The notes under the pieces are model-generated. The model searched no databases. It had not been told where the DNA came from and saw only the letters and a program-made list of their open reading frames with translations. This document shows positions 1 to 44,572 of a DNA stretch of 44,572 nt, one piece after another. The position numbers were made by a program, and so were the translations under genes. The first letter of the stretch is position 1, and the number at the start of each line of letters is the position of its first letter. Location of the stretch: positions 1-44,572 of the IMG/VR virus record IMGVR_UViG_3300033487_000014, one strand, 5' to 3'. Origin of the DNA: a virus. Its lineage: Duplodnaviria; Caudoviricetes.

Positions 1-389
1 GTCAAAAGGAACGAGGACTCGGCAATATCCTCTGAAGTCTCCAAAACTCCCCTTGAGATTTCGTAAGTTTTACCAAAATTGAGGGTTTCATAGCGGACCT
101 GACACCAGGTTTTTGCATCCCGTACCCGCCCGTAAATTTTGGGTCTCACCATCCCGTGATAGAGGTGTTTTACCGACTCAATAAGCGTTTTTCCCCATTG
201 GTTTGCAGGTTTTAAGATATTTATGACCCGGTTTGAGTTTACTACCCACTTATGCTGACCCGGATGGCGGGGAACGTCAATTCCTAAGAAATTTTTAGCA
301 AAAACAGCAATAGCGTCGGGATTATCGGGTTGAATATCCCTAAAAAGCTGTAGGGCGTCTTTAATCTTCTTGTAATCGGCTTTGCTCAA
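1..389 (-). CDS. terL: Terminase large subunit, partial 5' end (variant allele of 42839-44482)
   Basis: Same frame and start as the full copy; contains Walker A ANQWGKT; only two amino-acid differences. Confidence 0.9.
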   Translation of the reverse strand, partial: MSKADYKKIKDALQLFRDIQPDNPDAIAVFAKNFLGIDVPRHPGQHKWVVNSNRVINILKPANQWGKTLIESVKHLYHGMVRPKIYGRVRDAKTWCQVRYETLNFGKTYEISRGVLETSEDIAESSFLL

Positions 390-479
390 GGACTTCTCCT
401 AGTTCTTTGACCCCAATTATCGTAGATTTACCACAATGGGGGCATTGTATGGAGGGAATAAAACCCCCAAAAAGCGAGT
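1..479. repeat. Terminal direct repeat, left copy (matches 44094-44572)
   Basis: Manual ungapped alignment at offset 44093: 24 mismatches in 1-353, identical over 354-479. Confidence 0.95.
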
Positions 480-876
480 TTACAAATCTTTCTAATGCGT
501 CTTTTTGTTTTGTGGTCTCATCCTGCTTGAGTTTGACAAGTTCTGATTGTAACCAGTCCCTAACGCTCACAGATTCCGGATTAAGAAGGATTTTTTTGAA
601 TACCCGGGTAGCCAACTCCTTTTGAATCCGGTCATATCCGACCTTCCCTTCAGCAAAATCCTGTAAAAGGTCCTTATCTTCCTTAGTGAGTCCATCCGGA
701 GGAGGTAAAAGGCGTCGTCTCTGAGCCATTTCCTGAACTAAATACTTATAAAAAGTGTCTGTGTTTGAGTAACCTGCGGCTTTATGATATTTTTTGGCAG
801 CCTCCGTACAACCATTCTCGTTTGCATAAGCAAGAATGTCCTCTCTCTCAGGTTCCGGTAGGTCCTTCCATTTCAT
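361..876 (-). CDS. Putative terminase small subunit
   Basis: Directly upstream of and overlapping terL; helical/HTH-like N-terminus and C-terminal CPHC knuckle. ATG 876 chosen because an extended -10 lies 6 nt upstream. Confidence 0.65.
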   Translation of the reverse strand: MKWKDLPEPEREDILAYANENGCTEAAKKYHKAAGYSNTDTFYKYLVQEMAQRRRLLPPPDGLTKEDKDLLQDFAEGKVGYDRIQKELATRVFKKILLNPESVSVRDWLQSELVKLKQDETTKQKDALERFVNSLFGGFIPSIQCPHCGKSTIIGVKELGEVLEQSRLQED

Positions 877-882
877 AAACGC

Positions 883-891
883 ATAATAGCA
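883..891 (-). promoter_or_regulatory. Extended -10 promoter, probably leaderless terS mRNA
   Basis: TG-C-TATTAT, 6 nt, then ATG; no Shine-Dalgarno (SD) sequence. Confidence 0.55.
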
Positions 892-931
892 CAAATTTCT
901 AAAAAATCGCCGTAAATTATTTTCTAACTAG

Positions 932-975
932 AAATAAAAACAAGAACCCCCGTATATTATTACAGGGGTTGCTTG
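932..975 (-). terminator. Intrinsic terminator
   Basis: Minus strand AACCCCUGUA-auaaua-UACGGGGGUU (one G-U pair, valid only on this strand) followed by CUUGUUUUUAUUU. Confidence 0.7.
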
Positions 976-1019
976 CATCCTACCTTTTCTCTGGTAGGAT
1001 GGGGTTATGACTTATCTAA
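934..1019 (-). ncRNA. Candidate ~85-nt antisense small RNA
   Basis: Upstream promoter (1026-1054), perfect 9-bp hairpin 976-1001 and terminator 932-975; complementary to 1655-1689. Confidence 0.55.
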
Positions 1020-1025
1020 GTTATA

Positions 1026-1054
1026 TTCATAGCAGATTCCTAGCAGAAAGTCAA
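1026..1054 (-). promoter_or_regulatory. Sigma70-type promoter for the candidate sRNA
   Basis: TTGACT-N17-TATGAA with TG extension; the -10 is imperfect. Confidence 0.5.
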
Positions 1055-1284
1055 GTGGAGTGCCAGTAACAGGTGCTCCTTTTTTGTACCTTTAAAAGAT
1101 AATATTTCTGACGTACCTACCCGTATATGGTAGCAAATGGATTTGAATTAATACACAATCGGATAATAGTGCGGTTTATTTCAATTCCGTAAGTGCCAAA
1201 TCCAACGTAATCGGGTCGGGGGGATAGTACATCGCTTTTTCTTTTTTTTTCTTTTATCTATCAATTTAATACAACAAGTATAGG

Positions 1285-1306
1285 TGCGTTAATTATGCGG
1301 TAATTA
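1285..1306. promoter_or_regulatory. Tandem 11-bp repeat, candidate protein-binding site
   Basis: TGCGTTAATTA TGCGGTAATTA; paralogous sites at 1506 and 34336. Confidence 0.6.
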
Positions 1307-1505
1307 TTCACCAAAGGTGTGAGGGCTATTACTACACACCACCCCCCTCCCCTCTTCACTTGAGCTACCCCTACCCTATGGCGGTATTATAATAGATAAC
1401 AGATGTCGTTATATTATATTGATATGTATATTATAGCAAGCAAGGGGAGAGAAAAGTAGCATACCTTTTTAATGGATATCGCCTATTACATAATCATACA
1501 GATAG

Positions 1506-1527
1506 TGCGGGAATTGTGCGGTAATTA
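1506..1527. promoter_or_regulatory. Tandem 11-bp repeat, candidate protein-binding site
   Basis: TGCGGGAATTG TGCGGTAATTA. Confidence 0.6.
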
Positions 1528-1609
1528 ATATACTACATTATCCGGATAATACATCTGTCCGGAGTAAAAACTATGGGGAAATATTTTCAGTACGAATGGT
1601 AGAAACCTA

Positions 1610-1637
1610 TTGACATTTATAGGGAAAGTGCTACAAT
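1610..1637 (+). promoter_or_regulatory. Early sigma70 promoter
   Basis: TTGACA-N16-TACAAT with TG extension. Confidence 0.75.
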
Positions 1638-1688
1638 ATTCTATATAAGACGCAAGGGGTTGCATCTTGTGAAATGGGGTGATGACTT

Positions 1689-2102
1689 ACGATACTACAA
1701 TACAATTACACAACTAAAAAACCTTATGAGGGTAGAAATCAAGTTGAACTTACCATAGCTAAAATTAATAACAATTATACGTCTGACGCTTGGTTGACCT
1801 ACTTACAAGCAAGGTCTGCCGGATTGCAGGTTGTCAAAGGTTCTCACGGGGTAAGTATCTTCAAAGGTTTTGGCAAGGTTGACGACTTAGACGATACCGG
1901 CAAGGTCAAGACTCATTCTGCCCCGTTAGGGTTTGCGAGGGTGTTTAACCTAGACCAGACTAAACCGGTTGACTTTGAGATTGAGGTTCCGGCGGAAATG
2001 TCCGGAGGGATTACCAGCCCATTCGAGCAGATTGTCGAGGGATTAAAGTTAAGAGAAGTTGAAAGCGGAGAAATACCGCTACCGGCTGGAATGTCAGACT
2101 AG
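1689..2102 (+). CDS. ArdC-like N-terminal ssDNA-binding (antirestriction-type) protein
   Basis: Frame is open upstream of the track ORF: QYNYTTKKPYEGRNQVEL...WLTYLQA...LQVVKGSHG...VFNLDQT, typical of ArdC-N. Start appears non-canonical (ACG 1689 or ATA 1692) after SD GGGGTGA. Confidence 0.75.
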   Translation, partial: TILQYNYTTKKPYEGRNQVELTIAKINNNYTSDAWLTYLQARSAGLQVVKGSHGVSIFKGFGKVDDLDDTGKVKTHSAPLGFARVFNLDQTKPVDFEIEVPAEMSGGITSPFEQIVEGLKLREVESGEIPLPAGMSD

Positions 2103-2154
2103 CCGTTTTATAGTGCCGGCATTGAGCAGATACCGGCATTATTAAGACGGGATA
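2100..2154 (+). other. Long intergenic RNA hairpin
   Basis: CCGTTTTA-TAGTGCCGG ... CCGGCATTA-T-TAAGACGG with G-U pairs on the + strand. Confidence 0.6.
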
Positions 2155-2227
2155 GTTATCAACTAGGGTTATTTTAAAAGCTCACCGGTCATTGTAGAGT
2201 GCCGGATTTAGCGGAAATGGGAAAATA

Positions 2228-2317
2228 ATGGCATTACAGATATGTATTGAGATTTTAATATTAACGTGGTTAGTCTTTGAAATTATAGACGAATTGAGGG
2301 GAGATGATAAAAAATGA
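2228..2317 (+). CDS. Small membrane peptide (29 aa)
   Basis: MALQICIEILILTWLVFEIIDELRGDDKK; stop overlaps the next start (ATGA). Confidence 0.55.
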   Translation: MALQICIEILILTWLVFEIIDELRGDDKK

Positions 2318-2637
2318 AATTATTAACTAAAGAGATTTTACAGCAGTTTGAAAAGACCGGCTCACAAGAGGGTACAAAAGACCCGCTAGTAATAGCGAAG
2401 TTTTTCAACCCCGCCGGTGCTGGTACTTGGTATGCTACGGAGTATATACCACAAGACCGGACATTTTTCGGATATGTTTCACTATTCGGAGATTACAACG
2501 ACGAGTGGGGTTATTTTAGTTTAGACGAGCTGGAGGGATACAAAGGTCAATGGGGTTTGGGTATTGAGCGGGATATATACGGGAGCGGTAAGAGATTGAG
2601 CGAGTATAAAATTAATAGTTTGAAAGGTGGTGAGTAA
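2314..2637 (+). CDS. DUF2958-family protein
   Basis: KFFNPAGAGTWYATEY...FFGYV...EWGYFSLDEL...IERD pattern. Confidence 0.8.
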   Translation: MKLLTKEILQQFEKTGSQEGTKDPLVIAKFFNPAGAGTWYATEYIPQDRTFFGYVSLFGDYNDEWGYFSLDELEGYKGQWGLGIERDIYGSGKRLSEYKINSLKGGE

Positions 2638-2640
2638 ATA

Positions 2641-3099
2641 ATGAGCGGAATTATTAGTAAATATTTTAAGCCGGCGAGGGGTCAGTTTGATAGGGTTATC
2701 GAGTGCGGGGATTATATTTCTAACGGTTTTATTGCCATTAGAAAAGAGTTTGCAGGGTCAATGTGTAAGCCGTTTTATTCTGCATACCTAGAAAAAAAAG
2801 ACGCTGGAGAAACAAGCTGTATTGAGTCCGGCAAGATTGAGCAGTTAATACCGGAACAGCTTATAGAGGGCAAGTTAACTAACAGAATTGTCTTGGATTA
2901 TGCCCTAGCTAAAGTCGAGATTGTAGCAAAGCCGGAGGAGGGTTGGGAGCTGAAAGTCTATCTTGACGCTAGGTATGCAGGGATATTCGAGAATTATACC
3001 CCGTTAGTTAGTCCGGTTGATAGTGATACAAAGCCGGTTGTTTACAAGTCCGGTGATGTAATTGTCGGTATTGTAATGCCGATAAAAGTTGAAAATTGA
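2641..3099 (+). CDS. Hypothetical protein with sliding-clamp-like C-terminal motif
   Basis: SD GGTGGTGA; SNGFIAIR near the start and VGIVMPIK at the end. Confidence 0.6.
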   Translation: MSGIISKYFKPARGQFDRVIECGDYISNGFIAIRKEFAGSMCKPFYSAYLEKKDAGETSCIESGKIEQLIPEQLIEGKLTNRIVLDYALAKVEIVAKPEEGWELKVYLDARYAGIFENYTPLVSPVDSDTKPVVYKSGDVIVGIVMPIKVEN

Positions 3100-3110
3100 A
3101 AGGGGGTTAA

Positions 3111-3239
3111 ATGAACCGAAGAGCCATAATTGCTATGTTGCGGGAATGTGGACGGGATGTAACTATCGCTTGTTGGGGCGAAACAAGAGTCCGGAACGCC
3201 GTAAGATATCAGAGGGCAAAAGGTCTTATGACTTACTAG
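3111..3239 (+). CDS. Hypothetical protein (42 aa)
   Basis: SD GGGGGT then ATG; MNRRAIIAMLRECGRD...LMTY; ends at a hairpin. Preferred over track ORF 3089-3289. Confidence 0.5.
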   Translation: MNRRAIIAMLRECGRDVTIACWGETRVRNAVRYQRAKGLMTY

Positions 3240-3292
3240 CCGTTTGGTGCTGTCCGTTATTCAAGCGGGTAACGGATGGCATTAAATGACTA
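3237..3292 (+). other. Long intergenic RNA hairpin
   Basis: 25 of 26 positions pair (many G-U) around an AAGC loop. Confidence 0.7.
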
Positions 3293-3318
3293 AATTAAAT
3301 TGAAAGGTGGTGATGGTA

Positions 3319-3564
3319 GTGAAAGCAGTAGTAAGAATAGACTACAGAATAAACGAACACGAAGAATGGGAAAACGAAGAGTTGTTTGACGATATAGAAA
3401 GGGCATTGGAGTTCTACGAACAGCTAGACGGCTCACGGGTAGATTTTGACGGAGCTACGGATATACAAATCAGTTTAACAAGAGCCAACCCCGATAACCT
3501 ATATCACGAAGATGACGGCTCACTAAACTACGAAGATAACAGCACGTTATATACAGACAAGTGA
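3319..3564 (+). CDS. Acidic hypothetical protein
   Basis: ORF with SD GGTGGTGA; GTG start inferred from spacing. Confidence 0.65.
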   Translation: MKAVVRIDYRINEHEEWENEELFDDIERALEFYEQLDGSRVDFDGATDIQISLTRANPDNLYHEDDGSLNYEDNSTLYTDK

Positions 3565-3596
3565 GGTTATAAATTAAATTAAAGGAGGTGATTACA

Positions 3597-4142
3597 ATGG
3601 GACTTGATATGTATTTGCATAGAAAAACCTATGTTAAAAATTGGGAACATATGAAACCGGAAGAACTACATAGTGTGTTGGTTAAAAAGGGCGGTGAGGT
3701 CAGAGAGGATATTGCTCCGGCAAAGGTAAGCGAGGTTGTTGAGGAGTTTGGTTATTGGAGAAAAGCTAACGCAATTCATAATTGGTTTGTTGAGAATGTT
3801 CAAGATGGGGAAGATGATTGTAAAGAGTACAGCGTAAGTGAGGAAGATTTGAAAGAGCTTTTGAGTGTGGTTAATACGGTACTTGACGCATCAGAGTTGA
3901 TTGACGGCGATGTGGTTAATGGCTACAAAGGCACAGCAGAGGGCTGGAAACCTTGCCTCGAAAAGGGAAAGACTATTAAAAATCCAGCCGTGGCGAAGAA
4001 ATTACTACCGGTAACGGAGGGGTTTTTCTTTGGTTCTACAGATTACGACCAGTGGTATTACGGGGAGCTAGTAGAGACCAAGAAAATCCTAGAAGAGGCA
4101 TTAAAAGCTGGCGGTGATTTCTATTATGAGAGTAGTTGGTAG
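3597..4142 (+). CDS. Conserved phage protein (MGLDMYL / YWRKANAIHNWF family)
   Basis: MGLDMYL...YWRKANAIHNWF...GFFFGS..YD..Y...YESSW; SD AGGAGGTGA. Confidence 0.8.
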   Translation: MGLDMYLHRKTYVKNWEHMKPEELHSVLVKKGGEVREDIAPAKVSEVVEEFGYWRKANAIHNWFVENVQDGEDDCKEYSVSEEDLKELLSVVNTVLDASELIDGDVVNGYKGTAEGWKPCLEKGKTIKNPAVAKKLLPVTEGFFFGSTDYDQWYYGELVETKKILEEALKAGGDFYYESSW

Positions 4143-4191
4143 GACTTGCGTTGTAATGTAAAAAATTGCAAGTGTAAGGAGGTGAAAGCAA

Positions 4192-4503
4192 GTGTGGTTC
4201 TGTAAAGAATGTAAATATACAACTGAATGGACTATGAAAGATGTTGAGAATAGAGGAACACCGGTTTGTCTGGAGTGTGATGTGGATATGAACTGGATTG
4301 ATACAGAGATTTGTTACGAGTGTGGACGGAGTGTTAAAGGTGGGTCGGGGCGGTTTGCTAACAGAATACCATCTCTTGATAGCTACGAAGAGCGGGTTGA
4401 TATGGGCGTACAGTATCCGGAGGGGGAATGGCTTTGTGATGAGTGCGACCAGCACGCACAGGATGGGGACGAGGAATATTTTAGCAAGTTTACTAGGGAA
4501 TAG
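4192..4503 (+). CDS. Cys-rich putative zinc-binding protein
   Basis: Four CxxC pairs; SD AGGAGGTGA. Confidence 0.7.
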   Translation: MWFCKECKYTTEWTMKDVENRGTPVCLECDVDMNWIDTEICYECGRSVKGGSGRFANRIPSLDSYEERVDMGVQYPEGEWLCDECDQHAQDGDEEYFSKFTRE

Positions 4504-4578
4504 GTTGGCGGGTGGGGGTTTGTGTTCGCTAATCGGCAAGCCCTCACCATATAAATTACGGTTAGCAGAAAGGGGTTT

Positions 4579-5010
4579 ATGACCAAAATGCTTAATGTAA
4601 CAGAGTATGAGTTAAAGACCTACACTGGGTATTTAGACAGCTTGTGGGAAGAATACAACGGCAAGACCGGCGAGCAACCGTTTAGTATTACTAAACTGGA
4701 AACCGGCGGGTATGTGTTTGACCTTGACGAAGAGTTTGAAGAGTTTGCCAAAGATACTGACCACGATTGCCGAACACCGCAAGGGCAAGGGTGTAGTTTT
4801 TGTTATTTCTTGCAGGAAATTGGGGTACTGCCGGATTATGATTACTACCCTGATGACCGAGATGATGTAGAGCCGGAAGATGAGGGCGGACACCCTAATT
4901 CCGAGTATTTAGCGGGTAAAGCAGAGGAGATAAGAGACGCTATGAGGGAAAATGGCGACCCGAGGGGTTATCAGAAAGGGGGCGATAATAATGACGGAAA
5001 AATTAGCTAA
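4579..5010 (+). CDS. Acidic hypothetical protein
   Basis: ORF with SD AGGGG; HDC...GCSFC motif. Confidence 0.65.
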   Translation: MTKMLNVTEYELKTYTGYLDSLWEEYNGKTGEQPFSITKLETGGYVFDLDEEFEEFAKDTDHDCRTPQGQGCSFCYFLQEIGVLPDYDYYPDDRDDVEPEDEGGHPNSEYLAGKAEEIRDAMRENGDPRGYQKGGDNNDGKIS

Positions 5011-5158
5011 ATGGGTTGTAAAGGATTTGAGAGCGATAGAACGGGCATTGTTGTTAAATAACCTCATACATTGGGCTATAGCAAACTTAGAGGGGCAATA
5101 TATGAAGGATTTTGTTGATACTGTAAATAAGTTCAAAAGAGAAACGGAGGAAAAATGA
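4991..5158 (+). CDS. Hypothetical protein
   Basis: SD GGGGGCGA then ATG; coupled to the next gene. Confidence 0.55.
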   Translation: MTEKLAKWVVKDLRAIERALLLNNLIHWAIANLEGQYMKDFVDTVNKFKRETEEK

Positions 5159-5343
5159 GTAAATGGTTTGTGATGGTGTTTGCCGTATTAAGTGGGTTTC
5201 TGTTTTGTTGGGATTGTGTTTTGTTAAGTATAGTTTCACAGCAGGAACGTACTATTGAGGAGCTACAAAATACAATTCAGTTACTCAACAGAGATAAAGA
5301 ACAGACTCCTTATGGGGAATTACTTATGAGGAGGTTAGCGTGA
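5155..5343 (+). CDS. Membrane-anchored coiled-coil protein
   Basis: Hydrophobic N-terminus and heptad-like C-terminus; SD GGAGG. Confidence 0.6.
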   Translation: MSKWFVMVFAVLSGFLFCWDCVLLSIVSQQERTIEELQNTIQLLNRDKEQTPYGELLMRRLA

Positions 5344-5411
5344 TTGACTATATTTTAGCAGGGGGTTTTATAGGTTTGATGATAATGCTTCTTATCATCG
5401 GAAAGGACTAA
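5340..5411 (+). CDS. Small membrane peptide (23 aa)
   Basis: SD GGAGGT then GTG; MIDYILAGGFIGLMIMLLIIGKD. Confidence 0.5.
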   Translation: MIDYILAGGFIGLMIMLLIIGKD

Positions 5412-5573
5412 ATGACAATGCTAGAACTTGAAGCCATTACCGCATTGATTTTCTCGTTTCGTGAGGCGATGGACGAGATTGGGGTAGAACCTGAAAAGGT
5501 TACAAAAGTGTTAGAGTTAGTGAACGAGAAATTAAAGGTAAAATTGGAGGAGGTAAAAAATAATGAAATATGA
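5412..5573 (+). CDS. Hypothetical protein (53 aa)
   Basis: SD AAGGA; fills the gap between neighbours. Confidence 0.55.
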   Translation: MTMLELEAITALIFSFREAMDEIGVEPEKVTKVLELVNEKLKVKLEEVKNNEI

Positions 5574-5949
5574 ACCGAAGGACATCTTAATAGGACTGGG
5601 TAAAGCCCGTATTGACGCCTATAATCACAAGTTAGAGGCTGATGGGATTTACTATGAGGCGGAGGAAAAGTTTAAGGCTATGAAAGCTGATGTAATGCTC
5701 TCCAACGCAGTATCCGGTTTGGGTAGCAGGGAAATGAGGGAGGCACAGGCTGACCTCGTGCTGTCTAATATGGACGGCTACAAAGACTACCTTGTAAAGA
5801 AACTGGCAAGCAAGCGTGCTTATGAGCGACAGGCTATGATAGGCGACCTTATAGGGATTGCCAAGACTCTCGCTAACGGGAGTATGTTGGATAGGGACGC
5901 CGGAGCTTTGTTGGAGGGAATAGATGAGAAAACAGTGGAAAGGGACTAG
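5563..5949 (+). CDS. Helical hypothetical protein
   Basis: SD GGAGGAGG; 128-aa ORF. Confidence 0.7.
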   Translation: MKYEPKDILIGLGKARIDAYNHKLEADGIYYEAEEKFKAMKADVMLSNAVSGLGSREMREAQADLVLSNMDGYKDYLVKKLASKRAYERQAMIGDLIGIAKTLANGSMLDRDAGALLEGIDEKTVERD

Positions 5950-6118
5950 AAAAAAGCTGGACGCCATCGTCTTTCTCTATTCAGAGGGCTTGAACAGTAC
6001 GCAGATACAGAAACAGCTCAAAATCCCGAGTTCTTCGTATTGGCGTATCCTTGCCGACGGTGGCGGTATGCCCATTTGGGCTAGAATGGACCACTTTAGG
6101 AAGTTAGGTAAGATTTGA
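5924..6118 (+). CDS. Small helix-turn-helix protein
   Basis: LYSEGLNSTQIQKQLKIPSSSYWRIL HTH pattern. Confidence 0.6.
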   Translation: MRKQWKGTRKKLDAIVFLYSEGLNSTQIQKQLKIPSSSYWRILADGGGMPIWARMDHFRKLGKI

Positions 6119-6143
6119 CAAAACAGGCTATATAGGATACTAT
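6115..6143 (+). promoter_or_regulatory. Sigma70 promoter, probably leaderless
   Basis: TTGACA-N17-TACTAT; ATG 8 nt downstream; no SD. Confidence 0.75.
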
Positions 6144-6151
6144 GTATCATA

Positions 6152-6415
6152 ATGAAGAAGAAACACAGACCGACACAGATAGTATCTTTTGAGGACGCTC
6201 CGGATTGGCTACTGGCATCTCAGGTTATGCGGTATTTGGGCGTTTCCAAGATGACTGTTTATCATCTGATGGAACAGGGAGTTATAAAGGCAATACTGGT
6301 TAACCGTCCCAATGCGTTACGGGTTAGTTATCGTTTCTCTAAGGAGGACGTAGAAAAGATAAGGGGTAAGCAATTATACTTTGCCGGTGGGAAGATGAGA
6401 GCTTACGAAAAGTAA
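6152..6415 (+). CDS. Excisionase-like (HTH_17/MerR-like) DNA-binding protein
   Basis: WLLASQVMRYLGVSKMTVYHLMEQGVIKA...YRFSKEDV. Confidence 0.75.
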   Translation: MKKKHRPTQIVSFEDAPDWLLASQVMRYLGVSKMTVYHLMEQGVIKAILVNRPNALRVSYRFSKEDVEKIRGKQLYFAGGKMRAYEK

Positions 6416-6693
6416 TGCCGTTAAATAAATCTACAAGCGTGGTGGCTAATAAACACTGGTTAAAGAACGGCAAGAGGTTCTTTGTAATGTGCAAGACGGC
6501 AGGGCTAGATGGGGAGAATACAAAGACCTATTACGAAAATCTACTGGGAGTCCATCACCTAAAGGATTTTAGTGAGTCGCAGTGGGATTATATCTTCGAC
6601 GAGTTGGAGTACGAGATTAAAAAGAAAGCGGAAGAGGACGGGGTTTTATTTGCTAAAGATTTAACAGAAGCGATGAACGCTGTACTAAATTAA
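6415..6693 (+). CDS. Hypothetical protein
   Basis: Coupled ORF (TAATG). Confidence 0.65.
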   Translation: MPLNKSTSVVANKHWLKNGKRFFVMCKTAGLDGENTKTYYENLLGVHHLKDFSESQWDYIFDELEYEIKKKAEEDGVLFAKDLTEAMNAVLN

Positions 6694-6712
6694 GTTTAAG
6701 AAAGGACGAAAT

Positions 6713-7273
6713 ATGCCTATAAGTGCAACACAGTCCGTTGTTAAAAACGAGGGTACTGGGTTTACGCCGGTTCCACAAGGCGTGTATGATGTAGAGATTG
6801 TGGATATCAATTTTAAGCCCAAAGAGGAGCAGAAACCGGGCAAGTTTGAGCCTAAAGATAAGTATTACATTACTTTAGGAATACTCAATGAGGGGGAATA
6901 CCGTGGGAAAGCTCTCACGCATTTTGTCTCCACATCTTACAATGCCGGCTTTAGTGGTGGTCAATCTTCTAAACTTTACGACCTTGCTTGTGCGGTAATG
7001 GATATAAAGTTAGACGATAAAGAAGAATTGGACCTAAATACCTTAGTTGGCGGGACGTTTATGATTGTGGTTAAGGATAAGAGCACGGCTGATGGTAAGG
7101 TTTTCAGTAACATCGCCGAGGTTATGAGTCTAACTAAAGGTAAGACCGTCAAACACTTAACAGAAGAGGAATTAAAGGCTTGTATGCCTAAATCCGGAGA
7201 TGATGTGTCTGATATTCCATTAGACCTGCCGGACCTAAATCCCACTTTGGGGAAAGTCAGTAAGAAGAAATAG
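6713..7273 (+). CDS. Putative phage ssDNA-binding protein (DUF669-like OB fold)
   Basis: FTPVPQGVYDVEIVD...LVG...VFSNI with acidic DDVSDIP tail. Confidence 0.65.
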   Translation: MPISATQSVVKNEGTGFTPVPQGVYDVEIVDINFKPKEEQKPGKFEPKDKYYITLGILNEGEYRGKALTHFVSTSYNAGFSGGQSSKLYDLACAVMDIKLDDKEELDLNTLVGGTFMIVVKDKSTADGKVFSNIAEVMSLTKGKTVKHLTEEELKACMPKSGDDVSDIPLDLPDLNPTLGKVSKKK

Positions 7274-7466
7274 TATTTCTATCCAGCCTCCCGCACTGTC
7301 GGAGGTTGGGTTAGGGACATTATTGAGAGCAGAATGGGGGACGGAAATAACAATCGACTCAACTCTTTTGGGCAGGTCCGTCTCCCATCCTGAACTTGAT
7401 TTGTAGGTATGTCCCCTCTTACCGGACGGGCTACTACCCGCCTAGTAATAAGGGATATGCCCACAA
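7271..7466 (+). other. Three consecutive long RNA hairpins
   Basis: CCAGCCTCC/GGAGGTTGG; ATGGGGGACGGA/TCCGTCTCCCAT; GGTATGTCCC/GGGATATGCC. Confidence 0.6.
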
Positions 7467-7576
7467 TGTATCAACCAACAGAACAGGAAAGTTTAATGAT
7501 AGTGATTTTTGTGTTTGTAATTTTGCCTCTTGTATGGCTTTGGGCGTGTAAAGGATTAAATGAAAGGAAACCATAA
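7466..7576 (+). CDS. Small membrane peptide (36 aa)
   Basis: MYQPTEQESLMIVIFVFVILPLVWLWACKGLNERKP; stop overlaps the next ATG. Confidence 0.5.
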   Translation: MYQPTEQESLMIVIFVFVILPLVWLWACKGLNERKP

Positions 7577-7830
7577 TGGATAAAAGGATTGAGGAAAAGA
7601 TTGAGAGTTTATTAAATGAGTACGCCAAGAGTCCTTATTTAGAAGGTTCTGGCGGTATTACTCAATACCAAGTAGTCCAAGCCCTCACAAAGCTGGTGGA
7701 AGATGAGAAGGTGGTTGTGATAAACAAATTAAGGGAGTGGTACAAAGACGACAAAGTAGCGTTGAAAGATTTTGAAATAGCCCTAACCAAATTAGATAAG
7801 GAGGAAAATGGAACAATCAGAAAAAATTGA
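7576..7830 (+). CDS. Hypothetical protein
   Basis: SD AAGGA; 84-aa ORF. Confidence 0.65.
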   Translation: MDKRIEEKIESLLNEYAKSPYLEGSGGITQYQVVQALTKLVEDEKVVVINKLREWYKDDKVALKDFEIALTKLDKEENGTIRKN

Positions 7831-8065
7831 TACTTTAATAAAGGTTGCTAAGAAGTATAAAATTGATAGACCGAAACCCTACGCTAAAGTGGAATATTGG
7901 GATTCAGTAAATGAAAGGATACAGGTTATAGAGTTTGGTGGGGATAAGGAGGTATCAGGTTGGGAATATAGCGGAGTGAAAGCACCGAGCAAGTTGGCGT
8001 GGTTTTTGCTAGGTACAGCGTGGGCTGCTCTAATAATTTGGATGGTTATTTGGTTTAGCAAATGA
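7808..8065 (+). CDS. Hypothetical protein with C-terminal transmembrane helix
   Basis: SD GGAGG; hydrophobic C-terminus. Confidence 0.65.
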   Translation: MEQSEKIDTLIKVAKKYKIDRPKPYAKVEYWDSVNERIQVIEFGGDKEVSGWEYSGVKAPSKLAWFLLGTAWAALIIWMVIWFSK

Positions 8066-8511
8066 ACGCAGAACAACAGTATCAACTGTCCATAGAGGAC
8101 ACCGAGCACATTTTGGAGGTATATCGGCAGTGGATACCCCGTACCCTCGAAGGGGATTGGTTTCCTCATATAAAGTTTGTGGAGGCTCCCAAGTTTGCGG
8201 ATTTTGACTATTACGTTTATTTGGATGACGAGCTAGACCATCAGATTGAGGTTAAGCATAGAAACAATACACTGGACAGATGGATACATACAAAAGTACC
8301 TCTTAGAAAACACTCTACAGCAGAACATCTTATGGAACGCTACGGCAGAAAAACCTACTTTGTTTGTGGATTTACAGACTGCACGGCGGTCCTACCTCTT
8401 TGGGAAGAGCCGGATGAGGACTCAACAATGGTGGCACGCTATGACCGGGGAGAGGACGAGGATTTGTACGCTATGTATAAGGTTACACGATTCAAAAAGA
8501 TATCACCCTGA
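8062..8511 (+). CDS. PD-(D/E)XK nuclease-like protein
   Basis: FADFDY...QIEVKHR motif. Confidence 0.65.
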   Translation: MNAEQQYQLSIEDTEHILEVYRQWIPRTLEGDWFPHIKFVEAPKFADFDYYVYLDDELDHQIEVKHRNNTLDRWIHTKVPLRKHSTAEHLMERYGRKTYFVCGFTDCTAVLPLWEEPDEDSTMVARYDRGEDEDLYAMYKVTRFKKISP

Positions 8512-8560
8512 AAGAAAAGCCATAAGTGTACCAGCACGATTGCCGGCAGACCTATGGCTA
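8510..8560 (-). terminator. Intrinsic terminator of the phosphoesterase gene
   Basis: Minus strand AGCCAUAGG-UC-UGCCGGCA-aucg-UGCUGGUA-CA-CUUAUGGCU then UUUCUUU. Confidence 0.65.
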
Positions 8561-8565
8561 GTGGT

Positions 8566-9558
8566 TTAGAGACTCAGAACGTATCTCCAAGAGATACCCT
8601 TTTTGGGGTGTACTCCTAGAAGAAGTTGCTCCGGAACAGAGGCGACTCCGATATGCTCCTCAGCATACTCATCGTCGGTAACAAACGAGCCGTTGACGAA
8701 GATGCTGAGCTGGTTGAACCGCATCCCGGCTATTGCCGAATGGAAGTGCCCGTAGATGAAGTTGGTCAACCGAATCTTGTCCCGGTAGGCGTTTTGCCAT
8801 CTCTCCGCTTGCCGTGTCATCCCGTAGTGCGGGAGCGAGTAATACCGAAGAATCATATCCCCGTGTGTTGCCAGGAACCCCTGACCCTCGACCCTGAAAA
8901 GGGCTTTCCAGTCCTTATCGTGAATGTTCCACACCAGACGGTTTTGTCCCCTTGTGGCAACCTCCAATGCCTTGTAGAGAACAAAATCCCAGTTGGTTGA
9001 CTTGGAAGAAGTCCACTTTGCAGCGTTCTGTCTCCCGTGATTTCCCCTCACCGCTTGAACCTCCACCTCCTCGAAGTTTGCCAGTAGGAACGTGAAGAAC
9101 TCCGTAAAGGCGGGAAGTGCCAGTGTGAAGATTTGGTCCAACACGGTATGGCTGATATGCTCTACCGCTTGCGAGGGATAGACCGATTCCGCATCCACCA
9201 CATCTCCGCAGAACACCACCACAATCTTCTTGATTGGGCGGATAGTGCGAAGTCCTGTGATGATGGACATTGTGTTGTCTTGCAGCCTATGGAGCCGCTT
9301 GACGAACACGCCAGGGTTGTACGACGGGGTTTTCTTCCCCACGTGCACATCTGAGATGACCAGCACAGCCGTTTCAGGATAGTGCGAACCATCAGGAACG
9401 TACAGTTGCGGGGTCGGAATGGTAGGAAACACCGCTACAGCGTTTCGCACCGTCGCTACGATTGAATCGGCGAGGACCTCGTTGTTCTCGTACTGCGTTA
9501 CGAGACCCTTGAACCGCTTGAGGTCTGCCCTCAGTTTGGTCTCAGTCTTTGCGTCCAT
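8566..9558 (-). CDS. Calcineurin-like metallophosphoesterase
   Basis: All five motifs present: SDVH, GDVVD, GNHG, HGD, GHFH; SD AGGAGG. Confidence 0.9.
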   Translation of the reverse strand: MDAKTETKLRADLKRFKGLVTQYENNEVLADSIVATVRNAVAVFPTIPTPQLYVPDGSHYPETAVLVISDVHVGKKTPSYNPGVFVKRLHRLQDNTMSIITGLRTIRPIKKIVVVFCGDVVDAESVYPSQAVEHISHTVLDQIFTLALPAFTEFFTFLLANFEEVEVQAVRGNHGRQNAAKWTSSKSTNWDFVLYKALEVATRGQNRLVWNIHDKDWKALFRVEGQGFLATHGDMILRYYSLPHYGMTRQAERWQNAYRDKIRLTNFIYGHFHSAIAGMRFNQLSIFVNGSFVTDDEYAEEHIGVASVPEQLLLGVHPKKGISWRYVLSL

Positions 9559-9621
9559 TTCTTGCCTCCTCTATTCAGTTTTCAAAACCACTTTATTCAG
9601 AATAGATTTTCAGGTGAGTTA

Positions 9622-9649
9622 TTGCAACTCGACAGAAGTGTTATAAAAT
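9622..9649 (+). promoter_or_regulatory. Sigma70 promoter, probably leaderless
   Basis: TTGCAA-N16-TAAAAT; ATG 6 nt downstream. Confidence 0.5.
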
Positions 9650-9655
9650 ACATAT

Positions 9656-9859
9656 ATGCCCAATCAGAGTACCTCGGAAATAGTCAGAAGAATCCAGGAA
9701 GGATGCAAAAGACTAGCTGAGGAGGAACGGGTAACAAGGGTCCAAAGGGGAGAAGCACCCAGGTTTAATAACTCCGATGAGGTGTTGGCTTTATTTAACG
9801 GCAGCCCCCCAACTTCGGAAGAAATTGGAAAGGATGTGAGAGAAAATGCTAGTAGGTAA
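9656..9859 (+). CDS. Hypothetical protein
   Basis: 67-aa ORF behind the promoter. Confidence 0.55.
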   Translation: MPNQSTSEIVRRIQEGCKRLAEEERVTRVQRGEAPRFNNSDEVLALFNGSPPTSEEIGKDVRENASR

Positions 9860-9938
9860 GAAAATACAGATAGAAAAGAAACTTACGTTTTGGCAGAGAG
9901 TTAAAAAAGGATGGTGGTGTTTTAAGCAACGCTATTGA
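9846..9938 (+). CDS. Small basic peptide (30 aa)
   Basis: MLVGKKIQIEKKLTFWQRVKKGWWCFKQRY; SD-like GGATGTGA. Confidence 0.4.
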   Translation: MLVGKKIQIEKKLTFWQRVKKGWWCFKQRY

Positions 9939-9964
9939 CAATCCTATTTATCCTGTTATAAGAT
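9935..9964 (+). promoter_or_regulatory. Sigma70 promoter, probably leaderless
   Basis: TTGACA-N18-TAAGAT (or N16-TATAAG); GTG 6 nt after TAAGAT. Confidence 0.6.
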
Positions 9965-9970
9965 AGGGGC

Positions 9971-10282
9971 GTGCCAATAGATTTAACGGATTTTACTCAG
10001 ATTCCTAGACAGGCTTATTACCCAAAGGACGAGCCGGTACGAAAAGTTCCCAGTTATATAGAAAATAAAATGACCCCTATTGACCCTGCTACAGTGGACT
10101 CAGAGATGTATGAAACACTAGAAAAGGAAGGACGCAGGGATGAAACCTTTAAGAAAACTCACTGGTCCATAAATGACTTTGCCGGTGTTCCTTATAATGC
10201 AGCAGATGCCGCCAGGATGAGGAAAGAAAGGGGTATGGAAGAACCTGATAAAATGATTAAAGCGTCAGAGCATTTAGATTAA
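9971..10282 (+). CDS. Hypothetical protein
   Basis: 103-aa ORF. Confidence 0.65.
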   Translation: MPIDLTDFTQIPRQAYYPKDEPVRKVPSYIENKMTPIDPATVDSEMYETLEKEGRRDETFKKTHWSINDFAGVPYNAADAARMRKERGMEEPDKMIKASEHLD

Positions 10283-10300
10283 ATTTGTAAGGAGGTGTAT

Positions 10301-10642
10301 ATGGAAAAAGAAGAACCGAAGTACAAGCCGTTACAAGAGCGTCGTTGGGAAAAGGAGAAGGCTAAGGATTCAGTCGCTCCAGTTGAGCCTGTTGTGGTAA
10401 CACCCGAAACTCTTGCGGCAGAAAGGGAGAAAGTTAAGGCAAACGCAGGAGCATCTCTTGACGTTAAACCTACTGCAAAAACTACCAGTGTGATATTTAA
10501 GTCTATTGATGGTAGAAAGTTGCAGGTAGGAATAAATAAGGACTCCTGGGAAGGAACTACAATAACGGTTCCTAAAATAGTTGCCGATGATGTAGAAAGA
10601 CTCTTAGCCGACGGTCATTATTTGGCTACGAGAATTAACTAA
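10301..10642 (+). CDS. Protein with C-terminal domain shared with the GT2-GT4 fusion
   Basis: SD AGGAGGTG; VGINKDSWEGTTITVPKIVADDVERLLAD. Confidence 0.75.
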   Translation: MEKEEPKYKPLQERRWEKEKAKDSVAPVEPVVVTPETLAAEREKVKANAGASLDVKPTAKTTSVIFKSIDGRKLQVGINKDSWEGTTITVPKIVADDVERLLADGHYLATRIN

Positions 10643-10941
10643 TGTTAGGAAAAAAGACAGATACAAAACAATACAGCGTGAGCCAAGAGGACGTTTACGA
10701 GATTTCAAGGCTGGCACAGGGTCAGTGGTTGGTGCAGAAAATCTTTAAGTATTCTGTAGCAGGTTTTAATCAGGAAATTGGTAATATCCAAAAGAACATA
10801 GTTGCCAAACTCGCCATTGACGAGGAGAAGTATGATGTAGACTGGGCGACGCTGTTTAAGGATAACAAGATTTACACTCATCCTAAACCTGTAGAGGAGA
10901 AGAAAGAAGATGCCCAACCTAGCGTACCAACGGGGGTATAA
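10642..10941 (+). CDS. Hypothetical protein
   Basis: Coupled ORF (TAATG). Confidence 0.65.
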   Translation: MLGKKTDTKQYSVSQEDVYEISRLAQGQWLVQKIFKYSVAGFNQEIGNIQKNIVAKLAIDEEKYDVDWATLFKDNKIYTHPKPVEEKKEDAQPSVPTGV

Positions 10942-11251
10942 CCGGGAACGTAAGATTAAACAAGAGCTTGAGGGGGAGGGGTATGCCCTTGTAGTGAGAA
11001 CAGCCGGTAGTCATTCCCCCGTGGATGTGATAGCAATAAAAGAAATGGCGGTGATTCCTGGTTGGGGACTGTGCTTTACAGGTAAACTGGTCCAATCTAA
11101 AACGTCAACAAGGTTTAAGCACATCAGAAAAATTGAGGAGTCTATCGAGACTAAAAATGGAAGTATAATTTACGAAAGATGGGAGTTTCCCACGAATGAA
11201 AAAAGGATTAAGCATATCAACCCTAAACGACGACGAACTGCAAAGCAGTAA
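10910..11251 (+). CDS. Holliday junction resolvase-like (Hjc-type) nuclease
   Basis: YQRGYNRERKIKQELE..GY..VRTAGSHSPVDVIAI...LVQSK. Confidence 0.8.
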   Translation: MPNLAYQRGYNRERKIKQELEGEGYALVVRTAGSHSPVDVIAIKEMAVIPGWGLCFTGKLVQSKTSTRFKHIRKIEESIETKNGSIIYERWEFPTNEKRIKHINPKRRRTAKQ

Positions 11252-11750
11252 GGCTAGAGTCGCCCCGATTATAGATTACATCCTGACCCGTTACCCGCAA
11301 GTAGCACTCGACCCTATGAATCCAATAAATGCCGGCAAGATACGGACCTGGGGTCCGTTTGATTTTCTAGGGGAGAAAGCTCTACCCCTTGCAATAGCAC
11401 TCTCACAATATGGGTATGATGTTAGGGTAGTTGTTCCTACCTTTTCCTCTAAGGTCAGAGTAAAGGTAAATGCGGAACGGCACGCAGGAATATTTAAAGA
11501 TGTTGTTATCGCAGACTACCCCGGTCCAGTACCGGAGGGTAGCATTTTATTCGTCATTGATACAATAAGCGAACGTAAAAGGTTCCGGGAAATCCGGGAG
11601 CTTATAAAAACGTGGTTAAGAAATCATCACGAGGTTGTTTGTGTGCTGCCTCGAGACAGAAATTGGTCTCTGCTTATGACAGAGGACTTTTCTGTGTCCA
11701 CGATAACAGCAACGTACGATGACGTCTTTATCGCAATTACAAGTAAATAG
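11196..11750 (+). CDS. Degenerate SAM-methyltransferase-like protein
   Basis: LAIALSQYGYDV...NAER...VIAD...IDTISE order of elements; glycine-rich motif I is absent. Confidence 0.45.
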   Translation: MKKGLSISTLNDDELQSSKARVAPIIDYILTRYPQVALDPMNPINAGKIRTWGPFDFLGEKALPLAIALSQYGYDVRVVVPTFSSKVRVKVNAERHAGIFKDVVIADYPGPVPEGSILFVIDTISERKRFREIRELIKTWLRNHHEVVCVLPRDRNWSLLMTEDFSVSTITATYDDVFIAITSK

Positions 11751-11964
11751 GTCGTCTAACCTATCCAAAGATGAATTGGATGCACTTGAGAGGACCTGGC
11801 TTTCTCAAGGTAAGAGCCTGTCCCGCATAAGGTATCTGAGGTACTACTACCGCAACAGGGAGAGATACCTAAGTAAAAGCAAGAAGAGCAAGAACACTTC
11901 CAGAACGGCTCCTCTCGATGAGTTTGTAGAAAAGGTTGATATAAAGCCGGGACTTATTTTTTAA
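11719..11964 (+). CDS. Basic hypothetical protein
   Basis: RYYYRNRERYL basic segment. Confidence 0.55.
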   Translation: MTSLSQLQVNRSSNLSKDELDALERTWLSQGKSLSRIRYLRYYYRNRERYLSKSKKSKNTSRTAPLDEFVEKVDIKPGLIF

Positions 11965-12313
11965 GCGGGTTTCCCGCAGCATCGGCTACAGGGATGGGTT
12001 TGATAATAGGCTCAACCCGTATTGAGTTGGTTGGTGTAGTCGGTTCCCTGACTATCTTCTCCTGCATATTTTTAAGTACCTTACCTCCCCCCATTTTCTT
12101 ACCCAGTACCAGCCAGCGTGGGGGAATCTGTTTACCTCGGGCTATTGCCAGTCCGGTAAAAAAGAAATACCAAAATGCCGTAGTTAGAACAATAATAAAG
12201 TCATAGAATCCAAAGGGTTTAATACGGGTACCTGATAGAACGTCCCCTAAACGCTTTAGTACCGGCTCTTTAGCTGGTATATCGTGTCTTGTATTCGGTA
12301 TAATTTCAAACAT
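11954..12313 (-). CDS. Membrane protein of the lysis region
   Basis: One hydrophobic helix; last gene of the late arm. Confidence 0.6.
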   Translation of the reverse strand: MFEIIPNTRHDIPAKEPVLKRLGDVLSGTRIKPFGFYDFIIVLTTAFWYFFFTGLAIARGKQIPPRWLVLGKKMGGGKVLKNMQEKIVREPTTPTNSIRVEPIIKPIPVADAAGNPLKK

Positions 12314-12534
12314 TATGGTTCTTCCCCCCTGTTCTCCACAGCATTTACAATCTGAGTACCGACGTTGCCGATTACATAAATACCACCAATTACTGTTGCA
12401 AAGTCCATAAATTCTTTAGGTTCTACTCTACCAGTCAACACTAGCACATAAGACATAACAATCACCATAATGGCATACAGAAACTTCCTACTTAAAAGAC
12501 CTTCTAATCTTTCTACTAATAACACTGGCATCAC
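12313..12534 (-). CDS. Holin-like membrane protein
   Basis: LLSRKF followed by two TM segments, GIYVIGN; downstream of the lysin. Confidence 0.65.
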   Translation of the reverse strand: MMPVLLVERLEGLLSRKFLYAIMVIVMSYVLVLTGRVEPKEFMDFATVIGGIYVIGNVGTQIVNAVENRGEEP

Positions 12535-12538
12535 CTCC

Positions 12539-12736
12539 CTATCTAATCAACGGTTGCATTATACCAAGCACACCGAATAACCACACAACTGCAATCAAAA
12601 CCAAAACCCAGTATATAATCTGTCCCCACTTTTCGGAAATACCAAGTGCCGCAGTTATTAAACCAAGTAGTTTAAAAAGAATCACAAGGACCACAACTAC
12701 TGCTATGACTGTTAAAATCATTGTTATTGACAACAT
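12539..12736 (-). CDS. Two-TM membrane protein (holin-like)
   Basis: Almost entirely hydrophobic; SD AGGAGGTGA. Confidence 0.65.
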   Translation of the reverse strand: MLSITMILTVIAVVVVLVILFKLLGLITAALGISEKWGQIIYWVLVLIAVVWLFGVLGIMQPLIR

Positions 12737-12748
12737 ATTATCACCTCC

Positions 12749-13486
12749 TTACTTTAACGCATCTTCAGCTATTTCGTCAATCTTTTTAATTGCGTCGATA
12801 AGGTTGGAGATATGAGCCAGAGCTATCTGATGTTCTGCTAATAGGGCATCGTACTTGACCTTCCATTCGTCTGTAGGAATGTCAGTATAACCATACTTCC
12901 TTAACTGCGTTAGGTCGCCATAGAATACGTTACCATCCACGTTTCCTGCTATGCCGGTTACAGTCTCGTGATTGGAATACTGCCGGATAGCAGTAACACT
13001 CCACGGACCAGCCGGTGCAGGAGCATCCGGGTTGTAGTCCCAGTAGGCTAACCAAAGACCATATCCTAAAGCTACGATAGGAGACCAGTCATAGGAGGTC
13101 ATTAGATACTTGTTTATGTAAATAAGTGGCTTGTAGCCCCCCAGGACGTGCGACACACGGTTTAAAAAGGCTAGGCACCAACTGACCGGGTCTGTATATC
13201 TTTCCTCAAAGTCAAGACAGAGAAATTCCCCCTGTTGCAAGGTTCCCACTGTTTGTAGAAACCAATCAGCCTCATCTTCAGCTTTGTTGTATGTCGGGTA
13301 GGCGTAGTGATAGAAGCCGTGAGCTTTGTTCGGTAGTTTTCTAAGCTCTACGATGTTTCGGGCAAACTGTTTGTCAATATAACCCGTGCCGTAAGAGGAC
13401 CGGGCAATTACAAACTCTATATCTGCCGGTAAAATTGCAAAGTTTACTGGACCCTGCCAGGATGAAATATCTACACCTTTAATCAT
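12749..13486 (-). CDS. Endolysin, GH25 muramidase with C-terminal coiled coil
   Basis: GVDISSWQG, GFYHYA, LDFE, LWLAYW, RQYS, VDGN. Confidence 0.92.
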   Translation of the reverse strand: MIKGVDISSWQGPVNFAILPADIEFVIARSSYGTGYIDKQFARNIVELRKLPNKAHGFYHYAYPTYNKAEDEADWFLQTVGTLQQGEFLCLDFEERYTDPVSWCLAFLNRVSHVLGGYKPLIYINKYLMTSYDWSPIVALGYGLWLAYWDYNPDAPAPAGPWSVTAIRQYSNHETVTGIAGNVDGNVFYGDLTQLRKYGYTDIPTDEWKVKYDALLAEHQIALAHISNLIDAIKKIDEIAEDALK

Positions 13487-13507
13487 AAAGTTCCTTTCTT
13501 AACTTTA

Positions 13508-13756
13508 CTACTCTGATGCGTGTTTATCAAGTTCTTTTCTGATGTACAGTACATCCTTTTGAATTTCAGCCAGGCGTACCTGTATATCCTGATTGATTTT
13601 CGTTTGGGACGCATTGATTTCTTCTAAAGAATCTACTCTTTTGTCTACGTTATCAAGTCTAGCGGTCATTACTCCCCAGGCGACTCCTAATGCGACAAGT
13701 GGTATCAGTATAGACAAGAAGAAATTTACTTCAGGCTTTGAAAGATAATCTTTCAT
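13508..13756 (-). CDS. Single-TM coiled-coil protein (holin/lysis accessory)
   Basis: TM helix plus heptad repeats, upstream of the lysin. Confidence 0.65.
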   Translation of the reverse strand: MKDYLSKPEVNFFLSILIPLVALGVAWGVMTARLDNVDKRVDSLEEINASQTKINQDIQVRLAEIQKDVLYIRKELDKHASE

Positions 13757-13757
13757 A

Positions 13758-16700
13758 CTACGCCTCCAAAAGTGTAATTGGCACTTCGTTTTCTATTAAA
13801 TTACTACCTGTGCTCAAGTCTAGGACCCAATTATCCGTCTGATATGAGCTGAAATAGACTGTATATGTAAGACTATCTACATCAGTTAAGGTGTAGAATT
13901 TCTTAGCTGTTTTCAAATCCAGTATCACTCTATGTATGTCTCTGCCAAGCACCTTGACATACAACCCGGCAGCGTGAGTAGCCAAAGCGTAGGTTCCCGT
14001 AGCGGGAATACCTGTCAACTGTACGTTTCCTGTATCTATTTCCGTGTAAGAGAAGGTATCAACCGTTCCATCCGCTAGGATTACAGAAGCGTAAGCTGTA
14101 GAGCCATTGGGGTCCGGGAATCCCTCTATTGTAGTAAGTGTAAGTGTGGTGTCTCCGGCTGTGCAGCCCGTCCCAATCTTAGCAATAGGTACTGTCTCAT
14201 CTCCCCACTTCATATTGTCCGGGCATACTAGGGTCATTTTCCAGATATACTTAATATCAGGAGCAATCTGATACTTAGTTATAATCTTTTTCAAAGTTGG
14301 AGTATGAGTTGTATCGCTTGTCTCGAGAACTATTTTCAAACAAACCTTTTTACTGTAAACATCCACTCCAAAGATGGATGTATCTTCTATAGAACTCTCC
14401 GTATCGGCTGTGCCTAAACTCGTCCAGTCGTCCGATTCCTTAAACTTGTAGTAAACATCAATAGAACAACCGGAAGGAAGAGTCTCGTATTGAAGCGTTA
14501 CCTCTCTAAGTAATTTATCTATTGAGGGAAGAGACGCCTCGAAATAAGAGGTCTGCAACCATCCCGAGGACTGGTAATTAGTAGCGTTGGTGGTATAAAC
14601 ATACCCGGTATCTCCACCAGCTATCAGGTTGTTGTTAAATACGAATAGCGAGTACCAGGTGCGACTTGTTGCGGAAAAGGCAAGATGCAAGCCGTTTCTG
14701 TCAAAGACATAGACTCCCTCATATCCGGATGCTGAGTAGCCTGGGGTCGGAGCGACAGCAAGTGTCAATTTATCGTCCCATTTGCACATCTTAATTATCT
14801 GAACATCCCACGGGAACTCAAAGAGCTTGTCTATAGTAGCCGTATTGTAGACATAAAGTCTTTTGTGTATGGTCCCGACAAAAAGCATCGTATCAAAAGA
14901 CTCCAAAGAGGTTACAACCGTGTGCTCAAAAGAACCCACCATACCCCACTGATATTCGTCGTAGTAATATAGGAACCCCGAGTACATCGTAGAACTGCCG
15001 TAAAGTTGCTCCGGGTATCCACCACCAACCATTAACTGTCCGTTGTACTCTACCATCGCCAGGACATAGCCGGGGTTTCTAGGCTCTGTAATACTCTTAG
15101 AAACCGTAAAGGTTGCCATATCTGCTGTGTAATAGACCTTTGCCTTATGACCCATACCTATATAGACTCCTGGGGTAACACTACCAAATGCAGTCATAGC
15201 TCCAACATAGGAGTCTGTTGTTCCCGTAAACATCTTAGTTACAGCCCAATTTGTACCATCAAATGAGTAAATCCTTGCTCCACCAGTGTGTGTAACTGCT
15301 GAGTTTCCTGTTCCAAAGTAGAGTTTTGTGGTTGATGCTGCTATATCGGAGATAGTCGAGCAGGTAACTCCTGTGGATTCTCCAAGTATTCTAAAATACA
15401 TATCTACACCGGAGGCGGCTGTCCACGTAGAACCACCATCTGTTGAATAAGAGGCAGCACCCGAGGAATAAGAAGGGGACGAGGCATCGTTCGCCCAGTT
15501 ATAATCGTTATCGTTTGCAGCAGCAGAAGTTTTCAAAACCAGGTGATAAGTCGTATCTGCTGTAAGCTGTGCCGGTGTCGCAAAAGAAACTGTTTTCCAA
15601 CCGTAAGAAGTAGTAGCAAAGGCTGGAATTGTTGCTGTTAAGTTGGCACTAGCAAGTGTTCCTGAAGGCTTGCTTGAGCTGTCTGTTTCAATACGTACTG
15701 TAATGTCTCCGGGGGTACCGTTTTCTTTTTTAATGTAAACCTCGATTCCTCCAATATACATCGTCTCATCTACTTGAAATCCTTGTGCACCAGCCTGTTC
15801 GGTTCCTCCTGCATCTCCAATAACATAATAACTATCGACTCCCGATTCGTACCATTCCAGTCTATTTACATCAAAAGCCTCTGTATAAGTAGAAGCTCCA
15901 TCCCACGAGTAGATTTTCCCTCCCGATGTTCCGACGTATAACGTATAACTGGAACCTAGCTCTGTAGAGGTTAGAGTTGAATCTTGTGTATAATCTAAAG
16001 TTGGAGTTGTACTACCCGAGTAAGATGTGTAGTAGTCAATATGAATCCTACCAGCTCCTCCATTACCACCATTCCCGCCGTGTCCAGTTGACGCACCTGC
16101 ACCAGCCGAAGCAGTTACAAGAGAAGAACCAAGAGTTATTGTCTGTCCCTTTAACAGAACCGCACCTCCTGAACCTCCGCCCCCTCCTCCTCTATCTGCA
16201 CCAGCAGAACCAGCTCCCCCATTAGCTTGTATTCCTCCTGTAATAGAGATTGTCTTAGCCATTCCAAAGACCCATCCTCCACCGGCACCACCGTTACCAC
16301 CAGCATAAGTACCACTATAAGAACCGCCCCCACTACCTCCACCTGAACCCAAAGTACAGGAAGTGAGACTTGCATTTCCATAGGTCCCGCCACCGATACC
16401 ATAGCCAGTATATGTACCGTTACTACCGGCTGCTCCATAGCCACCACCTCCACCACCAGCAGCGTCATCTGCACCACCGCCCGTCTCTCTGCGTCCACCA
16501 CCACCACCGCCCCCATTTGCTGAGGATGTGTATGTTCCGGTTGTGGTCTGTGAGTCTCCCTGGTCTCCGTAGCTTTGATTTGCCCAAGCCCCCCCTGCAA
16601 ACCCCTTTCCATTTGCACTTATCGTTCCGGTAACAGTCAATGTTCCCGATGCAAGAAATACAAGTATTCCACCTACCGTTCCGTCCCACGCCTTAGCAGT

Positions 16701-17390
16701 CCAGATTTTTCCGGAATCTATTGTTACATTTGTGTATTCCGGTATCACTATCACCTGAGCTTTGTTAGAGCCACTGGAACTATAGCTATAAGCAAGGGCA
16801 TTGACGGTTGTGATAGTACCGGTTGCATAGGTCGAAATTTCATTTCTCTCCCAGTTTCCTGCATTTGTTCCTTGTGTCTGATGTATTAAAATCTTCTGTC
16901 CAGCAGTAAAACTAGCGTGTGTTGCTGTAAGAGAGGTTGTGCCCTGTGTTCCCGAGCAAGCAGAATCATATGGGGCTTGAGTAGTATCTGCTGATATTGT
17001 TAATGCACTATCCCCCCCGTCTCCAAAGTACGAAGATGCAGGTGTTCTCCACGCTGCTTCTGTCTGAACGTGCTGCCCATCCCCTACTGTTCCTGTAGAA
17101 CTAAAGGCTTTCTCAAGAGTAAGTTGTTGCATCTTGGAGGTATCTACACCATTAGAATAGAAGAATTTTGAGGGGTCATCAAAGAACTCCTGATTGAACC
17201 CGTTAAGCCAGTCCAGGTCTACCCACGTTGAGAAGAATGTAGCATCCCGATAGTTAGGGTCTCCGGATGAGAACTTGTTTACAAACGCAGGAGCCTCATC
17301 CCGTGTATAAACGTGAGTCAATAGCTTTTGGTGCCGTCCTACGACGAACCCAAAGTCTCCTATTTTAATGTCGTATTTACTGTCTACCAT
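13758..17390 (-). CDS. Large tail protein (nozzle/stabilisation-like beta-propeller with inserted Gly-rich domain)
   Basis: Propeller-type repeats (LYVGTSGGKIYSWDG, LYFGT, LFVGT), GGG-rich insert, C-terminal TPTLKKI domain. Start moved to ATG 17390 (TAATG coupling). Confidence 0.65.
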   Translation of the reverse strand: MVDSKYDIKIGDFGFVVGRHQKLLTHVYTRDEAPAFVNKFSSGDPNYRDATFFSTWVDLDWLNGFNQEFFDDPSKFFYSNGVDTSKMQQLTLEKAFSSTGTVGDGQHVQTEAAWRTPASSYFGDGGDSALTISADTTQAPYDSACSGTQGTTSLTATHASFTAGQKILIHQTQGTNAGNWERNEISTYATGTITTVNALAYSYSSSGSNKAQVIVIPEYTNVTIDSGKIWTAKAWDGTVGGILVFLASGTLTVTGTISANGKGFAGGAWANQSYGDQGDSQTTTGTYTSSANGGGGGGGRRETGGGADDAAGGGGGGYGAAGSNGTYTGYGIGGGTYGNASLTSCTLGSGGGSGGGSYSGTYAGGNGGAGGGWVFGMAKTISITGGIQANGGAGSAGADRGGGGGGSGGAVLLKGQTITLGSSLVTASAGAGASTGHGGNGGNGGAGRIHIDYYTSYSGSTTPTLDYTQDSTLTSTELGSSYTLYVGTSGGKIYSWDGASTYTEAFDVNRLEWYESGVDSYYVIGDAGGTEQAGAQGFQVDETMYIGGIEVYIKKENGTPGDITVRIETDSSSKPSGTLASANLTATIPAFATTSYGWKTVSFATPAQLTADTTYHLVLKTSAAANDNDYNWANDASSPSYSSGAASYSTDGGSTWTAASGVDMYFRILGESTGVTCSTISDIAASTTKLYFGTGNSAVTHTGGARIYSFDGTNWAVTKMFTGTTDSYVGAMTAFGSVTPGVYIGMGHKAKVYYTADMATFTVSKSITEPRNPGYVLAMVEYNGQLMVGGGYPEQLYGSSTMYSGFLYYYDEYQWGMVGSFEHTVVTSLESFDTMLFVGTIHKRLYVYNTATIDKLFEFPWDVQIIKMCKWDDKLTLAVAPTPGYSASGYEGVYVFDRNGLHLAFSATSRTWYSLFVFNNNLIAGGDTGYVYTTNATNYQSSGWLQTSYFEASLPSIDKLLREVTLQYETLPSGCSIDVYYKFKESDDWTSLGTADTESSIEDTSIFGVDVYSKKVCLKIVLETSDTTHTPTLKKIITKYQIAPDIKYIWKMTLVCPDNMKWGDETVPIAKIGTGCTAGDTTLTLTTIEGFPDPNGSTAYASVILADGTVDTFSYTEIDTGNVQLTGIPATGTYALATHAAGLYVKVLGRDIHRVILDLKTAKKFYTLTDVDSLTYTVYFSSYQTDNWVLDLSTGSNLIENEVPITLLEA

Positions 17391-17839
17391 TATCTTCCTA
17401 TCGCAAGCCAGGTAAGGTCGACCTGTGTCTCCGTACCTGAACTCAACGCCCAATAAATTGTAACGCCTGTAGTGGTGGGCGTGTTAGTTGTAACATAACA
17501 ATCAACCGAACTCCTACCCTGTACTGTTACAAACACTTCCGGCGTATCCCTAAAAGCCTTCCCGAAAGTTAGGGCAACCGAAGCCGAACCTGCTGCAACA
17601 CCGGTCCAAACTGCAACTCCGTGCTCCACCCGTTCAGTCGGTTGGTATCCTGCAATCGAATAAGGCGAGGCGTTCTTACCCAACCTTACAGAAGTTACCC
17701 CCTCGTGATTATGCAGTTTTATCAACTGTATTTCCAAAAACAACTCCGGGGACAAATGCCGCATCTTAACAGAACCATCAGCGATGCTGCTCCCCGAAGT
17801 TTGTTCTTTAGGTGCTGTCTCTAAGCTAAGATAAGACAT
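17390..17839 (-). CDS. Tail-associated protein with gp53/H-type-lectin-like C-terminal domain
   Basis: LTFGKAFRDTPEVFVT...TTTGVTI...WLAIGR. Confidence 0.65.
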   Translation of the reverse strand: MSYLSLETAPKEQTSGSSIADGSVKMRHLSPELFLEIQLIKLHNHEGVTSVRLGKNASPYSIAGYQPTERVEHGVAVWTGVAAGSASVALTFGKAFRDTPEVFVTVQGRSSVDCYVTTNTPTTTGVTIYWALSSGTETQVDLTWLAIGR

Positions 17840-17849
17840 TTACATCCTT

Positions 17850-18656
17850 TCATCCAAAAAAGCTCCTCAAAATCTTGATAACTTTAGCTTTGGCTTTTTC
17901 TGCCTGTTTTGTTACAGAAGATTGATAAGCCTTTGGATTACCTGAAGCTACATTCTGGACTGTCTTTACGGCTTTGTTGGCTAATATACCTACAGCCTTT
18001 GTTGGATTACTCACCGCTTTCTGTAAACTTCTTAGCACTCCACCCGACTGACTGACAAGCTGTTTGATGTTGGTGTTGGAAGCTATCTGTTTACTTGCCG
18101 ACGGAGCCTTAGTCTTACTAGGAATCTTAACTGTAGTAGAGCCAGGACCAGCAGTATAACTACCGGAAACCTGTCCCTGCATCGGTGCTTGAGACCCCAA
18201 TACTGTCGGTGCACTTGCTACCGCCTTCCCACCCTTAGAAACTGTCTTTGGTTTGAGAGACACACCTGCCGGTGTACCTACCGCCCCGCCAGTTCCTACC
18301 GCAGGAGTAGCTGCCCCACCTTTATTAGAAGTAGCTCTTGGAGCTATCCTAGAAGTTCTTGCTGCTACCGGACTAATCATTCCCATAGCGGACGGTCCAG
18401 CGACCTGTCCTGCTGACGCCATACTTTGAGGCATAATACCTCTCTCTTCAGGCATCTGAGTTCCGGTCTTAACTGCGACAACTTTCTTGGCACCCGGAGC
18501 AACCGGTCTCTCAATAGGTTCCTCAACTAAGTTTCTAGTCATAGTTCCAATAGCTCCTTTTCCTTCCGGTATAGCTTCTAACTTACTTCTCTGTTCTCTG
18601 AGCTTTCTGTATAACCCACCTGCTTTTGGTGTATATCCCATTTGTGAATACGGCAT
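17850..18656 (-). CDS. Basic low-complexity protein, probable internal virion protein
   Basis: K/A/P/G-rich; C-terminus resembles that of the 995-aa protein (LRSFFG vs LRSFLRI). Confidence 0.6.
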   Translation of the reverse strand: MPYSQMGYTPKAGGLYRKLREQRSKLEAIPEGKGAIGTMTRNLVEEPIERPVAPGAKKVVAVKTGTQMPEERGIMPQSMASAGQVAGPSAMGMISPVAARTSRIAPRATSNKGGAATPAVGTGGAVGTPAGVSLKPKTVSKGGKAVASAPTVLGSQAPMQGQVSGSYTAGPGSTTVKIPSKTKAPSASKQIASNTNIKQLVSQSGGVLRSLQKAVSNPTKAVGILANKAVKTVQNVASGNPKAYQSSVTKQAEKAKAKVIKILRSFFG

Positions 18657-18670
18657 TTATATCACCTCCT

Positions 18671-19519
18671 TTATGCAAGGCTAATGTCCGATGGTTTTCG
18701 GGCACGCCTTAAACTATTTAATCTTGAATCCAAACTATCTTTTAATACAACAAGTGTTCTTGAAATCATCGGTGCAGAGCTACCGTCCCCCTTAATAAGG
18801 GTATTGTATTTGTAATACTGGGTCCGGTCAGCCTCAAACACCTTGTAAGCCTTATACTTCATATAATCCAAAATATACTCATCAAAGACCTCGGGAACCT
18901 CAGAAATCTTTAGGAACATCTTATCGACATAAAGCCTCATTATATAGCCCACTGGCGGGACCTGAGTGAAGATTATTTGCTTTGCCCTGGGCTTCCAGTT
19001 AGAGGGAGAGTTAATGATACTGCCATCAGTTGAGTCTACAAAATCAATGTCGTTTACTCTTGTAACCCCGTAAGGAAATGAGTATTTAACCGTACCGGCT
19101 AGGGTTGTAAGAGTTTCATCAATAGCTTCATTCCAGGTATACGGATACAGGGAGTAAATGGCGTCCTTCCTAAAGTTAGCAACCGTAGCATTGGTAAAGA
19201 AATAGTCGTTTGAGTTGTTATCAGCCATCTCTATCCTGAATCTTGCATCCATTTCACACGTACCGCCCTGATATTCGTTGGAATACTGGGAGTAGGTAGA
19301 CCCATTTCTATACCTGAACTTGTACCACTTGTCGGTGTCCCCATCCGTGTCGCTGTAAACGGTATATCCCTGGGATAGGTCGGAGGCTGTGGAGATATCT
19401 ATGTCCAGGTCAGCCTTAATAATCGAATAAGAGCCACCCTGGGAGGTTGCACGGTTAATCTCTATTTGGTCGTACGTTGTATCCAGGTCTTTAGGATTCC
19501 TTATTTCTAATGTAAGCAT
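18671..19519 (-). CDS. Putative head-tail adaptor with FN3-like N-terminal domain
   Basis: IEINRA...YSDTDG...WYKFRY...SQYS N-terminus; adaptor-like C-terminus (SEVPEVFDEYILDY). Confidence 0.55.
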   Translation of the reverse strand: MLTLEIRNPKDLDTTYDQIEINRATSQGGSYSIIKADLDIDISTASDLSQGYTVYSDTDGDTDKWYKFRYRNGSTYSQYSNEYQGGTCEMDARFRIEMADNNSNDYFFTNATVANFRKDAIYSLYPYTWNEAIDETLTTLAGTVKYSFPYGVTRVNDIDFVDSTDGSIINSPSNWKPRAKQIIFTQVPPVGYIMRLYVDKMFLKISEVPEVFDEYILDYMKYKAYKVFEADRTQYYKYNTLIKGDGSSAPMISRTLVVLKDSLDSRLNSLRRARKPSDISLA

Positions 19520-19528
19520 ATTTTCTCC

Positions 19529-22500
19529 TTATAATCTCGGTCTATCATCATCTAATAGAACCGGTCCGCTACTGTCTAGTATAGAACCAGTTGGCGTCTG
19601 ATTGCTACTCGACACCCCGGACATCAAAGAAATTGGTACTTCTCCGTCATAGGCTGTTAATCCCCTAGTAACAGTAACGGCGTCCGTTACGGTGGATTCG
19701 TCATAAACCTCTATGTTCTCGTTATCTTTCAATATTTCTACTGCATCTGTTACTTCCGTGGTATCAAATGCGTATATAAGTATCTCTATTGACGAACACT
19801 CAAGGGTTGGTCCGTCGGTAACTACACTTTCGTCATATACCGATATAATAAGCTGAGTTTGCAGAACCGTTGTATCATCAGTTACCGCAGTAGTATCAGA
19901 AACACTGATATTCTCGCTATCCTTACCTACTGTGTTGGAATCTGTTACTGTGGTTGAATCACTAACGTCTATTACCAGGTTGGTTTGCACTACCGTCGTG
20001 TCGTCAGTTGCCGTGGTTGAATCCGCTACGTTTATGTTCTCGCTATTCTTACCTACTGTAACTGCATCAGTAGCCGTTGTATCATCACCTACAAAGATTG
20101 CACAGATGTCCGCCCCTACGGTAGCGGAGTCAGTAACTATCGACTCATCATAGACATAAATCATCTTCGGATTTGTCTCTATTGTTGCTGAATCAGTTAC
20201 CGTTGTATCGTCCCCGACATTGATGTGCAGAGTTGGTATGAGGACCGTTGTAGAATCGGTAGCCGTCGTACTGTCTGTTACATCTATATTTTCACTATTC
20301 TTACCTACGGTTGCTGCATCCGTTACTGTAGTGGAATCACTTTTGTCTATGGTAAGATACGGAGAAAATACCGTTGCACTATCAGTAACCGCAGAACCAT
20401 CGTCTACATAGATATTCTCACTATTCTTTCCTACTGTGGCGGAGTCCGTGGCTGTCGTGGAATCGCTAACGTCAATGTTTTCACTGTTCTTTAAGATAGT
20501 AGTGGCGTCGGTAACTGTAGTGTCGTCCCCAACATTTATCTCCCGATACGCAATCTCCGTAGTTGTTTCTACTGTCCTATCATCAGTTACAGTAGATTCA
20601 TCATATACACTTATTATAAGAGGACTCTCCACCACAACCCCATCCGTAACAGTCGTACTATCACTAACATTAATGTATGTAGTCGGGGATTCAATACTAG
20701 CTGAGTCGGTTACGGTAGTATCGTCTCCTATGTTTATCTCGTAGGGAGGTTCTTGCTTTTCTACTGTTACGGAATCTGTAACTACTAAAACACCACTATC
20801 TTCCGCCCCTACAGTGTAAAAAGTTGAAGGACTGGATTGGTTGTTGTATTCAGTAGAAAGCCAGGTAGCTGTTAAAAGACCGCCTTTTATTCTGACCTCA
20901 TCAACAATACCATCCTCATAGTAACTATCATAACCACCAAGACCTCCTATAGATAGGTAAACATTTGTAGTTGTAGTATCCGGAGTTCCAGAGGTTACAG
21001 GGTCAGTCTTTTTTAATACACCATCAGAGTAAATCCTAATATCTGTGCTAATGTCTAGCACCATCGCTAGGTTTCTGAATTCCGTCGAAGTGTCATCAAT
21101 GGTAGCATCTCCATACATAGCCCCCGTACCTTGAAATACCATTCCCTGCATATTGTATCTGACGTTACTCGTACTAACAGCGTGCCACATACCCCCTTGA
21201 TAGTTGGCGTCTGTCCTTGCTTTCATAAGTGGAGAGCCGGAAGTTGAATGGTTTTTTACGATATACTGCCAGGTTTGGTCTGTAGCCATAAATATATTGG
21301 GACAAGATGTTCCAATTAGAGTAAACTTATCCTTATCTGTACTTTGTAAATCAACACCACCACCAATTCTTGCATCCGCAGTTAGAGGTGTATTAGTTTT
21401 AGTAAGGTCGTACGAGTTTGGAGAGCTATCGTAAGCTGCTGCATTACTTTGTAGGTGCCACACACCCTCATAGTCAGCCCAAACAGCGTGTGTTCCGTAA
21501 GTATCAGTATGTGCGTAATCGGATGCAGTCTCCTTACCATAGTAAATATAATAATCTGTATCCGTATCTCCGTCTATGGTGTCTGCTAAGAACCAAAGCT
21601 CTCCGGTATCAGATGCCGCCGTGTAGAATACAACCTCTCTAGCAAGCTCGGAAACACCATCAGATTTTGTAACTCTGATATCCCTAGCGTCTGTTTGATT
21701 TACGTGTGTATGAAATTCGCTAGGGAGGTCATTAAGGTTTACATAGACCGGAAAGTTTGTTAGGTCTGCATCAACCTTACTGGCTAAAGCGGTTATCTTA
21801 ACCCTGTATCCCCACGAGGAGTCATACCAACTTGCTCCACCAGCACCACCATCAGAAACGCTAATGTTACATTCCCCCGCCATTGTAACTGCGTCAGTTG
21901 CAGTTGTAGAATCACTTACATTTATACCCCAGGACCAATCATATGTTTCAGCAGCAGGAGAATCCGTTACTGTCGTGGTATCTGATACGTTAATATCCCA
22001 GGACCAATCGTATGTCTCGGCAGTTGGGGAATCAGTTACAGCAATAGTATCTGATACAGAGATATTCTCACTATCTTTTCCCGTTGTTACTGCATCGGTG
22101 GCTGTGGTTGTGTCATTGACATTTATTTCATAGTACGACTCATATTTCTCAACAGTAGTAGAATCAGTAACGGCTGTAGTATCACCAACATTTATCTCTG
22201 CCGGGGTTTCCTCCTTGTCCATTGTTACCGAGTCAGTAGCCGTTGTTTCATCGTAAACATTGATATTGCACCCACCAGCCATTGTTACTGCGTCGGTTAC
22301 GGTTGTGCTATCGCCTACCTCTATACTTTCGCTATTCTTACCTACTGTTACAGCGTCAGTTGCGGTCGTGGAATCTGATATATCTATGTTTTCACTATTT
22401 TTTTCTACTGTTGCTGAATCTGTAACAGCAGTAGAGTCGCTAACATCAACAGATTTGTCCCCTTCTGTTGCAACTTCGTGAATAACATAAATTACAGCTT

Positions 22501-24043
22501 TGTAAGCCCTACACGTGCCAATCCCGACAGAAGAATTACTACCTAATGGTTGAGCTAGTAAATCACCACCACCTCCATCACCATAAATATTACATCCAAG
22601 ATAGTAGTTAGAAACTGGATTAAAATAGGTAAATGTTCCCTCTAAAGCAGCTATCGCCTCCCAAGTCCAACCGCCATCCGGTGTTTTTAGATTATTTAAG
22701 GTGCCCCATCCATAGGTATTACTGCCACCATATATCTTAGCGTACACACCTACTATATTTTCACCACTGGTAGGGGCGTTTGTTCCTTCCGCCTTTAATC
22801 CGGCTGTAGAAAGAACAGTCGTATAAGCGAAGGTGCTTGGTGTTGAATCACTATCGAAAGCATTACCGTCGTCCGTCCATTGACTAGAGGCATCTGTTAC
22901 GGTTGCATCTGAACCGTCGAAATAATACTCTGTAGTTGTCAAACCGGAGTCATATTCTATGTACGCCCCAAGCCATAAACACCAGATATCGGGGTTTCCG
23001 TCAGTGGTAGCTACACCGCACTGCATATTATCTATAGAGTTTGTACCAGTAGGTGTCCAAAAGGTATTGGTAGATGGGTCATAATAGGAAACAAGCGTGC
23101 TACTACAATATGTGCTGCCGGATGGATTAGTATTAACTGTTGAACTTCCCCCGTCAACGCTTTGACTGGTTGAAACTGTCCCACCAGAGGCAGACTTTAT
23201 TCTAAGTGTGTAGTTGGAAGTACCCGATGATTCTTCTCTTATTCTCGCACGTACATCAACAAGTTTAATAAAGTCGGTAGAATCTATACCCAAATCCGAA
23301 CTACTTGTCATTCCAAAATCTCCTATAGCAGAGTTGTTGTCCAACTCAATCATTGTTACGCCGGATGTTGCGGTATCTGATGGGGGAATCTCGTTTATCA
23401 TTGAATAATCGCCAGTAGTAGGGTTGTTATCACCAGCAGCATTTGGAAGTGCTAATACAAGTTTTCCCGGTCCTGGCAAATCATCTTGTCCACCAGTTTG
23501 GCTGTTATCGTTTATGGCTACATCGTCGATGTGGACCTCGTATGTTCCACTATCAATAGCACCGTATCTAAATACATTCATCGACTCATTACAGCTTACA
23601 GTACCAGTAGCAAACTGGTCTCCATCTAAGTAAGCCGTGGCAGTTGTTCCTTCTATTTTTAGTTCGACTCTGTACCAAGTATCTACAGCAAGTGTTGAGC
23701 TATCAGAACCTTCCTGTGCACTTGCAACACTGTCCCAAAGTTCCAAAGATAAAGCACTGTTTAGTTTGATGTTTGCACAGTCCCGTGGGGTGCTGTCCCT
23801 GATTGTCATTACAGCAACTTCTCCGCTGGAAGGTGCTGCGTGGACACGAAGATAGATACGGAAATAGGAGGAGGATACACCGGTAGCCAATGTGTTATAC
23901 CCATACCTACCGCCGGAGGCACAGTTTAACGATGCACTACCAGACCTTTTAACAGAAGTATCTATTGTGGGTGAACCAGTGATGCTACATTCAACACCAC
24001 TAGTTACCGATTGCATTTCAAAACCATTAGTAAATCTACGCAT
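19529..24043 (-). CDS. 1504-aa virion fibre/adhesin: lectin-like domains, DUF2341 + ConA/LamG-like domain, 27 Ser/Thr/Asp-rich repeats
   Basis: WYDSSWGYRVKIT...NFPVYV...DIRVT...YYIYYG (DUF2341-like); GIVDEVRI...EYNNQ; repeat I-x-V-x-D-x-T-x-[VA]-T-D. Confidence 0.8.
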   Translation of the reverse strand: MRRFTNGFEMQSVTSGVECSITGSPTIDTSVKRSGSASLNCASGGRYGYNTLATGVSSSYFRIYLRVHAAPSSGEVAVMTIRDSTPRDCANIKLNSALSLELWDSVASAQEGSDSSTLAVDTWYRVELKIEGTTATAYLDGDQFATGTVSCNESMNVFRYGAIDSGTYEVHIDDVAINDNSQTGGQDDLPGPGKLVLALPNAAGDNNPTTGDYSMINEIPPSDTATSGVTMIELDNNSAIGDFGMTSSSDLGIDSTDFIKLVDVRARIREESSGTSNYTLRIKSASGGTVSTSQSVDGGSSTVNTNPSGSTYCSSTLVSYYDPSTNTFWTPTGTNSIDNMQCGVATTDGNPDIWCLWLGAYIEYDSGLTTTEYYFDGSDATVTDASSQWTDDGNAFDSDSTPSTFAYTTVLSTAGLKAEGTNAPTSGENIVGVYAKIYGGSNTYGWGTLNNLKTPDGGWTWEAIAALEGTFTYFNPVSNYYLGCNIYGDGGGGDLLAQPLGSNSSVGIGTCRAYKAVIYVIHEVATEGDKSVDVSDSTAVTDSATVEKNSENIDISDSTTATDAVTVGKNSESIEVGDSTTVTDAVTMAGGCNINVYDETTATDSVTMDKEETPAEINVGDTTAVTDSTTVEKYESYYEINVNDTTTATDAVTTGKDSENISVSDTIAVTDSPTAETYDWSWDINVSDTTTVTDSPAAETYDWSWGINVSDSTTATDAVTMAGECNISVSDGGAGGASWYDSSWGYRVKITALASKVDADLTNFPVYVNLNDLPSEFHTHVNQTDARDIRVTKSDGVSELAREVVFYTAASDTGELWFLADTIDGDTDTDYYIYYGKETASDYAHTDTYGTHAVWADYEGVWHLQSNAAAYDSSPNSYDLTKTNTPLTADARIGGGVDLQSTDKDKFTLIGTSCPNIFMATDQTWQYIVKNHSTSGSPLMKARTDANYQGGMWHAVSTSNVRYNMQGMVFQGTGAMYGDATIDDTSTEFRNLAMVLDISTDIRIYSDGVLKKTDPVTSGTPDTTTTNVYLSIGGLGGYDSYYEDGIVDEVRIKGGLLTATWLSTEYNNQSSPSTFYTVGAEDSGVLVVTDSVTVEKQEPPYEINIGDDTTVTDSASIESPTTYINVSDSTTVTDGVVVESPLIISVYDESTVTDDRTVETTTEIAYREINVGDDTTVTDATTILKNSENIDVSDSTTATDSATVGKNSENIYVDDGSAVTDSATVFSPYLTIDKSDSTTVTDAATVGKNSENIDVTDSTTATDSTTVLIPTLHINVGDDTTVTDSATIETNPKMIYVYDESIVTDSATVGADICAIFVGDDTTATDAVTVGKNSENINVADSTTATDDTTVVQTNLVIDVSDSTTVTDSNTVGKDSENISVSDTTAVTDDTTVLQTQLIISVYDESVVTDGPTLECSSIEILIYAFDTTEVTDAVEILKDNENIEVYDESTVTDAVTVTRGLTAYDGEVPISLMSGVSSSNQTPTGSILDSSGPVLLDDDRPRL
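19670..22460 (-). repeat. Coding ~21-23-aa tandem repeats (27 units) interrupted by a globular insert at ~20790-21850
   Basis: Counted in the translation: 9 units, 1 split unit, 17 units. Confidence 0.85.
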
Positions 24044-24044
24044 A

Positions 24045-24443
24045 TTACCCCTTTATAAACCTCCTGATATCGTCCAAATTATCTAAATTTTGGTCGCTTG
24101 TTATTACTTGATAGTAACTTTCTCTTATGTGCTGCATCATTTTATTTACCATTTCATCTAAGGTGTAGTTTTCCCCAAACCATAGAAACCCTAACGATGG
24201 AAGAAAATTGTTATCCTCAGCCACAGCTAAACTTCCCGCAATATTTCTTAGTTGTGAAGAACACTCCTTAGCTATTCCTAAAAATAGTTTTACTTCTGTG
24301 TCCGGATTTGATTTCAAACTACAACGGTAATAATCGCCGTCCTGGTATATGTCGATAGCATTTCTTAAAGCAACTGCAATCGCCCGTATTTTACTGAGCG
24401 TATCCGTGCTTTGTATTATTATTCCTATTGAATAAGTTTCCAT
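24045..24443 (-). CDS. Hypothetical protein
   Basis: 132-aa AT-rich ORF abutting the fibre gene. Confidence 0.6.
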   Translation of the reverse strand: METYSIGIIIQSTDTLSKIRAIAVALRNAIDIYQDGDYYRCSLKSNPDTEVKLFLGIAKECSSQLRNIAGSLAVAEDNNFLPSLGFLWFGENYTLDEMVNKMMQHIRESYYQVITSDQNLDNLDDIRRFIKG

Positions 24444-24463
24444 ATATCAAAACAAGCTGGATG

Positions 24464-24676
24464 TTAAACCAGCTTGTCCTTTACCTTTACTGACTCACCA
24501 ACATTTATACTAAGAGCGGGGGGAGCCCTCGAATCTAATTTTCTGATAGTGAAGTTTAGGGGTCCCACAATATCAGATTCGATGTACTCTTTTATCATTT
24601 CCGATATTATGGCGATAGCACCACCCAAACTATCTACTACTTTTATGTTTTCGTGTACGTTTATTTCTAACTGCAT
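24464..24676 (-). CDS. 70-aa protein with two copies of the fibre repeat motif
   Basis: SD GGAGGT, ATG 24676; EINVHENIKVVDSL and SINVGESVKVKDKL. Confidence 0.65.
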   Translation of the reverse strand: MQLEINVHENIKVVDSLGGAIAIISEMIKEYIESDIVGPLNFTIRKLDSRAPPALSINVGESVKVKDKLV

Positions 24677-25499
24677 CTTTTTTAACCTCCGGTTCAAACT
24701 TTTTAGGTACGGTAAGAGGATACATCCTGCCGGTGTCGTCAATATGCCTCACAAAAATCCTTGTATCTACCAGAAATGGGTTTTCCATTTCCTGATACTT
24801 CTTCCATCCGGCTTTCTCAAAATACTTACCCTCTATCACCCGTCTGCACCACATCAGGTCCGATGTTCCGCTTTCACTTCTCATCATTCCTGTTTTCTCG
24901 TCAAACCAAACTTTAGCGGGAGCGTCAAATACACGCCTTACCTTCATACCGCCAGCACTGTATTCGGGAGAATCTTTATACATCTCCTTGATAATGGACA
25001 TATTTATCAGTATCGTACCCGTGGGTACTCCTGTAGCCCATACAAGGTCTCCCATCTTCCATTTGTCGTAATGTCCGTTCCCGGCTCCCCGGTATATCAT
25101 AGGTTCCGGAGGCACCGACTTTGTAAAATACAGACCTGATACTACTGGTATTTTACTCTCTATCATATACTCGTTCAAACGCAAAAAACAATCCGGGGGC
25201 AAGACATTATCCTGTTCTATCAATACCAACCACTCAACGTCGAGTTCTATGGCTTTTTGCACAATGATGTTTTGAGCGTCTGCCACCAAAAACCTAAGAG
25301 GAGCTACAGATGCAATCCAGGGACGTAGTTCCTGTTGAGACCAGTTAGTAGGAATTGTCTGTCCCCACCTTCCCATCGCCCACTCAATCCTCACAAGACC
25401 CGTTACGGGAGTTCCTATAAGAAGCCTAGACCTCCAATACCCCGTGTTTTCTATTATCTGACCGGTAAGGTCAGTTACTACTTTAGCTTGCTTTTTCAT
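24630..25499 (-). CDS. GT-A fold glycosyltransferase (GT2-like)
   Basis: LLIGTP...VADAQNIIV...LVLIEQDNVLPPD...VVSGLYF...GTILI...SDLMWC...VDT. Confidence 0.8.
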   Translation of the reverse strand: MKKQAKVVTDLTGQIIENTGYWRSRLLIGTPVTGLVRIEWAMGRWGQTIPTNWSQQELRPWIASVAPLRFLVADAQNIIVQKAIELDVEWLVLIEQDNVLPPDCFLRLNEYMIESKIPVVSGLYFTKSVPPEPMIYRGAGNGHYDKWKMGDLVWATGVPTGTILINMSIIKEMYKDSPEYSAGGMKVRRVFDAPAKVWFDEKTGMMRSESGTSDLMWCRRVIEGKYFEKAGWKKYQEMENPFLVDTRIFVRHIDDTGRMYPLTVPKKFEPEVKKDAVRNKRTRKHKSSR

Positions 25500-26092
25500 T
25501 TTTCCACCTCCGCTATAAGTACCTCGTTCCTGGTTACAGAGCCTTTAGGAAACTTCTGAGACCCGATAGGAGGTATAGGTTTATGCTTTGGTACCAACGT
25601 CAACGTGCCCTTCTTAAATCCTGCGGTCAGCAAACACCAGTTAAGAAACTGCGGATTAAGAGCGACCCTGTGATACTCCTCAAACGCCTGTTGGTTTCCG
25701 TAAATGGTCTCCATAACCTGAAAGTAGATGTTAGGGTCAAACTTTCCTGTCATCACTTCCAGCCAATCCTTCATAAGACCGTCAAAGTTCGGACTCGTCA
25801 TTACAAACTTAGCTCCCGGTTTCATCACACGCCTGATTTCCACCAGTGCCGGCACCACATCCCGCATTGGCAGGTGTTCTAATACCTCAAACATTTCCAC
25901 ATAATTTGCGTAGTTGTCCTTAAAGGGCATCTTCCTAATGTCAGCTTTAACATATTTAGCACCCCTATCCCATTTTACAGACCTAAAGATACCCTTCTTG
26001 CTCTTTAAATCCGATTCCTCGTACAGGTCCACATTCACAAAGTCCTTTTTAATATGGATTCCACAGCCTAAATTTAACCGTATTTTATTCAT
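25496..26092 (-). CDS. Class I SAM methyltransferase
   Basis: RLNLGCG, VNVD, DIRKMPF, VLEH, RRVMKPGA. Confidence 0.9.
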   Translation of the reverse strand: MNKIRLNLGCGIHIKKDFVNVDLYEESDLKSKKGIFRSVKWDRGAKYVKADIRKMPFKDNYANYVEMFEVLEHLPMRDVVPALVEIRRVMKPGAKFVMTSPNFDGLMKDWLEVMTGKFDPNIYFQVMETIYGNQQAFEEYHRVALNPQFLNWCLLTAGFKKGTLTLVPKHKPIPPIGSQKFPKGSVTRNEVLIAEVEK

Positions 26093-26630
26093 ATTTTACT
26101 TTCCCACTTGCGTGAAAAGTTTTGTCGTCTCTCATTTTTACGAGCAAAACTTCTAAATTGCCCTCCTCTACCCATCCTATGTTCTCAACTTTCCAGGGAG
26201 CGGGCTCGTAGGTATAGTACAAAGCCGCCCCGTCTATGACCTTTAGGGGGTCAAAATAGTACCAGGTTACTTCATTACAGCCGTTGATGTGAGACGGGTC
26301 CTGCCAGTAACCAAGAGAACCAGCATAAGGTGTAGACACCATAAGCTGTCCCCCGTATTTTGTTATCCTCCAAACTTCATCCATCCATCTGAGAAACCCC
26401 TCGTGTCGTGGGTCTATATGTTCTACCACCTGGGTAGCAACAACAAGGTCTGCCGTATTAGACGGTATTTCCCAGGGGAATTTCTCAGGGTCTATCACTA
26501 CATCAGCGTTCGGGTTGGGCTTAAAGGATATGTTAATGAAGTTCCGCTTTAAGTCCGCAATATTACCAAGTTGTATATTGACAAAATTCTTTGTCTCAAT
26601 CAGCTTTTTGATTTTTTCTTTATCCGTCAT
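26085..26630 (-). CDS. Class I SAM methyltransferase (motif I degenerate)
   Basis: FPW, VVEHI, EVWRITKYGG, QDPSH; motif I reads IQLGNIA. Confidence 0.8.
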   Translation of the reverse strand: MTDKEKIKKLIETKNFVNIQLGNIADLKRNFINISFKPNPNADVVIDPEKFPWEIPSNTADLVVATQVVEHIDPRHEGFLRWMDEVWRITKYGGQLMVSTPYAGSLGYWQDPSHINGCNEVTWYYFDPLKVIDGAALYYTYEPAPWKVENIGWVEEGNLEVLLVKMRDDKTFHASGKVKYE

Positions 26631-26652
26631 AAATCCTTTCTTCCATACAAAA

Positions 26653-26708
26653 GACCTTGCAACTCTAACGTCTCCGAAAAAGTTACAAGGTCGTTAGTGG
26701 AGACGTTA
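26653..26708 (-). other. Interleaved inverted repeats (pseudoknot or switchable terminator)
   Basis: 12-bp pair 26653-64/26681-92 and 10-bp pair 26666-75/26699-708, in X-Y-X'-Y' order. Confidence 0.75.
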
Positions 26709-26724
26709 ATACTACTAACCTACA

Positions 26725-27225
26725 TCAGGAAAACCTAAGTTCGTAAGTACAGTTTACAGATTGGTTACTCTGTAAGGTGCTTTGGGTATAGGTTTGTCCT
26801 GCTATGATTGTACCCTGTGTTATAGACGAAACAGCAAACAACCCAATGTTTTGAATCGCCTGTGTCGTCGAGAAATAACCTGAAGTTAATGTCCCAACGA
26901 ACCTTGCGGTCTTGCTCGATACCGCCGTAGGTGTAAGTGCAACCCTAATGCTCGATGATGCTGTTCCACCAGTGAGTTCACTTCCAAGACCTGTTGCGTT
27001 AGAGGCTGTCGTAGTACCCGACCCCAAAGCTACATACTGTGGATATACAGGTGTTACGGATGCAACACTTCCGACCCTTCCAACTATACAGGATTCATAC
27101 CCATAGTTAGTAATCTGATTTTCCAACCATCCGCTATCTCCTACAACCTTAGCTTCGCCGCTATCGTGTTCTACAATATTTAGCCTAAAAAAGCCACTTA
27201 CTTTTGAATTATCGTGCATCTTCAT
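26725..27225 (-). CDS. Beta-rich structural protein (putative fibre subunit)
   Basis: NQITNYG...YVALGSG...IGLF...YELRF pattern of phage structural proteins; Ser/Thr-rich; SD AAGGAGGTGA. Confidence 0.6.
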   Translation of the reverse strand: MKMHDNSKVSGFFRLNIVEHDSGEAKVVGDSGWLENQITNYGYESCIVGRVGSVASVTPVYPQYVALGSGTTTASNATGLGSELTGGTASSSIRVALTPTAVSSKTARFVGTLTSGYFSTTQAIQNIGLFAVSSITQGTIIAGQTYTQSTLQSNQSVNCTYELRFS

Positions 27226-27305
27226 TTCTACTCACCTCCTTAATATAAAAAATAGTAACTCCACACTAATATTAAAACTATCAAGGCTCTGACACAACTT
27301 CGACA

Positions 27306-29324
27306 CTAGATATCCGCCTTATTAGACAGTACAATCCCCGGTCCATAGGCATCCGTGAGGATTCTGATAACCTCGGAGGCATAGATGTACGGGACTGTAA
27401 GTGTCTTACCCTCCCACCGCTCCATACCTATAGAAACCATAACAGGCATACTCGTCTCAATCTTATACATAGTTTCTTTCTCAATCTCGATAGCCTCACG
27501 TACAGGTGCGGGATGTTCCCTAGCCCGGTGTTTGAAAAGCTCAAATGCCGTCTTAAACTGCTTGGAGCAAAGATTACAAGTGTTCATAGGAATTTCCTTT
27601 CTTAAAGCATAGAACTTTTGTTCGTAAACATCCACTAATGTACGCCAGTCAAATCCGTGTGCCCGTTCCATACCGGCTTTTCTGTACTCCTCCAACTTCT
27701 CCTTGTTGGTAAGAAGTCCTACAACAGCCTTAATGTAGTCTCCCTTGTAATTCTCGTGCTCGGGATGGTAGCCAATTACAATTCCGCCTTCCCCGACAGT
27801 AAACTTCATAGAACCGATGTCAGAAGTTACCGGAACTGCTCCGGCAGCCATACACTCAAGAGCGGAGATGCAGAAATTCTCATCATAATTGCAGGTATAG
27901 GGCATTAACTCCGAGGTTAGCTGGTGCTCTACCATAACACTCCGGGGAACCCTGCCTAAATAGTGGATTCCGTAAGCCCGCATCTCATCTGCGGTTTGTC
28001 TTTGTACCGCATTATCCGGGTCCTTGCCTCCCCAAAGCGTGTAATCTGCGGTAATCCACAAACTTGCATTAGGAACCTGCCTTTTAATCTCGGGGAACCA
28101 TTTTAAAATATAGTCCAGTCCCCGCTTAGGAACCGAACAGAAAACCATCTTGCCGGGAACTTTCTCTGGTATCTTCTCATAATCATATCCGTTTAATCCG
28201 TTATACATAATATCAATCTTGTTGCTCTTAATAGAGTAGTGATTAAGGATGTAGCTCTTGTGGTAAGGGGAAACACAGAACATCCGGTCTATCAGGGGGA
28301 ATATATCGGTCTCCCAGTTAGGACTGGTCCATTGGTCGTGGCTAAAGAAAATACGGGTTCCGCAGTACATATTAGTTACAGATGGATGATAATTTCTGTA
28401 GAGAATAAAGATGTCTGCAAAGATGTCTACATCCAAATGTGCCAGGTTGTACCAGTACACGCCGTTATACATCCCCTCATTTGTGGTGTCGTTATAGACC
28501 TCTACAAGATGCCCCTTCTTTACAAGCTCCCGGGTAAGACAAATCAATGTTGCCTCAGAACCCCCAACCCCCCTGCCCTCGTAGGATGAGTCGTTGAAGT
28601 CGTTATCCGGACAGTTAAACACAATAACTATCCGCAACTTGTCTTTTTTCTCCAAGCTGGCAAGTTTATTCTCCCAAACCTTTTGAGCAGTCTTAGTCAT
28701 CTCCTCAATATCTTTTAACCTAGACACCGTCTTAGAGCCAAAATGCTCTACTCCGGGGTCTATGTATTCCAATGTATAGCCAAGCAGTTTGAATGATACT
28801 GACAACCACCCGTCCTCAAAGAATCCCTTGCCGAAATCCTCATCCCACGGACCGGGGAGCTTGTCGAAATCCTCTTTAGCCCCAAACACACACCAACCTT
28901 CAAGGTAATCGGTACACCTGCCTCTCCACTCAGTCCACATATTGCCTTTGACCAGTTTACCCCCGTATATCACGTTAGGATTGAGCTTTTTGGCATCAAC
29001 AAACCTCTTTAACCACAAAGAATTGAGTACAATTATGTCGTTGTTAATGAATATGACAAACTTCCCCCGTGCTTTAGCAAAGCCCTTATTGTTACCCCCA
29101 CTGAACCCCAAATTATGCGTTAGCAGTATAGGCACGAGTCTGCTATCTTTTTTACTATAAGCTGCCAATTTCTCCCCAGTTCCGTCTGTAGAACCGTTAT
29201 CAACTACAATTAATTCATAATCTACATTTTCAGTTTTACTCAGGATGCTGTCAATGGCGGGCTTAGTGTACTCCTCATACAAACCCCACCCTAACATCAC
29301 TATAGACACCTCCGGACTGCTCAC
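27306..29324 (-). CDS. GT2-GT4 glycosyltransferase fusion with C2H2 finger and small C-terminal domain
   Basis: VVDNGSTDG, FINND (GT2); GGSE, ENFCISALECMAAG (GT4); CNLC..FELFKHRAREH. Confidence 0.92.
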   Translation of the reverse strand: MSSPEVSIVMLGWGLYEEYTKPAIDSILSKTENVDYELIVVDNGSTDGTGEKLAAYSKKDSRLVPILLTHNLGFSGGNNKGFAKARGKFVIFINNDIIVLNSLWLKRFVDAKKLNPNVIYGGKLVKGNMWTEWRGRCTDYLEGWCVFGAKEDFDKLPGPWDEDFGKGFFEDGWLSVSFKLLGYTLEYIDPGVEHFGSKTVSRLKDIEEMTKTAQKVWENKLASLEKKDKLRIVIVFNCPDNDFNDSSYEGRGVGGSEATLICLTRELVKKGHLVEVYNDTTNEGMYNGVYWYNLAHLDVDIFADIFILYRNYHPSVTNMYCGTRIFFSHDQWTSPNWETDIFPLIDRMFCVSPYHKSYILNHYSIKSNKIDIMYNGLNGYDYEKIPEKVPGKMVFCSVPKRGLDYILKWFPEIKRQVPNASLWITADYTLWGGKDPDNAVQRQTADEMRAYGIHYLGRVPRSVMVEHQLTSELMPYTCNYDENFCISALECMAAGAVPVTSDIGSMKFTVGEGGIVIGYHPEHENYKGDYIKAVVGLLTNKEKLEEYRKAGMERAHGFDWRTLVDVYEQKFYALRKEIPMNTCNLCSKQFKTAFELFKHRAREHPAPVREAIEIEKETMYKIETSMPVMVSIGMERWEGKTLTVPYIYASEVIRILTDAYGPGIVLSNKADI

Positions 29325-30238
29325 TTGAATACCTCCTCCAAAATCAAATTACACCTATCTTGATAGGTATTCTTACCTGTTGTTACAGCTTTCCACCCTC
29401 TGTCGGCAATCTCCTTCCAAATGTCGGTAGATACCAAACTAACTGCTTTATCTGCCACACCCCCATAAATACCCCTATTTTCATTAAAAGAGGCATAACA
29501 GTCCCTCGGTATGATATGTTCGATACTGCTTAATTCCGCCTGGTTGTTGGTTAAAACACAATTACCCATAGCAAGCCCTTCCCAAAATCTTGCCGGGAGG
29601 TCCTCAAGGGACGACCAGTTGAACGCAATCTTGCCTTTATTATAGGTCTTGTTATATTCGTCAAAAAGTATGCCCAAAGTGTTAAAAACCTTGAGTCCCC
29701 GACGTTCCATTTCTTTCAAAGCCTGGACCCGATGTTCATACTGCAACCCGATAAACACGACGTCGTAAATCTTCTCCATCCGTGGTATACGTTTATGTAT
29801 CCCAGGCATATAAGCATAAGGTACCCAAAACTTGTTCTTAAAAGAATAACGGTCCATATAGTATTTCTGCATACAGGCAAAGTGAGACGCATCTGCGAGT
29901 CTTGGCAGGTAGTTTACAGAGTGGGGGTCGGTTGCCAGTATCACATTCGGACATAAAGGCTTACCACTAAGGTAGGTGGTATCAGCAGCCTGTAGAACCA
30001 TCTCCGGGTACCACGGCATCCTATTTATCACCGTCTCAATGGGGAAACTTTCAACCTCCGGAATCTCTAAATCCGGTGGGCAATCGTAGTCGGGAAAATC
30101 AAACTCCGGACCCCAGGGTATCTTGCCGCCATTGTAGCAGCCAACAGTAAAAACCTGGTGCCCGAGGTCTTTTAACGCCCAGTCAAAGTATCTGCCCAAA
30201 GCCATAGGAAAATGTCTGTAGTGTAGTAGTATCTTCAC
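29321..30238 (-). CDS. GT-B glycosyltransferase (Glyco_trans_1_2/CgeB-like)
   Basis: YDVVFIG, KIAFN, RFWEGLAMG, IADRG...NTYQDR. Confidence 0.85.
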   Translation of the reverse strand: MKILLHYRHFPMALGRYFDWALKDLGHQVFTVGCYNGGKIPWGPEFDFPDYDCPPDLEIPEVESFPIETVINRMPWYPEMVLQAADTTYLSGKPLCPNVILATDPHSVNYLPRLADASHFACMQKYYMDRYSFKNKFWVPYAYMPGIHKRIPRMEKIYDVVFIGLQYEHRVQALKEMERRGLKVFNTLGILFDEYNKTYNKGKIAFNWSSLEDLPARFWEGLAMGNCVLTNNQAELSSIEHIIPRDCYASFNENRGIYGGVADKAVSLVSTDIWKEIADRGWKAVTTGKNTYQDRCNLILEEVFK

Positions 30239-30744
30239 GGCTTCCTCCCATACGCAAAAATTGAATTGTTAGGTTTCTCTTTGTTCAAATCATTATGGTC
30301 GTAGTAGTATTCCAAGTGAAAATCTGTGTAACCCTCGAACATTTTAGCTACCGCCTCCTCTGTAAATCTGTAATAATCGTGGGGAAAATCGTGCTTAGTA
30401 AAGGAAATACCCGGTACTGTAACAAGCATCCAGCCCCTATGTTTTAGGGCATCTCGCATATTTGCTACTGTAAGCCAAAACATATCGTCGTGCTCCAACG
30501 TCTCACAACAAGTTATGAGGTCAAAACACTCATACCCAAGTGTGTCCAGTTCGTGTCCGTTTAGAACCAGGTCTACCCCAGGTCCAGGTCGCATATCTAT
30601 TCCTGTAAAGTTTACATAAGATGCAGGACTTAGAATATCTTTAACACTACCATTAATATTGTAGGAACCTACATCCAAGACATCCCTAAAGGGAGCAAAT
30701 TTTGCCTCAAATCTTAGTAAAAAATCCTGCACATTTCCGAACAT
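30235..30744 (-). CDS. Class I SAM methyltransferase
   Basis: VLDVGSYNING, GIDM..GPGVD, LEHD, PHDYYRFT. Confidence 0.88.
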   Translation of the reverse strand: MFGNVQDFLLRFEAKFAPFRDVLDVGSYNINGSVKDILSPASYVNFTGIDMRPGPGVDLVLNGHELDTLGYECFDLITCCETLEHDDMFWLTVANMRDALKHRGWMLVTVPGISFTKHDFPHDYYRFTEEAVAKMFEGYTDFHLEYYYDHNDLNKEKPNNSIFAYGRKP

Positions 30745-30745
30745 A

Positions 30746-31243
30746 TTATTCTTTCTGAAGCCGCACTGTCAAACTAAATCCATCATTAACCGACATCAGC
30801 TTCTTAAATTTGAAGGTAATTCCATAAGAAATATAAGCAAAATCTGCCGGGTCTCCGCCTCCCCATTCCCCACAAAAGTAATTGAAAAACCCATCAGTTA
30901 TCTGAGGTCCGCAGTGTGTGGGGTCTTGAGAATGTGTTTCAAAACAACCGGGAACTGAAACGTGCAAAATCCCTCCGGGTACCAAAACCCTGTAAGCCTC
31001 CGCCATAAGATGAACTCTCGGATAGAAAGTCTCCCATTTTTTCGTTGTCTCGTTAAAATGTTCTACCACTGATGGACAGTGTTCCATAATCATCTCCATC
31101 CGCACCTCATCTACAGAACAGTCGGAAACCTTCCACTTCTCCATAGCAACATCCTGGACAATCGTAGTTTTAGGGAACTGTACTCTGTCAATTTGGATAT
31201 CAGCCTCACTATGAGGTCCGGCACCTACATCAAGTTTGACCAT
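30746..31243 (-). CDS. Class I SAM methyltransferase
   Basis: KLDVGAG, MEH, EAYRVLVPGG, QDPTH. Confidence 0.88.
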   Translation of the reverse strand: MVKLDVGAGPHSEADIQIDRVQFPKTTIVQDVAMEKWKVSDCSVDEVRMEMIMEHCPSVVEHFNETTKKWETFYPRVHLMAEAYRVLVPGGILHVSVPGCFETHSQDPTHCGPQITDGFFNYFCGEWGGGDPADFAYISYGITFKFKKLMSVNDGFSLTVRLQKE

Positions 31244-32315
31244 TTTTTACCTCCTTTAAATTTTTAACCATAGACTTTGTGGCGACCTCCCAAGATTCCT
31301 TTTCGTCAATCCACTCCGAAGCCTCCCGTCCCATATCGGCTGCATCCTCAAGATGTTCAAAACACCACCTCATATAATACATCAATTCCTGTATATCAAT
31401 CATAGCCCAGTTACCGGGCTGCTCCACGGTCATAGGGTTTACTCCCCGTTCAAAGTGGTCCGGCTCTATAGGAAAATTGAATCGAGGGTTACAGATATCG
31501 GAAAGTCCGGAATAATTCGTCAGGATGACAGGTAGACCCGTGGACATAGCTTCTCGAGGTGGCATCCCAACTCCCTCAGCTCGTGAGGGAAATACAAAAC
31601 AATCAAATATATGATACAAATTCACCATCTCCTCAGTGTTTAGGTGCCGTATATCAACGCTAATCCTCGGGTCCGTGTAATGAGAGTAGAATCCAAAGTC
31701 CTTATTGGAGCTTTTAATATAGAGTCGCACCGGTTCCCACGGTAAAAACTCAGAAACAAACGCCCGGATAACGTCAAACACACCTTTTCTGTCTCCCGCT
31801 CCCTCCACGCCATTCATATAGCCAACCATTCCAAAAGTATACATATCCCGTATGGGACGCTCGTAGTAGGAAAATCTCTCAGTGTCAATACCCTGCTTGA
31901 CCACACGGATTTTATCTTCAGGAACCCCCGCACGGGTAAATACCTCACGATTAAACTCATTGGGCACAAATACATAGTCCATATTGCAACAGGCACCTAC
32001 CCAGGGGGTCCCTATTTCGTCAGACTCGCACATTGTATAACCTATTTTTATATCGTTATCAACCTCCGGAAAACTAAAGGGAGTAGAGTTTATAAAGCCA
32101 ATAGTCTGCTTTTCCCACGGTACAGAAAATATCTCCCGCTCTTCGTCAGACAGGGCATCCCATTCAGGAGTTTTAGGTTTAGGAGTATTTTTGGGATGGG
32201 GATAAATGCCCACTTCAACTCTTTTTAAATATTTTGCAGAATTTAAACTGGCGATTCCGTAACCGCCAAAAGGGGTCCAAAGTCCATAGTGGTTAATGTC
32301 CAAGATATTTGGCAT
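31230..32315 (-). CDS. GT4 glycosyltransferase
   Basis: GGYG, YTMCES, DRKG, FVFPSRAEGVGMPPREAMSTGLPVI. Confidence 0.92.
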   Translation of the reverse strand: MPNILDINHYGLWTPFGGYGIASLNSAKYLKRVEVGIYPHPKNTPKPKTPEWDALSDEEREIFSVPWEKQTIGFINSTPFSFPEVDNDIKIGYTMCESDEIGTPWVGACCNMDYVFVPNEFNREVFTRAGVPEDKIRVVKQGIDTERFSYYERPIRDMYTFGMVGYMNGVEGAGDRKGVFDVIRAFVSEFLPWEPVRLYIKSSNKDFGFYSHYTDPRISVDIRHLNTEEMVNLYHIFDCFVFPSRAEGVGMPPREAMSTGLPVILTNYSGLSDICNPRFNFPIEPDHFERGVNPMTVEQPGNWAMIDIQELMYYMRWCFEHLEDAADMGREASEWIDEKESWEVATKSMVKNLKEVKNGQT

Positions 32316-32496
32316 AGGACGAATGAGCTATGGCTTCATACTCTGCATAGGTATTTATTCTTATCCTATTGTTGGCAGCGTATGTCCAATGGTCTCTGTT
32401 TACACCGACCTCCACGGTAAAGGGAAAAGTAACCTCAAAAGGCAGGAGAACCTCTTTCAGAGACTTAACCGGCTTGTTACTACGTTTTCGTTCCAC
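32293..32496 (-). CDS. 67-aa protein carrying the shared small domain
   Basis: GTG start after the capsid terminator; VEVGVNRDHW. The track ORF extension runs through the terminator. Confidence 0.6.
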   Translation of the reverse strand: MERKRSNKPVKSLKEVLLPFEVTFPFTVEVGVNRDHWTYAANNRIRINTYAEYEAIAHSSYAKYLGH

Positions 32497-32503
32497 TGTA
32501 GTC

Positions 32504-32532
32504 AATCTAACAAATAAGAGAGAAAAAAACAA
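32504..32532 (-). promoter_or_regulatory. Candidate promoter for the glycosylation cassette (leaderless)
   Basis: TTGTTT-N17-TAGATT with TG extension; GTG 7 nt downstream. Confidence 0.45.
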
Positions 32533-32548
32533 GAGCCCGAAGGCTCTC
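32523..32548 (-). terminator. Intrinsic terminator after the major capsid gene
   Basis: GAGAGCC-UUCG-GGCUCUU-G-U7. Confidence 0.85.
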
Positions 32549-32649
32549 ATTTTCCCGATATAGGCTCCGGGTACTTTATCTTTTTCAGTATCCGCCCTAC
32601 TCAAGCCGTCGGGACTGCATCTTGTTTTTATACCAATAATGCCAAGCTC

Positions 32650-33573
32650 TTATCTAGCCGATTCAATTCTCCTCAACCAGTTCTGATTGAGAATAACAGC
32701 CTTCAAGTAAGCCTTCCAAGCTATTGCCGTCTTGACTTTGTACTCATCGCCGTGTCCACCCGGAGGTGTAATTACGACATCGAAGTCTCCTGGCAACAGT
32801 CTTGTGATACCGTAAGCACCGTCTCCGATGATTATGGTCTGCTCCAAATGAGCGACTGCGTTATTAGAACCTGAGTTAGATACAGATGGTGCCGTGGATG
32901 TTACTACAAAGCGTACTCCGTCAACGGTTACAAGTTCCCCTGTAAACATTGTCTTTTTGCTTTCAAGTCCTCTCACAGCGTCTCGGAAAGCACTATCCTT
33001 CATTAACCTTGTTTTGACATAAGGTGAGATTATTGCGATATAGTTATCGCCGATTCTCATAGCGTCCTGAGCCTCAAGAGACTCGACGTTATCTAAAATG
33101 TCATCCAGGTCAAGCGTATCGGCTGAGGTTACAAGGTTTCTAGCAGCCTTTGAATTTGCGTATCCCGCATTTGTACCAGCTACTAATACATCCCTTACTT
33201 TCTCGTTGATAGTTTCACCTGCATTTTGCCCAACAAGTTTTTTATACTCATCAGGTAGGTTAAGGAAAGAAGTTTCGCCCAAGAACTCGACTAGCTCTAC
33301 ACCGTTACCCCACAGCTCTAATGTCGCAGTAATCACGGACTCTGTAACTGCTACAGGTGCCCAGGTTGGGTTATCATCCAGCACTGCTACAGGAACGGTC
33401 ATTTTAGTGAACCGAATCCAGCTTGCTGTTTGACCCTTTCTCTGCATTATCAGGTCAGGTTGACCGAATTGTGGGTAAACGAGTTTAGGCTTTGCGAACT
33501 CTAGGGTCTTACGGACATTGTATACTTCAATCTCCAAAGCCCCTTCGGTTCTGGTCATCACTGTTCCAGCCAT
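32650..33573 (-). CDS. Major capsid protein (N4-gp56-like)
   Basis: LVYPQFGQ, GELVTVDGVRFV, IIIGDGAYG, AVILNQNWLRRIES; follows the scaffold and precedes a terminator. Confidence 0.9.
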   Translation of the reverse strand: MAGTVMTRTEGALEIEVYNVRKTLEFAKPKLVYPQFGQPDLIMQRKGQTASWIRFTKMTVPVAVLDDNPTWAPVAVTESVITATLELWGNGVELVEFLGETSFLNLPDEYKKLVGQNAGETINEKVRDVLVAGTNAGYANSKAARNLVTSADTLDLDDILDNVESLEAQDAMRIGDNYIAIISPYVKTRLMKDSAFRDAVRGLESKKTMFTGELVTVDGVRFVVTSTAPSVSNSGSNNAVAHLEQTIIIGDGAYGITRLLPGDFDVVITPPGGHGDEYKVKTAIAWKAYLKAVILNQNWLRRIESAR

Positions 33574-33603
33574 TTTCTATAACTCCTTTACTTAAATTTA
33601 ATA

Positions 33604-34293
33604 CTACTTACGAATCTTTCGATTCACCTTACGCTCAAGTTTGTCCAAAGGCATCGTGTAAAGGTCAGTATCCTCGGGGGACCCGGGGACTACATCAACC
33701 TCTTCCTCTCCACCTTCAGGAGCAGCGTTAGGTCGCATCTTAGAAGCAGGTGCTTTAGTCGGAGCTTGTGGCTCCTGGGTACCAGGCTCTTCCGACGCCA
33801 AACCAGCAACGAAGTCCGCAACCCAAGTCTCTACATCAAGTAAAGCATTAGGCACGTTTAAGTTTAGGAATGAGTTTCGACTAGCATACGCCCACGGATT
33901 GCTCCTAATGAGTTTGACCTGGTTCGCAGGTAACTCAGGGTATAAATCTAGTATTCCGTCCAACTCAGCACGCAGGTCAGATTCCGCAAGCCTCATAGCT
34001 GTGTTAAAGTCAGAGGTTTGTGGCTGTGCCTCGCCGCCCTGGTCATTGACTTGACCCGGCTTAAATAAACTCTTGTTGCTGTTAGCCTGTCGTCTAGCTT
34101 CAACAAGTAAACGATTCAATGCTCGATTTTGCTCTAGCATCGCATCGTGCTTGGATTTCCAGTCCTCTTCGGGCTGGACGCTATTCGGCTGTCCGGGAGT
34201 ACCTTCGTTGTCAGAGCCCTCGTCGGCTCCTGTGTCGGTTCCGGTTTGGTCCTCAAACTCGGTCCCTACGTCAACAGTTGTATCTTCAGGCAT
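33604..34293 (-). CDS. Capsid scaffolding protein
   Basis: Acidic N-terminus, EDWKSKH coiled coil, MPLDKLE C-terminus; immediately upstream of the capsid gene. Confidence 0.75.
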   Translation of the reverse strand: MPEDTTVDVGTEFEDQTGTDTGADEGSDNEGTPGQPNSVQPEEDWKSKHDAMLEQNRALNRLLVEARRQANSNKSLFKPGQVNDQGGEAQPQTSDFNTAMRLAESDLRAELDGILDLYPELPANQVKLIRSNPWAYASRNSFLNLNVPNALLDVETWVADFVAGLASEEPGTQEPQAPTKAPASKMRPNAAPEGGEEEVDVVPGSPEDTDLYTMPLDKLERKVNRKIRK

Positions 34294-34335
34294 AAATATT
34301 CACCACCTTTCAAAGTGCAAATACTGAATATATTG

Positions 34336-34357
34336 TGCGGTAATTATGCGGGAATTA
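34336..34357. promoter_or_regulatory. Tandem 11-bp repeat upstream of scaffold/capsid
   Basis: TGCGGTAATTA TGCGGGAATTA. Confidence 0.65.
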
Positions 34358-34373
34358 CAAACTCGACGCTACG

Positions 34374-37300
34374 TTACTTAACATATCGACTTCCGGAGGT
34401 GCTTGGAAACAGCTTCTCTGTAACCTTCGGACCGATAACTGGGGTCTGAGCCACTATTGAGAATGGAGGAACTTTCTTATAAGCCGACTTCAAAAAGGTT
34501 CTAAGGGCTGCGTGTTTTTTAGTAGCAGCACCGATATTACCAATCTCCTGCTTACCCGCCTGTATACCCTGAAACCCTAGCGTTCCTACATCTCCCAAAG
34601 AAGGACCGGCAACCAACCCACCAATCGCTTCCCCTCCTGAACTGCTGTAAGTTAAGGCGTTAAAGAACGGTCCCAGTAGTGTTTGTCCCAGTCCATTCAT
34701 AATTGTACTCTTTAACGTCTCCTTCTTTCTTTGCTCCGGGCTCTTCAACAACAGACTGATTACACGAGCGGACGCCGTATTGATTCCAACCGTATAAATG
34801 ATGCTCTTTATAAGAGGAGAGAAGTTTCCGGTTTTTCTCCCGTGGTCGTACAACCTCCCGTACAACTGCATCTGTTCGTAGCCAAAACTCTTTAACTGCG
34901 TAGTAACCCGCCCTAGAGTAGAATTGCTCCAATCAGCAGGAACTTCTGAACGAGCTAACCCGAATTGAGTCTTTTTTCCGAAATTGTAAATTGCTTTAGA
35001 AGTTTCAAAAGGTGTCATATCCCCGCCCCGGGCTATCATATCGTCCAACTCGGAGGTCATAGGAACAGCAAATCTGTTTATCTCGTCGTATAAAGTATTA
35101 TAGGCTTTGGGAGACAGTTTCCCGGAAGCAAGTTTTTTAACACTGGTTCTAATCCAATCCAGTGAGGAGTAGGCTGCAACCTTCCTGATAGCTGTATCAA
35201 AAGCAGGAGTACCTGAAATTTTTAACTTTACCCCCGCAATCTTCTCTATAGCATTAACAATAGTCGAACCGCCACTTCCGTACTCAGACCGTAAAATATC
35301 ATCCAACCCTCCGTTTAACGCAATCCCCGCATTTTCTACGAGTGCCTTATCCCCTGCGGGAATCTTATTAAGTCCCAATTTGTCCAAAAAGGTTTTAATA
35401 ATAACTCCGGTTGTCCTGCCCTCCCCGGCAATTCCAGCTACCTGACCAAGCGTAGACGGCTGTTGGATGGCAACCGACGGACCAATCTTCCATCCCCCGT
35501 ACGCACGGGCGACCTTCCCAAATCCCTGTATAAGCTCGTTTTCTTTAGGAGCACCTTCCACAGAGTTCATAAAGTTTCTCTTGAGATTATCAACCTCTTC
35601 CTTCATAACCCCGCCCTTTAACATATTCTGAAATTCCGCCGCCAAATTAGAATGTTCCCCATTTCTCAAATTGCCAAACACTCTCATAGCAGCAATTCTC
35701 CTCCACGAGTTTTTAGACCAAGCAGCAGCAATTTTCTTTAAGTCGGTCTCATAACCAAACTTTACAAGGTCATCGAAAGTTTTGGGAAAGAACGACCTGG
35801 CGTGCTCAAAACTTGCCGGTCTTGTACCTAACGGAGGGGCTTTTCTACCTCCTATAACACTCTCTATAATCTTAGCGGCTTCATCAGCAGTATTACCTTC
35901 TGCCACTAATCTTTCCATCATCGACTTAGACCACTTAGTTTTATCCCTAATAATTGCCGGTAAAAACATCCTAGCAGGACCAATTACCTTGCCATCCGGT
36001 GCTAGACCAAACCTCTTCGCCTCTAAAGATGTAGGAAGTGTTACCAATTTAAAAAACGTCTCGGCTATTTTCTTCTCCCCTGGACTTATGGGAGCGTGCG
36101 GAACGTGGTTATACTCATCCAAAACATACTGTACGACATTTTTATAACTACCAGCCATCGGAAGTTTTGTACCCGCAGTCTCAGACTCAAAATTCTTTAC
36201 AGCCCGGTTAAAAGCATTATAGGAAGTGTTCGCAAGAGTGTGAGCCTGATTTTCAAACTCATCCAGCATAGAGGCTACTTTTTTACCCGGATTGCCAAAT
36301 CTAGCAAGCGTAGTTTTCAGTCCCACATATTTATTCTGACCCGGCAACAACTTTGTTTTAATAGGTTCTGCAGCTTCTATAGCAGGAGGTTTGGCTCCTA
36401 TTCCTGTACCTTTACCACCACCAGGAGGTACAATCAATCCCTCTTTATTTACAACCTCTCCCTCAATAGCCGATTCCGTGGTAATTAACTCCCCCCTCCC
36501 CGGTACTTCGGGAATATTATCCTGTCCAGGAACAATGGAATTAACTGTTTTCTGTTTTACAAAAGTAAGAGAACCATCTGGATTAATTATTGGGTTGTTG
36601 TAGTCTAGTCCAGCAGCTCTTATATCGCTTCTGGTAATGTTGCCCCTTTTAGTAAATATGACGGTGCTATTAAATTGCTTTGGGTCTTTAATAGTTATTG
36701 ATTTAATGCTGTTCTTTCCATACATACCAGAAGCAATAAGCTCGTCAGTTTTTCCTTGGCTTTCTAAAAATCCCGCAGACGGTTTCTTTACTGGTGGTGG
36801 TTTTACCATTACTTTACTAGAATCATAAGTTATAATTACACCCTTTCCTCCTTGACCTACCGCAAGTTCGGGAGTATTAGATACATACAATGGTTTTCCT
36901 GGCACCTCTCCCCCAAACTGAATGATATCACTTGCATTAGCAGCAGATGTTTCGTGATATAGTTCTGGACCATATACACTGCCGTTATGAAAACGCTTAG
37001 ATTGATTAGAAAATATATCGGTATTAACTGATGATTCTAGCCTTTTCTTAGGAGCAGTTATTTCCCGCACATTTCCCGCAGGTAATTCTTTCGGAGTTTC
37101 AGGAGCAATAGTTGGCGTAGTTTCAGTTGTAATTTCAGGAGCCTTGCCTTTTAGTTTTCCGAACATTTTACCTCCTAAATGCCCCGCACCGGCAGTACCC
37201 ATACCAAATATCGTACCTTGAGCAAGAGCTTCAGGAGTAACTTTCTCCTCTGCTGATGCAGCAGCCATCCCACCAAAACCACCCATTAAAAGTTTCCGAG

Positions 37301-37835
37301 TAAGAGGAGCCCCTTTACCCGCACCAGCAAGCAAAGATAACACATCACCAGCCATACGCTGTCCTTGCCTAATGACACCAGTTGGAACCGTCTCCCTACT
37401 GCGTAATGCAGCCATATCTTCGGGAGTCATAAAAGGGTTTTCATTAGCTTGAAAGGAACGCAAAGCCTCTGCATCCCCCGCAGCAGCCTTACCCGCCTGT
37501 CCTAATCCATAACCAGCACCAAATAAAAAACGAGCGGGTCTCTCAGCACTTCTTAAAATACCGCCGGGTAAAGAACCAATCAGGTCGGAAGCCCAACCCT
37601 TTCCTAAATACTTATTAGCAATTTCCTTGCCTTTTTTCATTACACCAGCAGAAACGGGGTTTCTAATCTCTTCTTTTCTCTGTTCCTCTAACGCAGCAAT
37701 AGTTTCTTTGGACTTACGCATAGCCTCAGTTTCCCCGGGAGACGTGGTCTTTTTAACCGCTTGCGTAACGGGTTTCTTAACAACCGGCAAAGTTGATTTA
37801 TATTTCCCTGTAGCAATATCTGTATATTTACTCAC
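34374..37835 (-). CDS. Large internal virion/ejection protein with ART-like insert
   Basis: Gly/Ala-rich hydrophobic segments, helical C-terminus with TQLKSF; LYHETS...LYVS...DEL insert. Confidence 0.65.
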   Translation of the reverse strand: MSKYTDIATGKYKSTLPVVKKPVTQAVKKTTSPGETEAMRKSKETIAALEEQRKEEIRNPVSAGVMKKGKEIANKYLGKGWASDLIGSLPGGILRSAERPARFLFGAGYGLGQAGKAAAGDAEALRSFQANENPFMTPEDMAALRSRETVPTGVIRQGQRMAGDVLSLLAGAGKGAPLTRKLLMGGFGGMAAASAEEKVTPEALAQGTIFGMGTAGAGHLGGKMFGKLKGKAPEITTETTPTIAPETPKELPAGNVREITAPKKRLESSVNTDIFSNQSKRFHNGSVYGPELYHETSAANASDIIQFGGEVPGKPLYVSNTPELAVGQGGKGVIITYDSSKVMVKPPPVKKPSAGFLESQGKTDELIASGMYGKNSIKSITIKDPKQFNSTVIFTKRGNITRSDIRAAGLDYNNPIINPDGSLTFVKQKTVNSIVPGQDNIPEVPGRGELITTESAIEGEVVNKEGLIVPPGGGKGTGIGAKPPAIEAAEPIKTKLLPGQNKYVGLKTTLARFGNPGKKVASMLDEFENQAHTLANTSYNAFNRAVKNFESETAGTKLPMAGSYKNVVQYVLDEYNHVPHAPISPGEKKIAETFFKLVTLPTSLEAKRFGLAPDGKVIGPARMFLPAIIRDKTKWSKSMMERLVAEGNTADEAAKIIESVIGGRKAPPLGTRPASFEHARSFFPKTFDDLVKFGYETDLKKIAAAWSKNSWRRIAAMRVFGNLRNGEHSNLAAEFQNMLKGGVMKEEVDNLKRNFMNSVEGAPKENELIQGFGKVARAYGGWKIGPSVAIQQPSTLGQVAGIAGEGRTTGVIIKTFLDKLGLNKIPAGDKALVENAGIALNGGLDDILRSEYGSGGSTIVNAIEKIAGVKLKISGTPAFDTAIRKVAAYSSLDWIRTSVKKLASGKLSPKAYNTLYDEINRFAVPMTSELDDMIARGGDMTPFETSKAIYNFGKKTQFGLARSEVPADWSNSTLGRVTTQLKSFGYEQMQLYGRLYDHGRKTGNFSPLIKSIIYTVGINTASARVISLLLKSPEQRKKETLKSTIMNGLGQTLLGPFFNALTYSSSGGEAIGGLVAGPSLGDVGTLGFQGIQAGKQEIGNIGAATKKHAALRTFLKSAYKKVPPFSIVAQTPVIGPKVTEKLFPSTSGSRYVK

Positions 37836-37965
37836 GTCTGCTCCTTAATTTCCTTTTCTTTTTTCTCTTACTTCTAAGAGAACCGTGCTCACGAGTCCAT
37901 CTCCGGGCAATATCCGGATGATGTACCCACATATATCCTTCTTGTTTTTCTGATACAAACGGCAT
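37828..37965 (-). CDS. Small basic virion-region protein (45 aa)
   Basis: MPFVSEKQEGYMWVHHPDIARRW..., the common MPFxSxKQ phage pattern; fills the gap exactly. Confidence 0.75.
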   Translation of the reverse strand: MPFVSEKQEGYMWVHHPDIARRWTREHGSLRSKRKKKRKLRSRRE

Positions 37966-37966
37966 T

Positions 37967-40954
37967 TTAAATCCTTAGAAAACTTCTTAACCCACTGACC
38001 GCTCCTGAAACCTTTTTCTTAGCCTTCTCATAAACATTAGTGGCAGCCTTTTTGACCGAGCTGACAATATTACCAGCGACCTTGCCCGCTCCCGTAGCTG
38101 CTTTCTGAACTGTGGAAGCAATCTTCGGAGCGTTCTTTATAGCCGTACCTACTGGATTGGAGATAGCTGAAGCTACTTTAAACACCGGGCTACTTGTTAC
38201 TTTCTTAACCGTTTCACCAGCCTTCTTTGTTTCTTTCTTAACACCACTAGAAACATTACCTGCGGCACTTCTCAAAACATTTCCTACATTAGTCATACCT
38301 TGATTTACAGCAGTACCAACCTGAGAAACCACACTGGGCTTTCCAGCCTGACTTCTAAGGCTAACCGGAGTAGGAGTAGGTGTTGGCTGACTGCCCATAC
38401 TTCTAAGACCTGCCGCACTAGCCACCAAGTTTTGTTTTTCGGCTGTAGGAGTAGTTATAGTATGAGTTTTAGCTCGCTCCAATACCTTATTTGCGTAGTC
38501 TTTACCATTGTTTGCACTGGTTCTAGCACCAGTTTCTCCGGCATTATAAGACCTCAAAGCATCAAACTCTGAACCGGCTGACTTTTGAAGCCTTGCAAAT
38601 TCCTTAGCTGCCCACTCAATAGAAAAATCAGGGTCAAAAGCCTGTTCGTCTGTAATCTCCGGATGCCACGTTTTGTCTATAGCAGCAATACCCCTACCTG
38701 TCCCATCTGTGTGATAACCACTAACATATTTTGGGTCAAAATCCCAGGACTCTTGAGCTAACAAGGCAGCTAGAGTAGACGGGTTTATTCCATACTTATT
38801 AGCAGCCTCGACAATCTTACTAGAATATTCCTCCGGCACATTAGCAACAGAAGGAACCTCAGCAGCGTAAGCTGTACCTCCAAAAGGACTCATACTTCTA
38901 AGGTCGCTACCTATCTGAGGAGCATTTTCAACAATACTTCTTAGGGGACTGAGCGGACTGGTAAGATTTCCAACCCCCATAACAGTATTCAAAGGATTAC
39001 TTGTTATATAATTTCCGACATTAGTCGCCGCACCTGAAATCCAGTCAGCAGCTTTCTGAAAGAATCCCTTCTCCGGGTTAGCCTCCTGAATTGGAATACT
39101 CTCAACATTATGGACCTCCCCATTTGCGTCGGTATAGGAGTATTTCTGAATGTCCCCATTGGCGTCAAACGTAGCATTTATCATCCGCTTCTCGGGAGTC
39201 TCACCAATCACGTTACCTTTGTCATCGACCTCCTCACTAACAACTGTCTCCCAAACTACGGCTTCCTTAGAAAATTTCTTAGGGTCTGATAACGCCGCAA
39301 AATCTGTAGCCTTGACCTGTTCAGTCGTCAGTACCTTACCGTTTTTAGCACGATACTGGACCGGAACATAGGCATTACCGACCTTCTGATACTTAACATC
39401 AAAATATGATTTACCCGTTTTCGGGTCTTTTAACGCCTTATCCTCGTTTACAAAAGACGGGGAAACCTTGCCAGTATTGGAGTTCATTATAAGTTCCACA
39501 CCCTGCGGATTAGCAATATAAGCGTCAGACTGCTTAACCTCATTTGACAACCCCATACTCTTCTGCTGGTAGTCTATACCCCTAGTCTCGTCCCCATACG
39601 TGGTAAAAACCTGAGAAGCTGTATCAAATAAACCTTGTTTAGCATTAAGAAGTTTGGCATTTTCTACAATAAAATCTTCCTTTGGAACGTCGCCGTTAAG
39701 TACATCCTGATTCAGAGCATCAATAGCCAAATCAATCTTGTTCTGCTTATCCATAATAATCCTGTTTGCCACCGTCTTGTTGGTATCTTCAACCATCGTG
39801 GAGGCTTCGTCCACTGCAACCTCATAATCCTTACTCATCTGTTCCGCCTCCTGTTGATACTTAGTAGCAAGGTCAGCTTGTGTATTAGCCGTAGTAAAAT
39901 ACCTGCTCTTCTCATCCGCCGTCATAGAATCGTTATAAGCGTCGGTAGCAGCGTAGGATTTCTCCCAGGCAGCTTCCGCATCAGCTATCTTGTTGTTGAT
40001 AGCTTTCAATTTATTGTCCAAAGACTTTTCCCTGTTTTCTATCTTTTTAATATCGTCATCGGAATAATACTGAGTTAAATTATTCCAATCCATAGAGCTA
40101 ATATCGTCTAAGATACCTTGTTCCGGTGTAGCCGCCGCTCCAGGTGTAACGGTCCCATCCTGATTGACCTCTGGTGTACTTTCAGGAGCCGAAGTAGGCG
40201 TAGGAGTAGCGGCTGCAACGGATGGCGTAGCCTCGCTAGATACTACACCTGATTTAGCTTTGGAAGCCTCAGATTTAGTTTTATTTATTTTCTCCTGATA
40301 TTCAAATGCAACCTTAGCCTTCTGTGCGGATTCTTTATAATTGTTGGCTGTGGTCTGAAGGGTCATATACTGAGTATTGTCCCCGTCCTCTTTAGCCTGG
40401 TCAGCTAACTGCTGGTAAACATCAGCTTTCTGCTCCATTATTTTATAGTCATAATCGGGAGACTGGGAGAGTCTTAACATTTCCTGCTGTCTGTAGTTAG
40501 TTCTCTCTGCCTTACTTACTTTATCCTGAGCAACGGCAATCTTCTGAAGTTGCTGTTGGTAGGCTGTAGAATTGGCGTCCATCCCCGCAAGTTTAGACTG
40601 CTCCCACGCAAGCATAAAACTGTCATCAACCTTCTGCCCATTATAAAATCCTCCGGTCTTGTAGGCTGTCTGAATCTGCTCGTCCTGATAAGTGGTCTGC
40701 GTGTCGTTAATCTTTATTTTTAAGTTGGTCCTCTGAAGAGGAGTTAAGTTAGGTCTAAGGGTACGATTCTGTAATTCGTTCAGATAGGTCTGCGTAGAAA
40801 TAAGCCCGTTAGAGAAGTTCTCATCAACGACCTTATCCTCAGCCGCTTGGGTCCTTAGCTGTAGAGTTTTAGCATAAGAAGAAAGATGAGAAGTCGCACT
40901 TCCACGACCCTTCATAGAGCTATAGATTTGTTGCATCGACCTAATTTTTGCCAC
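37967..40954 (-). CDS. Internal virion protein with lytic transglycosylase (SLT/GH23) domain
   Basis: AANKYGINPSTLAALLAQES...GRGIA...FDP...ALRSYNAG; coiled-coil N-terminus. Confidence 0.8.
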   Translation of the reverse strand: MAKIRSMQQIYSSMKGRGSATSHLSSYAKTLQLRTQAAEDKVVDENFSNGLISTQTYLNELQNRTLRPNLTPLQRTNLKIKINDTQTTYQDEQIQTAYKTGGFYNGQKVDDSFMLAWEQSKLAGMDANSTAYQQQLQKIAVAQDKVSKAERTNYRQQEMLRLSQSPDYDYKIMEQKADVYQQLADQAKEDGDNTQYMTLQTTANNYKESAQKAKVAFEYQEKINKTKSEASKAKSGVVSSEATPSVAAATPTPTSAPESTPEVNQDGTVTPGAAATPEQGILDDISSMDWNNLTQYYSDDDIKKIENREKSLDNKLKAINNKIADAEAAWEKSYAATDAYNDSMTADEKSRYFTTANTQADLATKYQQEAEQMSKDYEVAVDEASTMVEDTNKTVANRIIMDKQNKIDLAIDALNQDVLNGDVPKEDFIVENAKLLNAKQGLFDTASQVFTTYGDETRGIDYQQKSMGLSNEVKQSDAYIANPQGVELIMNSNTGKVSPSFVNEDKALKDPKTGKSYFDVKYQKVGNAYVPVQYRAKNGKVLTTEQVKATDFAALSDPKKFSKEAVVWETVVSEEVDDKGNVIGETPEKRMINATFDANGDIQKYSYTDANGEVHNVESIPIQEANPEKGFFQKAADWISGAATNVGNYITSNPLNTVMGVGNLTSPLSPLRSIVENAPQIGSDLRSMSPFGGTAYAAEVPSVANVPEEYSSKIVEAANKYGINPSTLAALLAQESWDFDPKYVSGYHTDGTGRGIAAIDKTWHPEITDEQAFDPDFSIEWAAKEFARLQKSAGSEFDALRSYNAGETGARTSANNGKDYANKVLERAKTHTITTPTAEKQNLVASAAGLRSMGSQPTPTPTPVSLRSQAGKPSVVSQVGTAVNQGMTNVGNVLRSAAGNVSSGVKKETKKAGETVKKVTSSPVFKVASAISNPVGTAIKNAPKIASTVQKAATGAGKVAGNIVSSVKKAATNVYEKAKKKVSGAVSGLRSFLRI

Positions 40955-40956
40955 GC

Positions 40957-42870
40957 TTAGACCCCCCTTGCAGCGTTTCTATTTTGCTGTCTCTGCCTCA
41001 TAGCTCCACCGGCACTCTTAGCACCTGTGGCAGGGGAACCAGGAGAGCTGGAAATTCCACGACTTCTACCCTGATTCTGAAAGTTGTGCATCATAGGAGG
41101 AGGAGTTGTTCCACCGGCTGAGCCGGATGTTGAAGCCGGAGTTGAAACAGCCGCAGTAGCCGCAACAGTAGCCGCAATTTCCTGCTCGGTTTCCGCCATC
41201 TCCCTTGTAGCCTCGTCCTGCTTTTTAATCACTGAATCAGCAAGATTTTCATACTGACTTCTGATAGGAACCAGGTCCTCGTCCTTCCATTCCTTCTTGA
41301 GTTCTTTGACAATCCTGTTCGGGTCTTTAAATCCGGCTTGCTCTAAGAACATTCTAGTCGGAAGAACCTTCCTGTCAAACATAGTAGCCGCATCAACAAC
41401 CGCATCAGAACGGGATAGAGGCAGTGGATTATCCCAGTCAAAACTAACCTTTCTCGGTGCAGTTGCCCCGTCCTCGTACATACCGGGAGCAACCTCCTCG
41501 GAGATGGTGAAAATGTCTTTTGCATCCGGGAAGAAATCAATCCCGTATTCCTGAATCATTGTAAAAAGTTCCTGCAAAGTGTTATTCCAGGAACATCTTA
41601 AATCTGTAACCTCGTCAGCTACCGCTTGATACTGAATTGCTCCAACCCTGCCGGTGTAAGGTGCGGCTCCTGCGGATAACGCAATCTTCGGAAGTCCCAA
41701 ATTAAACAGGTGGTCCAGCATTGAATTTTTGTAGGACTCGGAAGGAAACGTGTTAATCGGGTGGGCTAACGGATAAAAGTCGGCATCGGGTCCATCAATG
41801 TAAATACCCTGCCCGGAACCAGGCTTTAAAGATTCCGCATCAAAGTCAGGCATATTTTTAATAACAAACTTCTCATTGGCTCCAATCCTTATAACGTCAG
41901 CCTCTTCTCCACTTCTGTCATTAAGCTCGATGTTAGCGTCAAAAAGAATATCAATAAAAGCCGAGGACCAGGGCTTTCCGGGGTTAGCCTCACCGTGAAC
42001 AAAAACCCAGGGCATCCTGCGGTAATCCGTAACCTGAAACTCCGCTATCTCTGCATCCTCACCAGTCCCAATTAAAACCACATTCGCAATTTTATAAATC
42101 GGGTTTCCCGAGGCGTCCTTGTCAAACGCTGCCCAAACCCAAGCGTCAGCAACCTTTGTTTTAGGAACCTTGCTAAGACCTGTAGGAGACAAAGTGTTTG
42201 CTGGACTAGAAAAAAGACCGAACTGGTCATTGTCGTGGGAGCCTATGCTGGAAGTAGGAGAACTTCTAGTCTCCTCTAATTTTACCTGCGGGTACTCCCG
42301 GCGGATTCTCTCATTAGACCATTCCTTAACATAAGCCAAAGCCGAAAAACTGGTGCCCTGCACATCGTCCCATAAGACATACATATTTTCCATCTGCTCG
42401 CAAAGGTACATTTTAATATCTCTGCCCCCGGCGTTATTGTCCTCAACCACACATTTGATAGCGGCATCCCCGTCCCTAAGTTGGGTCAGGGTACCTCTTT
42501 TAAAAATCACGTTATAAAATTTATTATCGTATAAAACCTTGTCTATAAACTTTTCTGCCGCCTCGGACCGCCCTAGCTCAATTTCGTTGGATTCGTCCTC
42601 GCCTTCTATTCTGTACCTAAAGGGATAATTGGTTACGGACTGGTAAAGTTTCTTAGCCATCTTTTTAACATAATTGAAAACGGGCATAATATGACCCTCA
42701 ACATCTTTTTGCTGAAGCCCGACAACATTGGTGTAGATTTCTTGTCTACCCTCAAACATATTTCTGCGTCTTTGATAAATAGGTTTACGCTCGTCTACGT
42801 CCGGTTGGATATCCTTTATCATCTGTAGAGCGAATTTTTTAATGGCTTCCTGTTGCTTTTTGTCCTCCAT
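40957..42870 (-). CDS. Portal protein
   Basis: 637 aa directly after terL; helical with low-complexity tail. Confidence 0.8.
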   Translation of the reverse strand: MEDKKQQEAIKKFALQMIKDIQPDVDERKPIYQRRRNMFEGRQEIYTNVVGLQQKDVEGHIMPVFNYVKKMAKKLYQSVTNYPFRYRIEGEDESNEIELGRSEAAEKFIDKVLYDNKFYNVIFKRGTLTQLRDGDAAIKCVVEDNNAGGRDIKMYLCEQMENMYVLWDDVQGTSFSALAYVKEWSNERIRREYPQVKLEETRSSPTSSIGSHDNDQFGLFSSPANTLSPTGLSKVPKTKVADAWVWAAFDKDASGNPIYKIANVVLIGTGEDAEIAEFQVTDYRRMPWVFVHGEANPGKPWSSAFIDILFDANIELNDRSGEEADVIRIGANEKFVIKNMPDFDAESLKPGSGQGIYIDGPDADFYPLAHPINTFPSESYKNSMLDHLFNLGLPKIALSAGAAPYTGRVGAIQYQAVADEVTDLRCSWNNTLQELFTMIQEYGIDFFPDAKDIFTISEEVAPGMYEDGATAPRKVSFDWDNPLPLSRSDAVVDAATMFDRKVLPTRMFLEQAGFKDPNRIVKELKKEWKDEDLVPIRSQYENLADSVIKKQDEATREMAETEQEIAATVAATAAVSTPASTSGSAGGTTPPPMMHNFQNQGRSRGISSSPGSPATGAKSAGGAMRQRQQNRNAARGV

Positions 42871-44482
42871 AATTTCTTAGCCTTCCTATCGTCTTAGAAA
42901 TATCTACGGGAATTGCAGACTTATGAGAAGTAGACGGTGTACGCTTCTCAATAAAATGCACTCCCATAGCGACTGTCATCAGCCTGTCTTGCACGAGCTT
43001 TTTGTCGTCCAGACGATAAACCTCTAACTGTTTTCTCAACGCCTTCATTTTACTACTGGCTTTTATGAAACCCCAACTTTCGACATTGTCAAACTTTCGA
43101 CCTTTGTTGTCGATTGTAACCCTGCGACCCCTGGATATGACTTCTTTTAGCGTACCTAAAGCCTCCGCCTTAGACTGAATCGGTGAGACTCCGGTTGGCG
43201 GAAAAGGGAATCCGTGCAAGTCCGATAACGCCTCCCCGACATTCTTGCCTCCCAAAGATTGAGCATCGTAAACATAATCACACTTCATCCCCCCATTTTT
43301 ATACAAATTATAATTGTAGCGTGTGATTTCGTACTGAGAAGAGATGGGAATTGTCTCGCCCATCCAAGCCTTATGAAAAACAATCCGGTAAGGAAGCCTG
43401 AAAATCTTTCCGTCCGGACCCGTAACTTTCATATTGTACCGAATACACGTAAGAGAAGTTTCGTCTTTGGTGGCTGCGTAGTCCCCGATAAAAACATAGT
43501 ATCCGTCCCGCTCCGGTGCCTCACTGATACCCGTCTCCTCGTCCCAGGGCATTGTGTCAATAAACATATTGGCAACCTCGTCGTAAGAGAAGTAGTGTTG
43601 GGCATAATCCACATATTCGCCGTAAATAATCTGCTTTCTAAGCTCCGGGTCAGCTACATTTTCGATTTTCTGAATGTAAAGCGGGTCCAGGTAAGGATTC
43701 TCATAAACCGAGCCCTGCTGGAAGTAGTAATCGGAGTGGGTACCGGTTTCTTCCTCCTCCTGCATATCCGTTTTAGCCCTTGCCGCCAGTTCCTCGTACT
43801 CTATACCCTGCGGTTGAGAGGTTCCCACAAGGTCTATGGTACCCTGAAAGAATTGCAGTCTAGGTAGGAGAGTGCCAGAAACCAAAAGGTTAAGCTCGGG
43901 AATATCCCCAACCTCGTCCCCGGAGATGAACGGAAGCCTTTTTCTCTTAAAGGCAGACCCCAAATCGTCGTAGGAACGGATAAGAATACGCCCGGTATCG
44001 TTGTAAAAGATGATTTCGGGGGGTTTATTCGCTGTGTCTATGACCCTTTTTAACGCCCATCCCTCCAACCTGGACTTATTGACGACTCCGTTGGTCAAAA
44101 GAAACGAAGATTCGGCTATATCCTCTGAAGTTTCCAAAACTCCCCTGGAAATCTCGTAAGTTTTACCAAAATTGAGGGTTTCGTAGCGGACCTGACGCCA
44201 GGTTTTTGCATCCCGTACCCGCCCGTAAATTTTGGGTCTAACCATCCCGTGATAGAGGTGTTTTACCGACTCAATAAGCGTTTTTCCCCATTGGTTTGCA
44301 GGTTTTAAGATGTTTATAACCCGATTTGAGTTTGTAACCCATTTATGCTGACCGGGATGGCGAGGAACGTCAATTCCTAAGAAGTTCTTAGCAAAAACAG
44401 CAATAGCGTCGGGATTATCGGGCTGAATATCCCTAAAAAGCTGTAAGGCGTCTTTAATCTTCTTGTAATCGGCTTTGCTCAA
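42839..44482 (-). CDS. terL: Terminase large subunit
   Basis: Walker A ANQWGKT, Walker B ISGDE, ENPYL, nuclease IGDYA...D and QDRLM. Confidence 0.92.
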   Translation of the reverse strand: MSKADYKKIKDALQLFRDIQPDNPDAIAVFAKNFLGIDVPRHPGQHKWVTNSNRVINILKPANQWGKTLIESVKHLYHGMVRPKIYGRVRDAKTWRQVRYETLNFGKTYEISRGVLETSEDIAESSFLLTNGVVNKSRLEGWALKRVIDTANKPPEIIFYNDTGRILIRSYDDLGSAFKRKRLPFISGDEVGDIPELNLLVSGTLLPRLQFFQGTIDLVGTSQPQGIEYEELAARAKTDMQEEEETGTHSDYYFQQGSVYENPYLDPLYIQKIENVADPELRKQIIYGEYVDYAQHYFSYDEVANMFIDTMPWDEETGISEAPERDGYYVFIGDYAATKDETSLTCIRYNMKVTGPDGKIFRLPYRIVFHKAWMGETIPISSQYEITRYNYNLYKNGGMKCDYVYDAQSLGGKNVGEALSDLHGFPFPPTGVSPIQSKAEALGTLKEVISRGRRVTIDNKGRKFDNVESWGFIKASSKMKALRKQLEVYRLDDKKLVQDRLMTVAMGVHFIEKRTPSTSHKSAIPVDISKTIGRLRNYGGQKATGSH

Positions 44483-44572
44483 GGACTTCTCCTAGTTCTT
44501 TGACCCCAATTATCGTAGATTTACCACAATGGGGGCATTGTATGGAGGGAATAAAACCCCCAAAAAGCGAGT
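44094..44572. repeat. Terminal direct repeat, right copy
   Basis: Matches 1-479. Confidence 0.95.
44454..44572 (-). CDS. 3' end of putative terS (duplicate, partial)
   Basis: Identical to 361-479. Confidence 0.7.
   Translation of the reverse strand, partial: SLFGGFIPSIQCPHCGKSTIIGVKELGEVLEQSRLQED

Follow-up and report, generated by a model that had tools for sequence, protein, structure and literature searches.

A short transcription unit on the minus strand of this phage genome (1054-932 of the window, by which we mean the whole stretch of 44,572 nucleotides analysed) is a probable RNA gene, and its product may act in trans as an antisense RNA of the c4 or sar kind that occludes, by pairing in one block, the ribosome-binding site (RBS) of an early gene encoding an ArdC N-terminal domain (ArdC-N). 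This regulatory model rests on one genome, and we put its chances at about even.

The window is a complete virus record whose two ends overlap, with strain differences. The overlap (1-482 versus 44091-44572) lies inside the terminase gene with ∼7% differences as judged by eye; two strains have been merged into a single circular assembly. Late genes occupy the minus strand, starting from a conserved gene at 876, and encode terminase, portal, capsid, transglycosylase, glycosyltransferases, and a GH25 endolysin; within this operon three glycosyltransferases and three methyltransferases are clustered at 25496-32315 (minus strand). Small early genes lie on the plus strand, driven from a strong promoter at 1610-1637. 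The endolysin and the sigma70 promoters indicate that the host is a bacterium. One named endolysin homolog comes from a Patescibacteria metagenome-assembled genome (MAG), and the phage-bearing samples are wetland and freshwater DNA metagenomes.

The sequence-only reading had envisaged an RNA-only switch standing in for a CI repressor, a proposal for which we found no support. Neither an integrase, a CI-type repressor, nor an antirepressor was found among the 54 window proteins scanned, and two helix-turn-helix (HTH) proteins, at 5924 and 6152, were identified by a protein domain scan. PF00589 was absent from 10/10 genomes (the window and nine relatives), while the positive control was detected in 14/14 genomes. 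A genome scan revealed no prophage form; it returned a single contig, beginning mid-TerL, within an archaeal MAG, where it is probably mis-binned. Because no integrase is present in any of the ten genomes, the small RNA would probably serve early-gene shut-off rather than a lysogeny switch.

The putative RNA gene and its surroundings comprise the following features.

1026..1054, minus strand: putative sigma70-type promoter, with a -35 box TTGACT (1054-1049), a 17-nt spacer, and a TG-extended, imperfect -10 box TATGAA (1031-1026)
932..1019, minus strand: predicted ∼88-nt non-coding RNA from a presumed start, with a free 5′ tail (1019-1002), a hairpin (1001-976), and the terminator
999..1014, minus strand: block 1, an anti-SD/anti-spacer segment, 13/16 nt single-stranded, which forms the predicted duplex
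964..979, minus strand: block 2, complement of leader positions 1655-1666, buried in the 5′ arm of the terminator and the base of the hairpin
932..970, minus strand: intrinsic terminator found by terminator scan, with a 10-bp stem (970-945) and a U-rich tail
1057..1085, plus strand: terminator-like hairpin directly beyond the -35 box, found by scan, with a loop GTAACA also present in the relative L118
1007..1069, plus strand: 20-amino-acid mini-ORF with its stop within the hairpin loop and an SD spacing of ∼1 nt
1148..1225, no strand assigned: non-coding block common to the window and L118 (76% over 84 nt)

The hairpin at 976-1001 (9 bp) is present as it had been described, and the minus-strand terminator, whose U-tail runs to ∼932, was recovered independently by our scan. 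The promoter proposal held for the TTGACT-17-TATGAA arrangement with its TG extension and was weakened by the missing -7 T, the promoter having been missed by the promoter scan; imperfect -10 boxes also occur at other promoters of the phage family, such as the L122 and L105 late promoters. The predicted fold of the minus-strand RNA has an energy of -34.2 kcal/mol (z -5.57), a stability equaled by 0/200 shuffles. Rfam covariance models, a comparison that had been suggested earlier, gave no match at E≤5 over 1-8000. Opposite the RNA, the plus strand of the window holds only the 20-amino-acid ORF, which is probably untranslated and whose peptide is polar by inspection, unlike a hydrophobic type I toxin; the corresponding plus strands of L105, L119, and L120 hold longer ORFs. 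The plus-strand copy of the matching sequence at the RNA locus is not a working RBS, since its start position holds ATC followed by a stop codon.

The predicted target lies on the opposite strand.

1610..1637, plus strand: strong early promoter found by scan, TTGACA-16-TACAAT (11/12, with TG)
1644..1691, plus strand: early leader and predicted target, from a presumed start, with a 5′ hairpin (1644-1671) bearing a GGGG loop, the SD (1676-1682), the spacer, and ACG at 1689
1689..2102, plus strand: gene for an ArdC N-terminal domain only (PF08401), 137 codons, with a likely ACG start

The gene product matched the Pfam family with an E value of 4.9e-14, falls in the PHROG class of anti-restriction proteins, and has an intact frame with all 17 invariant residues of an alignment that itself included the ArdC-N of the window. 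The ATG within the match, at 1682, is not the start of this gene; it is out of the ArdC frame and opens an 11-amino-acid ORF. The open ArdC frame extends back to 1686 and most likely begins at ACG 1689, a position 8 nt from the SD (genes with a clear SD mostly show 5 to 8 nt) that coincides with the modal homolog start, exactly three residues ahead of an aligned Gln (14/33). Two other starts were rejected, namely, a frameshift from ATG 1682 (SD spacing of 1 nt, versus 8 for the ACG) and ATA 1692 (11 nt versus 8); homolog N termini fit the ACG better than either. Gene calls in 4/4 cluster members, from several assemblies, use downstream starts that truncate ArdC-N, and no canonical start is present; it is therefore unlikely that the missing ATG is an error of one contig. 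Since ACG initiates at only 0.1 to 1% of AUG in E. coli, according to the consulted part of 10.1101/063800, ArdC-N is either held very low or recently dead, a conclusion that cuts both ways for a regulatory reading.

Elsewhere among the early genes, an unannotated 29-amino-acid hydrophobic peptide with an SD (2228-2317, plus strand) overlaps the DUF2958 start and is a candidate membrane or exclusion peptide. Long hairpins seen by eye between early genes (2110-2210, 3250-3285, and 4505-4550) recall the RNase III processing sites of T7 early mRNA.

Both blocks of complementarity described in the sequence-only reading were recovered. Positions 999-1014 match 1674-1689 at 15/16, on the SD and spacer of ArdC-N, and in block 2 positions 964-972 equal 1655-1663 (9/9) and 973-979 equal 1660-1666. 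A 15/16 match somewhere in the genome arose in 12/100 Markov genomes, so it is not rare by itself; within the 57-nt leader it arose in 0/2,000 shuffles, and in 28/2,000 when the SD was held fixed. The match extends over the spacer, a segment that varies among other genes. By a rough estimate rather than a computed control, the 15/16 block and the colinear 9-nt second block are jointly beyond chance.

Predicted binding energies computationally support the earlier proposal that the RBS of the first early gene is the target. With accessibility included, the ArdC-N RBS ranked first among 58 gene starts (-16.6 kcal/mol, versus -9.3 for the next), and its site was also the best among the 150 top windows rescored of 2,536 (-16.2 versus -14.2). 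When 178 tail shuffles were scored against 59 starts, none got as low as -15.7 (mean best, -10.7; standard deviation, 1.6), and 0/150 SD-fixed leader shuffles reached -14.96, the nearest attaining -14.86. Predicted binding depends on the RNA start, falling to -4.8 when that start is moved to 1005. The gain of the dimer over the monomers is -15.0 kcal/mol, via block 1. The bipartite pairing proposed by analogy with C4 and CI was not borne out: the most favorable dimer forms through block 1 alone. In the predicted folds, block 2 is taken up by the stem of the terminator and, on the leader side, by that leader's 5′ hairpin, so that it would pair with the leader only in nascent RNA, before the 3′ arm of the terminator exists. 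Forcing both blocks to pair while leaving the remainder open cost 23 kcal/mol relative to the minimum, and such a duplex was rejected.

The additional, weaker targets that had been suggested at 3226 and 4579 are near chance. The 3226 copy sits at the 3′ end of a 42-amino-acid ORF, not at an RBS, and the 4579 site has a predicted binding of -9.3, inside the background. Genome-wide, six matches with ≤3 mismatches were seen versus 5.3 expected, and two non-self matches with ≤2 mismatches versus 0.5 expected. Action of the small RNA on multiple targets is near chance.

Relatives were collected by TerL searches, which yielded 20 loci from viral and 22 from metagenome sequences; the window itself accounts for two of them, and several are duplicates. 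Inspection by eye found a leftward unit of promoter, short RNA, and terminator near the late gene in 4/20 relatives examined. The closest relative, L118 (TerL 83%), has a syntenic copy that aligns nearly gap-free with the window from the terminator through the -35 box, with the same promoter geometry and a good -10 box (TACATT). In its terminator, 3/9 pairs are changed on both sides and none is broken, a comparison of two sequences only. The L118 unit is likely orthologous to that of the window. Further relatives with a TerL identity of 79 to 81% (P0041-P0043) are on contigs of 11 to 21 kb. Its 5′ tail differs from the window tail, the contig stops before the early leader, and a 150-amino-acid plus-strand gene lies between the RNA unit and the late gene.

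The other three units, in L105, L119, and L120, are more distant look-alikes with analogous plus-strand terminators. A covariance model built from them recovered nothing beyond its own members in 803 kb and did not match the window unit, and so these are layout analogs, not shown to be homologs. Early leaders are present in all three, yet no strong trans partner was found for their RNAs (best, -8.9 to -11.0), and a copy of the early leader inside such a unit was found in 0/9 other relatives (eight near-complete and one partial, with leaders delimited by eye). The complementarity, expected to be conserved under the sequence-only reading, was not found in these more distant relatives; comparative support exists for the RNA gene and none for its target. 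Two further non-coding features were noted in relatives. In L105, L119, and L120, two HNH-like genes are immediately followed by a conserved, structured ∼180-nt element of several hairpins that has no Rfam match (in L105, about 11050-11230 of the reversed locus); a segment of the L105 element shows 12/13 complementarity to the terminator loop of the small RNA. Non-coding leaders of 150 to 300 nt stand behind the early promoter in L095, L097, L117, and L122.

Broader searches returned nothing related. In viral contigs, the 16-mer pattern had 28 matches, none related by blastn, the two-block pattern had 10, all unrelated, and a motif common to the window and L118 had one, also unrelated. TerL had no match among 50,697 GenBank phages, single-protein scans found no close relatives carrying the locus, and the single Rfam match in six relatives was a chance one. 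Among 51 ArdC-N loci, the upstream DNA of the 14 inspected contained repeated A-rich start regions and no antisense units. The ArdC-N phages L034, L035, and L039 are without SD motifs, and their early genes share repeated A-rich start regions of up to 32 nt. The sequencing runs listed as carrying the phage include no RNA dataset. Contigs from runs X5 to X8 gave no informative variants, and none of them covers 1633-1859; the X5 contig is identical to the window across 815-1178.

About 45 nt separate the small RNA terminator from the late promoter downstream of it.

361..891, minus strand: conserved first late gene, ATG at 876, with a leaderless extended -10 promoter (TATTAT, 888-883) and no -35 box

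This gene is conserved upstream of TerL in relatives and, by its location, would occupy the position of a terminase small subunit. A promoter survey showed that the window late promoter lacks the -35 box that most relatives have. The first late gene appears leaderless family-wide, its ATG 5 to 7 nt past the -10 box. Between the late and early promoters (1340-1600), a TACC(C)TACCCC-like element precedes low-complexity repeats that extend for several hundred bases, an arrangement also present in L095, L097-L099, L103, L107, L110, L117, L122, L127, and L135. The conserved element and low-complexity region are a candidate genome end or packaging site.

Several other explanations were weighed against pairing in trans. 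The RNA unit could be real and older than the match, with the match a private, functionless short duplication and ArdC-N a fresh pseudogene (ATG to ACG). We consider this possible but unlikely. Two colinear blocks do resemble a copied segment, the second is predicted to be unable to pair in the finished RNA, no comparable match occurs in the nine relatives or the three look-alike units, and a canonical ArdC-N start is missing from all four cluster members. Yet the blocks stand at 15/16 and 9/9 while the intervening sequence is unrelated and structured, which suggests selection; moreover, the better block coincides with the RBS and with the single part of the RNA that is left unpaired, and a pseudogene reading has to accommodate an intact frame with every invariant residue. 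DNA-level function, in which the repeats are operators at which a phage HTH protein acts a short way downstream of each promoter, seems highly improbable. The two HTH genes, the placement of both copies within the first 50 nt after a promoter, and a third copy (12/14) are what it would draw on, whereas the sites are non-palindromic, oppositely oriented to their promoters, and coincident with the SD, and the third copy is distant from any promoter.

The remaining explanations place the regulation at or beside the RNA locus. In a cis antisense/attenuator layout like that of P22 sar or plasmid pT181, a plus-strand transcript (964-1085) carrying a leader peptide would run into the terminator at 1057-1085 under control of the minus-strand RNA. 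A plus-strand terminator does lie just past the -35 box in the window, L105, L119, and L120, and in the latter three a plus-strand ATG is located at the 5′ end of the RNA, with an operon on that strand downstream. In the window, however, the plus-strand promoter candidate scores only 9/12, the mini-ORF is poorly spaced from its SD (∼1 nt), its product does not resemble a hydrophobic type I toxin, and no gene lies between the plus-strand terminator and the early promoter; the failure of the L105-type covariance model to find the window unit likewise speaks against this arrangement, which we judge quite improbable. It is very doubtful that the unit is a late leader of the lambda pR′/tR′ type, on which the early leader RNA acts in trans by docking on the 5′ tail and capturing the 5′ arm of the terminator, giving read-through into the late operon. 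Block 2 is exactly that arm, both blocks pair in nascent RNA (-21.7), and the terminator is close to a late promoter deficient in a -35 box. Nevertheless, termination remains favored by 7.3 kcal/mol (-56.3 versus -49.0) even when the leader is bound, and it prevails as soon as the 3′ arm extends to 948; a leaderless -10 box serves the late gene itself, and in L118 the 150-amino-acid gene intervenes. We give very little credence to a combined model, a trans-acting RNA antiterminator or two-way switch in which the RNA would stop ArdC-N translation and the early leader would open the late operon without a Q-like protein.

Under the preferred model, trans-acting antisense pairing at the ArdC-N RBS, the unit at 1054-932 would give rise to an ∼88-nt RNA whose free 5′ tail would pair in one block with the SD and spacer, blocking ribosome loading. 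The counter-defense gene would then be damped after the first phase of infection, possibly with a polar effect on the early genes that follow. Should the genome terminus fall in the interval from the unit to the early promoter, a location deduced only from the conserved element and the low-complexity sequence in that interval, the RNA gene would be the last to enter the cell, which would build in a delay.

The classical phage antisense RNAs c4, CI, and sar guard lysogeny by silencing antirepressors, and P22 sar is fully complementary to ant mRNA, being made from an overlapping locus. Like sar, the predicted RNA would have its own promoter and terminator and would occlude the translation start of an early gene; unlike sar, its target is at a separate locus, with a 15/16 match. 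The account in PMC12197685, as far as consulted, gives sar as 68/69 nt and the c4 RNA of P1/P7 as 77 nt, the latter with complementary sequences in loops, targeting antirepressor mRNA in the immunity of a temperate phage. The present RNA resembles c4 in size and in its predicted trans pairing around a phage gene RBS (15/16 over the SD and spacer), which would block translation. It differs in using, in the predicted folds, one block in a free 5′ tail rather than two loop-exposed segments, and in addressing ArdC-N (PF08401) rather than an icd/antirepressor operon, in a phage with no integrase and with an RNA that has no Rfam match. The CI RNA of satellite phage P4, in the part of PMC4825925 consulted, is processed from the transcript that it controls by premature termination, with seqA upstream and seqC downstream. 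The two have in common a short phage RNA and two complementary blocks in an early or lytic leader; here, in contrast, the RNA belongs to a divergent unit 640 nt away that has a promoter and terminator of its own, and the second block is sequestered. Type I toxin-antitoxin loci differ in having an overlapping ORF for a small hydrophobic toxin.

In pLS20-family plasmids, establishment genes are under the control of a Reg repressor/EGeRS2 and of EGeRS1, as set out in the portion of PMC8708921 consulted. That control relies on a protein repressor or a long structured cis element on plasmids, and the same portion describes no trans antisense RNA; the shared outcome would be that ardC expression is kept transient after DNA entry. 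By this analogy, a one-block shut-off of ArdC-N is consistent with the transient expression of ardC-type establishment genes (PMC8708921, same portion). In the parts of the literature that our search covered, no work on this phage family or on antisense RNA against ardC was found. If the model is correct, a small RNA would time-limit a counter-defense gene in a phage family without an integrase, atop the restraint of a weak ACG start, and would represent an RNA answer to the known need for transient expression of ArdC-type establishment genes.

Follow-up and report, generated by a model that had tools for sequence, protein, structure and literature searches.

The virus IMGVR_UViG_3300033487_000014 (Duplodnaviria; Caudoviricetes) carries two modules of glycosyltransferases (GTs) and small methyltransferases in its late particle operon. 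The reading we favour, with a probability of about 0.62, is that both modules add sugars and methyl groups to proteins of the phage particle itself, and that module 2 finds the fibre by means of a tag that copies part of the fibre's rope. The analysed window is the whole record of 44,572 nucleotides, and all positions refer to it. The phage occurs in wetland samples.

The cassette genes all lie on the minus strand, tightly coupled, at the positions that the first-pass annotation had given them (24464..32496). They are flanked by the gene for an N4-gp56-type major capsid protein (32650..33573, minus strand; phrog_1357 E 3e-39, TIGR04387 above cut-off) and by that for a 1504-aa repeat protein. 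Four GT genes had been claimed and four are there: three have Pfam matches (a GT4 protein of 361 aa, a CgeB-like GT-B protein of 305 aa and a GT2+GT4 protein of 672 aa), and the 289-aa one has a predicted GT-A fold. In the case of the four claimed class I methyltransferases, family membership agrees and three have Pfam matches; a glycine-rich motif I is present in MT165, MT169 and MT198, but the 181-aa protein has no intact SAM motif. An ORF at 11196-11750 looks methyltransferase-like by eye and has no profile match. A scan of 66 of the 130 ORFs, which left aside mainly alternative frames that overlap larger genes, turned up no NDP-sugar, TET/5mYOX, ThyS or C5-methylase family. The earlier statement that sugar-nucleotide and base-modification genes are missing thus applies to the scanned ORFs of this phage; for the sugar-nucleotide genes it does not extend to the relatives, which often carry NDP-sugar genes. 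Compared with a near-identical strain, the cassette has 77 synonymous and 10 non-synonymous codon differences, and its genes are therefore under purifying selection. The differences are densest in GT305 (27 synonymous, 6 non-synonymous), while MT181 has 8 and 0, and rm70 6 and 2. Promoter-like sites (16 vs 18.8) show no excess over chance.

The division into two sub-modules was borne out by a synteny survey. Relatives have module 1 alone (L003, L044, L045 and others), module 2 alone (L028, L030), both, as in this phage, or neither (L046), and separate inheritance of the two modules is strongly supported.

Module 1 is separated from the capsid gene by a spacer with a terminator-like hairpin and U-run (32523..32556, minus strand; 15 pairs), for which z is -2.0 over the entire spacer and 6/200 shuffles are equally good. 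At its head is the small conserved protein sd67 (32293..32496, minus strand), followed by GT4a (31230..32315, minus strand), a GT-B glycosyltransferase with an EX7E motif (PF00534 E 1e-12). sd67 accompanies GT4a in 20/21 informative relatives, and this core follows the capsid gene in 20/21 as well. Distant homologues of GT4a occur in 134 records, from cultured actinophage and others, with about 25-28% identity among the matches listed; PDB sequence matches of GT4a were uninformative. Gene 28 of Arthrobacter phage KellEzio, a GT gene located in that phage's structural operon, is one such homologue of GT4a. The core is followed by MT165 (30746..31243, minus strand), a small class I methyltransferase of the QDPxH type with motif I intact in the alignment, which has no Pfam match and fits the profile of the 181-aa methyltransferase family (E 9e-28), and by MT169 (30235..30744, minus strand; PF13489 E 5e-7), another small class I methyltransferase, for which a PDB sequence search gave no match. 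Then come the CgeB-like GT305 (29321..30238, minus strand; PF13524) and GT672 (27306..29324, minus strand), in which Pfam places a GT2 and a GT4 domain, with a zinc-finger-like stretch and a small C-terminal domain. This C-terminal domain also matches an ORF outside the cassette (10295..10642, plus strand; E 3e-4 among 10,845 ORFs). Outside the core, the content of module 1 differs between relatives, and NDP-sugar genes are frequent; they occupy the same slot in L003, L005, L007, L012, L047 and L048 and are absent from this genome. Neighbours in the relatives' cassettes include a rhamnosyl O-methyltransferase-like match.

The leader protein had been described as a shared-domain protein, but its similarity to the C-terminal domain of GT672 is weak and remote. 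It is not significant with a shallow profile; with a 95-sequence profile HHalign gives a probability of 22% and E 9e-4, beating 60/60 shuffles, from a template alignment that included two members picked partly by eye. Nearly all sd67 homologues (94/95) have at most 120 aa, no GT-fused form is found among the 95, and an Atlas search with sd67 gave no usable match. The idea that each module has its own address fares differently on the two sides: module 2 has a conserved tag, sometimes fused to an enzyme, and for module 1 a target on the head is suggested by position and by this weak domain similarity. The capsid protein is its likely acceptor, at somewhat better than even odds in our judgement.

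Module 2 begins at p166 (26725..27225, minus strand), a Ser/Thr-rich protein (26.6% S+T) that had been taken for a gene bordering the second enzyme set and is likely to be a fibre subunit itself. Chain-like fibres consist of dimers of 140-170-aa subunits held on a rope by beta-augmentation, according to the parts of PMC13730344 consulted. The model of p166 (pLDDT 83) has the predicted fold of such a bead: it aligns with gp80 of phage GP4 (8jou_a) over 121 residues at rmsd 3.9 and a moderate Z of 8.1, and the top structural match is a domain of an HFTV1 tail protein (HFTV1 tail chain; Z 9.3). Among its Atlas neighbours are proteins with PF23140 or PF12571, three relatives have weak PF23140 matches, and a PDB sequence search gave none. 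On this modelling, p166 is likely to form the beads of a chain-like fibre of the GP4/A1002 type, which makes the 1504-aa repeat protein its likely rope. The latter (19529..24043, minus strand) is an adhesin with LamG and DUF2341-like domains and 24 strict 21-residue Asp/Thr repeats in two blocks, which, going by the fold and the literature, may be docking sites for p166. Its N-terminal head is exchangeable: the near-identical strain (L001) carries another fibre head, and identity to it stops at 24449, beside a hairpin that closes module 2 (24452..24477; z -3.5), where the fibre head switches.

Between p166 and the enzymes lies a strong hairpin followed by a U-run (26653..26692, minus strand; z -3.8, 0/200 shuffles), which is not general, with a comparable element in 4/40 relatives scanned (the first 40 of 63 loci). 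MT181 (26085..26630, minus strand) is the obligate partner of GT289. It is without three SAM-region residues that are conserved at 93-98% in 134 family clusters, and departs from the pattern of a glycine-rich motif I and a following acidic residue that marks class I SAM methyltransferases; because motif I is degenerate, MT181 is probably a scaffold rather than an enzyme. MT198 (25496..26092, minus strand; PF08241 E 4e-12) is a class I methyltransferase with motif I intact, found in a minority of module-2 loci. PDB sequence matches were uninformative both for the MT181 family and for MT198. The third enzyme, GT289 (24630..25499, minus strand), belongs to an unannotated family with 1,845 database relatives and has no Pfam, PHROG or NCBIfam match and no PDB sequence match. 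Its model is best matched by A197 of the archaeal virus STIV (PDB 2C0N; Z 16.2, rmsd 2.9, 174 residues, 16% identity) and then by LH3 residues 293-521 (Z 15.0). GT-A enzymes have an acidic metal-binding motif, a catalytic Asp and a C-terminal His. In the GT289 alignment, an Asp stands at the metal site in 104/104 sequences and at the catalytic position in 103/104, and the His is found in 99/104. GT289 is thus predicted to be a GT-A glycosyltransferase with all three elements, a resemblance that leaves its acceptor unfixed.

The last gene of the module encodes rm70 (24464..24676, minus strand), a small protein with a single rope-like repeat at its C-terminus and a weaker second copy at its N-terminus. 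It had been called a repeat mimic, and the survey agrees: a rope-like C-terminal tag was found in 55/87 loci by a leave-one-locus-out search (32/87 gave no detection), compared with 0/1,922 opposite-strand ORF ends, 8/4,619 outside the module and 0/29 sister loci. In three loci the tag is fused to a GT and in three to a methyltransferase. L136, L279, L035 and L167 are relatives that combine a fused tag with an intact MT181. That the tag docks on the bead we would give an even chance.

The genes of module 2 travel together. Starting from GT289, a methyltransferase gene lies directly upstream in 27/27 viral loci and p166 is present in 25/27; in GTDB loci the numbers are 10/10 and 9/10. Starting from p166, both enzymes are found in 63/63 clusters of the 166-aa subfamily and in 0/29 of the sister subfamily, and repeat proteins in 37/63 versus 1/29 loci. 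This subfamily A was seeded with GT-linked sequences, and since it forms a single clade (100/99 support), the contrast of 63 versus 0 is one evolutionary gain. Pairwise distances of the bead, methyltransferase and GT genes correlate (Mantel rho 0.52-0.61, 104 trios, 0/500 permutations as high). The unit of 166-aa gene, methyltransferase and GT-A is mobile, and module 2 spans six PHROG major-head (capsid) families and two Saccharimonadales chromosomes. In the latter two genomes it lies beside TatA/TatC, distant from phage genes, which fits a protein acceptor. GT289 matches come from ten genomes, of which five are Patescibacteria; this is a host lead only, and several of these matches probably come from phage contigs in bins. 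The capsid profile was not found in 401 genomes of the class of genome G003. GT289 has no match in 50,697 phage records, and neither GT289 nor p166 was found in any cultured phage.

We consider it probable that module 2 acts on the fibre, and p166 is its likely acceptor. The total Ser+Thr content does not differ between bead subfamilies (0.229 vs 0.220, p 0.53), and bead and rope can therefore not be distinguished as acceptors. In the proposed mechanism, the tag, carried here by rm70 and elsewhere fused to an enzyme, would enter the rope-binding groove of beads that are not yet assembled and keep GT289, MT181 and MT198 in place. With a host NDP-sugar as donor, GT289 would glycosylate Ser, Thr or Asn residues in either the bead or the rope; the sugar would be methylated by the active methyltransferase, after which the rope, being multivalent, would push the tag out. 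In module 1, the fixed starter of sd67 and GT4a would be followed by variable GTs and methyltransferases, in relatives also by NDP-sugar enzymes, giving a strain-variable glycan. This would most likely sit on the capsid, perhaps steered by the weakly supported sd67-like domain at the end of GT672. To call the products methyl-capped glycans is an analogy.

It is also conceivable, if unlikely, that all eight enzymes form a single pathway for a single target, the fibre or any exposed Ser/Thr of the particle, with the two blocks a matter of history and the tag a chaperone or end-cap for bead assembly. Module 1 ends directly at a bead gene in L003, L006, L007, L012, L044 and L045, and its place just upstream of such a gene in most relatives means that the fibre could be its target; 49/55 loci have the tag as an ORF of its own, and the sd67-GT672 similarity is weak. 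However, module 1 is kept between capsid and adaptor genes in L052 and L053, where no bead gene was detected nearby, module 2 occurs without module 1 in L028 and L030, and there are six tag-enzyme fusions. The particle proteins might instead be modified otherwise, by methyltransferases acting on side chains or on the donor, or by GT289 moving a non-sugar group. For the QDPxH family there is no relative of solved structure from which the substrate could be read, the usual motifs are replaced in GT289 by E-x-D and TSD, and in one mycobacteriophage methylation of tail protein by a host enzyme is needed for infectivity, according to sections of PMC13445384. We nevertheless find this improbable: in all relatives that were looked at, the methyltransferases are surrounded by GT and NDP-sugar genes, their neighbours include a rhamnosyl O-methyltransferase-like match, and mimivirus fibrils have methylated sugars (PMC9614988, in part).

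A target outside the particle is harder still to defend. Enzymes that alter the host's surface, or one of its soluble molecules, for superinfection exclusion or counter-defence would agree with a further Pfam match of GT4a (PF20706 'GT4-conflict', E 4e-9) and with cassette content that varies as in an O-antigen locus. A gtrABC-type seroconversion cassette features a membrane flippase and a membrane transferase, unlike the present one. No membrane helices were found in the cassette proteins (top 19-residue hydropathy 1.47 vs 2.0-3.15 for three lysis-region ORFs), and no GtrA/GtrC-like or integrase family among the ORFs scanned; the genes belong to a late particle operon, and module 2 is bound to one fibre subunit. 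We hold a host-surface role to be quite improbable, and glycosylation of the phage genome very improbable. Many phage GT-A and GT-B enzymes do glycosylate 5hmC, as described in parts of bioRxiv 10.1101/2023.12.21.572611, but the 5mYOX/TET, ThyS or C5-methylase genes that are given there as the cluster hallmark are absent from the scanned ORFs, and module 2 also occurs in bacterial chromosomes beside Tat genes.

For decoration of the particle's own proteins there are several partial parallels. The mycobacteriophages Che8 and Corndog (cluster O) are reported to have glycosylated virions (Freeman et al. 2023, as cited in passages of PMC11256854, PMC13445384 and PMC12582341), and the head genes of cluster O include three GTs and an O-methyltransferase, for which modification of the capsid has been proposed (Corndog, PMC4351075, in part). 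These phages resemble ours in having phage-encoded GTs and, in cluster O, a methyltransferase among particle genes. However, no mycobacteriophage is among the matches of GT4a (134 records) or GT289, and the consulted parts of these papers describe neither a module linked to the fibre nor a rope tag nor a slot that varies in NDP-sugar genes. The chain-like fibres of GP4 (fibre I; gp80, PDB 8JOU), VP1 and A1002 share a 140-170-aa subunit of similar predicted fold, next to which is a long protein whose candidate docking sites are arranged in tandem (PMC13730344, in part). Here, in contrast, a GT, a methyltransferase and a rope-like tag go with the subunit, and about two dozen repeats and exchangeable adhesin heads are found on the candidate rope; the main text of that paper has no word starting with 'glyco'. 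For STIV A197, likewise a minimal viral GT-A, glycosylation of one of the particle proteins with host donors has been proposed, but it comes from an archaeal virus, and the available parts of PMC10551542 describe no partner methyltransferase or tag. In the Megavirinae fibril clusters, genes for GTs and NDP-sugar enzymes stand together with a methyltransferase gene; the content differs between clades, and the products act on the particle surface (PMC9614988, in part). Chlorovirus capsid glycosylation (PMC10117803 and PMC7826918) can be grouped with them. These are giant eukaryotic viruses, and this phage relies on host NDP-sugars, which only its relatives encode enzymes for. In the literature covered, mostly non-subscription papers, we found no glycosylated chain fibre and no bead-linked GT/methyltransferase module.

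To our knowledge, virion glycosylation has been demonstrated in few phages only, and the cassette bears on how cytoplasmic viral GTs choose their target. It brings forward an unannotated GT-A family of about 1,800 members that has a single constant structural partner and a candidate address tag of 20 residues; four or five small genes expressed in E. coli would be enough to test acceptor and targeting. A wider picture is tentative, and we think it less probable than not as a whole: module 2 would be a portable fibre glycosylation unit with its own address code, in which one C-terminal rope repeat docks the complex of GT and methyltransferase in the rope-binding groove so that beads are modified before they are threaded. 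It would pass from phage to unrelated phage and would have entered Saccharimonadales chromosomes to serve there as a surface fibre, exported by Tat and coated with sugar. The head of this phage would be coated by another system with a different address, so that one particle would bear two glycans. If the favoured reading is true, a fibre architecture already known would also exist in a glycosylated version not reported before, and the tag could be used to place sugars on designed fibres. The copies next to Tat genes in chromosomes are a hint that certain Patescibacteria may have turned a phage fibre into a surface structure of their own.

The cassette at 24464..32496 (minus strand), whose genes proved to lie where the first-pass annotation had placed them and are translationally coupled, is best read as encoding two systems, each inherited independently, that glycosylate the particle. 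Module 1, 3' of the capsid gene (the small protein sd67, the glycosyltransferases GT4a, GT305 and GT672, and the methyltransferases MT165 and MT169), would act most likely on the head. Module 2 (p166, the 166-aa bead, with MT181, MT198, GT289 and the small protein rm70) would act on a chain fibre, by way of the tag, a single rope-like repeat at the C-terminus of rm70.

Three of the four proposed glycosyltransferases (GT4a, GT305 and GT672) have Pfam matches. No such match exists for GT289, whose model (pLDDT 80) nevertheless shows a predicted GT-A fold that bears out the assignment, with STIV A197 as best match (Z 16.2, rmsd 2.9, 174 residues), followed by LH3 and SpsA. Across its family an acidic residue of the presumed metal site is conserved in 104/104 clusters, the Asp at the presumed catalytic position in 103/104 and a C-terminal His, presumably functional, in 99/104; relatives in the database number 1,845, and cultured phages gave no match. 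As for the four class I methyltransferases claimed, MT165, MT169 and MT198 keep motif I, but MT181 has lost three residues that are 93-98% conserved across 134 clusters. The MT181-type motif fails in 5 of the 8 clusters that also have an MT198-like gene (these eight are probably related to each other) and is intact in 121 of the 126 that have none (the five exceptions are two cut off and three variants), a hint that MT198 may have taken over catalysis from MT181.

Module 2 is tightly linked from either end. When viral loci are picked by GT289 alone, an MT181-type gene stands just upstream in 27/27 and a p166-type gene in 25/27 (one of the remaining contigs is cut, and in the other the gene is unlabelled); among ten GTDB loci the counts are 10/10 and 9/10. 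Loci picked by the p166 subfamily alone (seed contigs removed, 90% clustering, 2 kb downstream required) have both enzymes in 63/63 clusters versus 0/29 in the sister subfamily, and Asp/Thr repeat proteins nearby in 37/63 versus 1/29. A sizeable minority of module-2 loci have bead-methyltransferase gaps of 0.6-1.5 kb filled by inserted genes (L139, L144, L150, L152, L160, L163, L167 and others). In a tree of 43 selected bead proteins all module-2 beads fall on one side of a single branch (100/99), which makes this one gain, with no loss seen. Distances of the p166, MT181-type and GT289-type genes correlate (rho 0.52-0.61), and the carriers span six PHROG major-head families and 30-65% GC. The window's bead clusters with those of L015, L020 and L028, apart from the beads of its capsid relatives, and from this grouping its lineage likely swapped module 2 in.

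The p166 model (pLDDT 83) resembles one domain of an HFTV1 tail chain at Z 9.3 and, at Z 8.1, GP4 fibre I (8jou_a; rmsd 3.9, 121 residues), with unrelated rows at Z <=4. In PMC13730344, chain-fibre subunits of 140-170 aa are described as dimers threaded on a rope protein via beta-sheet augmentation. The 1504-aa protein at 19529..24043 (minus strand), with 24 strict repeats in two blocks and a spacing of mostly 21 residues, would be rope and adhesin. In run X4, 147 bases of the repeat block (20493-20641) are missing from one contig, which may reflect a different number of repeats or a misjoin. In the related loci L001 and L013 the entire cassette is kept, and directly 3' of rm70 a different N-terminal head stands on the same kind of repeats, so it is with bead and rope, rather than with the variable head, that the enzymes travel. 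This switch lies at window position 24449, right past the hairpin closing module 2; a 132-aa ORF (24045-24443) is absent from this strain, and the loci searched hold no homologue of it. L001 is 99.5% identical to the window over 19.1 kb, and 92 of the 93 differing sites are within the cassette, which thus recombines with diverged alleles; its codons differ by 77 synonymous and 10 non-synonymous changes, so it is under purifying selection, MT181 and rm70 included.

The tag, the "repeat mimic" of the first-pass annotation, recurs in many module-2 loci. A matrix built solely from 508 rope repeats finds C-terminal single copies in 24/87 module-2 loci; a tag matrix, with each tested locus left out, finds it in 55/87 (49 small ORFs, 3 GT289 fusions, 3 MT181 fusions), against 0/1,922 opposite-strand ORF ends within module 2, 8/4,619 same-strand ORF ends outside it and 0/29 sister-subfamily loci. 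The C-terminal consensus is roughly PPxLG[VI]xVx[DE]x[VI]xxx[ED]x[LI]G. Since it is in some loci fused to either enzyme, the tag seems to belong to the enzyme complex, and it would dock in the bead's rope groove.

Module 1 was surveyed in 22 loci with capsid identity of at least 36%, several of them near-copies; 21 have downstream sequence, and in 20 of these sd67 and GT4a lie directly 3' of the capsid gene (L046 lacks both). Further 3' the content varies, with additional glycosyltransferases and methyltransferases; RmlD-like, DegT, epimerase/dehydratase, cupin or hexapeptide genes occupy the slot in L003, L005, L007, L012, L047 and L048. More distant capsid relatives (L054, L057, L059, L061, L076, L098, L100, L105) have glycosyltransferase or NDP-sugar genes there, and L062 and L069 neither among the slot genes scanned. 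A GroES (Cpn10)-domain gene stands between the capsid and GT2 genes at L027:3063-3695 and L031:3045-3617, and a collagen-repeat protein (L049:16582-18168) stands 3' of module 1 where bead and rope genes otherwise are. The domain said to be shared by sd67 and the GT672 tail is a weak link: a shallow profile gave nothing significant, and a 95-sequence profile gives a probability of 22% (E 9e-4, above 60/60 shuffles). The tail also matches ORF 10295-10642 (E 3e-4). Homologues of sd67 almost all stand alone (94/95 at <=120 aa), and its profile matches a protein 3' of the capsid gene in glycosyltransferase-free L069 (E 9e-4). The sd67 domain may be one that accompanies capsids in general and was borrowed by GT672.

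The head is favoured as module-1 target because the cassettes of L052 and L053 are flanked by capsid and adaptor genes, and no bead gene was detected there; against this, module 1 usually adjoins a bead gene too. A single pathway is one rival to two systems; the two sub-modules of the first-pass annotation are inherited separately, module 2 occurring without module 1 in L028 and L030. Non-glycan chemistry and a change of the host surface are further rivals, and equal Ser+Thr content in both bead subfamilies counts against the best reading. The fourth is DNA modification; as claimed earlier, neither base-modification nor NDP-sugar families were found in the 66/130 window ORFs scanned. Hairpins with U-runs 3' of the capsid gene and of p166 (the latter not conserved) would suit an operon in which structural genes are expressed abundantly and the enzymes behind them at a lower level.

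The virus record is rated 100% complete, and its ends (1-479 and 44094-44572, inside the terminase gene) share a 479-base overlap in which 95% of positions are identical (24 mismatches), which suggests two alleles in one assembly. The minus-strand late operon comprises genes for terminase, portal and two large proteins, one of which has a lytic transglycosylase domain; a scaffold-like gene and the N4-gp56-type capsid gene; and the cassette, the predicted rope, an SU10-like adaptor (weak match) and lysis genes, a set that suggests a podovirus. A 1231-aa tail protein (13758-17453) has a stretch resembling the N-terminal domain of AgmC (E 1e-27, under the cut-off). A plus-strand cluster converging on the operon (10295-11964) includes the ORF that matches the GT672 tail, a Hjc-like resolvase and a 184-aa ORF, Rossmann-like by eye, yet matched by no profile. 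At least 90% of the cassette's sampled words are present in four wetland runs, all from one study, and the record may derive from one of these runs.

Module 2 also occurs in two Saccharimonadales genomes (L117:3936-11037, on a 181-kb contig, and L119:3509-12531), where bead, methyltransferase, glycosyltransferase, tag and repeat genes adjoin TatA, TatC, small twin-arginine-associated ORFs and a collagen-like protein. Neither genome has a match to terminase family PF03237 over the cut-off, the 20 kb upstream in L117 hold what appear, judged by eye, to be ordinary cell genes, and the unit is rare in the order (3/401 genomes). Their beads nest among viral beads (in a tree with no root tested), and a domain of the L119 gene 3' of the tag recurs in strain L013 as part of the fibre head (E 2e-33). 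Possibly, a phage fibre has been reused here as a cell-surface structure.

Among known cases of virus-encoded particle glycosylation is that of Che8, as cited in PMC11256854 and PMC13445384. A system that includes an O-methyltransferase has been proposed for cluster O (PMC4351075), and there are descriptions for giant viruses (PMC9614988) and STIV (PMC10551542). The known chain fibre comes without enzymes, whereas the one predicted here comes with those of module 2; neither a glycosylated chain fibre nor a rope tag was found in the literature searched, a key 2023 paper and supplements lying outside its scope. Gene 28 of the cultured Arthrobacter phage KellEzio (L332:8608-9708) is a GT4a homologue within a structural operon, and this phage is a possible test system. 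Virus-encoded particle glycosylation is already known, and the cassette would be a variant of it.
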